This document shows, piece after piece, positions 1 to 64,000 of a stretch of DNA of 64,000 bases (the first letter of the stretch is position 1; each line of letters begins with the position of its first letter). A program made the translations under genes and the position numbers. The notes under the pieces were generated by a model. It was given only the letters and a program-made list of their open reading frames with translations, searched no databases and was not told where the DNA came from. Source of the DNA: Azolla caroliniana (Eukaryota > Plantae > Polypodiophyta); assembly GCA_043228905.1 (NCBI GenBank), contig JBHGNT010000002.1:13516001-13580000 (forward strand), in the 5' to 3' direction.

Positions 1-975
1 GGTCTATCTTCCATATTCATAAATGTGTCATGGGTTTATGTCAAGATTGTGGCCCTACTAGATTTAGGTGGTGTCCAAATGAATTGAGTAGTGAAATATT
101 GATCTCTGTGAAGTTATTTGAGTCAGTGAACACCAATTTTGAAGGAAAGGTGTGTAAAAGAAAGGATCTAGTTTGGAAGATGCTTAAACCAAGGGATTTG
201 GTGTCTCTGTTTGTAGTATCTCTAGGAAAGTTCATTAAACACAACTTCATTTATTCATGGCAGGCCCATCAGTTTAAGACTTGCATATCTGATTTCCCAA
301 ATGATGTAGTAGTCTCAATAGTAGATTTCGTAGAGAATTATACTTTCAAGCAGTAGAATGAAATTCAATCTATGCATTGGTGTTCAGTTTAGGTAACCAT
401 TTTTGTGCACATAACATATTTTCGAGTTTCAGGTGATGTTAAAAAAGTAATTCATTTCTTTATTTCTGATGATAAGAAGCATGATACCTTGTTCGTCCAA
501 CATTGTTTTAAGTTACATTGGCAGTGGTTATTAGCTCAACGTTTGGAGCTTACTCAACATTGGGTTTGGTCTGACGAAGCTGCGCCACAATTCAAGGCTC
601 GACGTCCATTTTATTTTGTGGGGAGGTATCCTGCTATAACAAGTTTGGAGATGAGATGGAAATTTTTTGGGTCTAGCCATGGTAAAGGTGAACATGATGG
701 TGCAGGGGTTGTTATAAAGCGGGCACTTACCCATGAACAACTAAAGACAGATGGTGTGCACATGAATTGTGCATCACATGTAGTTGAATTTTTAAGAACA
801 AATATGTCAACGAGTGCAACAAGTGTTTATTCCTCGCAAGTCTGAGATATCAAACGTGAATTTTGGGAAGTGAAGATAGATGAAGTAAATAGGGAGAAGA
901 CCTAGGAGTGCCAAGGAATTCCCAAATTGCGATCTTTGCATGTTGTTCGCGGTTATTCCAGGTTGAGTATAACTT
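1..975 (+). pseudogene. Degenerate Sola-type (Sola2-like) DDD DNA transposase fragment
   Basis: ORFs 30-356 and 405-845 are in the same frame, joined through in-frame stops: DFVENYTFKQ*NEIQSMHW...SDDKKHD...WSDEAAPQFK...FFGSSHGKGEHDGAG. This resembles the DFxENY/QSxHW/HD/SDG/HGKGxxDG signature I recall for Sola2 transposases. No TIR visible. Confidence 0.65.
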
Positions 976-1492
976 GTTAAATCGGCAAGCACCACCGGTT
1001 TGGCAAATTGAACCACGAAGAAACCGGGATGAAGAAGAAGAACGCTGGCGGCGAGAGGAGTGCTATCGGCCAGCACAAGATGTCCGGTACAACGATCGAA
1101 GAGACACTTATGACCGGTATGACATACAGGATAGATACTGAGACTATAATGGACGGTACGAGAGATACAACCAGGATCACTCCCCTGGTTGCAACCAACG
1201 ACGGGACGACTATGGCAAGTATGACGACCAGCCCCATCAAGGTTACCGAAACAAAAAGAATTTCAACAAGAAACGTCATTTGAACAAAAAGGGGGGTCAT
1301 CCACGGGAACCGGAAAAGGGCGCTCCAAGCAGCCAACTGGACCAAAACTAAGCACTTACCACAGGACCTCAACTGGGGGCGGGCGCAAACGCCGAATGCA
1401 GCAACACCCGGAAGGCGTATTGCTATTATTGCCGACAGGAAGGTCACTATAGTAACCAATGTCCGACGAAGAGCTACGACAAGCGACCAACA

Positions 1493-4400
1493 ATGAACAT
1501 GGTAGATGCGGAAGTCGCGGACTTACAACAAGTCACTACAAGATCAAAAGGCAAAACCACGGAGTGGGAAACTCAAGAAGCTATCCGGAAGCAGGCAACC
1601 AAATGGGTGAAGAAGGCAAACGAGCGGAATGTAGTAGAGCTCGAACAACAAAAGCAGAATGCCGAAGAGCTCACCGGCCTGGGGCAGCCCAAAAACCCAA
1701 CATGGCAGGCGTTACAAGAATGCCAAATAATGCTGCCGTTAGGCCGGCTATTGCAACTGGTACCATGCTTCACGGAAGGACTAAAGACAGGAAGGACGAC
1801 AGCCGACACGCCACCGGCTCCCGCATTCTTTTCAAATCTGGAGGAAGGACCGACAGTGGTAGACATGAGCAGTCTGGCCATCACAGCCATCGTGAAAGGA
1901 AAAGAGCTACCTGGCACGATTATCGATGGAGGATCTGATGTGAACGTGATCAGCCTCCGAAGGTGTAACACTCTAGGAATCCATGATTGGGAACCATGCC
2001 TATTTTGGCTTCGGATGGCGGACACAAGCTTAGTACGGCTGGCCGAGTTAATACGTGATCTGGAAGTGACCATCGGGGGTCACACATTTCGCATTTCCAC
2101 AGTAGTTCTCCAGCTACAAGCTCAGGGAGCTTACCCAATATTGTTGGGACGCCCTTGGTTAAAAACAACACACATCAAGCAAAACTGGAGGAACAATATA
2201 ATGACGTTTCTGCGTGGAAAAGCGAAAGTGCGAGTACCGACTCAACCATGGTGCGGTACCGGCAATGAATTGACACCACTATATGCGGAATGCGTCAACA
2301 TGCTGGAAGGATTGGCGGACGAAGAGGTCGATCAATACTTAGAAGAAAATCTGAAGATCGTACCGCTGTTCAAAATTGATGTAGCCGAAGCAGTATCACC
2401 GTACATGCTGCAACCGGACGGGACCGACGAGGAACCGGATAAAGAAGCGATCCGGGAGTTACGGCAAGCACAAGAGGCACTGGAAAGAGAAATGGCGGTG
2501 TCGCAGCGCGTAAAAGCATCCCAACTAGAAGAGGTAAACCTAGGTACCACAGAGGACGCAAGACCAGTTCACATCGCCAAGGAAATGACCCTGGAGAACA
2601 AAACGAGAATGATCACACTCCTAAAAGAATTTTGCGATGTGTTCGCCTGGTCCTATGAGGAAATGTGGGGACTCGATCCTCAGTTGTATCAACACCAGAT
2701 ACATCTGAGTAAAGACGCCAAACCGGTAGCGCAACGGCGTTACCGGATGAACCCGAATTACACAACAAAAGTCAAAGAAGAAATCGACAAGTTGCTAAGG
2801 GTTGGCTTCATCCGACCGGTAAAGAAAGCCACATGGCTCAGTCCGATAGTCATAGTACCGAAAAAGAACGGTAAGATATGAGTTTGCGTCGACTACCGGA
2901 AATTGAATGCAGCTACGGTAATGGATGCCTTCCCACTTTCATTCACGGATGGAGTCCTGGATGCGGTCGCCGGTCATGAGATGTACAGTTTTCTGGATGG
3001 TTTTAGTGGCTATAATCAGATTCGGATGCACCCCGACGACCAGGAGAAAACCGCTTTTGTCACCGAATGGGGAGTCTTTGTTGCCATAGTGATGATGACC
3101 TCCCAACGGATCATCATGGAGATTTTCGGAGAATTCATTCCGGCATTCATGCAAATGTTCTTGGACGACTTCGCTGTTTATAGCTGGAAATGGGATCACC
3201 TTCAGCACCTCCAACTATGTTTAGAGAAATGTGGGGTTTACCGACTAAGCCTGAACCCGGCAAAATGCATGTTCGGAGTGTCCAACGGAGTGTTACTTGG
3301 CCACATCGTGAGCAAGGATGGTATTGCAGTGGATCCAGACAAGGTCAAAGCTATTTTGGAGGCACCGACACGAACCACGGCAAAGGCATTAAGCCGGTTC
3401 TTAGGACAAATTCGGTGGCATAGCCGAATGCTCCGGTATCTGGCAGACCTGGCTATACCATTGCATGCCACGGTACATCGGACACCGTTCCAATGGACGG
3501 ACACCGAAGACCAAGCCTTACCGGGCACTAAAAGTACTGTTGTCACAAGTGCCGGCAGTGCAACCTCCGGATTGGTCTAAAGAGTTCCATGTGTTCGTTG
3601 ACGCGTCTGACATCGCAATTGGGAGTGTGCTTATGCAACTTACAGAACCGAAGTGGTACCGGTTAGTGTATAATGCCATCCGGAAGCTGTCCCAAGTGGA
3701 ACGTAATTATTCCACAGCGGAAAGGGAGGCCTTGGGTATGATCTACAATGTCACCAAGTTTAGACACTATCTGTTGGGAAGGAAATTTTCCTTTCACGTA
3801 GATCATTCAGCGCTCCTCTATTTAGTGTCCAAAGCATCACTCACCGATAAGTTGGCCCGGTGGACGTTACTATTACAAGAATTTGAGTTCGAGATATTCC
3901 ACCGACCTGGCATACAACATGCGGTAGCAGACTATTTGAGCCGGTTAGATTCCGGCGAAACAGGTGACGGCGTTCCAAACGACTTCCCGGATTCAGAGCT
4001 GTTTAGAGTCACAGCAGAAACGGCAACGGATGGTACGGTCGCAGAGGAAGACAAGTGGCTCACCAACATGCACCAATTTCTGAGCATCGGTTTACCTTCG
4101 GAGGAGATGAACAGAGACGAGAGGAAACTCTTAGCGGTTCAAAGCCGGCACTTCTGTCTATTACAGGACACATTGTACCACAAAGGTGCAGATGGCATAT
4201 GGCGGCGTGCAGTGCGCAACGACGAAAAGGATATAATATTGCGTGAAGCACACTGCGGAGTGGCTAGAGGAAATTATGCCGGAGACGCTACGGCAAGAAA
4301 AATAGGGCAGAGTGGATTATGGTGGCCAACAACATTGAAGGATGCAATCCGGTACGCTAAAGAATGCGACCTATGTTAGCGAATGGGCCAACCAACCGAA

Positions 4401-5510
4401 CAAGCCAGGATGCCTCACCAGCCCGTGCTACTGTTAGAACCATTTCAGAAATGGGGGCTGGATTTTGTCGGTCCATTCAAACCACCAACAATGAGAACCG
4501 GCAACCGGTACGTGATTGTCGTTACGGATTATTGCACAAAATGGGTGGAAGCCAAAGCACTATGCGACAACACCGCGGCATCCACGACAAATTTTTTATG
4601 TGAATACATCTGGTGCCGGTATGGATGTCCGATAGAGCTAATAAGTGACCAAGGTGGGCACTTCTTAGGGCAAGTAGTGGAAAGTTTGACGACATTTTAT
4701 GCGGTGGTGCACAAACGAAGCACTCCCTATTATCCGCAAGCCAACGGATTAGCTGAGTCAACAAATAAAACACTATAGAACATCCTTCGGAAAATCGTCA
4801 ATGAGAACCAGACGGATTGGGATACAAAGCTACATAGTGCACTCTGGGCCTATCGAACGGCATATAAGACAAATATCCACACAACACTGTTTTGCCTAGC
4901 ATTCGGATTGGAAGCAGTGATGCCGGTCGAGTTCCAGGTACCGAGTTTACAAATGCAGATTCGGGAATGCCTAAATGAGAAGGAATCGGAAGCGATCCGG
5001 TTAGCCGCACTATGCGCATTGGAAGAACACCGGCTAGCCAGCATTATGCACCTAGAACTAGAGCAGCGGCGAAGGAAAATGTTCGTGGATCATCACCGAA
5101 AAGGGAATGAAATGATGTTCGGAATCTATAAGCCGGTACTAGTATTCCAGATCCGGATGGGTAAGATGCCGGGGAAGCTACGGTTTCGGTGGACCGGACC
5201 ACACTGGATTACGCGGGAGTTCAACGGGTCGTACCAGTTAAGGACACTCGCCGGCGAGGTTCTGGGTAAATGGGTAAATGGGTTCCGACTCAAACCATAC
5301 AATGGTCCCATGCCAAGAAACCCATTTGAACAAGTAAAGGCCGACACAGAACCGGACACCGGTAAGTCGAATGAAACGACAACACAATTCGCAATCGGCA
5401 AGAGGGAGCACGAGCCGGCAAATAGCAAGAACGACGCGACGGTAGGCAGTCCCACGGCTGGCAAGTCCCACAATTTGGGTAGGGGTCCGGCGGGCCCGGA
5501 TGCGAATTAA
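1493..5510 (+). pseudogene. pol (protease-RT-RNaseH-integrase) of gypsy copy 1
   Basis: ORF pieces 1493-2881, 2903-3580, 3465-4379, 4383-4778 and 4908-5510 carry consecutive pol motifs. Confidence 0.92.
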
Positions 5511-5830
5511 CCAAACAATTTTATCAAAAAAATAAAATAAATTCAAATAAATTCAAATCAAATCAAATCAAATCAATCAAGTAAATCATGCAAGGGTGAG
5601 GTGTGAACAGACACATGCAAGAACAAGGAGTGAACAGGCACTTTGAAAAGGTACGTTGTGGGCTATTAATAGGATATTAAACCGCCACCACATGGCATGT
5701 CATTCTATTTTAGTACACGATGTGCACACGCGCGAGTCAGAAAAAAGGCGCCAACATGCAACAAGAAAATTCCCATCGCATGGAAGTCTTCACATTTCGG
5801 AAGCAGAGGAGCACAAACGAGCACAAGTGA

Positions 5831-8753
5831 TTGAAGATCATCAGACGCGAGCCCACGCACACAGAGCCTCCTCAAACACACCCCTCACCAGCGCTCACCG
5901 ACCTCCAAGAAGCCATGGACTGCCAAGCACTCTTTGAAGCAGCCAAGAAGTGGCTAAGGCAACACGGGTTAGAAGGTTTCGTCACAATCTTGGAGGCGCC
6001 ACCGCACCGGGAGGCAAAGAAGATAGTAAAGGAAATCGACACGGAACTGATCACGGAGGAGGCCATCCATGCTTTGATTGGCCTTCCGGAGGGGGGCATC
6101 TTCCCTATCGACAACCCTACCCCGGAGCAGCTTCGAAAATATTTTGGGGAATACTCTCTGGCCAGCAAGGCTTACCGGACACAGGGTGGCAAAGATCCAC
6201 TATTTCAAGAGATTACCCGTGTGCTCCATGAATTTGGACATGTATACCCTCGACACCCGTGCATGCCTCAGAACCGAGTCGGCTTAATCATAGCAACATA
6301 TGAAGGCGTGAAGGTGGACTGGCCGGTACTGATTGCGGATGGCCTCTGTGCGGCCATCGACTCTATAAGAGGCAAGGAGGGTCGGAAGATATGGATGGCA
6401 GTTGTGAAATGGCTCACCCTATTGGCGCCACCTATCGAGCCCGTCAAGACCACGAAGCGGGGAAGAACAACCGAAGGCACCCCGAAAACGGCCTCGAAAC
6501 GGCATCAGATGTTGGCCTCTAAAGCAACCAAAGGGAAGGCGGCCGACATGGACCAAGCGGCAAAGGAGCGCGCCAATAGGAAGCGGCAGGCGGAAACGCA
6601 GGAGGAGCCACTGGCACGACCAATCAAGATCAGACTTCACCGACCGGTTCAACAAGAGCCGGACGCCTTGGCAGCAAAAATCAACATTGGGACTCAAGAG
6701 GAGGAAGTGGAGGAGGAATTGTTAGAGCACCTCCAACGGCACCAGAAGGCAAGCACCTCCGAACAGGCTGGGAAGCGTTCGGACCCAAAGAAGGATGGAA
6801 CGCCTCTACCCCGCACTGAGCATCCCGCACCAAGGGTGGAACCGGAACCGGTTCGGACAGAACCGGTCACAGAGCTTCCTGCACAATAAACTATATCGGC
6901 GGGTCAGGATATGGCAAGACCCGAAATGCAAGCGCCAGAAGTACAATTGCCTACCCCATCGGCATGTCAAGAGCAATCAGAGGCGGAGCGGCCAACGGAG
7001 CCGCAACCGGAACCAAAACGGCAAAGCGGTCCCCAACCAGAGACAGAGTTGTAGCTCGACACAACCAGACAAAACCGACCACTGGCCAGCGACAACAACA
7101 GCCAACCCTCCGGGCAGACGCAACAATAGGGCACCGACAGCCAATGGCTCCGGTGGATTGGAGAACAGATTGCCGGAGTGGTGCACTACATAGAGGCGGA
7201 AGAGAAAGCGTAGATGGACCAATTGCTCGTCACAACCGGAGAACTAGAGACAGCCCGGTCAAGGATCCGGAGCCTAGAACAAGCCTTGGACCTGGCCACA
7301 GAAGAATTGGCCAAAATGGCCTTAACCGGACCACCGATCCAAGCACCGGTGACTCCGGTAGATGTATAGAATAAAGACACACCGGCACCTGTACATAGCA
7401 ATAAGACCCCGGAGACGGAACCAGTCCTGGAGATAGTGACGACGCAAGCAAAAGAGCTTGCTGAATTGAAAGATGAACTAGCCGCACAAGAAGCATTACG
7501 CACCCGAGAAAGGGACTTGAAGAAAGCGGCAGAAGAAGAACAAAGGAAGACTGCTGAGAACCTCCGCCGGGCAGAAGACAATCTGCGGAAAGGACATCAA
7601 GCATATGACCGGCTTAAGGAGGAGAAAGAGAAAGCGCTGCAAGGAAACGAGAAGCTGCGACGGATGGTGGAAACGGAGATTGAAAGACTTAAAGAAGAAC
7701 TCCGTCAACAGAAGGATCGGGAAGACTGCGCTCGCCGGCAACTCAACCAGAAGCTGAAGCAGAAGACTGATGATTTTGAGCACCTGCACCGGGACTACAA
7801 GCAATTGGATACGGGGCATAAGAAACAACAGGAGAAGATGGCAGAGCTCCGATAGGAGGTGCATCGAGCTGAGATGACGCTAGTAGAGGAACGGGCTGAA
7901 AGAACCACGCTAGTAGAGAAAGCCGCGCAAGAACGTATGGAACTCCATAAGCAACATTATGAAGAGAAGGAAAGAGCGACAATGGTATTGCAGAGGTTGC
8001 AGAACACCTACCAACACCAATTGTCACATTACCAGGAGCAGGAGGCGGACACGGTGGCGCTGATCAAGCAATTCAAGGAAGAACGGCAAGCCGCGGAGGA
8101 CAAATCGAAGATGGGATTGGAGCGGATCCAGTTCATTGTCTAGGCATGGAGGAACAAGACAAAATGCTTGATCGACGAAAGCTCCGCGCAATGGTGGGAC
8201 AAATGGGCAAAACACACAACCGAACTCCAGTTGCTAAGGGCGGACGCGGAAAACCGGCAGAAGGATGGCGACGACTGCTACATGCTAACAAAGGAGGAAT
8301 TCACTGCCGTAAGAGATGAGTTAGCAGAAGATTTTGTAACTCTAACAGAGGAACAGTCAGCAGTGGTCCGACAACTGGTAGCACAACTGGACGATGATCG
8401 ACTGGATGCTCAAATCCAGTTTGAAAGCTATGAGCGGACCAGGCTACGGAAAGAAGAAGCAAAGTAGGCGGCGACCGTCAACCTCAGCGATGAGGAGCCA
8501 TCGCCGGGGCAAGGACCGGACGAAGACAAGGACGGGACGAGGCAACCGGAGTCAAATCCGATAGAGTAGCTGACGGAGGAATCACCGGCACAACCGCCGG
8601 TACTGGGAGCCTAACAAACGTCATCTAAGGAGCAACAGTCGGAGGAGCTGGAGCCACAACAGCAGTAGCCATAGCCACAACAGCAACAACAGAGTTTTGA
8701 AGAACCATTGGACACCCTGGAGCAGAGTATTCTGGATATCTTAGACGAAGGCT
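5831..8753 (+). pseudogene. Extra ORF downstream of pol (N-terminal globular domain, Pro/Glu-rich linker, long coiled coil), interrupted by stops
   Basis: ORFs 5831-6889, 7436-7855, 7859-8143 and 8168-8467 have protein-like composition and heptad-rich segments. Homologous pieces occur at 36133-36770 (RRWLHEKGLEGY vs KKWLRQHGLEGF) and about 38135-38560. Confidence 0.75.
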
Positions 8754-8808
8754 AAGGGCGGGATAGTGGGATTCAACGTACAAGGTACTGTCCCACGGGC
8801 GTGCCATG

Positions 8809-9182
8809 TGTTACCCGGCCGGCAAAGGAGTTAAAGACCAGAATGTGAAAGGGATGGGTTATTCGGAATAGATTATAATTAAGTAGTTTATGGGATGTGA
8901 ATGGACGGACCGGAATCGGTATGCCGATCTGGATCCGGACCAGTTCCGAACAGGTGCCAGTTGGCACCGTTTTGTACTCAGCACCGATGATCTATATAAA
9001 GGCCCGGTTACAATGTAAAACTTTGACGGATAATTAATAGAGCTTCTTGTTTTATCTTTAAGTGTTGATTACCGTTCTATACTAATTGTTCTATCATACG
9101 CGTGTATCAATCTAATGCCATATTGCTAAGTACCCAATTAAGTCTGATTAATCGTTGTGTCTTAAGTTATCTTGCCGTAACA
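8809..9182 (+). repeat. 3' LTR of gypsy copy 1 (374 bp)
   Basis: TGTTAC...GTAACA termini; TATA-like tctatataaa near 8991; start resembles the plus-oriented 5' LTRs at 33577/36938 (TGTTA.CCG...CAAAGG...AATGTGAAA). Confidence 0.8.
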
Positions 9183-9244
9183 CCCCTTTGGTGAAGTCTT
9201 CTGTAGACACCCTGTGTTAGGCCATTGTCCGGCCCTAAGGAGTA

Positions 9245-9870
9245 ACAGAGACGTCCCATTGAGCCATGTTGACCAAAAAGGAATAATGAGGAACATCTTG
9301 CATGTACCGATGATCACCAAGAACCTGGTGTCAGTTGCACAGATAGTCGACCAAGGTATGCAGGTTCGGTTCACTCAATGACATCATGGGTGCTTCATTA
9401 AAGAGGAAGGAAAAATCATCATGCAAGGTCGCTAAGAAGGGAGGATGTTTATCCTTGAAACAAATGATGTCAACACCGTTATGTTCGCTAAAGGGCAAAA
9501 GGTCGAGTTGGACATCAACCTGTGGCACAAGCGGTTTCGCCACATCAACTTCCCAAAGCTTCAAGTGATGCAGTTGAAACAAATAGTGTTTGGTTTGCCG
9601 AAGTTCAATGTTTCAAAAGGCCAAATATGTGAAGCTTGTCAACTAGGGAAGCATCACCAGTTTCCATTCCCCAACAAGCAAAATTAGAGCAGAAACAAGC
9701 TCATTTTGATCCATTCAGGTGTGTGGGGACAAACACAGAATGTGAACTTAGGCAGGAGTCAATATTTCCTCTGCTTCATCAACGACTATGGCTGACACAC
9801 ATGGATCTACCTCATAGAGAAGAAGAGTGATGTCTTCTCCTATTTTTGGAACTTGAAGAGTTTAGTCGAA
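9245..9870 (+). mobile_element. Ty1/copia fragment (post-protease, GAG-pre-integrase, integrase start)
   Basis: Closely similar to the element at 39284-44612 (VPLSHV..KG...LHVP.ITKNLVSV; LWHKRFRH; ICEACQLGK). Confidence 0.85.
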
Positions 9871-11723
9871 ATAATACTTTTCCGGCCAGTTCTTTCTCTG
9901 TTAGTTACCGTCACACCTTCTTGCTCTATTCAACACTCTTTGGTTAATTTCCTCTTTTTCTTCTTTATTTGGTTCTGAACAATCGATTCTTTCCTTTTGG
10001 ATGATTCTTGGTCAACACTATGTGTTTTCTGTTGACTTTGTGTTTGTTCTTGCTGCTCTCTATCGATTTGTTGTGCAGTTGATCGACTTTTCCCTTTGGG
10101 AGGGGATGTTGTAGTTGCTTCTTCTTGTAACAATATTTTTTCTTGCTATATTTTGGGAGGTTGTTCTTAGACCGTGGGTTGTTGATTCATTGCCTTTGAT
10201 CTTGCTATGTTGGCCCTCTTGTTTGGCTGGCTCTTTGTTGTTGTTTGATCTTCTTGCCACTCCATATGTGGCCTTGTCAAAATTTGCTGTTTTGTTGACT
10301 GCTTTGGCAATGACTGAGATGATTGCCCCTTTTCCTTCTCTGGGGTCTTACGTCCCGTAATGGTTAATTTCTTTGGGCATAACAGAGTCAACCATTGTGA
10401 AACGATTGGAATCATGGTCTTCCCCCCCTTAATAGCCAACAAATGCGCTCTAAGTGTTGGCATAAAAGGAAGACTCCTTGCACTTGGTATCCTTAGTGTG
10501 AACACGTCCTCTAACTAGGGCATGAGTATATAAGCTCAAACCTAACATCGTAAAGAGATACTTGGAGTGTAAGAGTGACAGAGTGAGAGAATAAGAACTT
10601 CCATTGAAGCTCTAAAACTGTGTCTATCTTCTGCCTCTCTTCTTGTTTTATATCTATGTTTTTTGCTGTACATCATCTTGAAGGTCCTCATACACATTCT
10701 TCCGCATATCTATTCGTATACTTTCATCAAGTGGTATCACAACGAGGTTGCTATCTAGTGGCAACAAAAAGCAGAAAAGACTGAGAAGAGAAGCTATCCA
10801 ACTGAAAGAAAAGACAAGGTCAACAACATCTACTTCCAGTAAAAGAATGGTGACACAATCCGACATGAGTGTAGAAATCTTGAAGTTTGATGGGAAGAAC
10901 TTCTTCCTCTGGAAGGAAATGATGGAGGATGTACTCATCATCTAACGACAAGTTGAAGCTATTCGACACACTACCAAGCTAGCTTCAATGTCTACAGAAG
11001 AAGGGTTATCTATGGACAAAATAGCCAGATCGACCATTCAAATGCATCTGGCTGAGAACGTCTATTTTAGCATGGCCAAGGAGACAACAACATTCTCTTT
11101 GTGGGAGAAGTTACAAGTGGTGTATGAGAAGAAATCCTCCTCATCAAAGTTGATACTGATTCGACAACTATTCAACATGAAGACGAGAGAGACGGATCCA
11201 ACAACCTCCCACATTAACAACTTCAACCGGGTGTTAACTTTGGAGAAGAAGTCAAAGCCCTTGACCTCCTTTCGAGCTTGCCGGAGAGTTGGGAGGTATT
11301 CTGCACGACCTTTGTCAATAGTTTTCCGAATCTAAATCTAGATGAGACAATCAGACAAGTCCTCTCCGAGGACATTTGATGAAAATCGATGGGACTTACC
11401 ATTGACGAGTCGGCAAAAGCCCATCACTCGATTGAGTCGATCGAGAGAACAAGTCAAAAGAACTGGTCGGAACATTAGTCGACCAAGAAAGAGGGGAGAC
11501 CAACAAGGGTAAAAGTTGAGGAATAGTCGATCAAGTGATTTCTGCACTCATTGTAGAAAAACTAATCACAATATTTCCGACTACTGGTTGATCAAGAGTA
11601 AGGAGAGTGGTCGGAGATTTGAGCAGGACTCAGGATGATCTGACTCAAACCGTTCTCTAGACAACAATCAAATCAATGTTGCCGACACTCAATTAGGATA
11701 AATTCTCTCTCTAGAAGACTCGA

Positions 11724-12164
11724 TGATCGGAGGAGTCTTGTACAGTGTGCAAGATGCACAAACGTGGATATTGGACTCCGTGCCACATTTCACGTGACCC
11801 TGAATAACGAATGGTTTTCGAACTATTCGGCTGGCACCAACGACACAATTCGACTAGGCAACAAGCAGGAGTGCGTAATCGCAAGGATTGGAAAGGTCCC
11901 CATCCAATTGCCAAATGACAATACCATCACCCTGCACCAAGTCCAATTTGGTCTCCATCGGCATGTTAGTCAAAGACGAGTACAGAATGACTCTCAGTGA
12001 GTCATCATGGATGATGAACCGAGGAAATCTAAAAATCGGGATGGCGCCACACAGATATATGGGGACTGATGCCTGAAAGGTCAGTAGGAGGTGATCGGAG
12101 GAGTCTTGTACAATGTGCAAGATGCACAAACGTGGATATTGGACTCCGGTGCCACATTTCACGT
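11724..12164 (+). repeat. ~370-bp tandem duplication in the copia protease region (second copy split by the gypsy insertion, continues 19502-19801)
   Basis: 11724-12091 is near-identical to 12092-12164 joined to 19506-19801. Confidence 0.9.
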
Positions 12165-12572
12165 TGTCGAGATATTACGCAAGTGCGTGTGAAAATGAGG
12201 CGGGACCGCGGGGGTCTCGAACCAAAGAGCAAGCAAGGGAGGAGAAAGAGAGAGAACCGGCTACGCAGGACCGGGGATACGCAGGGACACGGCCCTTCAG
12301 CACGGAGAACGCGAACAGACACCGACACAGACAGATGCGAATGACTAAATATGTGTATTAACAAAAATGGCTAACACGACTACAACCCTCGATGGGGCAC
12401 AGGTTGTTTACAACCGAACAGGCCGGCGAACAGATGCCGATGCCTGTTCGCTCCGACGCACAAACGGGGTAGCAGGTCGGAGGTGCTGCCGGAAGCACTC
12501 GGGCGTTCCTCGAAACAGCGCGAGCCTCCTCGGAACCCTGCACAGAAGCTATGGAGCTCGAGAAGGAAGGAA

Positions 12573-12611
<39 letters not shown>

Positions 12612-12974
12612 CGCCCAGAAACGGTCCGTCAGCACTTCGTCCTCTCCGCGCGAGATGCCTGCAACAGCTCTTTCCTGCTCCTTATATAGGCCGACGAGCA
12701 GGCCGTCATGTCAGCTTTATTCCCTGTCCCTTTTGGACAGGGATCCGCTCCGTTTTTCACGCATCCGCGTAGTTACGCCGCCGACTCGTACAGTTCGCGC
12801 GCGCGACCGAAAAGACTGTTCGCGCGGTCTTTGTCTCCACTTGAGTTAGGGCCCATCCCTGCCGATTATCCTCCTAATTCGCTTCTATGTACAACTTGGA
12901 GCTTGCGCGCGCGAAGAACCGGTTCCCACGCCTTGGTGCGCCGATTCCGCCTATGGACGGTTTTCTTCACGACA
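12165..12974 (-). repeat. 3' LTR of the intact Trp-family element (810 bp)
   Basis: TGTCG...CGACA termini; direct repeat of 18696-19501. Confidence 0.97.
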
Positions 12975-12986
12975 TCCGCCCCCACC
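12975..12986 (-). promoter_or_regulatory. Polypurine tract (GGTGGGGGCGGA)
   Basis: G-rich run abutting the 3' LTR on the minus strand. Confidence 0.85.
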
Positions 12987-13045
12987 TAACCGCGCATCCT
13001 CCGGCATGCGCCAAGAGAGTTGGGACGGAGAAAACCGGCCCGTCT

Positions 13046-16000
13046 TCATTCCTCGCCCGTCGGTTCTTCCTCGTTTCCGGATCGTTCGTCACTGCTGACT
13101 AGGAGAGCCGGGTCCGGCTCATCGTCATGTCGCTTCTTGAACGCTTTGATCTGCTTCCCTGCCACCGGTATCGCCACTCTCGTGCCGTCAAGTTCCGCCA
13201 GGTGATATGTCCCGTTGTCATTGGCGCTCCGTACCACGTAAGGCCCGAACCACCTTCGTGCAAACTTCCGTGTAGCCCGGTGCTGGTTGTCGAGGCTGCT
13301 ATCGTAGACGAGCACCCAGTCACCTTCTTCGATTTTATCCGGTCGGAGCCGGTGCGTTCGGTCGAACCTGGCTTTGTTCTTTGCCCTTGCCGCCCGGAGC
13401 CTCTCCGCAGCCAGTTCCACGTCCTCCGGTCTCCGCTCGAGTTGTCGTATACGCGCGGCCAACAACTCCTCCCGGCTCATCTCGTCCCTCCAATCGACCG
13501 TTGCCCATGAGGAGATCGTCCGTTCCATCGGCATGATCGGCTTCTGGCCGAACATGAGCTCCGTCGGCATGTACCCGGTTACCGAACTGTGCGTGGTCCG
13601 GTCTGCCCACAAAGCATACGGTAGCAGCCGCGGCCAGTTACCGACTTGGCCTCCGCATGCCCGAACCAACGCCTTGACGATCGGCCCGTGTCCGCGCTCC
13701 ACCTTCCCATTCGCCTCCGGATTGTACGCAGTGGTGAGCGAGAGCTTGACTCCCAGCCGGTCGAACAGCTCCGCGGCTTCTTCGGCGTCCAACTCCCCTC
13801 GGTCAGCCACGATCTTCCCGACGCACCCGTACCGGCATATCACGTCTTCGATTAGGAACCGGCATACGGCCGCGGTCGTTTTGTTCGGAAGGGCCCGGCC
13901 TTCCACCTGGTTCGTCAGATCCTCCCGCGCTAGGACCAGGTACCGCATCTGTCCTACTCCCATTGGCATCGTTACCAGATCTACCATCCATTTGAAGTGG
14001 ATGGTCGGAGGGTACGTGGGGTGAAGCTCGTCTTGATGTCGGACTATGGAGTGCATCTGACAGCTCTCGCAAGTTGTCACGAACCGATGCACGTCCTGGT
14101 ACTGCCCCGGCCACCAATACTTCCCCTTCAGTTTCTCAAACGTAGCCCATGTTCCACGGTGTCCAGCCCAAGGGCTGTCGTGGTAGGCCGTCAGCAGCTC
14201 CTCCTGTTCTTCCTTCATCGCCACCACCCGGAGCGGAGCGCCGTCCCTCTTCTTCGGGTGCTTCCATAGGTAGCCATCCCGGAGAAAGAACCGGTACGCT
14301 TTCCTCCGGATCCGGTTGGCCTCGTCCTTCGTCCATGACGCATCGGGCGTCATTGTCTTCAGAAACCCACCGATCTGCAGCCACTCCCCGTCGTACTTGC
14401 TCGCGTCGAAGTCGTTAAGCGCCGGAGTGCTTGTCCCGCCGGTTGTTACATACGCAGTCTCGAAGAAGTCCACGCCGACCTCTTTGTCCTCCGAGACCAT
14501 GCCGCCCTCGTCCTCGAATCTCGCCCTTGAAAGCATGTCGGCCATGGTGTTGTCTTTCCCGGAAATGTGTCGTATTACCGGGTCTAGGGACTTGATGTAC
14601 GCTATCCACCTGAGCATTGCCAGGTCCGGCGTCGCGCATCCGGAAACCATGCCGAGAATCGGCATGCAATCCGTCTCTATGATTACCTCCGTCCCGATCA
14701 GATAGTCCTTGTCGGCCTTCACCGCCGAAACGATACCCCAGAGTTCGCGTTTAACCTGGGCGTATCCTCGCTGCCGTTCGCTGAGGACCTTCGCGCCGAA
14801 TCGGATCGGAAACCGATTGCCGTCCTCGTCTTCTTGGTTGACGACCCACCCGATTCCGGTCGGACTCGTGTCAACCGTTATGTACACTGGGGTGCCCTTC
14901 CCGTAGACAGCCTTTCGGAGCGCCGGTGCTGCCGAAAGAGCCTCCTTCAGCTTCCGGACCGACTCCGCGTGCTTGTCTAGCCATTCGAATCTTCGCCCTT
15001 TCTTCAATAATCCGTACAGCGGCTCCGCGACGTGCGCGTAATGCGGGATCCATATGTGGTAGAAGGCGCATGCTCCCAAGAATCTTCGTACTTCCGTGAC
15101 CGAGCTGCAGTCAGGCTTCATCGCGGAGATGGCCTCTACCTTTGCCGGAGACGGTTTCCGGCCATATGGCCCGCACAAATGTCCGACCACCATGATTTCC
15201 GATTGCCCGAAGGCTGATTTCTCCCCCGAGAAGGTGAGCCTCGCAACCTCTAGCCTTTGCAGCACCTTCTCGCAGTCGCCGATGTGCGCCATCACGAATC
15301 GCCGGCATCCGTCCGGCCCGACCGTCTCGTCCTTCTCTTCTACCGGGCATCCCTTGATCGGGATGTCGTCTAGAAACGGCATGGTGATGTCCGGGATGCA
15401 GTCCCTCAGCACCTTGTTCATTGCATTCACCATGTGGGCCACCGAGTTGGTCCCTCCTTGCGGCAGCGTACACATCCGCACTAGGCCGAGGGGAGTTCGC
15501 ATCGTCGTGATGTCTCTGCTCTCCACGGCTAGCTGGAACTGGTCGTACCCCGAGTATAGATCACCGACCGAGTAAATCGACCTTCCGGCGAAGGCCTCCG
15601 CGAACTCGTCTATGGTCGGTCCGATCCCTGCGTTCCGAATGGTCACTCTATTGACCGGCTGCAGGTCCTGAATGAAGCGCAATGATCCGTTTTTCTTTGG
15701 CACGGTAAACCAGCGGTTTGAATACGGGGCGCTCGACGGCTCGAGAATGCCCATATCAACTTTCTGCTTCAACAGCTCCATCAACTTCGGGATGTGAGCT
15801 CTCGGAACCGAAATTGGCTTGAGATTCCACGGTACATGCGGTACCGTGAATATCACCATCGGCTCTACGATCGTCGGGTCCACGCACCCGATTTCCTCCG
15901 GCGAGAATGCGAAGGCTTTCCCGTGCCTTCCGAGCATTCTCCGGAACCGGTCTTCCTCCATCGGCAGTAGGAACCCGCCCCCACCGATCTTCAGCTCGCG

Positions 16001-16528
16001 GAGCGTCTCGTTGGTGAAGGTGTGTCCTATGCAGGCCGGATCTCGTAAGCTGGGGTCCGATGCAACCCCTTTGATTCGGGATTCGCTGCCCTCCGGTAAG
16101 GGCGCCGCAACTGGCCTCACCTTCCGGTCCACCGTCTTGTACTTGGTGCTCACTCGGGCCGTTCGTTCCGACTCGAGCCCTTGACCGAAGTCCGCGATGA
16201 CTTCGTACATTTCTTCGGAACATACCGGTATCGTCCGGTCTTCGTTAAGGTCTTCTTCGACTACCTTCCCCAACATCCCCAAGGTGTCGTCGAAGGAGAC
16301 TGCCTCCACGGCTCCGTTGATTTCTTCGTCAGGGCCGAGAACTCCGCACGCCCGAAGCCTCCCCTCCGTCTTTGTTTTCTCTCGGCCGGTGACGCCGACC
16401 ATCGTCCATGCTCCGCTGTCGGAGAAGCAAAATTTCCTACCTATTGTACACGGTTTTATCGTACAGATGTGGGGTTTTTCCGGAGCATCCGGACTGTCGC
16501 GGCCCCACGCCTTGGCAGTCCTCTCTAA
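13046..16528 (-). CDS. pol ORF (RT-RNase H-integrase), in the -1 frame relative to gag-PR; first ATG at 16402
   Basis: 1118 aa from the ATG: RT (DLYSGYDQ, LPQG, FLDD), RNase H (VDTSPTGIG), integrase (HHCC, VDLV, ADRG, PEANGKVERG, WFGPY). I checked that the frame is stop-free upstream to the gag stop. Confidence 0.95.
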   Translation of the reverse strand, partial: LERTAKAWGRDSPDAPEKPHICTIKPCTIGRKFCFSDSGAWTMVGVTGREKTKTEGRLRACGVLGPDEEINGAVEAVSFDDTLGMLGKVVEEDLNEDRTIPVCSEEMYEVIADFGQGLESERTARVSTKYKTVDRKVRPVAAPLPEGSESRIKGVASDPSLRDPACIGHTFTNETLRELKIGGGGFLLPMEEDRFRRMLGRHGKAFAFSPEEIGCVDPTIVEPMVIFTVPHVPWNLKPISVPRAHIPKLMELLKQKVDMGILEPSSAPYSNRWFTVPKKNGSLRFIQDLQPVNRVTIRNAGIGPTIDEFAEAFAGRSIYSVGDLYSGYDQFQLAVESRDITTMRTPLGLVRMCTLPQGGTNSVAHMVNAMNKVLRDCIPDITMPFLDDIPIKGCPVEEKDETVGPDGCRRFVMAHIGDCEKVLQRLEVARLTFSGEKSAFGQSEIMVVGHLCGPYGRKPSPAKVEAISAMKPDCSSVTEVRRFLGACAFYHIWIPHYAHVAEPLYGLLKKGRRFEWLDKHAESVRKLKEALSAAPALRKAVYGKGTPVYITVDTSPTGIGWVVNQEDEDGNRFPIRFGAKVLSERQRGYAQVKRELWGIVSAVKADKDYLIGTEVIIETDCMPILGMVSGCATPDLAMLRWIAYIKSLDPVIRHISGKDNTMADMLSRARFEDEGGMVSEDKEVGVDFFETAYVTTGGTSTPALNDFDASKYDGEWLQIGGFLKTMTPDASWTKDEANRIRRKAYRFFLRDGYLWKHPKKRDGAPLRVVAMKEEQEELLTAYHDSPWAGHRGTWATFEKLKGKYWWPGQYQDVHRFVTTCESCQMHSIVRHQDELHPTYPPTIHFKWMVDLVTMPMGVGQMRYLVLAREDLTNQVEGRALPNKTTAAVCRFLIEDVICRYGCVGKIVADRGELDAEEAAELFDRLGVKLSLTTAYNPEANGKVERGHGPIVKALVRACGGQVGNWPRLLPYALWADRTTHSSVTGYMPTELMFGQKPIMPMERTISSWATVDWRDEMSREELLAARIRQLERRPEDVELAAERLRAARAKNKARFDRTHRLRPDKIEEGDWVLVYDSSLDNQHRATRKFARRWFGPYVVRSANDNGTYHLAELDGTRVAIPVAGKQIKAFKKRHDDEPDPALLVSSDERSGNEEEPTGEE

Positions 16529-16534
16529 AAATCC
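16469..16534 (-). promoter_or_regulatory. Predicted -1 ribosomal frameshift signal (G_GAU_UUU, 6-nt spacer, pseudoknot)
   Basis: Heptamer 16534-16528 directly before the gag UAG; stems GGACUG/CAGUCC and GUGGGG/CCCCAC. Confidence 0.75.
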
Positions 16535-18651
16535 TCTCGGGTTTCGGAACCGAGGGAATCGCGGTTACGTTCGTGGTTCGGCCGTACCGTCAGAAACTGG
16601 ACCGAATGGCGCCCGTCTTGGCTTTTGACCCTCGCGTAGGCCGAACCGTTGTCCAGCACCTTGGTCTCCATTCGCGCCGCCGTGATGTACGGCTCTCCCA
16701 GAATGACCGGATGCGAAGACTTCTCCTGCACGAAGAAGTGCTGGTCAATCTCGACGTCGCCGATCTTGACTCGCACATTCGGACAGGCCCTGTGCAGTTC
16801 CTCGGTGGCGCGCGTTGCTGCCCTTATTTTCCACCCGTGCTTGGTGTTGATCGGCCATTTGCCCTTCTTATAGAAGTCCATGGACATCAAATTGATCTCC
16901 GATCCGTGGTCCACCAAGGCTATCACCGGTTCCTGGACATCGCCGATCTTCACCGGGGTTTCCGTGGTCGCTCGGGCCCAGTGTGGTCTCGAATAGTGGC
17001 TTTCCGCCCACTCGTCTCCCAGCGCCATGTCGTCTAGGTGCGTCGCCCGCACTTCCACCGGTCTTTCCGGTTCTGTCTCCGTCGACAGCCTCTTCCGTTT
17101 CACCAAGTCCACGATGGAGTCGTGGAACTCCTTCTTGGCGATTCCCAGCACCTCTCGTAACGACAGCTCCACCTTGCTGTCGAGGATCCGTTCCTCCAGG
17201 ACCTTTCGTAAGTCCGTGGTCCTTTCTATCTCCGTCCCCAGACGGTACCCGCCCTTCTGGGGTTTATCTTGCGTACCGGCCCCGCCGGCTTCGTCCCGTC
17301 GTGGCCCGGACCGGGTCTCGTATCGTTGTGAGGGCCCGGTCGTCCCGGGTCTCCCCACCCGCTTCTCTTCTACTAGAGCCTCGTAGTTCTGGCAAGCGGC
17401 TTCCACGAAGCCCGTCCTTTCCTCGACCGGGTCGCTCCACCCGGTCATCTCCCGTACCCGTTTCTCCGCACGGTCCGATTCCTCCCCTTTAAGCCTTGCA
17501 TCGGCAAGGCCTTCCAGCATCGTCGGCCAGAATCCGGCTTTGCTTCCCCCTCGGGCCTCGCCGCCCCCGACTCGAATGCCGGCCGACGCCGAGTAGTGGA
17601 CGGTTTCCACGTGTCGGGCCGCCGCCTCTTCCATCAACCTTTTCATACCACCTTTCCCGTCGTTTCGGCTCAGGGCCCTTCGGGTGTCGCTGGCATGCAC
17701 CCGTCCTTCCCACAGGTACACCACCCTGTCCCTTAGCGCCTCCACGAAGTCGCCGCAGTCCTTCCGAATGTGGCCGACTTCATCGCACCACATGCACCTG
17801 TTTCCTGCCGCCGGCCGTCGGTCACGAGCCGGTTCGCCACCTTCCCTTCGGGCTTGCGCGATTTGGAGGTCCTTTACCGCCCTCGTCAATTCCTCCAGCG
17901 CCGCTCCTCCGGTTGAGCCTCTGACTACGCCGGTCGAAGCCGAACCGGTTTCCAACCACCCCTGGGTCTCTTCCTTGCGCACCTGTGGCGCTGGTTCAAG
18001 CTTCCTTGCTGCGACCGAGCCCGACCCGGTCGCCCCGTTATCCGCCCATTCTCGTCGTTTGTCGAAACGGCCACAGACCTTCCTAACAGCCGCCCAGTCG
18101 GTAGTGAGCCCGTCTTCGGTTTCCAGCAAGAGGCCCACTTGCTCCCGATCCCGCTCGTCGACCGACTTGACAAACAGCAAGACCCGGCTCGTGTCCAGGA
18201 TGGTTCGGTCGAGCGCCGAAAGGCGCGCAAAGTTTTCCTCGAACTCCCGGAGGAGCGCCGACGCGTTTCTTCCCTTCCCCGGGGACTCCACCCATTCCAT
18301 GAACCTTCGCTTCGAAAGCCGGAGCGCGTCGTCCAGCCCGTATTTCTCTAGGAGCCGACCTTCGAACTCCTCCCAGGTACGGCTCTCCGTCCGCACCTCG
18401 AGCACCTCCGCATGGATGCTCGGCATCGCCACTCGGGGAAATCCGGCAAGACGCCTTTCTTCCGGAATGTCCCGCATCAGCATCTCTGCACCGTAGGACG
18501 CCAAATACTTCGTGGCATCCTTCCCGTCGAACCGGCCGATCGTGCCGACGACCGCCTCAATAGCTCTGTCGAGGGCACCGGTGATCTCGCGCGCGTTTAC
18601 AATCCGATCCACGGCCGAAGCCATGGCCTCTGCGAGGTCCGACCCCTTCAT
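16525..18651 (-). CDS. gag-protease ORF (708 aa from ATG 18651)
   Basis: Zn knuckle CMWCDEVGHIRKDC; aspartic protease ALVDHGSEINLM...ILGEPY in the same ORF; no stops. Confidence 0.93.
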   Translation of the reverse strand: MKGSDLAEAMASAVDRIVNAREITGALDRAIEAVVGTIGRFDGKDATKYLASYGAEMLMRDIPEERRLAGFPRVAMPSIHAEVLEVRTESRTWEEFEGRLLEKYGLDDALRLSKRRFMEWVESPGKGRNASALLREFEENFARLSALDRTILDTSRVLLFVKSVDERDREQVGLLLETEDGLTTDWAAVRKVCGRFDKRREWADNGATGSGSVAARKLEPAPQVRKEETQGWLETGSASTGVVRGSTGGAALEELTRAVKDLQIAQARREGGEPARDRRPAAGNRCMWCDEVGHIRKDCGDFVEALRDRVVYLWEGRVHASDTRRALSRNDGKGGMKRLMEEAAARHVETVHYSASAGIRVGGGEARGGSKAGFWPTMLEGLADARLKGEESDRAEKRVREMTGWSDPVEERTGFVEAACQNYEALVEEKRVGRPGTTGPSQRYETRSGPRRDEAGGAGTQDKPQKGGYRLGTEIERTTDLRKVLEERILDSKVELSLREVLGIAKKEFHDSIVDLVKRKRLSTETEPERPVEVRATHLDDMALGDEWAESHYSRPHWARATTETPVKIGDVQEPVIALVDHGSEINLMSMDFYKKGKWPINTKHGWKIRAATRATEELHRACPNVRVKIGDVEIDQHFFVQEKSSHPVILGEPYITAARMETKVLDNGSAYARVKSQDGRHSVQFLTVRPNHERNRDSLGSETREDF

Positions 18652-18673
18652 CTTCTGCTCTTCTGCCGCCTCT

Positions 18674-18691
18674 TTCACGTCGGGTTCACCA
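18674..18691 (-). promoter_or_regulatory. Primer binding site complementary to tRNA-Trp 3' end
   Basis: TGGTGAACCCGACGTGAA, 4 nt from the 5' LTR; complementary to ...TTCACGTCGGGTTCACCA, the plant cytosolic tRNA-Trp 3' end as I recall it. Confidence 0.9.
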
Positions 18692-18695
18692 AATA

Positions 18696-19103
18696 TGTCG
18701 AGATATTACGCAAGTGCGTGTGAAAATGAGGCGGGACCGCGGGGGTCTCGAACCAAAGAGCAAGCAAGGGAGGAGAAAGAGAGAGAACCGGCTACGCAGG
18801 ACCGGGGATACGCAGGGACACGGCCCTTCAGCACGGAGAACGCGAACAGACACCGACACAGACAGATGCGAATGACTAAATATGTGTATTAACAAAAATG
18901 GCTAACACGACTACAACCCTCGATGGGGCACAGGTTGTTTACAACCGAACAGGCCGGCGAACAGATGCCGATGCCTGTTCGCTCCGACGCACAAACGGGG
19001 TAGCAGGTCGGAGGTGCTGCCGGAAGCACTCGGGCGTTCCTCGAAACAACGCGAGCCTCCTCGGAACCCTGCACAGAAGCTATGGAGCTCGAGAAGGAAG
19101 GAA

Positions 19104-19138
<35 letters not shown>

Positions 19139-19501
19139 CGCCCAGAAACGGTCCGTCAGCACTTCGTCCTCTCCGCGCGAGATGCCTGCAACAGCTCTTT
19201 CCTGCTCCTTATATAGGCCGACGAGCAGGCCGTCATGTCAGCTTTATTCCCTGTCCCTTTTGGACAGGGATCCGCTCCGTTTTTCACGCATCCGCGTAGT
19301 TACGCCGCCGACTCGTACAGTTCGCGCGCGCGACCGAAAAGACTGTTCGCGCGGTCTTTGTCTCCACTTGAGTTAGGGCCCATCCCTGCCGATTATCCTC
19401 CTAATTCGCTTCTATGTACAACTTGGAGCTTGCGCGCGCGAAGAACCGGTTCCCACGCCTTGGTGCGCCGATTCCGCCTATGGACGGTTTTCTTCACGAC
19501 A
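18696..19501 (-). repeat. 5' LTR of the intact Trp-family element (806 bp)
   Basis: Direct repeat of 12165-12974. Confidence 0.97.
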
Positions 19502-21865
19502 ACGTGACCCTGAATAACGAATGGTTTTCGAACTATTCGGCTGGCACCAACGACACAATTCGACTAGGCAACAAGCAAGAGTGCGTAATCGCAAGGATTG
19601 GAAAGGTCCCCATCCAATTGCCAAATGACAATACCATCACCCTGCACCAAGTCCAATTTGGTCTCCATCGGCATGTTAGTCAAAGACGAGTACAGAATGA
19701 CTCTCAGTGAGTCATCATGGATGATGAACCGAGGAAATCTAAAAATCGGGATGGCGCCACACAGATATATGGGGACTGATGCCTGAAAGGTCACTAGGAG
19801 GTTCCTGATACTTCATCACATTTGTAGATGATTGTACATGGAAGGTCTGGGCCTACTCAATTAGGTCAAAAGATGAAGTGCTCAAGGTCTTCACCCAGTG
19901 GATAGCTGAAGTGGAGAACTGATTGGGATACCGAGCGAAGACATTATGATCTGACAATGGAGGTGAATACACCTCCCGGACCTTCAAATAGTACTTGTCT
20001 GACAAAGGGATTCGGCACCCAAAGATTGTTCCCTACACACCCATGCAGAATGGATCAACTAGATGATCCAAGAGAGGGTGATGGCAATGCTCTAGCACTC
20101 CAGAGTAAAGCTAGAATTCTGGGTTGAGGCACCAAAGACGACCATCTATTTGATAAATCTATCACCGTCGAAGGAAGTGCAGCTCAAAGTGCCACAAGCA
20201 CTATGATTAGGCAAAAAACTGACCTATGACAGATTTTGTATATTCGGATGCGAAGCCTATGCATTCATCCCCAGGGACAACAGGAGAAAGTTGGCACCCC
20301 ATGCAACCAAAATTGGTTGGCAAAAAGGTTTCCTTTGAAATTGATAGAGATGTCGTTGAAGGACCGATCCACCGGGCTGAATCAGAAATTTGATAAACAA
20401 TCGAAGAAAACCAAGCCAACGATCCCTTTGCCGAATCCGAATTGGCAAGAGGTCGAAATAGATTCAACTAAGAGATTGATAAGAGGTGAAAGAGATAGAG
20501 TCAAAACAACCAAATCACCCAAACAAGCGAAGGTACTAAAAGGTCGGACAGAACCGACCAAGGAACTAACCAATCCGTCCATCGATCCCAAACAAAGTGA
20601 GGATGATTTGACATCGTCAAAATCCTATTGCAGAGGCAAATCATTGAAAATGACTCCTAAAGATGGTTCAAGACATACCAATCAACCAACAGAGATGATC
20701 GAAGAATCTGAACCGAACACATCGACACTCAAGAGATCCAGACAAGTTTGAAGGCTAATAGAGTTCTATCAATCGGACCTCGACTACGTCAACTACATGG
20801 ACATAGGCGAACCAAGCTTTTACGAGACATTTACATGTCTCAACCGGCAGGCGTCACGGTGACGAGGGAGGAAAGTCACCTCGTATGTCGACTGAAGAAA
20901 AGACTGAGGATGTGGTACTAGACCCTAAACCACTGAGGATGTGGTACTAGAAGTTCAACTCCTACATCATGTAGCTTGGTTACTACCGATCTGACTTTGA
21001 CCCATGTATGTATACTCGGCAACTAGCCGATGAGTCTTGGACCTATATGGTCCTATACGTCGACGACATGCTAATTGCAGGGAGCAATCAAGACGAAATC
21101 GGAAAGCTAAAACGAAGCCTTCATGAGAAATGTGCAATGAAGGAACTCGGACAAGCCCGACACATACTGGACATGAGGATTGAGAGAAATCAGAAGCCAA
21201 AGACTCTCCGGCTCTCCTAGTCTGACTATATCTGAAAGGTGCGGAGGCGCTTCAATAAGGAAAATTTGAAGCCAACACCAACACTTCTTCTGACGTCAAT
21301 CCGACTGTCGGACAGAGACTCTTCTTCGACGGATAGGGAGAGAGAGCTCAATAGGAAGATATCCCACGCATCAGCCGTAGGAAGCATGATGTATGCGATG
21401 GCGCCATCTTGACCCAACCTTACGTATGCCGTAGGGGTCGTCAGCCGATATATGTTGAACCCGAGATGGAAGCATTGGGAGACCATCAAGCACATCTTCA
21501 GGTATCTAAGAGGAACCGAAGATGTACAATTGACTTTCGGATTAGCAAATCTGACCAAAGTCAAAGGCTATACCGACTCCGACTATGCCGGAAATACGAA
21601 AAATCGGAAGTCGACCTCAGGCCATCTTTTCACCTATGGTGGTAGCGCCATATCATGGAGGCCCAAGCTTCAAGAGTGCATGACCCTGTCTACCACAGAG
21701 GCCAAGTACATATCAGCATCAGATGCAACGAAGGAAGCAATCTGGCTGCACCAATGGTCACCAGACTTCTCAACGACAAAACGAATCGACCATCCAACAC
21801 CAACCATGTATTGTGACCCTCAGAGCGCTATACACCTCATTCGAAATCTAGTCTATTATGCAAAG

Positions 21866-24200
21866 TGTTATTCATGGGACAAAATGCACGAGGTGTGGAA
21901 AGAATCTTAAAAAGTAAATTGTGAAATGGTATGAGTAGGTCAAGTATGAAAAGGAGAAACGATCCGAGCACTGGCAGCTGAGGAAGGTAAACCAAAATGC
22001 ATGCAACCGTGAATAAAGGCCGAGAATTAGGGGGAAGTAGCTGAAGCGTGTAGGCTATATAAATCATTAAGGCGTGGAAGGAAAGTGAGACAAAAGATAT
22101 CATGTGACGAGCCAAAGTGATAAGAATCTAAATTAGAAGACCTGTACTAAGAGAGAGAGTTACCGATTTACAATCACTTTGTATCCTCTTGTAATCTTTT
22201 CTATTCCAAAGTTAATACATATACTATTTGGGTCATCTTTGTGACTGTCTCATCTAAATCCTATTCTTGATTATGTTGTTTAACCTATAAGATGTGGAGT
22301 GCAAATTGGTTGTAGCCGGTTATCGTAAATGGTTTGGCCCAACTCGGCCCTATCTTAATCTCCTACGTGACCACGATTCCTTGACCCGATTACTCAGGAG
22401 AGTAATTGAAGGTGTTTCTCCAAGAGGGAGATAACACAATTTGGCACGCCCTGTTCACGCTGTGAGAACACAGTGAACAACACATTGAGGAAATCCTAGT
22501 TTCCATAACGACGCCTAGCCGCGGTATACGTTCTCGGCTACCATCCTACCGAGCCGAACCAGACGAGCACATCTCTGACTCCACCCTCACGCAACAAGTG
22601 CCACCAGAATAATCCATGTCACACCACTCCCCCTTGTCGATCCTAGACGCTCACTCGACCGTGGGTTCTGACCACGTCTCGCCTCGTAGTCCCCCCGAAG
22701 TCACCCAAGCGGAATACAACCCCTTTCCGGCGTTACCTGAAGATCTAGGCTTCGAAATCATGCCGTATTTGTATCAATGTTACACGGATGGCCCCGATGC
22801 AGAATCACACATTTGCACCTTGTCAACATGGCAAGACAACCACTCGATGTAGTGTCTGACTGTTGCCGAGGCAGACTCGTCCAAAATCGCGGATTTCACA
22901 TTGTCCCTCGATGGACCCACTGCGCACTGGTATTCCTGGCACGACCTGGGAGAATTCGCGACGTTTCAAGACGTTCACAATCGATTCCTAGAACTATTCC
23001 ATCGAGAGATACCCAAGTGAGAACTCCTCTGTTAGTTCTACGCAATTGCACAGGAGCCGAATGAAACAGTCTCCCAGTTCACGATCTACTTCAAGGATCT
23101 TTATCGTCAGCTCGCTCAAGATGTGTCTGTGAATCATCTAAAGGATACATTCCTCGCAAGATTACGGGAGCCTCGTCGCACGACTCTCACCTTAACTGAC
23201 TTCTCCCAACAAACAATCGAGCAGGTGGTCGCCCGCGTCTTCGCTTTGAACAGAGCTCATAATAGTACATCTTTTTTTATGGGCTTGCTCCAAACCGCCT
23301 TGCCGACACAGGAAGAAACCCAATTTCGGCAGGCAACTACAATGCATGACATGCTTGAATTCTGGCCACTTGGCCGTTGATTGCGCTTTACGACCACATT
23401 GGCTGATCTGCCACTCCCGGGCACATGTGGTAGTACAGTGGGAATATAATATGGTCAAACTGTTGCCCCGATATGCCAAATCGAAGCCTGCCGGAATCAT
23501 CCTTAACAGGATGATCATAATCGTCCGCCACCTAGATTTCGGGAAGCCGAGCAACCCAGGTATGAAGATCAATACTGACGTGATGATAGGTATCAGCCCG
23601 AGGAGGATCTCTATCGGCTAGAAAATCAGTACCAGCCCGAGGAAGATCGTTATCGGCCTAGGGAGAACCGCTCCCGACCAGTGGATGACTACTACTGTTA
23701 TGATCACGATCGGGATGGCGATTACGAACTGAGATATCATCCCGACCAAAGGCATGATCGGCGGCCTCCCCAACATAATTAAGGTCATCAAAAATCAGGA
23801 AATAATCGACGACTTCCGAATAATCGACGTTGGGACCCACCGCATCCAGATCATCATCGAATGCCTCCCCACACCGAGCCTCACAATGATTGCCACCGAG
23901 CGTAGTAGTACATCGCGTCGTCTAGAGAAGAAAACCCCTGTATCAAACAACTCAATTCGAGCAAGGAGAATTAAGCAACTCGGCGGTGGTCACGTGTTTT
24001 AATTGTAATCAACGCGGGCATTATGCCACACAGTGTATGACCAATGATCACGGCAAAGGACCCGCAATAAATAACATTACGGCTGAAGTCAAATAGGTCA
24101 CAAGAAGAAGCAAGGCGCAACACATGCAATGGGAACTCCAGGATGAAGTCTGGAAAGCCGTTGTCATGAAAATCTGTCACTATGTGCAGATCGTGAGGTG
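21866..24200 (+). mobile_element. Arg-family gypsy: 5' LTR (21866-22436), PBS TGGCACGCCC (22442-22451), degenerate gag
   Basis: TGTTAT...ATAACA LTR followed by a tRNA-Arg(UCU)-type PBS; gag remnants similar to 34550-35150. Right boundary approximate. Confidence 0.8.
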
Positions 24201-24223
24201 GAACCGCCGGGGTTATGGACATG

Positions 24224-25400
24224 TTTGTGAAAAGGAGAGGTGCATGGGAAAGCCTGAATCAATCCCTAGTCACAAGGCAAACGAATGCACGCGAGGAAGG
24301 CTTACACACGGACACACAAAGAAGGCTTACACAAAGAAGGCACGAGTATTCGAACGTGTTTGTGACAAGGAGAGGTGCATGGGCAAGCCCGAATCAACCG
24401 CTAGTCACAAGGCGAACGAATGCACATGAGGAAGGCTTACACACAGACACACAAGGAAAAGGCTTACTTACACACACGAGAGACACAGTTTCAAATGCCT
24501 TTGTGAAAAGAGAGGTGCATGGGCAAGCCCGAACGCTCCCTTGTTACAAGGCACGCAAACACACAACGAAGGTTTACACACGGGAGATACAATTTCGAAC
24601 ACCTTTGTGAAAGGAGAGGTGCATGGGCAAGCCCGAACGCTCCCTTGCCACAAGTTCCATAAACACAGAAGCAAGATTTACACTAACACGCAAGACACGA
24701 AAGTTTGAATGCCTTTGTGAAAGGAGAGGTGCATGGACAAGCCCGAAACGCACCCTTGTCACAAGACACACAAACAAATAAGCACAAATGACAATTGTTG
24801 TATGTTTTAGGGTTAGGGTTAATGATGGTAATGATAAAGATAGGAATAGTGTTAACAATCATGGTAGATTAATGAAGATAGACATGGTGATGGAGAGTAT
24901 GATGGTGAGAGAAGCATTGCGGGGTGGGGGGTGGTGCCCAGAATGGCTCCACCCCCCTCCCAAGGGGTTCAACATTAAAGGGGAGAGAGAGAGGGAGAAA
25001 GAGATGACAAGAGAGAGAGAGATTGAGAGAGAAATGGTTATTCATTTTTTCATTCATTCCCCATAAGGGGTTAAATAGGTACAAAGGGGTAGATCCACAA
25101 GGGTCCAAGCCCCTTGGGCATTCACACCTAGTCACTTACTCACACCTCTTTGTATCCACCACACTCACACTTACATTCACACCCACATACATATCAACGC
25201 ATTACATCGTTCACCCTGTAAGTTTGAGTGCCTTTGTGAAAGGAGAGGTGCATGGGCAAGCCCGAAATGCTCCCTTGTCACAAGACACACAAACAAATAA
25301 GCACAAATGATGATAACATATAAGATACGTAAGTTTGAATGCCTTTGTGAAAGGAGAGGTGCATGAGCAAGCCCGAAACGCTCCCTTGTCACAAGACACA
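24224..25400. repeat. Array of 7 conserved ~55-nt hairpin repeats with variable A/C-rich spacers, interrupted by a ~430-bp insert (about 24790-25220)
   Basis: Core TTTGTGAAAGGAGAGGTGCATGGGCAAGCCCGAAACGCTCCCTTGTCACAA at about 24224, 24359, 24500, 24604, 24714, 25233 and 25344. Confidence 0.9.
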
Positions 25401-25517
25401 CAAACAAATAAGCACAAATGACAATAACATATAAGACACATAGGTGAAACCAAACATTAGTTTATTACAATATAATAGATTCTTTTATAAAATAAGAATC
25501 AATTTTACAACGGGTTT

Positions 25518-26100
25518 GATATGAATATGAGAGATGGAGGAAAGAAGAGAGTGGAATATAGAAAAAGGTGATTCTTTGTTGATGATGCCTCTCAATGTTA
25601 TTGATCCTTCTTCTTTTTCCTTCCAATTGAGTAGAGCTTATGCGTTCCTTCTCCCTTCCCCCCTTCTTCCCTAGAATAGGCTCTTATTTATAGGTTTCAG
25701 ATTGCTTGCCTTTCCCCCCTAAAAACAAAGCTTGTCTATAAAAATCAACTTTTCTTTTCATCACTATTTCTGTTTTGTAACCCCAAATTTCACATTCAAG
25801 ATATTCTTGGAAAGCTCTTTGGGTTAGCTTTCTTATGCATATTTTCTTTTCTAATTTGGATATCTAACGAGGAAATTATGAGCTTTTCTCTCTACTGTGC
25901 TCCTCATATCCACGCGTGCTTCTTCTTCTTCTTTTCTCACTCCCCATCTTTTTCTCTACGTTTGTCTACTTTTGAAAACCGCCTCTAACTTAATATTCAT
26001 CATTATTTATAGTAAGGTTCAATCCTTTGACCTTTTATTTATAAGGAATTATCTTTGGAAAATGAAAAAGTACTTTTGCTACCAATAAAGTTGACTTACA
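25518..26100 (-). repeat. Diverged LTR related to the 28922/32339 LTR family
   Basis: Ends ...gttgacttaca (cf. aattgacttcaca) and shares blocks such as tttggatat...ttatgagctttt and gcctctaactt. Left boundary uncertain. Confidence 0.65.
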
Positions 26101-27614
26101 ATACTAGTTTATTTGAACTACTATTTTACTTCTTTTCGAGGGTGGTTTCACACTATGTGTTAGAAACATCACGACAACGTGAAGGACTGGATTGAGAAAT
26201 CTAATAACGCAAACGCCAACCGCATGAATACCGAGATGAAGGACTTCACTATCGGTGCGTCGGCATCCTCACACCCCACTGATTTGCTGGATGACAATCC
26301 CACTTGGCAAGCACTTACCAGTTGCCAGATATCAATGCCCCTAAATAAGCTTCTTCATTTACGTCCACGGTTCAAGGACACAATGGTCTCCTTGACCACC
26401 GGGAAAGATTAGACGACCATGCCCGTGTACCTTGCCGAGTCGAATGGAGGACCACCACTAATGGATTCCCAGAACCTCGCCGTGAAGCTCATGATCAACA
26501 GATGGGATGTTCATGGTTGCATTATCAATGATGGATCGGGGTTCAATGTTATCAGCGAGGCCACTTATAGAGTTCTCAGCATTACCCAATGGGAACCATG
26601 CCCATTTTGGCTCCGTATGGCAGATACACGATCCGTCAGGATGATGGGTTTGATCCGACACCTCGACTTCATCCTTGGAGGCAACACATTCACGATTTTG
26701 GTAGTGGTATTACGACTGGATGCTCATGGCGCCTACCTGATGCTGCTCGGCCGTCCCTAGTTACGCATGGCCAACATTAAGAAACATTGGTAGTGCAAGA
26801 TGATATCGTTTCGACGCAGGAAAACCAAGGTACGTGTTGCCATGGAGGAGCAAATCCGCAGGCCACAGTATACCACTCCCTTGTATGCGGAAGGTGTTCA
26901 CATGCTTGATGGACTAGCCGATGAGGAGGTGGACCACTTCCTTTAGGATCACCCGAGGATTGTTCCATTGTTCGATATCGACATCGTAACAGTCGTTGGC
27001 CCTTATGTTTCCGAGCTAGCAGGTGAAGAGGGAGATATAGACCGAGAACCTGATCCGAAATCAATCAAAAAATTACGTCATGCACGCGAAGCGCGCAAAT
27101 GGGAACTAGTCATATCTCAACGGGTGAAGACATCAACACTAGAAGAGATTAATCTCGGTACGACCATGGATCTGAGAACACTGAGAATTGCAAAGGAGCT
27201 AGCTCCCGATGAACGCTCGGCATTGGTCGGTCTGCCCACAAAATATAAGGATGTCTTTGCATGGTTGTACAACGACATGAAAGGGTTAGATCCGCGATAC
27301 TATGAGCACCAGATCCACCTGAAGCACGACACACAACCCATACAACAACACCGTTACAGAATGAATCCCAATTATGCGGCAAAAGTGAAAGAGGAAATTG
27401 ACAAGCTCCTTCGGGTGGAGTTCATTCGACCAGTCAAACGTGCCACGTGGTTAAGCCCCATCTTGGTTGTTCCAAAGAAAAATAGAAAAATAAGGGTTTG
27501 CGTCGATTATAGGAAGCTGAACGTGGCAACCATCATTGACACATTTCCTCTCCTGTTTACGGATGGTGTGCTCGATACCATGGCGGGCCACGAGCGATAT
27601 ACCTTCTTGGATGG

Positions 27615-28313
27615 TGATGGAGAGATATTGAAAAAAGATAGAGAAAAGACTAGAGGAAGAGAAAAGAATACTTCAATATACTATTAGGAAAATAATGTCA
27701 TCTTCTTAGACTCTAAGAATAACAACTCCAAATAACTACTTTAATCTCAATACATTAGTTCATAATAGTCCATCCTTCTTTCTTCTTTCCTCTTCCCTCT
27801 TTCATCTACTAAACATCTTCTCACTGTTTCTAGTCTTCTTATTCTTCCTTACTTCCTCTTGTAGATATTGTATTCTTCCTCCCCCCTAAATGATAATAAT
27901 ACCTTCCTATTTATATATTTTTAGTTGTGTTATTCTTGCTTTTTTCTTTTCTTTTCTTTTTACATATCCTCGAGTTTATGTGAGGCGTTTTATTATATCA
28001 CTATTTCTACTATTTCATCCCAAATTTTCATACAAGAAAGCTCTCTTTTTCAGCTTTCTTACGAATATTTTCTTTTGAAATTTGGATATGATATGAAGAA
28101 GTTATGAGCTTTTTTCTTTGCCTTGCTTTTCCTGCGTTTTCTTTTTCTTTTTTTCTGCTTTTTCTACGTTTGAAAAATGCCTCTAACTTTATATCCATCA
28201 ATTTCATTCCTTCGTTAATACTTGATCCTTTCATATTGTGCTTTATTCTTATACACCTTAGCATCCAATGTATTTGCCACGGTCTTTTCTTACGAGCAAA
28301 AATTGACTTCATA
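27615..28313 (-). mobile_element. Solo LTR (third gypsy family) with 5-bp TSD GATGG
   Basis: Reverse-complement match to the LTR at 28922-29588; GATGG at 27610-27614 and 28314-28318; splits the RT motif FLDG|FSGYN. Confidence 0.9.
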
Positions 28314-28921
28314 GATGGGTTCAGTGGTTACAATTAGATTCGCATGCACCCTGATGACCAAGAAAAAACAACATTCATAACAGAATGGGATGTTTTCGTG
28401 GTGGTCGTAATGATGTTCGGGTTTAAAACTGCACCAACCACATTCCAACGTATCATTGTCAAAATTTTCGACAACTACATCCTGGCATTCATGTAAGTCT
28501 TCCTAGATGATTTTGTTGTGCATGACCGACAAGAAGAGCATCTCGACAAGTTACACCTCTGTCTCAATTGTTGTCGACAGTCTCTACTTAGTTTGAACCC
28601 CGCGAAATGCATGTTTTACATCTCTAGCGGCATTCTACTTGGGCATATTGTCAGCCGAGAAGGGATCGCTCTGGACCCCAACAAAGTGTAGGCCATCTTG
28701 GCCGCCTCGGCTCCTACCACAATGAAGGCCCTCAACTGATTTTTGGGGCAAATTAGATGGCATACTCGAATGCTATGTTATCTAGCCGAGTTCGCGACAC
28801 CACTACACGTGGTGGTACATTGAGTACCTTTCCGATGGATGGAAATGGAAGAAGAACCTTACAAGGACCACAAGGTTATGCTATCGCATGCACCGGTTGT
28901 GCAACCCCCCGTTTGGTCACG

Positions 28922-31900
28922 TGTGAAGTCAATTTTTGCTCGTAAGAAAAGACCATGGAAAATACATCGGATGCTAAGGAGTATAAGAATAAAGCACAAT
29001 ATGAAAGGTTCAAGAGTTAAAAGACGAATGAAATTGAAGGGATATGAAGTTAGAGGCGTTTTCCAAAAGTAGAAAAAGTAGGAAAAAAGAAAAAAAGGAA
29101 AAAACGCATACAAAGGTAGAGAAAGCAAGGTAGAGAAAAAGCTCATAACTTCTTCATCTCATATCCAAATTTCAAAAGAAAAGATTCGTAAGAAATTTGA
29201 CAAAGAGATATTTCTTGTATGAAAACTTTAGATGACAAACCTGAAATAATGATATAAAAAACGCATCACACAAACTCGAGGATATAAGAAAAACGCAACT
29301 AAAAACCTATAAATATGAGGGTATTCTTAGCAATTGAGAGACAAAAGGAGGAATAGAATATCTACAAGAAGAAGTGAGGAAGAATAAGAAGATTAGAAGA
29401 AGTGAGAAGAAGATTAGTTGAAGAAAGAGAGAAGGAAAGACTATTTTGGCTAATAGTATATTGAAGTAGTTATTTGGGGTTGTTACTTTTGGAGTCTAAG
29501 AGGATTGTGTTGTTTTCCTAATAGTATATTGAAGTGTTATTTTCTCTTCCTCTTCTCTTCTCTATCTTTTTTCTTTCTCTCATCATCATTTTGGTGCTCC
29601 AAGAGGGTCGATTCTTTCCGTATCAGAGGGAAGACATGTTCTGTTGGTAGCCAATATGGATTTTCAATTTGCTTTTGCAGATGATGGGGTTCAAGAGGGA
29701 AGATGAAGAATTTTGAGAAACTTCCTCTATTGGTGGCTAATTTTTATGGACAAGCAAGGGATTGGTATGAATCCTTGCTACCAAACCAACTATAATTGAA
29801 TTACCAACAATTGGTAAAACAATTTAAAGCTAAGTATATTCAATGCCGAAATGTGATGGAAGTGCAAGAGGAACTCTTTCGTTTATGGATGTCCTCAACA
29901 ATGGAGTATAACGGTTACAAGAGAGAGTTTATTGACCTTTGGACTACATGGATTCGGTTACATGGGGGTACGGAGGATGAATGGTTTAAGATGAACCGCT
30001 TTAAAGCAGGATTAAGTCCACACTTTGCATTGGAGGCAAATCTAAAGGATCCTATAACTTTCCAAGTGCTTATCCGAACTTGTCAAGCCTATAATAGACA
30101 AATCCAAGTTCTACAAGCGAGAGTGGATTCAACGGTTGCAACATTTAAATCTCCTATTCTTCAACAATCACCAATTGTGTATGGAGATAAAGTATTCCCT
30201 AATGTTTTTATGACATATCAACCTAATATTCCGGTGATGCAAGAAACAACTCAACCTAAGGTGGAAGGAGGCTTTTCAGAGCAAGTTAATCAACGTCTTG
30301 ATGAAATTACTCGACAAATCCAAACATGCAAGAAAATTTTAATCAAACTCGAGATGCTCCAAGGAGAAGGAGAGTGATCATGTGCTATACATGTGATGTT
30401 GAGGGACATATATCTAAACGATTTCCTTCACGAAGACAAGGTGATTGGGGTCGAGGCATGGATCAATTTTAGAGTAATCAAAACAACACTAGTAACAATT
30501 TTCACCAACTCAACAACCATATTGGAGGGGAAAGTACTTTAGTGCAAATTCCAACAAGTCCCCCTAAGGTAAATCTGCTTGATTTTGTGTATGATATAGT
30601 TGAAGATTGTGATGTTGCATGCAATAAGACAACTACTACATCACATAAAAATAAAGAGTTGGAAGGAGAGGCCAGTAACTCTCAACAAACGAAGAAGTCT
30701 AAGGAGACTAACTTGGAGGATGGTCATGGAAAGAAGTATCCGCAAAGAAAGATTAAAATTGATGATATGCCAATGGGAAAAGGTGTGGAACCGTTCGATC
30801 TCAAGCCAAAGCTAATCTCTAGTGGACCTCGCATCATTGGCCACAACTTCTTCAACTTTCTCCATCACTAAAAAAGGAGTGGGGACGCATATCAAGTATA
30901 CAACAAAGTATAAAGATATTACATGGGGCGAAGATTGTGCAAGTGGAAGATCGAAAGGATATTCGACCCACTATTTCGGTAACCATTAAAAGTCTTTTAA
31001 TTAAGAATGCCTTAGTAGATAGTGGTATTAGAATTGATCCTACATCTAATGTCGTAGTGGGCAAGATTGGAAAATCTATCTATCAAAAGTCCTCTATCAA
31101 GGTAGACATAGTTGATGGATGTTTGGCCTCTCATTTTGGGGTTATAGACGATGTTGAGTGTTTTGGTATACCTATGTCCATGGATTTACATGTAATATTC
31201 CTTAAAGGGTCATCTTGTTTCTTAGTGTTAGTAAGACCTTGGATGCAAGAATTATATGTAATACAGGATTGGATTAGGATAAACTTATCACTATCAAAGA
31301 GGTTTAACATGTTCTATGAGAAGGAAGTATCTATTGATAATGGCAAGCAAGATGAGGAAATTATAACAAGTGATGGATCTTCATGAGATAGGGAAAAGAA
31401 ATTGTCCCATATGGTGTCTAAGGATGAAGGAGAAGTCATTGAAGAAGGTATTATCACCATAAAGGGAAAAAAGATGATGATTTCAAGCGATGTTCAAGGA
31501 GAAGAGGATCTAAGGTTTATTTCTCTTCCTTCTAATGTTCCAAAGTCATTCGTAATTGACTATTCACATATAAGAGGAGAAGGCATCAAGCACCACTTCA
31601 AGTTTGAAGGAAAGTGTACCAATTGACCAAAAGCCTCGATGATTGGAGATTGTGCAAAAGGATTTCAAAAGATTGTTGCAAGTGAGTTTCATTTATCATA
31701 TGGAGGATTTGAAGTGTGTCTCACCAATTGTTGTGGTTCCAAAGAAGAATGACATCAAATTCAAACCCTTGAATGACTCAACCAAACGGGATCAGTTTTC
31801 ACTTCCTTTTCGAGATGAAATTCTAGATGAAATAGTCGTATATACAAGACAAGGTAATGTGGAGAATGTGGTGTGCCAAGAAGGAATTCATGTTTATGCA

Positions 31901-32990
31901 ACAAAGATCGAAGTAATTCAAAAGGTGACAACTCCAACAAGTTTCAAAATATTGAAGGTATTTGTACAAAAAGTTCGCTCGCTTGAAAGGTTTATTCATA
32001 TGTTGACATGCATACTTCTATCGAGAACTATGTATCGCATGGCCCTACTTTTGTTTGGAGAGTTGACAAAAACATAATAATTGAGCTAACCTCTTTCTTT
32101 GTGTTAACAAGGAGAAAGATGGTAATGGAGATTGTCAATGTGTGTGTGTGTCTAGGAGTGTGAGATTTTTTTCCTACCGCTTAACGGAGGTTTTTTCTCA
32201 CACAATAATTTGTTACATTTTTAGTATTTATACTCCTTCTTTGTCTATATCCTACCATAAGGCGAAGGAGTTTTTTCATTTTCTCTTTTTTAGGCTCACC
32301 ATAAATGTTTCGCTCAACAAGCAAGGAGGGGGGCTAAATGTGAAGTCAATTTTTGCTCGTAAGAAAAGACCATGGAAAATACATTGGATGCTAAGGAGTA
32401 TAAGAATAAAGCACAATATGAAAGGTTCAAGAGTTAAAAGACGAATGAAATTGAAGGGATATAAAGTTAGAGGCGTTTTCCAAAAGTAGAAAAAGCAGGA
32501 AAAAACGCATACAAAGGCAGAGAAAGCAAGGTAGAGAAAAAAGCTCATAACTTCTTCACCTCATGTCCGAATTTCAAAAGAAAAGATTTGTAAGAAAGCT
32601 GACAAAGAGAGATTTCTTGTATGAAAAATTTAGATGAAAAACCAGAAATAATGATATGAAAAACGCATCACACAAACTCGAGGATATTAGAAAAACGCAA
32701 CTAAAAACCTATAAATATGAGGGTATTCTTAGCAATTCAGAGACAAAAGGAGGAATAGAATATCTACAAGAAGAAGTGAGGAAGAATAAGAAGATTAAAA
32801 GAATTGAGAAGAAGATTAGTTGAAGAATGAGAGAAGGAAAGACTATTTTGGCTAATAGTATGTTGAAGTAGTTATTTGGGGTTGTTACTTTTGGAGTCTA
32901 AGAGGATTGTATTGTTTTTCTAATAGTATATTGAAGTATTCTTTTCTCTTCCTCTTCTCTTCTCTATCTTTTATCTTTCTCTCGTCATCA
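28922..32990 (+). mobile_element. Non-autonomous internally deleted Ty3/gypsy element (LTRs 28922-29588 and 32339-32990)
   Basis: Two similar LTRs (TGTGAAGTC...TCATCA); PBS-like TGGTGCTCCA at about 29592 (tRNA not identified); PPT AAGGAGGGGGG at about 32323; decayed gag, Zn knuckle, PR (ALVDSG) and RT scraps. No clean TSD. Confidence 0.88.
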
Positions 32991-33875
32991 ACAAGAATTT
33001 CACATTTTCATTGACGCTTCCAACGTGGCTATCGAAAACGCTCTAATGCAAATGACGCCTCCAAAATGGTATCGGCTAGTGTACTACGCTAGCAGACGAC
33101 TCTCATCGGCCAAAAAGAACTATTCAACAACGGAATGCAAAGCACTCGGAATGATATACAACATAACAAAGTTTCGGCATTATCTGCTCGGCCGTAAATT
33201 TACGTTACACGTCGATCACTCGGCCCTACTATACTTGGTCACAAAGCAGACGTTGAACGACAGATTGGCATGATGGATGTTACTTCTGCAAGAATTCGAA
33301 TTTAATATACAGCCCTGGCCAGGGGTACACGCGGTAGCGGACTATCTAAGTTGGCACGATTCGGGGGAACCAGCCCAAACCATGTTCGACAATCTTCCCA
33401 ACACCGACATTTTTGGTATCAACCTTGACACAGAACACGCCGAATCCAGTGATGGGTGGATAGATGACATGATTCACTTCCTCAGCACGAGGCTTCGACT
33501 AGAGCAATTGCCCCTCGATGCAAAGAAGGGGTTAGCAGTTAGAAGCCGAAATTTTTGCTTGGTGGACGATACAATCTGTTATCCGTGGGACAAAAGGGAT
33601 AAAATGTGAAACGAATTCAAGAATACGAGTAGGTAATGTAGGTGAAAAATGACAACCGGGAATGAGGAAGGTAACGGAATATGTGCAACCGAGAATGAAG
33701 GCCGAGAAGAAAGGATTGACTAAACCGCGCAAAGTAGAAAGGGAAGTTATAAAAACGAGAAGCAGAATCAGAAGGAAGAGAGAGACAAAAGAGGAGAATG
33801 ATTGTTATCTGTCTGATTGTATAAGAATAGAACTTCGACTCTAAGCCCTGTAACAACAAAATTTGGCACACCCGG

Positions 33876-34545
33876 TGTCGTGGAGAAAACCGTCCCTAGG
33901 CGGAATCGGAGAATGATGTGCGCGAACCGGCCCTTACATGCGGGCACAAGTTTTGTTGTAATGTACATATTTAGGTACAAGTCGGCTGATATGAATATCC
34001 TAGGTCGCACGGATTTGATAGGTAGGAAATCGAGGCATATCTCTATCCGAAAGGACAGAGAATAAAGATGACGTAACAAGTTGTAACGGCCTCCCTCCTT
34101 GGGCTATAAAAGAGAGGGAGAGGAATCGGAAAAGCGATCGCTTTTGTCGAGGACGAAGTGCTGTCGGACTGGGACTGAGCTCTTCTCCTCCGTCTTTCTC
34201 TATATTTGCTGTGCAGGTTTTCGGGAGGCTGACTCTGCTCTGCGGAACGCCTGAGTGCTTCTGACAGAGTCTCCATCTTGCTCTTCTATGTGCATGTGCG
34301 TAGGCGTAGGATATTTGTCGCTCACCGGCCTACCGGTTGTAACCCCTTTTTCATCAGAATATATATATACATATACGCATTCGTCTCATTTCTGTTGTTT
34401 CATTTGGTTGCGGTTTCTGTGTATCTATGTGTGTGTGGAAGCACGGCCATTGTCTTTCTTGCTCCTACTCCTCATCGGTTATTTCTCGGTCCAAGACCCC
34501 CTTGGTCCCGCCTCGTTGTATACGCACACGCGTAACAACGTGACA
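33876..34545 (+). mobile_element. Solo LTR of the Trp-primed family, 4-bp TSD CCGG
   Basis: Starts TGTCGTGGAGAAAACCGTCC like the intact element's LTR; CCGG at 33872-33875 and 34546-34549. Confidence 0.9.
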
Positions 34546-35156
34546 CCGGTTCACATTGTGCTATACAACGAACAACGTAGGTGGAAACCCCCCCATCCGC
34601 CATTACGATGCCCAATCGCACCATGCGTTCTCGGCTACCCTCCTGCCACACCGAGCCAGTCGAGGAAACTACTTACTCCGTGGTCACACAACAATCATCA
34701 CCGGAGCCCCAAGAGTCGCACCACTCGCCAGTAGCAGCCCCTAACACACAGTCGTACATAGGCTTTAAACTCGCCGCATCTCCGAGTCCGTCTGCAATAC
34801 CCAAACCGAGTTCAACCCCTATCCGATGTTACCAGAAGACCCGGACTTTGACACCTTGCCTTGCCCATATCCCCGTTATCCGGATGGCCCTGACGCTGAG
34901 TCTCACATCCGCTCTTTTGTGTCGACTTGAGAAGCCAACGATTTGACGCAGCGTCTTACCGATGCCCCCAAAATTGTCGAATTCACACTGTTCCTCGACA
35001 GACCCGTGACCCGGTGGTACTCCCACCGCGATCCTATGTAATCTACGACATTTCAGGACATTCACACTCAATTCCTTGAACTTTTCCACCGTGAAATACC
35101 TAAACCGGACTTGCTCCGCTAGTTCTATGGTATATTACAAGAACTGCATGAGATGG

Positions 35157-35525
35157 TGTTGTCCGCCGGAAGCGGACTAATGAGAAACAAGGTGAGAAGT
35201 AAAGTAACGCATGTAAGGGTTCACGCATGAAGCGTAACCGACTATGCCCCGTGTATATAAAGGGCATAGAAACATTGTAACAGCTCGCATAGTTTTTGAG
35301 CATAACCAGTCTAATATAGTCATACTCTTTGTCTCAATGTCGTTCGTAAGTGTATCCATTCTTAGGGAAAGTAGCGTATCTCTGTATAGCGACACACGGT
35401 AGGAAGGAGCTCGGTTGTAGTCGTCTCCGATTAATGCCTTACTTTCGCGGACACTTAGTGACGCTTTACCCTTGTACTGCGCTGAGGTTAGACCTACTAT
35501 GCTAATCCATTTTCTGTACCACAAC
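35157..35525 (+). repeat. Probable additional LTR-like insertion
   Basis: Begins TGTTGTCC, has a TATA (gtatataaa) and interrupts gag/integrase homology; right end and TSD unclear. Confidence 0.4.
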
Positions 35526-36767
35526 CTCCTTGAGCCATACCTCGAAGGACTGTCCTACACCTGTAAAGCGGAAGAACGCGCTACGCGAAAACCACGTCTA
35601 AACGACTGCGTTCTGTCTCTCTCAGAGTATACATTAGAATCGACACTCACCAAAACATGGCGATCCTCGAGCACGAGCAACGGCGGTGGAAGGCATTCGT
35701 GGACCGACACCGTGGCACCAATGAGAAGCACTTTATAATTGGGAAAGCCGTCTTAGTTTTCCAAACACGCATGGGACAAATGCCAAGAAAACTATGATTC
35801 TGATGGACAGGGCCGTACTGGACAATAGGAGCCGAGAATGGGACATTCGAACTAGGCACCCGCACAGGTGAAGTCTTGTGTCAAAAAGTCACTGGGTTTC
35901 GATTAAAGTCGTATTTGGGACCCACGCCGCCAAATCCGTTTCGCGCCGATAAATATAATACGATCGTTGGTCTATGGAACGACCATTAAACGGGACCCAT
36001 GGGTAAATATGTAACATTAATGTACTATAAACCTAGCCTTAACCATTAGGTATGAAATGAAAATAACAATAACAATAATAATAATAATAATAATAATAAG
36101 GGACCGTCACGACTATTAAAGGGACTTCATGCATGCACACTTTCCCAGAAAGAAAGGACACAAACGTCGACACAATGATTCACAGACTCATGAACCCTAA
36201 CTCACAAAAAGAAGCCATCAAGTGTTCCACTGCACATTATAGAAAACATTTTCAAGCTCCCTCCTCTTCTTGCTCTCCTCGCCCTCCTTGCTCTCCTTGC
36301 TCCCCAACCTCCTTGCGCCACCACAGATGGATAAGCTTGCGATCCTTACCCCCGAGTCGATCTCCCCACGCATCTCGCCAAGACGACATGCCGATCTTTA
36401 TCTCCCTGGCTCTACGGCGATGGCTACACGAGAAGGGCTTAGAAGGCTACATCTGGGTAGCAGAAGCCCCACCACAGCCCGATGTACATGAAGTAGCCAA
36501 GAAACACATTGTCGACACGATCACAAACGCCAGCATCAAGAAGAAGTTGGGTTTATCCGGGAGCGGCAAATGACACTTCGAAATCCCCCCTACAGGTGCT
36601 CTCGACTACGTACATACCAATGCCTACGTGATGCCAAAACAAAAAACAGGCATCATCATTGATACATTCGAGGGACACTCCATTGACTGGGGAGTCATTA
36701 CGGGGCCAGCCCTAAGGGAGGGCCTACATGCGTTCCAGGCCAGGAAGAAGCTCTGCCCTATCATACG

Positions 36768-37886
36768 ACATTTTTGGTATCAACCTTGCCACAAAACACG
36801 CTGAATCCAAGGATGGGTGGATAGATGACATGATTCACTTCCTCAGCATGAGGCTTCGACTGGAGCAATTGCCCCTCGATGCAAAGAACGGGTTAGCAGT
36901 TAGAAGTCGAAATTTTTGCTTGGTGGATGATACAATCTGTTATCCGTGGGACAAAAGGGATAATATGTGAAACGAATTCAAGAATACGAGTAGGTAAAGT
37001 AGGTGAAAAATGACAAACGGGAATGAGGAAGGTAACGGAATATGTGCAACCGAGAATGAAGGCCGAGAAGAAAGGATTAACTGAAGCGCGCAGAGTAGAA
37101 AGGGAAGTTATAAAAACGAGAAGCAGAATCAGAAGGAAGAGAGAGACAAAAGAGGAGAATGATTGTTATCTGTCTGATTGTATAAGAATAGAACTTCGAC
37201 TCTAAGCCGTGTAACAACAAAATTTGGCACGCCCGGTGTCGTGGAGAAAACCGTCCCTAGACTTGTCCTTACATGCGGGCACAAGTTTTGTTGTAATGTA
37301 CATATTTAGGTACAAGTCGGCTGATATGAATATCCTAGGTCGCACGGATTTGATAGGTAGGAAATCGAGGCATATCTCTGTCCGAAAGGACAGAGAATAA
37401 AGATGATGTAACAAGTTGTAACAGCCTCCCTCCTTGGGCTATAAAAGAGAGGGAGAGGAATCGTAAAAGGGATCGCTTTTGTCGAGGACGAAGTGTTGTC
37501 GGACTGGGACCAAGCTCTTCTCCTCCGTCTTTCTCTATATTTGCTCTGTGCAAGTTTTCGGGAGGCTAACTTTGCTCCGCGGAACGCCTGAGTGCTTCTG
37601 ACAGAGTCTCCATCTCGCTCTTCTATGTGCGTGTGCGTAGGCGTAGGAGATTTGTTGCTCACCGGCCTGCCAGTTGTAACCCCTTTTTCATCAGAATATA
37701 TATATACATATACGCATTCGTCTCGTTTCTGTTGTTTCATTCGGTTGCGGTTTCTGTGTATATGTGTGTGTGTGTGTGGAAGCACGACCGTTGTCTTTCT
37801 TGCTCCTACTCCTGATCGGTTATTCCTCGGTCCATGACCCCCATGGTCCCGCCTCGTTCTATACACATGCGCGTAACAACGCGACA
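36768..37886 (+). repeat. Segmental duplication of 33406-34545 (pol fragment + Arg LTR 36938-37216 + PBS + Trp LTR 37237-37886)
   Basis: Colinear high similarity including both insertion junctions. Confidence 0.93.
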
Positions 37887-38135
37887 TATTTGGTGAACCC
37901 AACGTGAATAGGTGGCAGAGGAATAGAAAAGATGAGGGGAACGGAGCTTGCAGAAGCTGTGGCTTCAACTGTCGATCGATTAGTGAGTGTGTGTGAAGGC
38001 ACAGGCGCTCTCGATAGGGCTATTGAAGCAATCGTCGGCACGATAGGCCGGTTCGGTGGAAAGGACACCACGAGCTACTTGGAGGCCTACCGAGCCGAAA
38101 TGGTGATGAGGGACATTCTGGAAGACAGGCGACTG
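37237..38135 (+). mobile_element. 5' end of a Trp-family element: LTR, PBS (37891-37908), gag start
   Basis: TGGTGAACCCAACGTGAA; ORF 37932 MRGTELAEAVASTVDRL...GTIGRFGGKD is homologous to the gag at 18651. Confidence 0.9.
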
Positions 38136-39283
38136 GCTCCACGAAGAAGGGAGCAACAAGGAAGCTAGTATTACGGCGTTACGCGAAGCGGCACAAAAAA
38201 AACAAGAGTGGTATGACGAACAGCTCGAGAACGAGCGCCAACTCAAGCGTGATGTTGAAATTCGCCTCCACAAGGAAATGGGCTGACTAGAGGAGCTCCA
38301 TGAGAAGGAGTCAAAAATCTCAGGACAAATGAAGACACATTATGAAGAAGCAAAAGTGGCCTACAAGAGTAAAATTGAGAACCTCAAGAAGGCTCTAGAG
38401 GACTTACAAGCCCTCACGAACTGGAGCATGGACCGAATATGCACCTCCTCCAAACAAAGCATGACCGGTTCACGGCCCAATTACAAACAACGTTAGATAA
38501 AGGATGGGCGGCACAGGCAGCGGAACTTCATGCATACAGAGCGGCCCGGGGTCTTCACTATCAAAACTTGTATGATAGCACGTGAGTCCATCAAAAGGGG
38601 TTTAAATTAGCCATTGAGGTACAGATTGTATATATATAAGGGTATTAATAAGTATTTGAAATATATATTTACATAAGGGTATTATCAATTATGCTAGAAT
38701 TTTTTTTACATAAACCCATGAAATATTAGATATTTTAATGAGATAGTAAAGAATTATTATGCAAACAATACTTGAATTTGGAGTAGCATATATACATGTA
38801 TTCTTTCATACATACATACACATGCATGCATGCATATATACCTACATTCAAACATTACATCTATGAATATGTACATACATACATTACACCGATTTATACA
38901 TGCATACTGACTAAACATAAATATATGTACAAATATATATTACCATGTGTAAATGTTTACATACACATACATAAATGCATTGCATATTACATATATAAAT
39001 ACATGCATGCATACATACAATATAATCAGCCATGTGTGTGTGTCTATGTGTGTATACTACACATTCTTACAAACATTTTTTTTTTTTTCCAAAAAAAAAC
39101 TCCTTCCATTAGTTATAAAATTTTGCAAATGAGACGATTATGTACAAATCCCTAAAGGGAAGCGATAGTTCCATCTTATGTGGATGCCCACTAACTCAAG
39201 AAAGGGAGAGGACGACCATTGTTGGATTAAGGCTATTCGTTGTCTTTCAACTCCCTCGGAGCCGCCCTTAATACCATCATATT

Positions 39284-42200
39284 TGTAAAAAGAACAGCAT
39301 GCAAAAGCAATAGAAAACCGAAAACAGAAACGCAGGTTTAATGGAGAGCTTAGAATATACACAGTACACGGGAGAGACAGAGAGAACACACTAAGAATCA
39401 ATTCAAAAATAATACTCAATCTGTACATAGAATGTGCTCAATGAGCACTTTTATACAAGTCCATACGGACTGACAAAAGTATTGACACGTACTTCAATTC
39501 TCATAACTGAGCTCTACACTAACTCCCAAAATATATTCCTACGTGGAATATCTTTCCAACGGCCTCACGGTTTATGCACCACTACGGCTTCTCATTACGC
39601 ACCGGTTCGGCCTAACCGATCGGCCCCAACCGATCCGGTTCTCGTCTTGCACAGTCGATCCGCCCAATGTTGAGCTTGTATCTCAACACTCCCCCTCAAG
39701 CTCAACTTGAGGTTCCATCTACTCTTCTGGATCTGCACTCCGGTTCCTTCTAGCTTCACGCCTCGCTCGCGCTCCTCGACCTATTCGATTCTACGCGCCT
39801 CGACCCTTCCGGTCGGCTTGTCTGCTCACACGACCCTTCTCAGCTTCCTTGTTGTTGCCGTGTTGGCGCCTCTTCTGCTGCCTTCTCTTCCACTTGGCCC
39901 TTGGTTGATTCAGCGTATCCGAATCAACAACCCAAACCGACTCGGCTTCCTCCAATCGGTTTTCGCTCTCGTCCGAGTTGGCTGTCTCCAACTCTTCTTC
40001 GGTCTTCCCACCCTTGATGGCTTCGGCTCTTTCTTTCGACTGCTCCCCTTATGTCCGCTTTCGGAATCTTCCGTGGATCCACCCTCGGCTTCTTTAGTCA
40101 ATCCGAAATTGAATTCATCATCCGACTCGGCGTTGCAGTTTTCCGGAACCTCTCTCCCCCTTCCGTGGTCATTCGGGACATCTCTCCCCCTCAAGTTCGG
40201 CACGTCGAGGTGACGCAACCCAAGCGCATCCGAGAATTTCCGCAACTTGTCCAGACCAAGGGGCTTGGATAAGATGTCGGCAGTCTGCCGATCCGTCGAA
40301 ACATACTGAAGTTCGACTTCACCAGAGAGGACACGCTCACGGACAAAATGGTAGTACACCTCAATGTGCTTAGTCCAGGCGTGGAAGACGGGGTGCTTCG
40401 CTAGTTGGATGTTGCTGAGGTTGTCACAGTAGATTATCGTTGGATCGGGTACCTCCACTTGCAGAGCCTTAAGTAGCTGCTTCAACCATATGGCTTTGCA
40501 TGTCCCTATATCCACTCCTCTATACTCGGCTTCGGTGCTCGACAATGCAACTGTCGGCTGCTTCTTATTACTCCATGCAATCGTGGCACTCCCAAGAGAG
40601 AACGCGAAACCGGACGTGGATCGGCGATCGGTGACGTTGTCGGCCCAGTCGGCATTGGTGTAGCCCACCAACTGTGGGGTTGTACCGGTCCGATATAGGA
40701 GCGCCCGGTCCTTAGTGTTGCTTACGTACCGCAGTACGCGTTGCGCACACTGAAGGTGCTCCTCGGTAGCTCGTGCCATGAATTGGCTAATCACCCCAAC
40801 CGGGTAGCTGAGATCTGGTCGAGTGATGGTCAAGTATATAAGGCTTCCGACTATCTGTCGGAACCTCGTCGGGTCGCATACCTTTCCGGAATCAGGGCGA
40901 AGCTTGACGGTTTTATCCAGAGGAGTCAAGACGGACTTACAGTCGGCCATCCCGAATTTGAAGAGCATACTCAACACGTAATGTCGTTGGCTAATCAGTA
41001 TGCCTTCGGGGGTATGGATCACTTCGATCACGAGGAAGTAATGAAGGTCCCCCAGATCCTTCATGCCGAATGATGCCACAAGCTGGAGCTTCACGCGGTC
41101 AATCTCACCTAGGTCGGTGCCGGTGATGACCAAGTCATCAACATAAAGTAAAATGCTAACCGGCCCGAGTCGACCTTTCCGGATGAATAGTGAGGAGTCT
41201 GATTTTGATGTCACAAAGCCCATCCGACGCAATCATTGCATGATCTTCGCGTTCCAGGCATGTGGGGCTTTCTTTAGTCCGTAAAGGGACTTCTTCAATC
41301 AGCACACTGCCGAAGTGTTCGTTCCGAAGTGAAATCCGGGGGGTTGTACCATGTACACCTGTTCCTCAAGCTCACCTTACAGGAACACATTCTTTACATC
41401 CATCGAATGTAAGTGCCACCCCTTTGCCGCAACTACCGCAAGCAAAACACGGACGGTAGTCATCTTCACGACAGGCGCGAAGGTCTTGTCGTAGTCGATG
41501 TTGTGTTGTTGCGCGTAGCCTTTCGCTACTAACTGGGCCTTGTATCGGTTGACCGAGCCTTCGGTGTTGTACTTGACCTTGTACACCCACCTGTATTCGA
41601 TCGGCTTCACACCCTTCGGTACGTCAACCAGGTCCCAAGTTTCATTCTCTGCCCATGCGTGCATCTCTTCCTCCATTGCGGCTCACCAATTCGCGTCCTT
41701 CGCCGCTTCTGTGTAGCTCTCTGGCTCACGCACTTCCTCTACCCGGGTCATGTACGCATCGTGATGCGCCATGTAATCATTGTATCCAAACCGCACAACG
41801 GGGTTCTTTTGGTGGTTAGACCAGCGTAGTTGCTCATTAGCCGATGTTGAGGGTTTCTTAGCCGACGTGGACTTCGTTCTCGAAGGCCCGTCATCACTTC
41901 CCTCGGAGTCGGACTTGCGTTGATCTGACTCGTTCCTATCCGTGTCGTAATCCGACACCTTGTTCTTCCCTTTTTCCTTGCGTGTAAGCCGTCTTCTCAG
42001 CTCCCTACACGGGGAATGCAAGGCCAAGTCTCCAATTCGACTTTCTTCTTAAATATAGCTCGTGCGCCGACACTTTGTCTCTGATCCTATTCTGGATGTA
42101 CACCGCGGTTCGTACCGCCTCAACCCAATAGAACTTGGGTAAGCTCTTCTCCTCCAGCATTGCCCGTGCTGCTTCTACAATTGACCGGTTCTTCCTCTTG

Positions 42201-44612
42201 GCCACGCCGTTTTGCTCCGGTGTGTATCTACAACTGAATTCGCGCCGAATTCCCATCTGTTGCAGATAGCCGTTAAATTGACCGGAAAAGTACTCTTTTC
42301 CGCCATCCAACTGCAAGCACTTGATCTTTCGTCCTATTTCCGTTTCCACAAACCCTTTGAGGTCCCGGAAACAGTCGAAGACTTCACTCTTCTTCTCGAT
42401 GAGGTAGATCCACATGTGCCGCATATAGTCGTCGATGAAGGAGACAAAATATCGACTCCCGCCAAGACTAACATTCTGTGCCGGCCCCCATACATCAGAA
42501 TGTATCAAGTCAAGCTTGTTCCGGCTCCAGTTACGCTCGTTACGGAAAGGAAGTCGGTGTTGCTTCCTTAGCTGGCAGGCTTCACAAATTCGTGCCTTCC
42601 GGCCAATAAATTTGGGCAATCCGAACACCACCTGTTTCGATTGCAGGTCCTAAAGCCGTTGATAATTGACGTGGCCTATCCGCTTATGCCATAAGTCGAT
42701 ATCCAACTCGACTTTTTGTCCTTTCGCGAACATTGCGGTGCCACTGTCACTAGAGTCGAGGATAAACATCCTCCTGTCTCTACACCCTTGCGCAATAACT
42801 CGGCCTTCTTCCTCGATGAAGCAGCCGAGATGCGTGAACCGGACTTGCAGACCCTGGTCGACGATCTGCCCGACCGACACCAGATTCTTTGTGATTGTCG
42901 GGACGTGTAACACGTTCATGAGTTTCCCTTTCTGCCCGACATGGCTCAAGGGAACTTCTCCGACATTCGCGATTGGATGCGGAGTGTCGTCTCCGGTTGA
43001 AACTACTCCCGGTTGCATCGGTTTTTCCAAGTATGAGAACCACTCCTTGTGGCATGTCATGTGGTTTGATGCGCCGGAGTCAACGTACCACACCTCGTCT
43101 GATTTCGGGGTGATCTTCTTCATCAAGTTTGCTTTGTGTCTCGTCACGAAGACTGATCCTTTTCCAGATCCTTCGGCGTAGTGCGATCGCTGCCGATTTC
43201 CTTTATCGGTCTGTCCAGAACCTGATCCGGACCCGGTTCTCTCCGAATCGGTGTGCTTTTTCCAGCACTCGCTCTGCCTGTGGCCTTTCTTGCCACAATA
43301 CCAGCATTCCGTGGCAGATTTGCCTTGCCGGTTCTCCTCGCCTCGACTCTCCCTGTTTCCGGAGGGTCCGGAGTTGCTATCAGCATCACTTCAGTGCTTT
43401 CTTCCTTGATCCCGTCAGCCGCCTCCATTGCGCACCGACTCGCCTCGTCCGACACGACCACAGGGCCTATCTCCCTCCGTGTACATCATCTTGTTGTCAG
43501 CATGTGTGCTCGTCGACGCACCCGCGTGGTTCTCCTCTATAAGGAACATTGACTGTAGGTCAAAAAACGACGGCGTATTCTCTTGTGTACACACAGTAGT
43601 TTGGAATGCTTCGAACTTCGACGCCAATCCCCCGAGACTAATCTGCACCATCTCGCTTCCTCGACGTTCACATCGATACAGGCTAAGGAGTCGCATATCT
43701 CTTTGATCTTCGAGGTGTAATCAGCCACCGACAAGTCACATTGTCGTAGGTTGCTCAGCTTCTGTCGGAGTTGAAGCTTCCTGGCTATAGTGCTTGCGGC
43801 AAAAATCTTCTTCAGATTTCCCCAAGCATCTTTCGGCGTTTTTGCATCCCGAATGTAGCTTAGGAGCTGTTCGACCACACAAGACACGAAGCAGTATAGT
43901 ACTCTGCTCGCCGAATGTTCCCACACCGGGAAATCTCTGTGTGTCGAATCGGGTGCTGTGTCATTTGCTCCGTCAACATAGCTCCAATAACCGTGCCCGA
44001 GCAGGTACTGGTGCAACTTGTAGGACCAAGATGCGTAGTTGTTTCTGTCGAGCTTCTCCGTCAGAAGCGAGCTAGCCATACCTCTATCCATCGGTTTTAC
44101 CTATTCTTGGTTGGTTTTCTTTTCAAGTATGTCGGTTGCAGAGGTTCTCAACCCTCACGCTCTGATACTGTGTAAAAAGAATAGTGTGCGGAAGCAATAG
44201 AAAACCAAAAACAGAAACGCAGGTTTAATGGAGAGCTTAGAATATACACAGTACACGGGAGAGACAGAGAGAACACACTAAGAATCAATTCAAAAATAAT
44301 ACTCAATCTGTACATAGAATGTGCTTAGTGAGCACTTTTATACAAGTCCATACAGACTGACAAAAGGACTGACACGTACTTCAATGCTCATAACTGAACT
44401 CTACACTAACTCCCAAAATATATTCCTACATGGAATATCTTTCCAACGGCCTCGCGGTTTACACACTGCTACGGCTTCTCGTTACGCACCCGTTTGTGTA
44501 CCGGTTTACACACCCGTTTTACGCACCGGTCCGACCTAACCGATCGGCCCCAACCAATCCAGTTCTCGGCTTGCACAACCGATCCAGCCAATGTTGAGCT
44601 TGTATCTCAACA
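39284..44612 (-). mobile_element. Full-length, mildly degenerate Ty1/copia element, TSD ATATT
   Basis: LTRs 39284-39688 and 44171-44612; TSD at 39279-39283 and 44613-44617; empty site seen at about 45735; decayed Met-i PBS 44159-44170; PPT TTGAGGGGGAG 39689-39699. Confidence 0.96.
39910..44091 (-). pseudogene. copia gag-PR-INT-RT-RH polyprotein with stops/frameshifts
   Basis: KLDRNNYASW, WYVDSGASNHM, IHSDVWGP, TPEQNGVA, YVDDL, ALSSTEAEY in copia order. Confidence 0.95.
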
Positions 44613-45524
44613 ATATTGGCTCTTTAGAGTGGCTACAATTTCACTCCATATCTCTTGCAGTACCCTTGTTAGATGTGCGGTTTGGTTGGAGAAGACTCGC
44701 CTACATCGTTGTTTCCATAGAATCCAAAAAGTTATTGGGCTGACCAATTCCAACACCTCTTGAGATTGTCATTAAGAGGAGTGGAGTGGACATTGCCGTT
44801 GGAGGAGAAAAAGACCTCTTCTGCTTTTATCACCAAAGTCATCCCCTCCTGATGCTCGTATCTGCCAATGGTGGTCTACCATGATAGCCAACATATATTT
44901 CCCCACTTGATTGCGCCTTGCACCTGGCATAATTGCTTTTATAGAGTACACATTACACACATATATCATTATACACACAATTATATGCAATTGCATATAT
45001 GTATACATACATACCAAGCACAAAAAATATACATATATAAATAAATTACATATTATATATACATACACATACACATACAAATTAATACATAAGATTACAT
45101 ATTATATGTATTACAAATTTTCACACATACAAACAAGTTACATATATTATATTATATATATGTATGTATATATACATACACACACAGAGACACACACATG
45201 CACACACACACACATAAATAAATTAGATATTACATATCATATAATCCATACATATTAACAATAAACAAATTTACATAAACATACATACATACATTACATA
45301 TATACATATGTAGATATATTACATATGCACATACATATTCCACACATCACCATATATATGGATTATACGAAACCATGTAAACTTACACATACATATATAC
45401 ACACACATTAGATATATGTATACTTACACATACATCGGATATATACATGCATATTACATTAGATACATGTATACTTACACATACATCGGATATATACATC
45501 CATAGAATGAACCATATGTATCAT

Positions 45525-48500
45525 TTTTTATTTTATTTTTTTTCGAAAAAAAAACTCTTTCCATTAGTTATAAAATTTTACAAATGAGACGATTATGTAC
45601 AAATCCTTGAAGGGACGCGATAGTTCCATCTTATGTGGATGCCCACTGACTCAAGAAATGGAGAGGACGACCATTGTTGGATTAAGGCAATAATTGTCTT
45701 TCAACTCCCTCGGAGCCGCCCTTAAGGCCATCATATTGGCTCTTCAAAGTGGCAACAATTTCACTCCATATCTCTTGTAGTAACCTTGTTAGATGTGCGG
45801 TTTGGTTGGAGAAGACTCGCCTACATCGTTGTTTCCATAGAATCCAAAGAGTTATTGGGCTGACCAATTCCAACACCTCTTGAGATTTGTCATTAAGAGG
45901 AGTGGAGTAGACATAGCCATTGGAGGAGACAAAGACCTCTTGTGCTTTTATCACTAAATTCATCCCCTCCTCTTGAGGCTCTTATCTGCCAATTGCGGCC
46001 TGCCATGATAGCCAACATATATTTCCCCACTTGATTGAGCCTTGCACTTGGCATAATTGCAACAAGCGGCTAACCCCCCGCCATATTCAATGGGACGTTG
46101 GGCAGTCCCACAGAGCGTGTTGTATTGATTTTGTTGCATGTGGGCACTCTACACAATTAGGAGAGCTAAGGTTCCCACGTTGCCATGCTCCCACCGGTAG
46201 GGACTTATGTATTAATAGCCATTGGAACGTGGTAATTCGCCTCGCGTGTTGTTTCCAGATTTTCTGCCAAAACTTGGTGATTATTGTGGGAGGAACTTAA
46301 AATGTGTGCCAGACCTTCGCAGCAGCCGGCTCTCGGGCGGTTTGAGCAGCTAGAATGTGGCGACCCAATCTAGTTGTGAATTGGAAGAAAGGGATGGGTT
46401 TGCTTCCTTGCCCTGCGTAGGGATCACACCATGTCCATTTCAAAGGGTCCCAACTGACCTTACATAGCCATGTGTTTTCATGAGTACATATCTGCCAATC
46501 GGGTTGTACTTTGATCGGATCAAGATCTACAATCCATTTATGACCAGTATACGCGGGTACTCGAATTGCGTTATTCTATGTTGGTGTCTCAGTGTCTTGC
46601 AATTCAGAGCCTTCGAGTCTGTCTGGTGGTCCCCTACCTCTCGGGATCAGAGATCACTCCTCCTCGTGGCCTATCCATTTCTCCATTGTCTTCCTTTGAG
46701 TAGCAAATTCCCTAATCAGTAGTGTTAATGATTTCCGATCTCATAGTCCATCTACCCTTGATTCCATGGAGTATGTTCACCTGATCTTGTAGTGGCAGTG
46801 ACATAAACCGTCGCCAACATTCTATACTTTTTCCTGGACCTTCTGCAATGTATCCCCATGACAACCCCTTACGTGATCCCAGTAGTTGATTAGATTCATC
46901 CTTGATACATGGGTTCCATAGGATACGTTGATTGGGCCAGGAAGGTTCAGATCTCGGTTGGTCACACTTGAGCCCTCGACGAATGTCACACCATGCCTTC
47001 CACATGGATGCACTAAATCTATCCTCCAATTGGCGGGAGAAACTAGGTTTGAGATCCATGTTTAGAATCCATCCCGTTTGGGGGGCCCAATTGACCCCTT
47101 TTCATGGCCTAAAGTAAGCGAAACGTAACCTCAATAGTATTTTCCAACAGTCATTTCCTAGTTGGAGTCCTCGCACCACAAATTTGGCAAGTAAGGATTT
47201 GGATTGTGAAAGGGGATCAATAAGATCCAATCCCCCTCTCGACTTTGGCACTATGAGTATATGCCACGCCACCTTGGTGCGAGCTACCTGGTCTTCCTTA
47301 CGAGACCAAATGTAGTTACGGACCAGTCGTTGAATCTGATGTATACTTTCCTTGGAGATTGTCCAGCATGATAGACTGTACCATGTTGTTGCGAGTAGTA
47401 CCTGATTTGCCACTATGATGCGACCCGCTAGCGACAGTTTTTTCGAGCTACAATGTATCAACTTTTGTCGAATGGAATGGATAACAAGTGCAATCATAGT
47501 CTTTGGCGGTATGTTGAAACCAATTTGGAAACCCAAATATTTGGTGCTCGCTCTTTGATTGATCCATTTGAAAGTGGGATGTGGGTGTCACGCCGGATGT
47601 GTTTCCTGAGAGAGCCATATTGCGCAGGATTTGTGTCAATTGATCATGGCATTGGATCTCTTGCAAAATACAACTAGCCCACTTTCTAGCTTTTGGAGGT
47701 TTTCCAAGTCCCCTTGTAGGTAGACTGTTGTGTCATCTGCAAATTCTATATCCAAGATGCTTTGGTGAGAATGAGGTACGGGAAGACCACATAGGTTGAG
47801 ATGTTGTGAGTTGAGAAAGAAAGAGAGTGGTTCGACGTATAATAGGAATAAGGATGGAGCTAGTGGGCATCCCTGCCGTACAGATCGGGATATTCAGAAA
47901 AAGGGGGCCCTTTCACCTGCTAGTGAAACGCAATTGTTGCCATTCCTATAAAGTCCTGCAATGCCTTTGATCCATGTCTCTTGAAATCCGAGTTTCCCCA
48001 TCACACTTTCTAAAAAGTTCCAGCATACCCTGTCATATGCTTTCTCAAAATCTAGTAGCACCACTACTACCTTGTTGTTGGTATTCTTGGCAAGGGCTAC
48101 TGCTTCCTAGACTGAGAAGTGGCTGTCTAGGATGCTCCGATTTCTAACGAAACCTGTCTAGGACGGATGAATGAGTTGAGGGAGAAGCGGTGTTAAACGG
48201 CGTGCCACGATTTTTGTGAGTAACTTATAGACAGTATTGAGAAGAGTTATGGGTTGCCACTTGCTAATGTCGTTGGCATGCCCACCACTTTTAGGAATGA
48301 GATGTATCATCCCTTGTCCAAATTCCTCCGGCATGCTTCCAGAGGTGATGATCTCCTCATATGCCTGTAGGAGGTCTTCTTTAATAGTGTCCCAAAGGCA
48401 TGTGAAAAAGTGCGGGGTGAGGCCATCGATTCCGGGGCAACTATCGGCATCTAAATCAGTGAGGGCTTCCCATATCTCAATGATTGATAGGGGATGCACG

Positions 48501-50930
48501 AGCCATGTATTGATTTCCGGTGTGACTTTCTCGGGTATGCTTTGGAGGATAATCTTCTCTTATGTCTTCCCCTATAGCTATAACGTCTTTGGTAAGTAGG
48601 CGATTATAATAACTTGTGGCAATATTCCTCATTTCGTCGCCATCCTCAATGGTCGTTCCATCCTCTCGGTTGAGGCTGCGCATCACAGTTCTAGCGTGCC
48701 TCGGGCCTTTGGAGCAGAAGAATTCCTTCGTGGTTTTGTCCCCTACTCAAATCCATTGCGTCATGCTTCCATGAAACTCCATGTCATATATTTCCTTTTC
48801 CGCCATGCTAAGTTCATGTTTGGACGTGGCGACTTGTCCTGCAATCCAAATACATGACGGGTATCTTTGTTGGAGTCGTTGTAAGGCTATTAGTCCCCAT
48901 TTTGTCCTCTGTCTCTTCTCCTGAGCATCCTTGCTTCTGGTCTTGACAATCTCATGTACGAGAGTAGAAGCTCTTGTTAATTTAGCTAGAAGTTTGTAAG
49001 AGGCTAATGAGCCATTGACGGGTAATGACCATTGGTTGGATAGTTGGTCCTTCACGTCTATAAGTGTGTAGATAGTGTGTGGGATGCAAGTCTGGAATGG
49101 TTCCCATTTTCGGTGTAATTGAAAATGACCAGCTGCCGGGTAATGGTCAGAGAAAATCGTGTCTGGAGTTATGCGACACCACCCTCCCTTCGCTTCTAGA
49201 GCCTCCCCCACATAAATGCGGTCAATGCAAGATAGGGTGGGTCCACTATTCCGCCCGTCTGATCGGGAGAATAGGAGAGAATCCCTTTTTCGTTGGAAGT
49301 TGTCAGAATGCCAGATGTCTCGCAGGTTAAGGTGGACACATAGCTTCTCTCATTGTTTACGTTCCCTTCCTTGTAGAACTATGGGGTTGTTATTGGAGCT
49401 ATCGTGAATGGATTCGATCATATTAAAATCCCCTCCAATGCACCACTCTTCCGCACCTACTACTTGTAAGCGGATGTGGTCCCAGATTGTTGCCCTTTCT
49501 GTTCTGCGATTTGGAGCATAAACATTCATGAAGTTCCATCGTTGCCCTTGGATGGCCAACGTGCAAAAATGTGCCCTACCAGGTATAAATGATTCCTGGT
49601 GTATTAAGCCTTGGGCTAGATGTTCCCGAATCAAAGTGCAAATACCACCATGATTTCCATCCTCCCCAATTTCTGGCTCCCAAATCGTTCGCCATGATCC
49701 TGGTAGAAGGTCTCCAACTTCCTTTAACTGCGTGCTATCGAGGTGGTGTTCCTACAACATGATGATGTCAGCACCACTCCCTAGTAAATATTCTTCAAGA
49801 TCCCTTCTCAGTTTCCATCTGTTTTGCTGGTCTAGTCTATTATTGAGCCCTTGCACGTTCCATGTTATAATCTTCATACTCATGGAATGGGGTGGGAGAT
49901 TGCCAGTTGTTCCTGGTGCTTTGCACAACAGGTCGTGAGTGGGGAGCACTCACCATTTAGACATCCAGTCATTTCCAGGGAAAGAATAGTGGTCCACATC
50001 CATGAGTGGAGTTTGTGGGCTATCCTGTTGGCTTCTCATAGAAAAAGAAAAAGCTTGGAATTAGTTGGGCGTCTATGATAGTCCGCAGGTGGATGTGGCA
50101 AAGATGAGGTTCCTCTTCATCCATGGTGCACCAGAATTCAGTGTTATGCCAATGCTGCTTTCGTTCGTTCATGAGCTGTTCATCTCTTATTTTTGCTACA
50201 AAGCATGCTGCTTGGCTACATAACGCATCTTTAATCTTGGATTTCGACCAATCTTCCTATGTCGGAAGTAAGAGTGGAAAGGAGATTGAGGTCATCGGAA
50301 CTCCATTATTGTGTACCGCTGATACATGTACCCTTATTTTTTCCACTACCTTGACCCTTATACCTAGCCATTTAAAGGCGTTTTGCGGGTGTGGTTCAAG
50401 GTCTTGGCTAGAGGAAGCACACTCATTTGTGTCCGGGGAGACTATGATCTGAGGCGTGACATTCAAACTTCTGCCTTGGTTTGTGGCTTTTGTATTGGGT
50501 GTCATTCCACTCAAGCTCCGTATTAAGGTCTTAACATGACTTATTCTTCTTTGCTTCCCTGTTTTGTAAGCTTTAACGAGAACTTTCTCTTGTGTGCTTG
50601 GTGTCACCTTAGGCTGTTCCTTGGGGCTTAAGAAAGAACTAGGGGAATGCTCATGCGTGGGGGGGATCTCTTGTAGTAGATAAAATCGATTGGGGCTCAT
50701 AGGCGATGGAGGATTTTGTGCCGGTGAAGTTTTTCGAAGGACATGGGTTTTTTCCACCACTCGCCATTCTATCACAGCCTTGTCGGGTCATGGTGGGGGA
50801 GGCTTCTGATGTCTTATGGTGTCCTAACAGGCGGATAGAGGGAGGGCCTAGGTGCTTCTTTAGCCTGTCCGCTAGCGTTAGTTCCTCATCCAGCATCATA
50901 CCAACGGAGTTGCCAATAGTAGGAAGTAGA
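45525..50930 (-). mobile_element. L1-clade LINE, degenerate ORF2 (APE endonuclease-RT-zf) from ATG 49883, plus probable ORF1 remnant
   Basis: MKIITWNVQGLN, NVYAPN, GGDFN, SDHYP, PITLLNTVYK, LDFEKAYDRV, RQGCPLAP, FADDT; A-rich tail at 45525-45543. 5' boundary approximate. Confidence 0.92.
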
Positions 50931-52569
50931 ATATGATTCTATGACACATAGTTAATGTGTAGAGAGTAGTGGTGTGACTCTTGACCTTTCAGTAATCATG
51001 GATTCTCAAAAGGTGTGTTCACATGTTGTGTTATGTTGAGCTTGATTCTCAACACCTCCCCTTCTTTACACTCTCGTTTAACCCTCACACTTTATCTACG
51101 TGTATAGAATACTACGGTAAATTCTCAGCACGGGATATTATATGGTCATGCCCGTTGTCATGGTGTTGCATGTGCACTGTGAGAAAAAGCAACCTTCCAC
51201 GCACATCATATGAAATAATATATAAATGAAAATAATAATTATAATTATAAATAACTTGTAGTAGCTTAGTGGTTAAGGCTTATAAATATATAGAGAGAGG
51301 TGTAAAGTTTGAGTCTCTTTTGCTACAAATCAAAGAGTATCTTGGTCCCCTTCTATTTTAGTGATCAAGGGAAAAAAACAAAGAAGCACGAATGTTAAAA
51401 TAGGTGCCTCTTTCCTCTATAAGAGGGGAGGAATAGGGCTTAGTATGGGGTCGCCCATTTTGTCTTAGGGGTGTACTAGTAGGGTTTCATCTTCTCCTCC
51501 TCTTCTTCGTGGGTTAGGGTTTTGTAGCCTCCCTTTCTCCTTATCCTTTTTTCCTTCTTCTTTTTCTTGTAGGGTTAGGGTTTGGGAGCTTCTTCTTTCT
51601 ACTTTTCTATCTTTCTCCTCAACATATTAGAGAAGCCGAGGTTTAGGGTTTTTATGTTCCTTATGAGCGTTTAGGGTTCTTCTTTGTTATGAGTTTTAGG
51701 GTTGTGAGTTTTGCATCTACTTGTGAGTTAGGGTTTGGGTTTGGGTTCCTTATACGATGACTTCTTCAACATCTCGATGGTGGTCAACTCAGTGGCCGGT
51801 TGCGGAAGGGAGGTTGTAGTGGCACGAGAGCTACTCCGAATTGAGGCAACATAGCCGTCGGAAGTAGTCGAGCTCAGAGCCCACTAGACTCGCCTTCATC
51901 AGATTATTTTCAGCCCCTTGTGTGTTGATTAGATGTTTTTGAATAATGATGAAACTATTTCTATGTAAAAGAATCACCTAAATCGTGATATCTAACCTAA
52001 CCGTTGTACAAACCCTAATTTCTGCAACATAACTCTTGTATATTTTTGTCTACATTTCTCCCTAACCTCGTGCGTTTCTCCTTAAACATTTGCTAATCAT
52101 GGTGGCGAATCTCCCACTTCCTCACCCCTTGCGTCTCCCCGATCCAAGGCCCCGGCTGTCCCGTTCAAGCGACACACGTACGCGAAACTTAGCGACACTG
52201 TAACACTTCATTAGACTTGAGAAGGTTGTTTCTCGAGAAAATGACGGATATGCATTAACCAAAGTTCTATGACATGATGCACTAGAGCATTGTTGTCGTT
52301 TGATACGAATTACTTAGTTCTTCAAGTTACACTATTTGTCTTATGTATATTGTGTAACATGTTCATCAAGTGGAAGGTTCTCGTTTCTTTTTTCTTTTTT
52401 TCCCAAAACTAGGTTCAGGTTTTGTACAATCTTCCCACCAATTTTGCCGATACTTTTAGCCTATGGTGGGAGATTTATATATATGTAGTGTGAAAGCCCA
52501 AAACTATAAATCACACTAACATTAGGATGTATATAGGTCAAGATGTGATGAAAGGGCCTTCTCTTTCTT

Positions 52570-53200
52570 TCTTTTTTGAAAGAAAAAGATACTTCCCATT
52601 AGTTAGGTAAAGTGTCTTTACAAAAGAAATGTAATCATATACAATCAACACTTTCTATCTACAACATTACCCCAGTATGTGTGTATCATCCTACAAAATT
52701 TCGGAAAAATACCATGTACCTTCCTGGTCGGGTTGCTAGGGAGGATATAACCATTTTGGTGTGGTGTAAGTTGTAACACCACTTTGGCACACCATTTAGA
52801 TAGTCCACCAAGGGTGAATCTGACATGATTGTTGAAAGGACGGTCTTAGAGCTTCCACCGTGTCTAAATATCCTTGCAACTCTTAATATTGAGCTGGTAT
52901 ATTCGTTATTAGATCATACCATAGACCAGTGATTCTCTCCTTTGGTCGACTTTCAAAGGGCATTTTTATGCCGCCAAAATTTTAGTGTGATCTTTGCATT
53001 TCGCTTCTTTTTCTCTGTTGTGGAATTTTCTGCTCCAGGTGGAAAAACAGCTGTTGGTGCCTTCTTCCTCGCCCCAACAATATATAACTGGTGGACGAGA
53101 AGTTTGTTTGTTACGATGCCAAATTTATGGAGTAGGTTAAGTCCCAGAACTAGTAATCGTGTGGTAAGGTGGAGGAAGGGCACAATAGTCCACTTACACG
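52570..53200 (-). mobile_element. Possible old LINE 3' fragment
   Basis: Tail-adjacent motif ...cttcccattag resembles the LINE ends at 39100 and 45555; coding similarity is weak. Confidence 0.3.
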
Positions 53201-54085
53201 ATTAGGATTAGGAACGGTTAATACGTGAGAATCACAACAACTATTTTGAATGTTACGTTGAGGTCCCATCCATATTCAAGAAACAAAACACATGAGAAGG
53301 TGTTGGGGTTATTTTATGATTCTGTAAGTTATTAAATTATTTGTTGTTGACGGAAAGGGCTGTTTGAGCCGATGTCGTCTCACTTTCGAACTTATTACGT
53401 CAATATTTGTAAAAGTACATGTTGTTTGATTTAACCATCATTAAATTTGGGAATTAAGTTGTACTACTATTCATTCTGCTATTAATGGACCAGGGAAATG
53501 TTTCCGAAACTATCATGGGAAGTACTTGGTAACAATTTTCACTGTTGTCTGAAATTGTGTTCAGATCTGTGATAATACATAAAATAAATAATGGATGGGC
53601 GTGCGTGCGTGCGTGAATCTTTGTTTGTGTGGGGAGGGAAGGGTTGAGTCCATTAATAAATATTACATATAGGAGGATGATCCCATAAGGTATTGATTGA
53701 TGTCATGACCTGCCAGTTATTGGTTACTTAAAAATCGTTTCTTTCTTTCTCCCTCCTTCACGAATCACAATGGTGAGGTGGGATACCCTATTTCTATTCT
53801 AATATGTATATGTATATGTATGCCACAGACAACTTGTGATGGATGCCCACTCTTGATTTGTCACCATAAATCTAGTTGTGTTTGAAGATCATTTTTATTT
53901 ACTAAAAAGAGCTACATAGACACAGACAGCTATAGATAGTGTTTGCAGGACTGGAATTTACATAAGTCATTATATATAATGAGAAACTTACATATGGATG
54001 GATGGATATACCCTGGGAGGGAAACAAAGGTGAAGAAGGGAGGAGGAAGGTTTGATTAGATAGATGATTATGATTATGATTATGA

Positions 54086-54358
54086 TTAGATGGGCTGGCT
54101 AGCAGCAGCAGCTAGCCATTGGTTGAATGTGTGAAGGGTGTTCACGGTAGAACGATGTACACATTGGGTGAAGTAAAGAAAGTTGGCCCATGTGAAGTCG
54201 CGGTAAACGCGCGGGTGAGACTCGTCCACCAGTTCCGCGGGTGGTGACAGCAAAAGGTTGAGGCCTGGGTTGAAGAAAAACGCGATGGACCCCCTCTCCT
54301 CATGCCTGTTCACCAATGCCCTGTGCAAACAGCTCTTGTAGCGTCCGTTGCTCAGGGC
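54086..54358 (-). CDS. GA20ox: Gibberellin 20-oxidase-like dioxygenase, exon 3
   Basis: Acceptor ...gacag then ALSNGRYKSCLHRALVN...RGSIAFF (distal His, RxS motif) to TAA. Confidence 0.92.
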   Translation of the reverse strand, partial: ALSNGRYKSCLHRALVNRHEERGSIAFFFNPGLNLLLSPPAELVDESHPRVYRDFTWANFLYFTQCVHRSTVNTLHTFNQWLAAAASQPI

Positions 54359-54557
54359 CTGTCGTAGTCAGTCAGTCAGTCAGTTAGTTAAGTTAGTTAG
54401 TTAATTTAGGTATGAAAGAGAGAAACGATTTTCAGAACTCACATACATACATACATACATGATACATATATACAGATGTACATAGAGAAGAGAAGAGAAG
54501 AGAAGAGAAGAGAAGAGAGAGAGAGAGAGAGAGTAGGAGTATGTAGTAGGAAGGAAC

Positions 54558-54990
54558 CATGAGAGTGTCGCCGATGTTGATGACGAAGGCATCGGAACGA
54601 GGGGAAACCGTGTACCAATGAGCGTTGTGGAAGACTTGGAGGCCAGCCACGTGGTCCTGATGCAATATGGTCAATCCGGTTGGATCCGTGTGTGGCCCTG
54701 TACCATACGTCAGCCATGGCTGCTGGCATCTTGGATAGTTGTTCAATCGCAATATGGAGCTATGCTCAGGATCGAAAAACCGTCGAAGCCCACCACCCCC
54801 ATTCATCATGCTCATGCTCATGCTCATGCTGTTGCTATTGCTATTGCTAGTATTTAATGTATTAGAAGTAGTTGAAGTACAAGCCCCTGCAACAACCCCC
54901 AACCCCAACCCCACACTGAGCACATCCAACACCTCCAACCCCAACCCAATCATTGACCGGCTATACACCTCAAACACATCGCTGCTGCTG
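54558..54990 (-). CDS. GA20ox: Gibberellin 20-oxidase-like dioxygenase, exon 2
   Basis: RLNNYPRCQQP, GTGPHTDPT (HxD), VINIGDTLM followed by a GT donor; the acceptor is a (CAG)4 run, so the start may be 54990, 54987, 54984 or 54981. Confidence 0.9.
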
Positions 54991-55201
54991 CTGCATCATC
55001 ATCTCAACCAATAAATAACACGGCCTTAATCAAATTTACATGATTTTACTAAAATTTAATCAAGTTAGCTAGCTAGCATTATTAACTTTTTGCATTGTAA
55101 GACATTCATGACAAATATTATATTACCTACTTAATGAATCAATTAATTAAGGTAGGTAGGTAGTTAGGTGTCTGTCTAGACATAAGCTACGAGAGAGTAC
55201 A

Positions 55202-55232
<31 letters not shown>

Positions 55233-55939
55233 GTTACATGATCTTCAATAATGGAAATGCCCCCCCGCTTGCTTGCATTTATCTGTGAATTTCCTGCTAC
55301 TTTACATATACAACTATGTATTATGTTCAAGATATGTTGTTGTTGTTGGTACAGGCATAATTTTGTGAGATATCTAGCTAGGCCTTAAATGTCACGCTCC
55401 CATTCATTTTGAACAGCTAATTCCTTCCTTGACGAAGAATTAGTAGAGAAATCTACAGCACAACCAGGTGCCCATTGACAATCATCTTATACTTATGATT
55501 GGACATTGATTGGCAGGAGTGTTACTTAAAATAAATGTGGGTAAGGAACATTAGATAAGACTGTGATCCCTCAGCAGTTCTCATGACTAGTAAACTGCTG
55601 GGCGGCCGGGAATAATCGCTTTCAGAATGCTAAGGAGGCTGTAACTCATTTGCAGATTGATAACCTGGATTGTTTCGTAAGGAACCAGCTGATCACCCCC
55701 TTTATGATCAACCACCACGTGACGTGCTAATCATATTTACTGCTAGCAATTCGATCATAAGCAATTAATAGGAATATTCCTCCTCATCTGAAGCATTGGA
55801 TTGCCCAGGGAAAGGTTTGAATATCGCTGGGCGGCTCGTTTGATTTATTAAGGATGATTTAGTAGTAGATTCACAACTTAAATAGCATGAATGGAGAAAT
55901 TTAGTGTATATATCCAAGTGAGGAAGACGTTAAATATAC

Positions 55940-56733
55940 CTGCTCAGATGTTCACTAGGGTAGAAGTGATGCAGCTCTCCCTCCTCCTCCTCCTCCTCCT
56001 CCTCCTCCTCCTCCTCCTCCTCCTCCTCCTCCTCCTCCTCCTCCTCCTCTTTCTCACAGGAATGATATGGATCCAGAACAGTATGGAAGAGGCTGGAAAT
56101 GTTGGAGACAGGGGAGGGTTGGAGGGAGAAGGTCTCTTTCCAAGGGAGGCGGGAAGAGAAGCGAGAGGTGAAGCTGCTGGAATAGCCATAACTATCCCCC
56201 ACCAGTCTCTGCGCTCTCTGCTTGACAGTGTTAGGAAGTTTGAAGAACCCACGGCTATGACGGTGGGCAGCTTCAATGAGTTCCTGAGGCACCCCATGGT
56301 TTATGACTTGGAAGAATCCAATTGCTTTGCCAGCCTCACATGCTTGTTTCACGACCTGGGCGATGGATTCTGGGTCGTTAGATCTCCATTTGGACAGATC
56401 TATAGTGGGCACAATGTCCTCATCTTGCTGGACTTCTTCTTCAGATTCTTCTTCATCATCTTCATAGCTTCTTTCTGATGACATTGAGGAGGAGGAGGAG
56501 GAGGAGGGAGGGGAAGATGAAGGTGATGATACAGCTGCAGAGGAATGATTAGCTTTATTGCTGGAGATAGCTTCTGGCCAGATGAAGGCAGGTGGTATTG
56601 TGGGCGCATTGAAGAAGGAAGGTTCAAAGACGAAGTGGGACGTTAATGTCTGGTTTAAATGTATGGAAGGTCCAGATGAAGTTGTAGGAAACGTGTGGTG
56701 GTGATGAGCAAGAGCGCTTGCCTCCACTGCCAT
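55940..56733 (-). CDS. GA20ox: Gibberellin 20-oxidase-like dioxygenase, exon 1
   Basis: IPPAFIWP, GFFQVINHGV, GYSSSFTSRFSSRLPWKETFS (LPWKET is GA20ox-diagnostic); phase-2 donor AG|GTATAT at 55940/55939 keeps frame with exon 2; total protein about 496-499 aa. Confidence 0.88.
55981..56049 (-). repeat. (GAG)23 microsatellite encoding poly-Glu in GA20ox exon 1
   Basis: 23 perfect ctc units on the plus strand. Confidence 0.95.
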
Positions 56734-56830
56734 GGCAGCTGCTGCTGATCTGATGGGTATGCCTCAAAAATGAATATGAAGAAGGATGATGGTCACGGTA
56801 AAAATGAGAAACTTAGTAGACCCTTATAAA

Positions 56831-56872
<42 letters not shown>

Positions 56873-59800
56873 GTGACCAACTTTTTGAATCCGATGAGAG
56901 TGGTGGTGGTGGTGGTGGAGGTAGGTCACGACGGACGGACGGACGATATGTTCCAAGGAGAAGGAACTAGAGCAGGAGAAGGAGGAGAAGGAGGAGAGTA
57001 TGATTTGATTAATGAGGATGAAGAAGGTTTCAGAGGATTAAGCAGCAGCAAATGGACTTAGCAGAGTATCTGAACATTACTGTAACAGTGATTTAAAATA
57101 ATGATCAACTAGCCTGTCCGGATGGACATATTAGGCCGTGCAGTTAATGAACGCTTCATTTCCATTAAAAGGAGAAGGGGAACGGGGGAGGTGAGAAAAT
57201 GTGGAAGATTAGGGAAAGATTATGATTTGGATTTAAAATCAGACCTCAATTTTGGTGTTACAGTTAATCAATATACATGTAGTAAGAAAGGATATTAAGC
57301 AGATTTTATGCAAGTACTGAAGAATCTGAGGATGGAGAGAGAGAGAGAGAGATAGGTACAGTGGAAGCTGAATACGAGAGAATCTTAATATGTATGGATG
57401 GATGGTGAGATCAGATGTCAGACATATATATATGCATATATATTCTTAGATTGAAGGCTTCTTCCTGTTTTTGCTGCTGTAATTGCTCTTAGAAGTGACA
57501 ATCGGGTATGCTAACTAATAATAATAATTAAGGGAGGCGATAGAGATAGTAAATTTTATGGTATTGTGAGAGGAAGACGGTTGGTTATGTATATGTATAC
57601 ATATACATACATCTCTCAGACTTAAAGTAGGCTTGCTCTTCTAATAATTAAACCGTAAACAAGAGGAGGAGGTGAAGGAGTTGTGACATGCCACATACTA
57701 CACTCACTCACTAACATCATCTACATATACATATATGTATGCATGTGTGTGTGTATATATAGATATATATGTCTATGGTTCTCTCTCCCAGTCTCTCTGA
57801 CTGACTGTGTCTCCTCGTCCCATCCCTTGGTATATATATAGGTGTAGCTAATGAGAGAGTGAGTGTCGATCCATCTCTCTGTGTGCGCGCGCATGCAATC
57901 TCTCGCATCTGTCTCCTCTCCTATGCCCTTTTTCGAAGACTATTTCATATAAGAATTTTTGTTGCCTTCCTCTCATTAAGAAATATTATATTTTTCCTTA
58001 GGCCTAAATAATTAATAATATGGAATCTCTTGTTTTGGGGTGTGCGTAGCATAGCATTAGCATATTTACATATTTCCTCGTAGACAAGGAGCGAGCCATT
58101 ACGATATTGGGGGCTGCAATACAATTGGGATATGGGGAATGCTTTCATGTTTGATAGTAGAGATGGGGTGAAAGCCTATATGAAGAAATTGAAAGGCATA
58201 TGTGGAATTTTTGGATGTTAGAGCATGTGGGAATCATTTCATGAAGTGCATATTCAAGTTTTTTGATGGCTTTAGAGGATGTCCCTCTCTCTATATGTAT
58301 AGGTTAGGTAGGTAGAGGAGACTAAAAAAAGTGGATTTTACATACGATTATATTTCTGTGCTTTACCAAAGGAAAAAAACAAAGAGAGAGAGAGAGAGAA
58401 ACAAAAAAAGACATTCTCCCCCTCGGTAATATGACAAACATGACACCGAAACACACACTCAAAAAATTTCAGCCCAAAAGGTGGGGGATGGGGTGGTTGA
58501 CGTCACAGTATGTAATATACTCGAATGCATTGGCAAACATCCTTTTCATACGAATGTAAAGGAATGCATATGTTATCAAAACATTGGACTTTGTTTTTTT
58601 TAAATTACACTTTGTACCTTAACTTTCTTGCCTTAAGAAAATAATCTACCTGACAAAAATAATGAATACAAAAGTATGGTATTTACCATACTTCAAGGGT
58701 GTTTACCATACTCCGAATGATTGAATCATCCTCGAATGCGAATTCACGTATGGTTCATACTATGGTTAACGTGATTTCTCGTCTCTCATCTCTCTTTCTT
58801 TTTTGTTTTTTCTTGGTATATCATCTCTCTTTCTCTCTCTCTCTCTCTCATTATTATTAGTTATTGTTGTGATGATCAACCGATGTACTTGCGGGATGGT
58901 TGCATTTCTCTCCCGAATGAAGAGCATATGAAGACAAGAGAAGATGGGGCTAGCTAGGCTCCCACACACATATCAATCAATCAATCACTTGAGAAGGAAC
59001 ACCCGCTCGTGCATAAAAAAACAAACATACATACATGATACATACATAGGTAGGATAGGATAGGACAAGATAGGATGGAGAAGGATAGACAAAAATAAGT
59101 AAACAAATATACATGACTCCTAAGCGAGAGAAGACAGAGTTAGGTCGGTAGGCCAAGTCTATGTGTGTACGTGCATATATGAATAGCAGACATATGAACA
59201 ATATGTAGAGGAGTGTGGATAGACACATAGTCCAAAAAACATAAATTATAGAGTACCCAAATAACATGAGAAACATAAATAATGAAGAATATTGAGGGGC
59301 GGGTGGATATAGTTTGCAAAAACATAACTAAAAGTTTATACAAATAAGAACAAATAATAGATGAACCAAGCAAGTATGGATATCAACAATGAGGATTCAT
59401 TTTTACCTAGCTTCTTATCTTTTCACCACTCAACATTTTCTTTGATTCTAAACGTTGTTGTTCATGTCAAATTCTTACCTCATAAATTAATGCATTTGCT
59501 ATTCTACTTGTTTAAATAGAGGAACAACAAGAAACATGAAAGAGAATGAAATGCATGCACAAGACAACCTAAAGAAACTCTTAAAGACTAGGAGGATCAT
59601 ATTAAATGAAGATCCATTGACAGACACATTCGTCTAGTGGCCTTGACTTTATTGTCATTCATCTTGTGCTCCAAATGTTTATAAGCTTAAGCATTTAAAC
59701 TAAATGCCAAACACTAACCTAGATGGTTTAGCGCCAACACTTCATCATGTGGTTGGAAAACCCCCTTTGTTTATAATAAGCTTAAGCATGTAAATGACCT

Positions 59801-62191
59801 TGAGGCTTTACCACCCCCCCATATTTCATTCTTTGTTTAAAAGCTTCGGCACTTAAAATAACTGTCAAATAGTAGCCTAGAGAGTTAGCACTCGATAATA
59901 AGGCATATTTCTAACTCTAGTGTCTCGTAGTTTGTTGAAGGTATTGTCTACTTGATCAAAAGAAGTAGGTAGTGTAAGTATCTTGTAATTGATGTTTGAA
60001 TGTAATTATGATGTAGTTAAGGTTATATACGTTGCGATGATTCATTAATTATTGTTGCATGTTAATACTACTAGTGTTGTATAATTTGGTTAATAATTTC
60101 TAGTTCCTCTTCTTCTTCATCAATATAGCAATGAAGAGTTACCCATGAGTTTTTAGTATAGTTGCCACAAATTGTTAAAGTGCCTACCCAAAAAGGTAGT
60201 GGGTCTTCTTCAAAACAATTATATAGTCTCTTGTTTAGTTTGCAAATGAGCATTCTTAGTTTTTTTGTTGTGAGCCTAAATCATAGGTATGACTTACTCA
60301 CCAAAACATGTCCTCAATCCCTAGCATAAAAATCTTCTACATATATAAACTATGATTAGATTACATCCATTGCAAATGATTATATAATAACTTTATAAAA
60401 ATGCAAATTCCAAGAATCACTCCTAATGGTTGAATCCCATTTTAGATTCCTTCATATCCCATTCTTGTTTGATTTAGAGACATCTATGAAGTAATTGTAT
60501 TTGTCTCCTTATATACCTAATTGTTTACATCTCTTATCCATCGAATGTATATTACTATAAACTACTAGGTAACATGTTCCCCAGTGCAAAGATATCTTGA
60601 AGAACAAATGAACCTATAAAATATTTTCTGTCCAAACTTTAGATTCTTTTAAGGGTGAGCTCCTAAAGTTTCATTTGTCTTTTTCTCCACTCCTTTGATT
60701 GTGATATTGCAAATCTTGAAGATCCCTATTTAGCTTTAGTTCCACAACTTCATCAGCCTATGTGTTGTTCATACTGGAATTTTGCTAATTTTATGTCCTG
60801 TACTTTTAGCCATTTATTTGGCCCGCCGCCCTTTCCACATCTTCGTTTAATTTAAGCTTATGAGAACATGACAAAGTTTCTCAATTGCTTCTTTGCTCAG
60901 CCCAAGGCTTGTTTACAAGCATGATACCACCTAAAGAACTCATAGTTCTATAATCTATTGAAGATCGTGAACTAACACAAGAGAGATAATAAATGGCAAC
61001 ACATATGTTGTACATGAGAGAGAATACACAAATTAATTATATTAAGGGGGTTGAACAATAGTTGTAAAGAAAGAGAAACTATGTGGATGACAGTTCATAT
61101 ATGTCAGAGAGTTCTAAAGGATTCTAACCTAACAATATATATTGATGGTAGAAATTAGAATGAGTGGTATATCATAATAAAGTATCCACTACATTAAATA
61201 TAGAGTATCTACCAAATGTTTTATTTTACATGGGTGTACTTTTTTCCAGATGCATTCTCCAATGAAGTTTGTGTTTGAGGTTGACTATAAGCCCTCATGC
61301 TAATATAAACCCCCCAAGGTCCACTTGTAAATAGAAATGACCATTATTATGCATGGTAAAGCTGAATACAATAGCTAATTAACATGAGATACACACTACA
61401 CTAACCGTTTTGTCACGTGCAATGATAACCTAGAATTTTTTCCCTAGTTATTTCTTGGTCGTTCACTTTCTTTTCGTTAAAATTTATCTCTACACATTCA
61501 TTCGAGATGTGGAAGTCTTTTCATCCCGTACCACTTCTTCATCATGTATTATTGCGAAAATGATCTTTCTATCCTTCATAAAACTTATTATGCATTCAAA
61601 GTTGTTTATTATTAACATCACCACATTCTCTTTCTTCTCATGTGAAAGTGGGAACAAAACCAAACTCCTTTACCACTAATTATATCCACTTACATAATGT
61701 TTATATCATCATATGTCCAAGTAAAAGGTTTATCTTCAAGGACATTTGGCAAACATATCGAGAGATTCGGCATGTATTCTTTACGTACATAGTTATCTCT
61801 CCACCATTAATTAACCCTTGGTCTAACCATCTTTAAACAAACATAAATATCTCTACCCTAAACATTCATGTTGAGGTGTTAACTACACCTACTAGTTTAA
61901 TCTCATCAACAAGGTAAATCAAAATACAAACTTGAATATCAAAGAAAGATACAATAATTTCTTTTTGCATTGAGCAAACAAGTTCAATAATTTCCCTCTA
62001 ATGGCATGGTGTGACATTAGACGAGGGCTCAAGTGCGATCAACTGAGATCCAAACCTGCTTGGCTCAGTCAACGTATCCTATGGAACCCATGTATCAAGG
62101 ACGAATCTAATCAACTACTGGGATCACGAAGGGGTTGTCCTAGCAATACATTGCAAAAGGTCCAGGAAAAAGTATAGAATGTTGGAGACGG

Positions 62192-62959
62192 TGTCGTGAA
62201 GAATGTGCTTCACGATATAAAAATGAGCTTAAATGTTGTATTTAATAATATTTGAGAGACTTGAACCCACATCCTTATATACGATGTACAATGTACATAC
62301 CACTAGGCTAGGCTATTTATTTGTAAAAGTGCGTAATAAATGTGCTTCATGATATAAGAATGAAGCTATATATTGTATTAAGTAAAATTGAGGGACTTGA
62401 ACCCTCAACCTTGTATATCAAGCACAAACCATACACCACTAAGCTAGGTTATTTGTTTTAGGGTTATATCCATCATTATACTTATCCCAATACATGGGAG
62501 CTCAAATGAGCATGATGGCTATCATGCATCACATGCAATGCATGTGCGCCAAATGGCGATCATGCATCAGATGTAACTCATGCATTACATGCATGACATT
62601 ACCATATGCATGGAAATACTTATAAAAAGAGAGGAAAGGAAAACAAAAGGGAATCAAGGAATCAAGAGAGAGTAAAAAAATAATATAATCAATTGAAGAA
62701 GACTAGCTCATTGGGTGGAGAACCTCTCGTTTCGAAGTTGAGGTCGAGGGTTCAAATCAAGGGTCGGTATTGAAAAGATTCATCTTGCGATCAAGGATTG
62801 TAAAGTTGGTAAAATATTATATTTTTAATATACATCATGTTTATATCATATACTCTTGTTCTTTGAATCATACTTTGTCTCAATCTTCTTTCTAGAATCA
62901 TACTTTGTCTCAATCTTCTTTCTTGAATCATACATTGTCTCTTTCTTTTATCTATGCTC

Positions 62960-63006
<47 letters not shown>

Positions 63007-64000
63007 ATTACTTGTAACTCTTCATCTTACTATCCTTAACCATTCTATCATCACCATACAAGCCTTATTAAACTTAAGTTTCTTCAACTCCCCTTAACCT
63101 TAGTCCCCGCGACTTCGCCGCACGAACCACAACTACCCCGACACATTTGGTGAACCCGACGTGAAGGCGGCGACGAGGAGAAATGGAGGAGCAAATGAGG
63201 CTTATGTGTACGATGATGGAACGAGTGATGCGGGAACAAGGGATGATGGCAAGCATCGACAAAGCCGTCGACAATATTCTCGCACGAGTAGGAATCTTCG
63301 AAGGTATAAATTTAACAAGATTTCTGAAGATTTATAATGAAGAAATGCTTAAACGCGGTGTCGACGAAGCAACAAAAATTAATAGCTTTAGTCGAGTCGT
63401 TGCGATTGGGCTACAAGAGAGGATCCAAGAGCTCCAAAGGGAGAATCAGACATGGACAACGTTCCAAAATGCATTACTCAATGCATACAACCTCAACGAT
63501 ATGTCAAGGATGACAAGGCGAGCTTTCATGGATTGGGTAGAGTCTAATAAACATTTAAGTGTTTTGGAAGTATTAAAAGAGTTTTCTGAAAGATTTGAGC
63601 AACTAAATGTTAGAGATAGAAATATAATAGTGCCAGATAAAGTAATATTGTTTCTACAAGCTACTAATATTAAAGACAGGAAGGACTTGGGAATGCTTTT
63701 AGAAGATCAGAATAGTCCAAGTGGACTTACCGAAGATTGGGAGGAGGTGAAAAGGGCGTGCGCCCATTTCTGCAAAAGAAAGTTATGGTTTATGGAGTTG
63801 CCCGACAAAAATGATGAAGAAACGGGGAACGAGTCGGGAGAAAAGAAAGTAGAAGAATCACTCTTACACGAATTAGTGAAAGGCATGAAAGACTTGTCGA
63901 TCAAAGTGACGAAGCTAGAATCGGGACAAAGCTCGACTTCATCAAGGCAGGGAGGTGGAATGGTCCGAAGGTGTATGTGGTGTGATAGTATCGACCACCA
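62192..64000 (+). mobile_element. Diverged Trp-family Ty3/gypsy: 5' LTR 62192-63143, PBS 63148-63165, gag running off the window
   Basis: LTR TGTCGTGAAGAA...CCGACA; PBS TGGTGAACCCGACGTGAA identical to that of the intact element; left flank ACGG. Confidence 0.9.
63183..64000 (+). CDS. gag (partial, apparently open to window end)
   Basis: MEEQMRLMC...GIFEG...GLTEDWEEVK...CMWCDSIDH, homologous to the gag at 18651-16525. Confidence 0.85.
   Translation, partial: MEEQMRLMCTMMERVMREQGMMASIDKAVDNILARVGIFEGINLTRFLKIYNEEMLKRGVDEATKINSFSRVVAIGLQERIQELQRENQTWTTFQNALLNAYNLNDMSRMTRRAFMDWVESNKHLSVLEVLKEFSERFEQLNVRDRNIIVPDKVILFLQATNIKDRKDLGMLLEDQNSPSGLTEDWEEVKRACAHFCKRKLWFMELPDKNDEETGNESGEKKVEESLLHELVKGMKDLSIKVTKLESGQSSTSSRQGGGMVRRCMWCDSIDH

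Follow-up and report, generated by a model that had tools for sequence, protein, structure and literature searches.

Which signal starts the plus strand of an LTR retrotransposon that carries the 3′ end of a tRNA at the place where its polypurine tract (PPT) is expected? In the passages used here of two papers (PMC5371799, PMC10085805), retroviruses and LTR retrotransposons are taken to share the priming of the plus strand from a PPT. The window, i.e. the whole stretch of 64,000 nucleotides that was analysed, is plant DNA dense with nested retroelements, and a sequence-only reading of it had pointed to a non-purine tRNA-Arg 3′ end two nucleotides before an LTR. This arrangement is indeed present, as GTCCCACGGGCGTGCCA occupies 8790-8806 and is followed by TG and by the LTR start TGTTAC at 8809.

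Table 1. Features of the element that carries the tRNA-derived site, with positions in the window
Feature	Position	Strand	Basis or remarks
Decayed Ty3/gypsy gag-pol, 5′-truncated	977..5510	+	Pfam zf-CCHC, RVT_1, RT_RNaseH, rve; zinc knuckle, protease region, RT, RNase H, integrase
Extra sense ORF, broken in the window copy, acidic C-terminus	5831..8755	+	stop TAA 8753-8755
Block 1, tRNA-Arg(UCU) nt 49-58 (T-stem 5′ strand and T-loop) with one extra A	8766..8776	+	comparison with L002
13-nt insert between tRNA nt 58 and 59	8777..8789	+	C, 4-bp stem 8778-8781/8785-8788, 3-nt loop, T
Block 2, tRNA nt 59-65; nt 66 absent after it	8790..8796	+	comparison with L002
Block 3, tRNA nt 67-76 including the CCA of the mature tRNA	8797..8806	+	comparison with L002
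2-nt spacer (TG in the window)	8807..8808	+	length fixed, sequence free
3′ LTR, 439 bp, TGTTAC...GTAACA	8809..9247	+	relatives L010, L026, L069, L074; TATA-like CTATATAAA at 8992-9000

The element and its gene content

The gag-pol of the element (Table 1) is truncated at about position 977, inside gag, and the window copy has no 5′ LTR and PBS of its own. Its reverse transcriptase (RT) is of the Ty3 type and the integrase is placed after the RNase H, as in Ty3/gypsy elements. The best solved-structure matches are the Gag-Pol and the RT of Ty3 (E 5.8e-80 and 2.3e-70), and relatives in the two loci L010 and L074 show 80-93% amino-acid identity to the window gag-pol. The extra ORF that follows is separated from the 3′ LTR by 53 non-coding bases. 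It has no Pfam match, and its links in the Atlas to clusters of Transposase_32 and ATHILA are weak (ATHILA cluster 0.83, 118 features). The corresponding ORF of Athila elements carries PF03078 in some cases. Homologs of it stand in sense and upstream of the tRNA-Arg site in 11 of the 22 element loci, and in the 11 loci that have any protein match, the best matches are all sense and none is antisense.

The RNase H motifs are intact in protein P0121, and no second RNase H family (aRH), as is typical of OTA/Tat, was found on the scanned window ORFs or on P0121 and P0122; behind the integrase, this absence rests on the window ORF 4779-5507, which has no match, and L010 stops within the integrase. 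We regard the element as a Ty3/gypsy non-chromovirus that lacks aRH and carries an extra sense ORF. Among the matches listed, its nearest named proteins come from Riccia, Adiantum, Marchantia and Calypogeia at ~50%. A quick RT-RH tree, which took in 55 of the 120 matches listed and no labelled Athila references, places it with fern and liverwort proteins and apart from those of conifers and angiosperms (SH-aLRT 84 for the non-seed-plant group). The integrase homolog search returned almost exclusively short contigs. L069 has an integrase ahead of the extra ORF, at 1-1211, that shares just 26% identity with that of the window and therefore belongs to another element or to a chimeric contig.

Orientation of the 3′ LTR and the PBS of the family

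On the minus strand, the junction resembles an LTR followed by two nucleotides and a PBS, and it had been acknowledged from the start that 8790-9182 could be the PBS and 5′ LTR of an independent minus-strand insertion; the window copy lacks a 5′ LTR and so offers no target-site duplication for comparison. An alignment of LTR against LTR within the window left the orientation unsettled by itself (best z 2.5 for plus, others below 1.3), and only the purine gradient and the TATA position indicated plus there. It was the relatives that settled the matter. In all four metagenome loci that reach that far (L010, L026, L069 and L074), an LTR identical to the window LTR at 371-382 of 439 bases is followed on the plus strand by CAGTTTT and then by the PBS TGGCGACCAC, which gives the usual combination of a TG...CA LTR and a tRNA PBS, and L010 and L074 continue past the PBS into gag, protease and RT in sense. 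These loci are short-read contigs whose ends may be joined via a collapsed LTR, and the direction is fixed nevertheless. As the LTR has its own PBS, and in two loci also gag-pol, behind it on the plus strand, it is plus-oriented. The site therefore precedes a 3′ LTR, which refutes the reading as a minus-strand insertion, and together with the sense orientation of the extra ORF this confirms that the element really ends here. The loose contig ends behind 9239/9247 and the best protein matches in 11 loci, all of them sense, agree. An artefact of this kind, or a relic in the form of a once-captured tRNA piece that drifts neutrally, is hence extremely improbable.

The LTR does not end at 9182, as had been assumed, but at 9247 (GAGTAACA). 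Contig depth stays high through the bin 9229-9255 and then drops 150- to 500-fold in all four contig runs described below, the loose contig ends behind 9239/9247 lead into a PBS in three of the four (agreement 0.4-0.6), and copia-element homology begins at 9248.

The sequences at 22442, 33864 and 37225, which had been read as the PBS of this family, are PBSs, although of related elements, and the window family has TGGCGACCAC instead. They match tRNA-Arg(UCU) over 10-12 nt and stand 5-8 nt behind the LTR. The LTR start of another family is inserted directly behind the PBS at 33876 and 37237. The 5′ PBS of the window family thus fits a different tRNA from that of the 3′ site; plant tRNA-Arg(UCG) is a candidate. 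A pattern scan of IMG/VR for the tRNA of TGGCGACCAC returned viral-contig tRNAs of several types, and in human the letters of this PBS are assigned to tRNA-Trp in the passages used of PMC4724089.

Two loci carry unusually long PBSs. That of L037 (~949-983, on the strand of the site) is a 35-nt perfect complement of tRNA-Arg(UCU) nt 42-76, and site, LTR and PBS stand there in a row on one strand. The PBS of L099 is an imperfect complement of tRNA-Arg(UCU) that reaches through the anticodon arm, compared with 18 nt in a usual PBS and 10 nt in other families. The long PBSs suggest that the RT may copy past nt 58 in these elements.

A tRNA-derived site before the 3′ LTR

The stretch 8766-8806 is a 41-nt sense copy of tRNA-Arg(UCU) nt 49-76 in three blocks, the CCA end of which lies two bases before the LTR. 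The reference for this match was L002, which ARAGORN calls as a tRNA-Arg(TCT) gene and which shares its assembly with the element loci L049, L063 and L065; positions were counted from the 3′ end. Against this gene, the match to tRNA-Arg(UCU) with a gap of about one nucleotide, as proposed in the sequence-only reading, could be shown to consist of nt 59-65 and 67-76, nt 66 being the missing one. The upstream GTGGGAT at 8766 had been proposed as a pairing partner that mimics a T-stem; this potential exists, but the motif is more than that and belongs to another block of the tRNA copy, which has nt 49-58 plus one additional base. At 8775, the window copy has A, whereas 95-99% of the contig depth has G, as in the tRNA T-loop. 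The insert sits exactly at the boundary between nt 58 and 59, which is the edge of the classical 18-nt PBS.

GTCCCACGGGCGTGCCA is unique in the window even if three mismatches are allowed (chance mean 0.09). Its last 10 nt occur three times, here on the plus strand and in the PBS copies at 22442 and 37225, with a chance expectation of 0.13 and 0 of 100 shuffles. A tRNA gene or a tRNA-derived SINE was considered and rejected, as cloverleaf and 5′ half are missing and the match begins only at about nt 49; ARAGORN found no tRNA gene in the window, and Rfam nothing tRNA-like within 8500-9300.

Absence of a polypurine tract

There are eight purines among the last 15 nt before the LTR of the window element, and the longest purine run within 60 nt has five; in all 23 other sites among the matches listed, the corresponding values are 8-9 and 3-8. 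No PPT abuts the 3′ LTR in any of them, in contrast to two other elements of the window that have G-rich tracts abutting their LTRs (minus strand, ~12975-12991 and 39689-39697). Other copies might have been found to carry a PPT at the LTR or to use AAGGGCGGGA, and this would have spoken against the sequence-only reading; such a refutation did not come from the 23 listed sites. AAGGGCGGGA was rejected as a PPT in its own right, since it overlaps the stop of the extra ORF, lies 45 nt from the LTR and is specific to this copy (G at 8760 is C in 91-95% of the depth). An internal tract of the Athila type, with its motif TTTGGGGG, was also sought in three post-pol stretches, which contain just scattered purine runs of 9-12 nt.

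The sites were collected by motif, so that PPT-retaining relatives could not appear in the sample, and the relatives are short contigs among which no two-LTR copy with a target-site duplication was seen. In IMG/VR, a protein-anchored search found no element, a scan with the junction pattern gave no match, and a scan with the site pattern gave one, a tRNA gene on a viral contig. We take the site to stand in place of the PPT as a conserved cis-element.

Conservation of the site across families

The arrangement had initially rested on a single copy, and a metagenome scan was carried out in which the tRNA blocks were fixed, while insert, nt 66, CCA, spacer and LTR were left free. Out of an estimated total of ~190 stretches, at least 131 matches over 123 loci were obtained (122 loci from the metagenome scan and one from the site-pattern scan of IMG/VR). 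Among these at least 131 matches, 103 have no insert and are mostly tRNA-Arg(TCT) genes, and 23 have an insert of 13 or 14 nt and lack nt 66. Five of the 28 insert-bearing matches (L046, L058, L067, L097 and L113) were left out of this count because their insert has another length or nt 66 is kept, and in none of the five does CCA follow. Among the matches listed, the CCA is exact in 19 of the 23 sites and one C>T change away in the other four, and a TGT stands exactly two nucleotides behind the CCA position in all 23. The letters of the spacer vary (GG in 10 of the 23 listed sites, TG in 8, CG in 2, TA in 2, AG in 1). By the identity of their flanks, the 23 listed sites and the window copy fall into eight families. 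Between-family similarity is 38% and 44% in the flanks and 86% in the site, the last value being inflated by the search pattern. A profile search of the loci added two full sites of the same layout that the pattern had missed (L029, L057).

Independent of the search pattern is the depth of contigs from four runs (organisms A-D from two studies, with 745, 1343, 454 and 426 contigs) that were aligned to 8735-8850. For A-D, the summed depth is 256195, 404459, 181222 and 180589 at 8791-8794, compared with 3963, 4193, 838 and 420 at 8751-8754, and this 65- to 430-fold ratio, although not a measure of copy number, shows that many sequences share the site but not its flanks. Loose contig ends lead into other ORF tails ahead of the site and into other LTR starts behind it. 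An inserted base at nt 66 is not listed at the 1% level in any of the four runs, and the other changes listed inside the site amount to at most ~6% of the depth and are mostly C>T or G>A. The arrangement is thus a trait of a lineage and not the accident of one copy.

The presence of the site is independent of the type of the 5′ PBS, and it is retained in the 2523-base unit of L063, which has no match to any fetched protein, as is expected of a cis-signal for replication. We conclude that the site is real, conserved and under selection.

L063 belongs with L023, L029, L040 and L076 to a family with an apparently non-coding unit of ~2.5 kb, which is tandem or collapsed. This family has a 10-nt PBS for the same tRNA, tRNA-Arg(UCU), two bases behind the LTR, which makes the edges of its LTR mirror-symmetric. 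In L029, the ~2.5-kb unit follows a tail of the extra ORF.

The hairpin insert and the folding of the site

The insert forms a short hairpin, the stem of which occurs in four compensating Watson-Crick versions across the families (GTAC/GTAC, GTGC/GCAC, GGGC/GCCC and AGGC/GCCT). In 16 distinct rows, 95.3% of the stem cells are paired, compared with 78.3 +/- 3.2% after shuffling, and none of 500 shuffles is as high; the covariation score is 0.569 compared with 0.272 (again 0 of 500), and slid registers pair at 14-67%. Related rows inflate these counts, two of five covariation measures do not exceed the shuffles (113/500 and 444/500), and a stem pair is broken in two of the 16 rows (L049 and L086). 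The compensatory changes, together with the conservation across flanks that cannot be aligned, exclude the neutral drift of a captured tRNA piece.

Co-folding of the L002 tRNA with the minus strand of the site, for which RNA parameters stand in for DNA and the tRNA is unmodified, predicts the same three-way junction for all 18 distinct sites at -15 to -30 kcal/mol. In this geometry nt 67-76 and 59-65 are paired, nt 66 is bulged, the insert is looped out and nt 49/51-58 are paired. The hairpin has a probability above 0.5 in 16 of the 18 complexes with the tRNA and in 11 of the 18 free minus-strand DNAs, but in only four of the 18 free plus-strand RNAs.

The fold of the RNA itself bears on the main rival of the tRNA-priming model below, in which the element's own site RNA would survive RNase H, be cut after the CCA because it resembles the junction of a tRNA primer, and prime like a non-purine PPT, so that no second tRNA would be needed. 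Such a primer in cis would require just the standard PPT step, and the RNase H of Ty3 is described, in the passages used of PMC5371799, to pick its primer by hybrid geometry and by the fit between RT and primer. The RNA of the window family can form a T-stem mimic of 6 bp, with a pair between nt 60 and the extra A, which is G in L065, and 8754-8808 folds better than its shuffles (z -2.27); wider and narrower windows, however, are no better than theirs (z -0.10 and -0.44), and the mimic varies from 3 to 8 bp between families with shifts of register. For an RNA held in a hybrid there is no obvious reason to match the T-loop 20-28 nt away from the cut, Rfam finds nothing tRNA-like, and the covarying hairpin is the one that is rarely formed by the RNA alone. 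We consider priming in cis unlikely.

A further possibility is that the site acts on the RNA only, either as the 3′ half of a bipartite PBS as in Ty3, which would hold on to the tRNA at the PBS by its 5′ strand, or as a pairing partner of the PBS that circularises the genome, the plus strand then using another primer. The loss of nt 66 makes the plus-strand site a perfect and contiguous 10-bp partner of tRNA nt 1-10 (-21.7 compared with -17.9 kcal/mol), and the same deletion gives 10 bp in only four of 46 distinct tRNA acceptor sets, two of which are G7 forms of Arg(UCU); it does not do so in the A7 forms, which are the commonest Arg(UCU) forms among the matches listed. Where both ends use tRNA-Arg(UCU), PBS and site pair at -29 and -46 kcal/mol, and the 3′ tRNA-binding sites of Ty3 and of Drosophila Gypsy bridge the genome ends according to the passages used (PMC5371799, PMC1635307). 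In the window family, by contrast, bridge and direct pairing both fail because its PBS is for another tRNA: PBS and site pair at -13.9 kcal/mol in scattered fashion, and yet the site is unchanged. For this family, the earlier idea that the PBS and its complement circularise the RNA or prime on themselves is accordingly weak, and self-priming was rejected. A role in the RNA would also leave unexplained that the CCA and two nucleotides precede the LTR in 23 of 23 listed sites and that the PPT is missing, and the sites of Ty3 and Gypsy, in the passages used, complement arms of the tRNA and adjoin a PPT. As the sole function of the site it appears rather improbable.

A proposed tRNA primer for the plus strand

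Position, sequence match, lack of a PPT, conservation and covariation of the site are observed; annealing, priming, removal of the primer and loading we infer from sequence and folding. Conservation and folding are best fitted by a model in which a second host tRNA, tRNA-Arg(UCU), primes plus-strand DNA at the 3′ site, and the suggestion to this effect in the sequence-only reading probably is right, although it keeps the standing of a model. The first strand would be primed at the ordinary 5′ PBS, in the window family by a different tRNA. After the minus-strand DNA has been copied through the site, tRNA-Arg(UCU) would anneal to it and start the plus strand at a point two bases ahead of the LTR, and the site would work as a second, mirror-image primer-binding site. 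The predicted duplex of tRNA and minus-strand DNA comprises about 25-30 bp within a three-way junction, with the DNA hairpin bulging out at the nt 59/58 boundary. In other LTR elements the integrase trims a short terminal extension, and by analogy the 2-nt spacer may provide such an extension for trimming. As the RNase H motifs are intact, the annealed tRNA would have to escape cleavage long enough for its extension. The 10-bp partner of tRNA nt 1-10 that results from the loss of nt 66 means that the RNA could catch the 5′ strand of the tRNA, and, more speculatively, the plus-strand RNA may in this way help to open the tRNA in a strand-exchange loading step.

With slightly less confidence than in the priming itself, we lean towards a broader view, namely that this is a widespread lineage of Ty3/gypsy elements in non-seed plants in which both strands would be primed by host tRNAs (two different ones in the window family) and the PPT would be replaced by a tRNA-loading device, the RNA taking nt 1-10 by virtue of the loss of nt 66 and the minus-strand DNA taking nt 49-76 around the hairpin.

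Comparison with known systems

With the canonical PPT-primed Ty3/gypsy elements, as represented by yeast Ty3 in the passages used of PMC5371799, the window element shares the LTRs, the 5′ tRNA PBS, the order gag-PR-RT-RH-INT and a dedicated element directly before U3. This element is a 12-15-nt purine tract in yeast Ty3, whereas it is a 41-nt tRNA copy with a hairpin here. A tRNA-related site near the 3′ end of the genome also exists in the bipartite PBS of Ty3 and Ty1 (PMC5371799) and in the second PBS of Drosophila Gypsy (PMC1635307). As described in the passages used, those sites lie on the RNA as complements of arms of the tRNA that primes the minus strand; they serve to start this strand or to bridge the ends, and a PPT is present as well. 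In contrast, the window site has the sense of the tRNA, carries its CCA at the edge of the LTR, replaces the PPT and can match another tRNA than the 5′ PBS does. It is mainly tRNA-sense and complements just nt 1/2-10 of the tRNA, and differs in this from a bipartite PBS of the Ty3/Gypsy type.

The non-chromovirus OTA elements of the Athila kind, as far as they are treated in the passages used of the REXdb paper (PMC6317226), likewise show no chromodomain or aRH match, a long extra sense ORF after pol and a PBS for a tRNA other than Met; in those passages there is no mention of a tRNA copy next to the 3′ LTR. According to the same paper, the majority of elements possess a PPT; ferns do not appear in its main text, and its small supplement text files, as distinct from the large element tables outside this scope, contain no match for either PBS decamer. 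Self-priming Tf1/Sushi and Tcn1 also depart from the textbook pair of primers (PMC10085805, PMC6317226, in the passages used), but there the minus-strand primer is changed and the PPT is kept, whereas here the plus-strand signal is replaced. A full-text literature search, which mostly excluded subscription papers and the large tables of REXdb, yielded no account of an element in which a tRNA copy stands where the PPT is expected.

What has been replaced, then, is a core replication signal in a known kind of element. Under either of the two leading mechanisms, an abundant lineage in which a tRNA-derived site has taken over from the PPT would break the rule of PPT priming. Such a lineage would show how an RT with intact RNase H can use on a DNA template either a second tRNA or something that mimics one, and both priming steps would be tied to the supply of host tRNA and possibly of tRNA fragments. 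The rules of primer selection become testable with a 41-nt element. For annotation, LTR filters that rely on a PPT are expected to miss or to mis-orient such elements because their 3′ junction reads as an LTR and a PBS on the other strand.

Other features in the window

A young Ty3/gypsy element at 12165-19502 on the minus strand (DUF4100 gag, 1172-aa pol), with near-identical LTRs and a G-rich tract at its 3′ LTR, lies inside a copia element. The segments 33405-34545 and 36766-37886 form a local duplication of ~1.1 kb that is 91-97% identical and comprises a pol fragment, an LTR, a PBS and a second LTR. At 24219-25425, an array of 104-135-bp repeats, broken by another insertion, is found within the gag-pol of an element that starts at about 21860. 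The minus strand of 54435-56763 carries a 2OG-Fe(II) dioxygenase gene with an LPWKET motif and long low-complexity inserts, which presumably is GA20-oxidase-like; it makes a fern the likely host, since in a word-limited and weak search the only two of 42 candidates that match at E 1e-20 or better are from Adiantum capillus-veneris (58%) and Ceratopteris richardii (56%).
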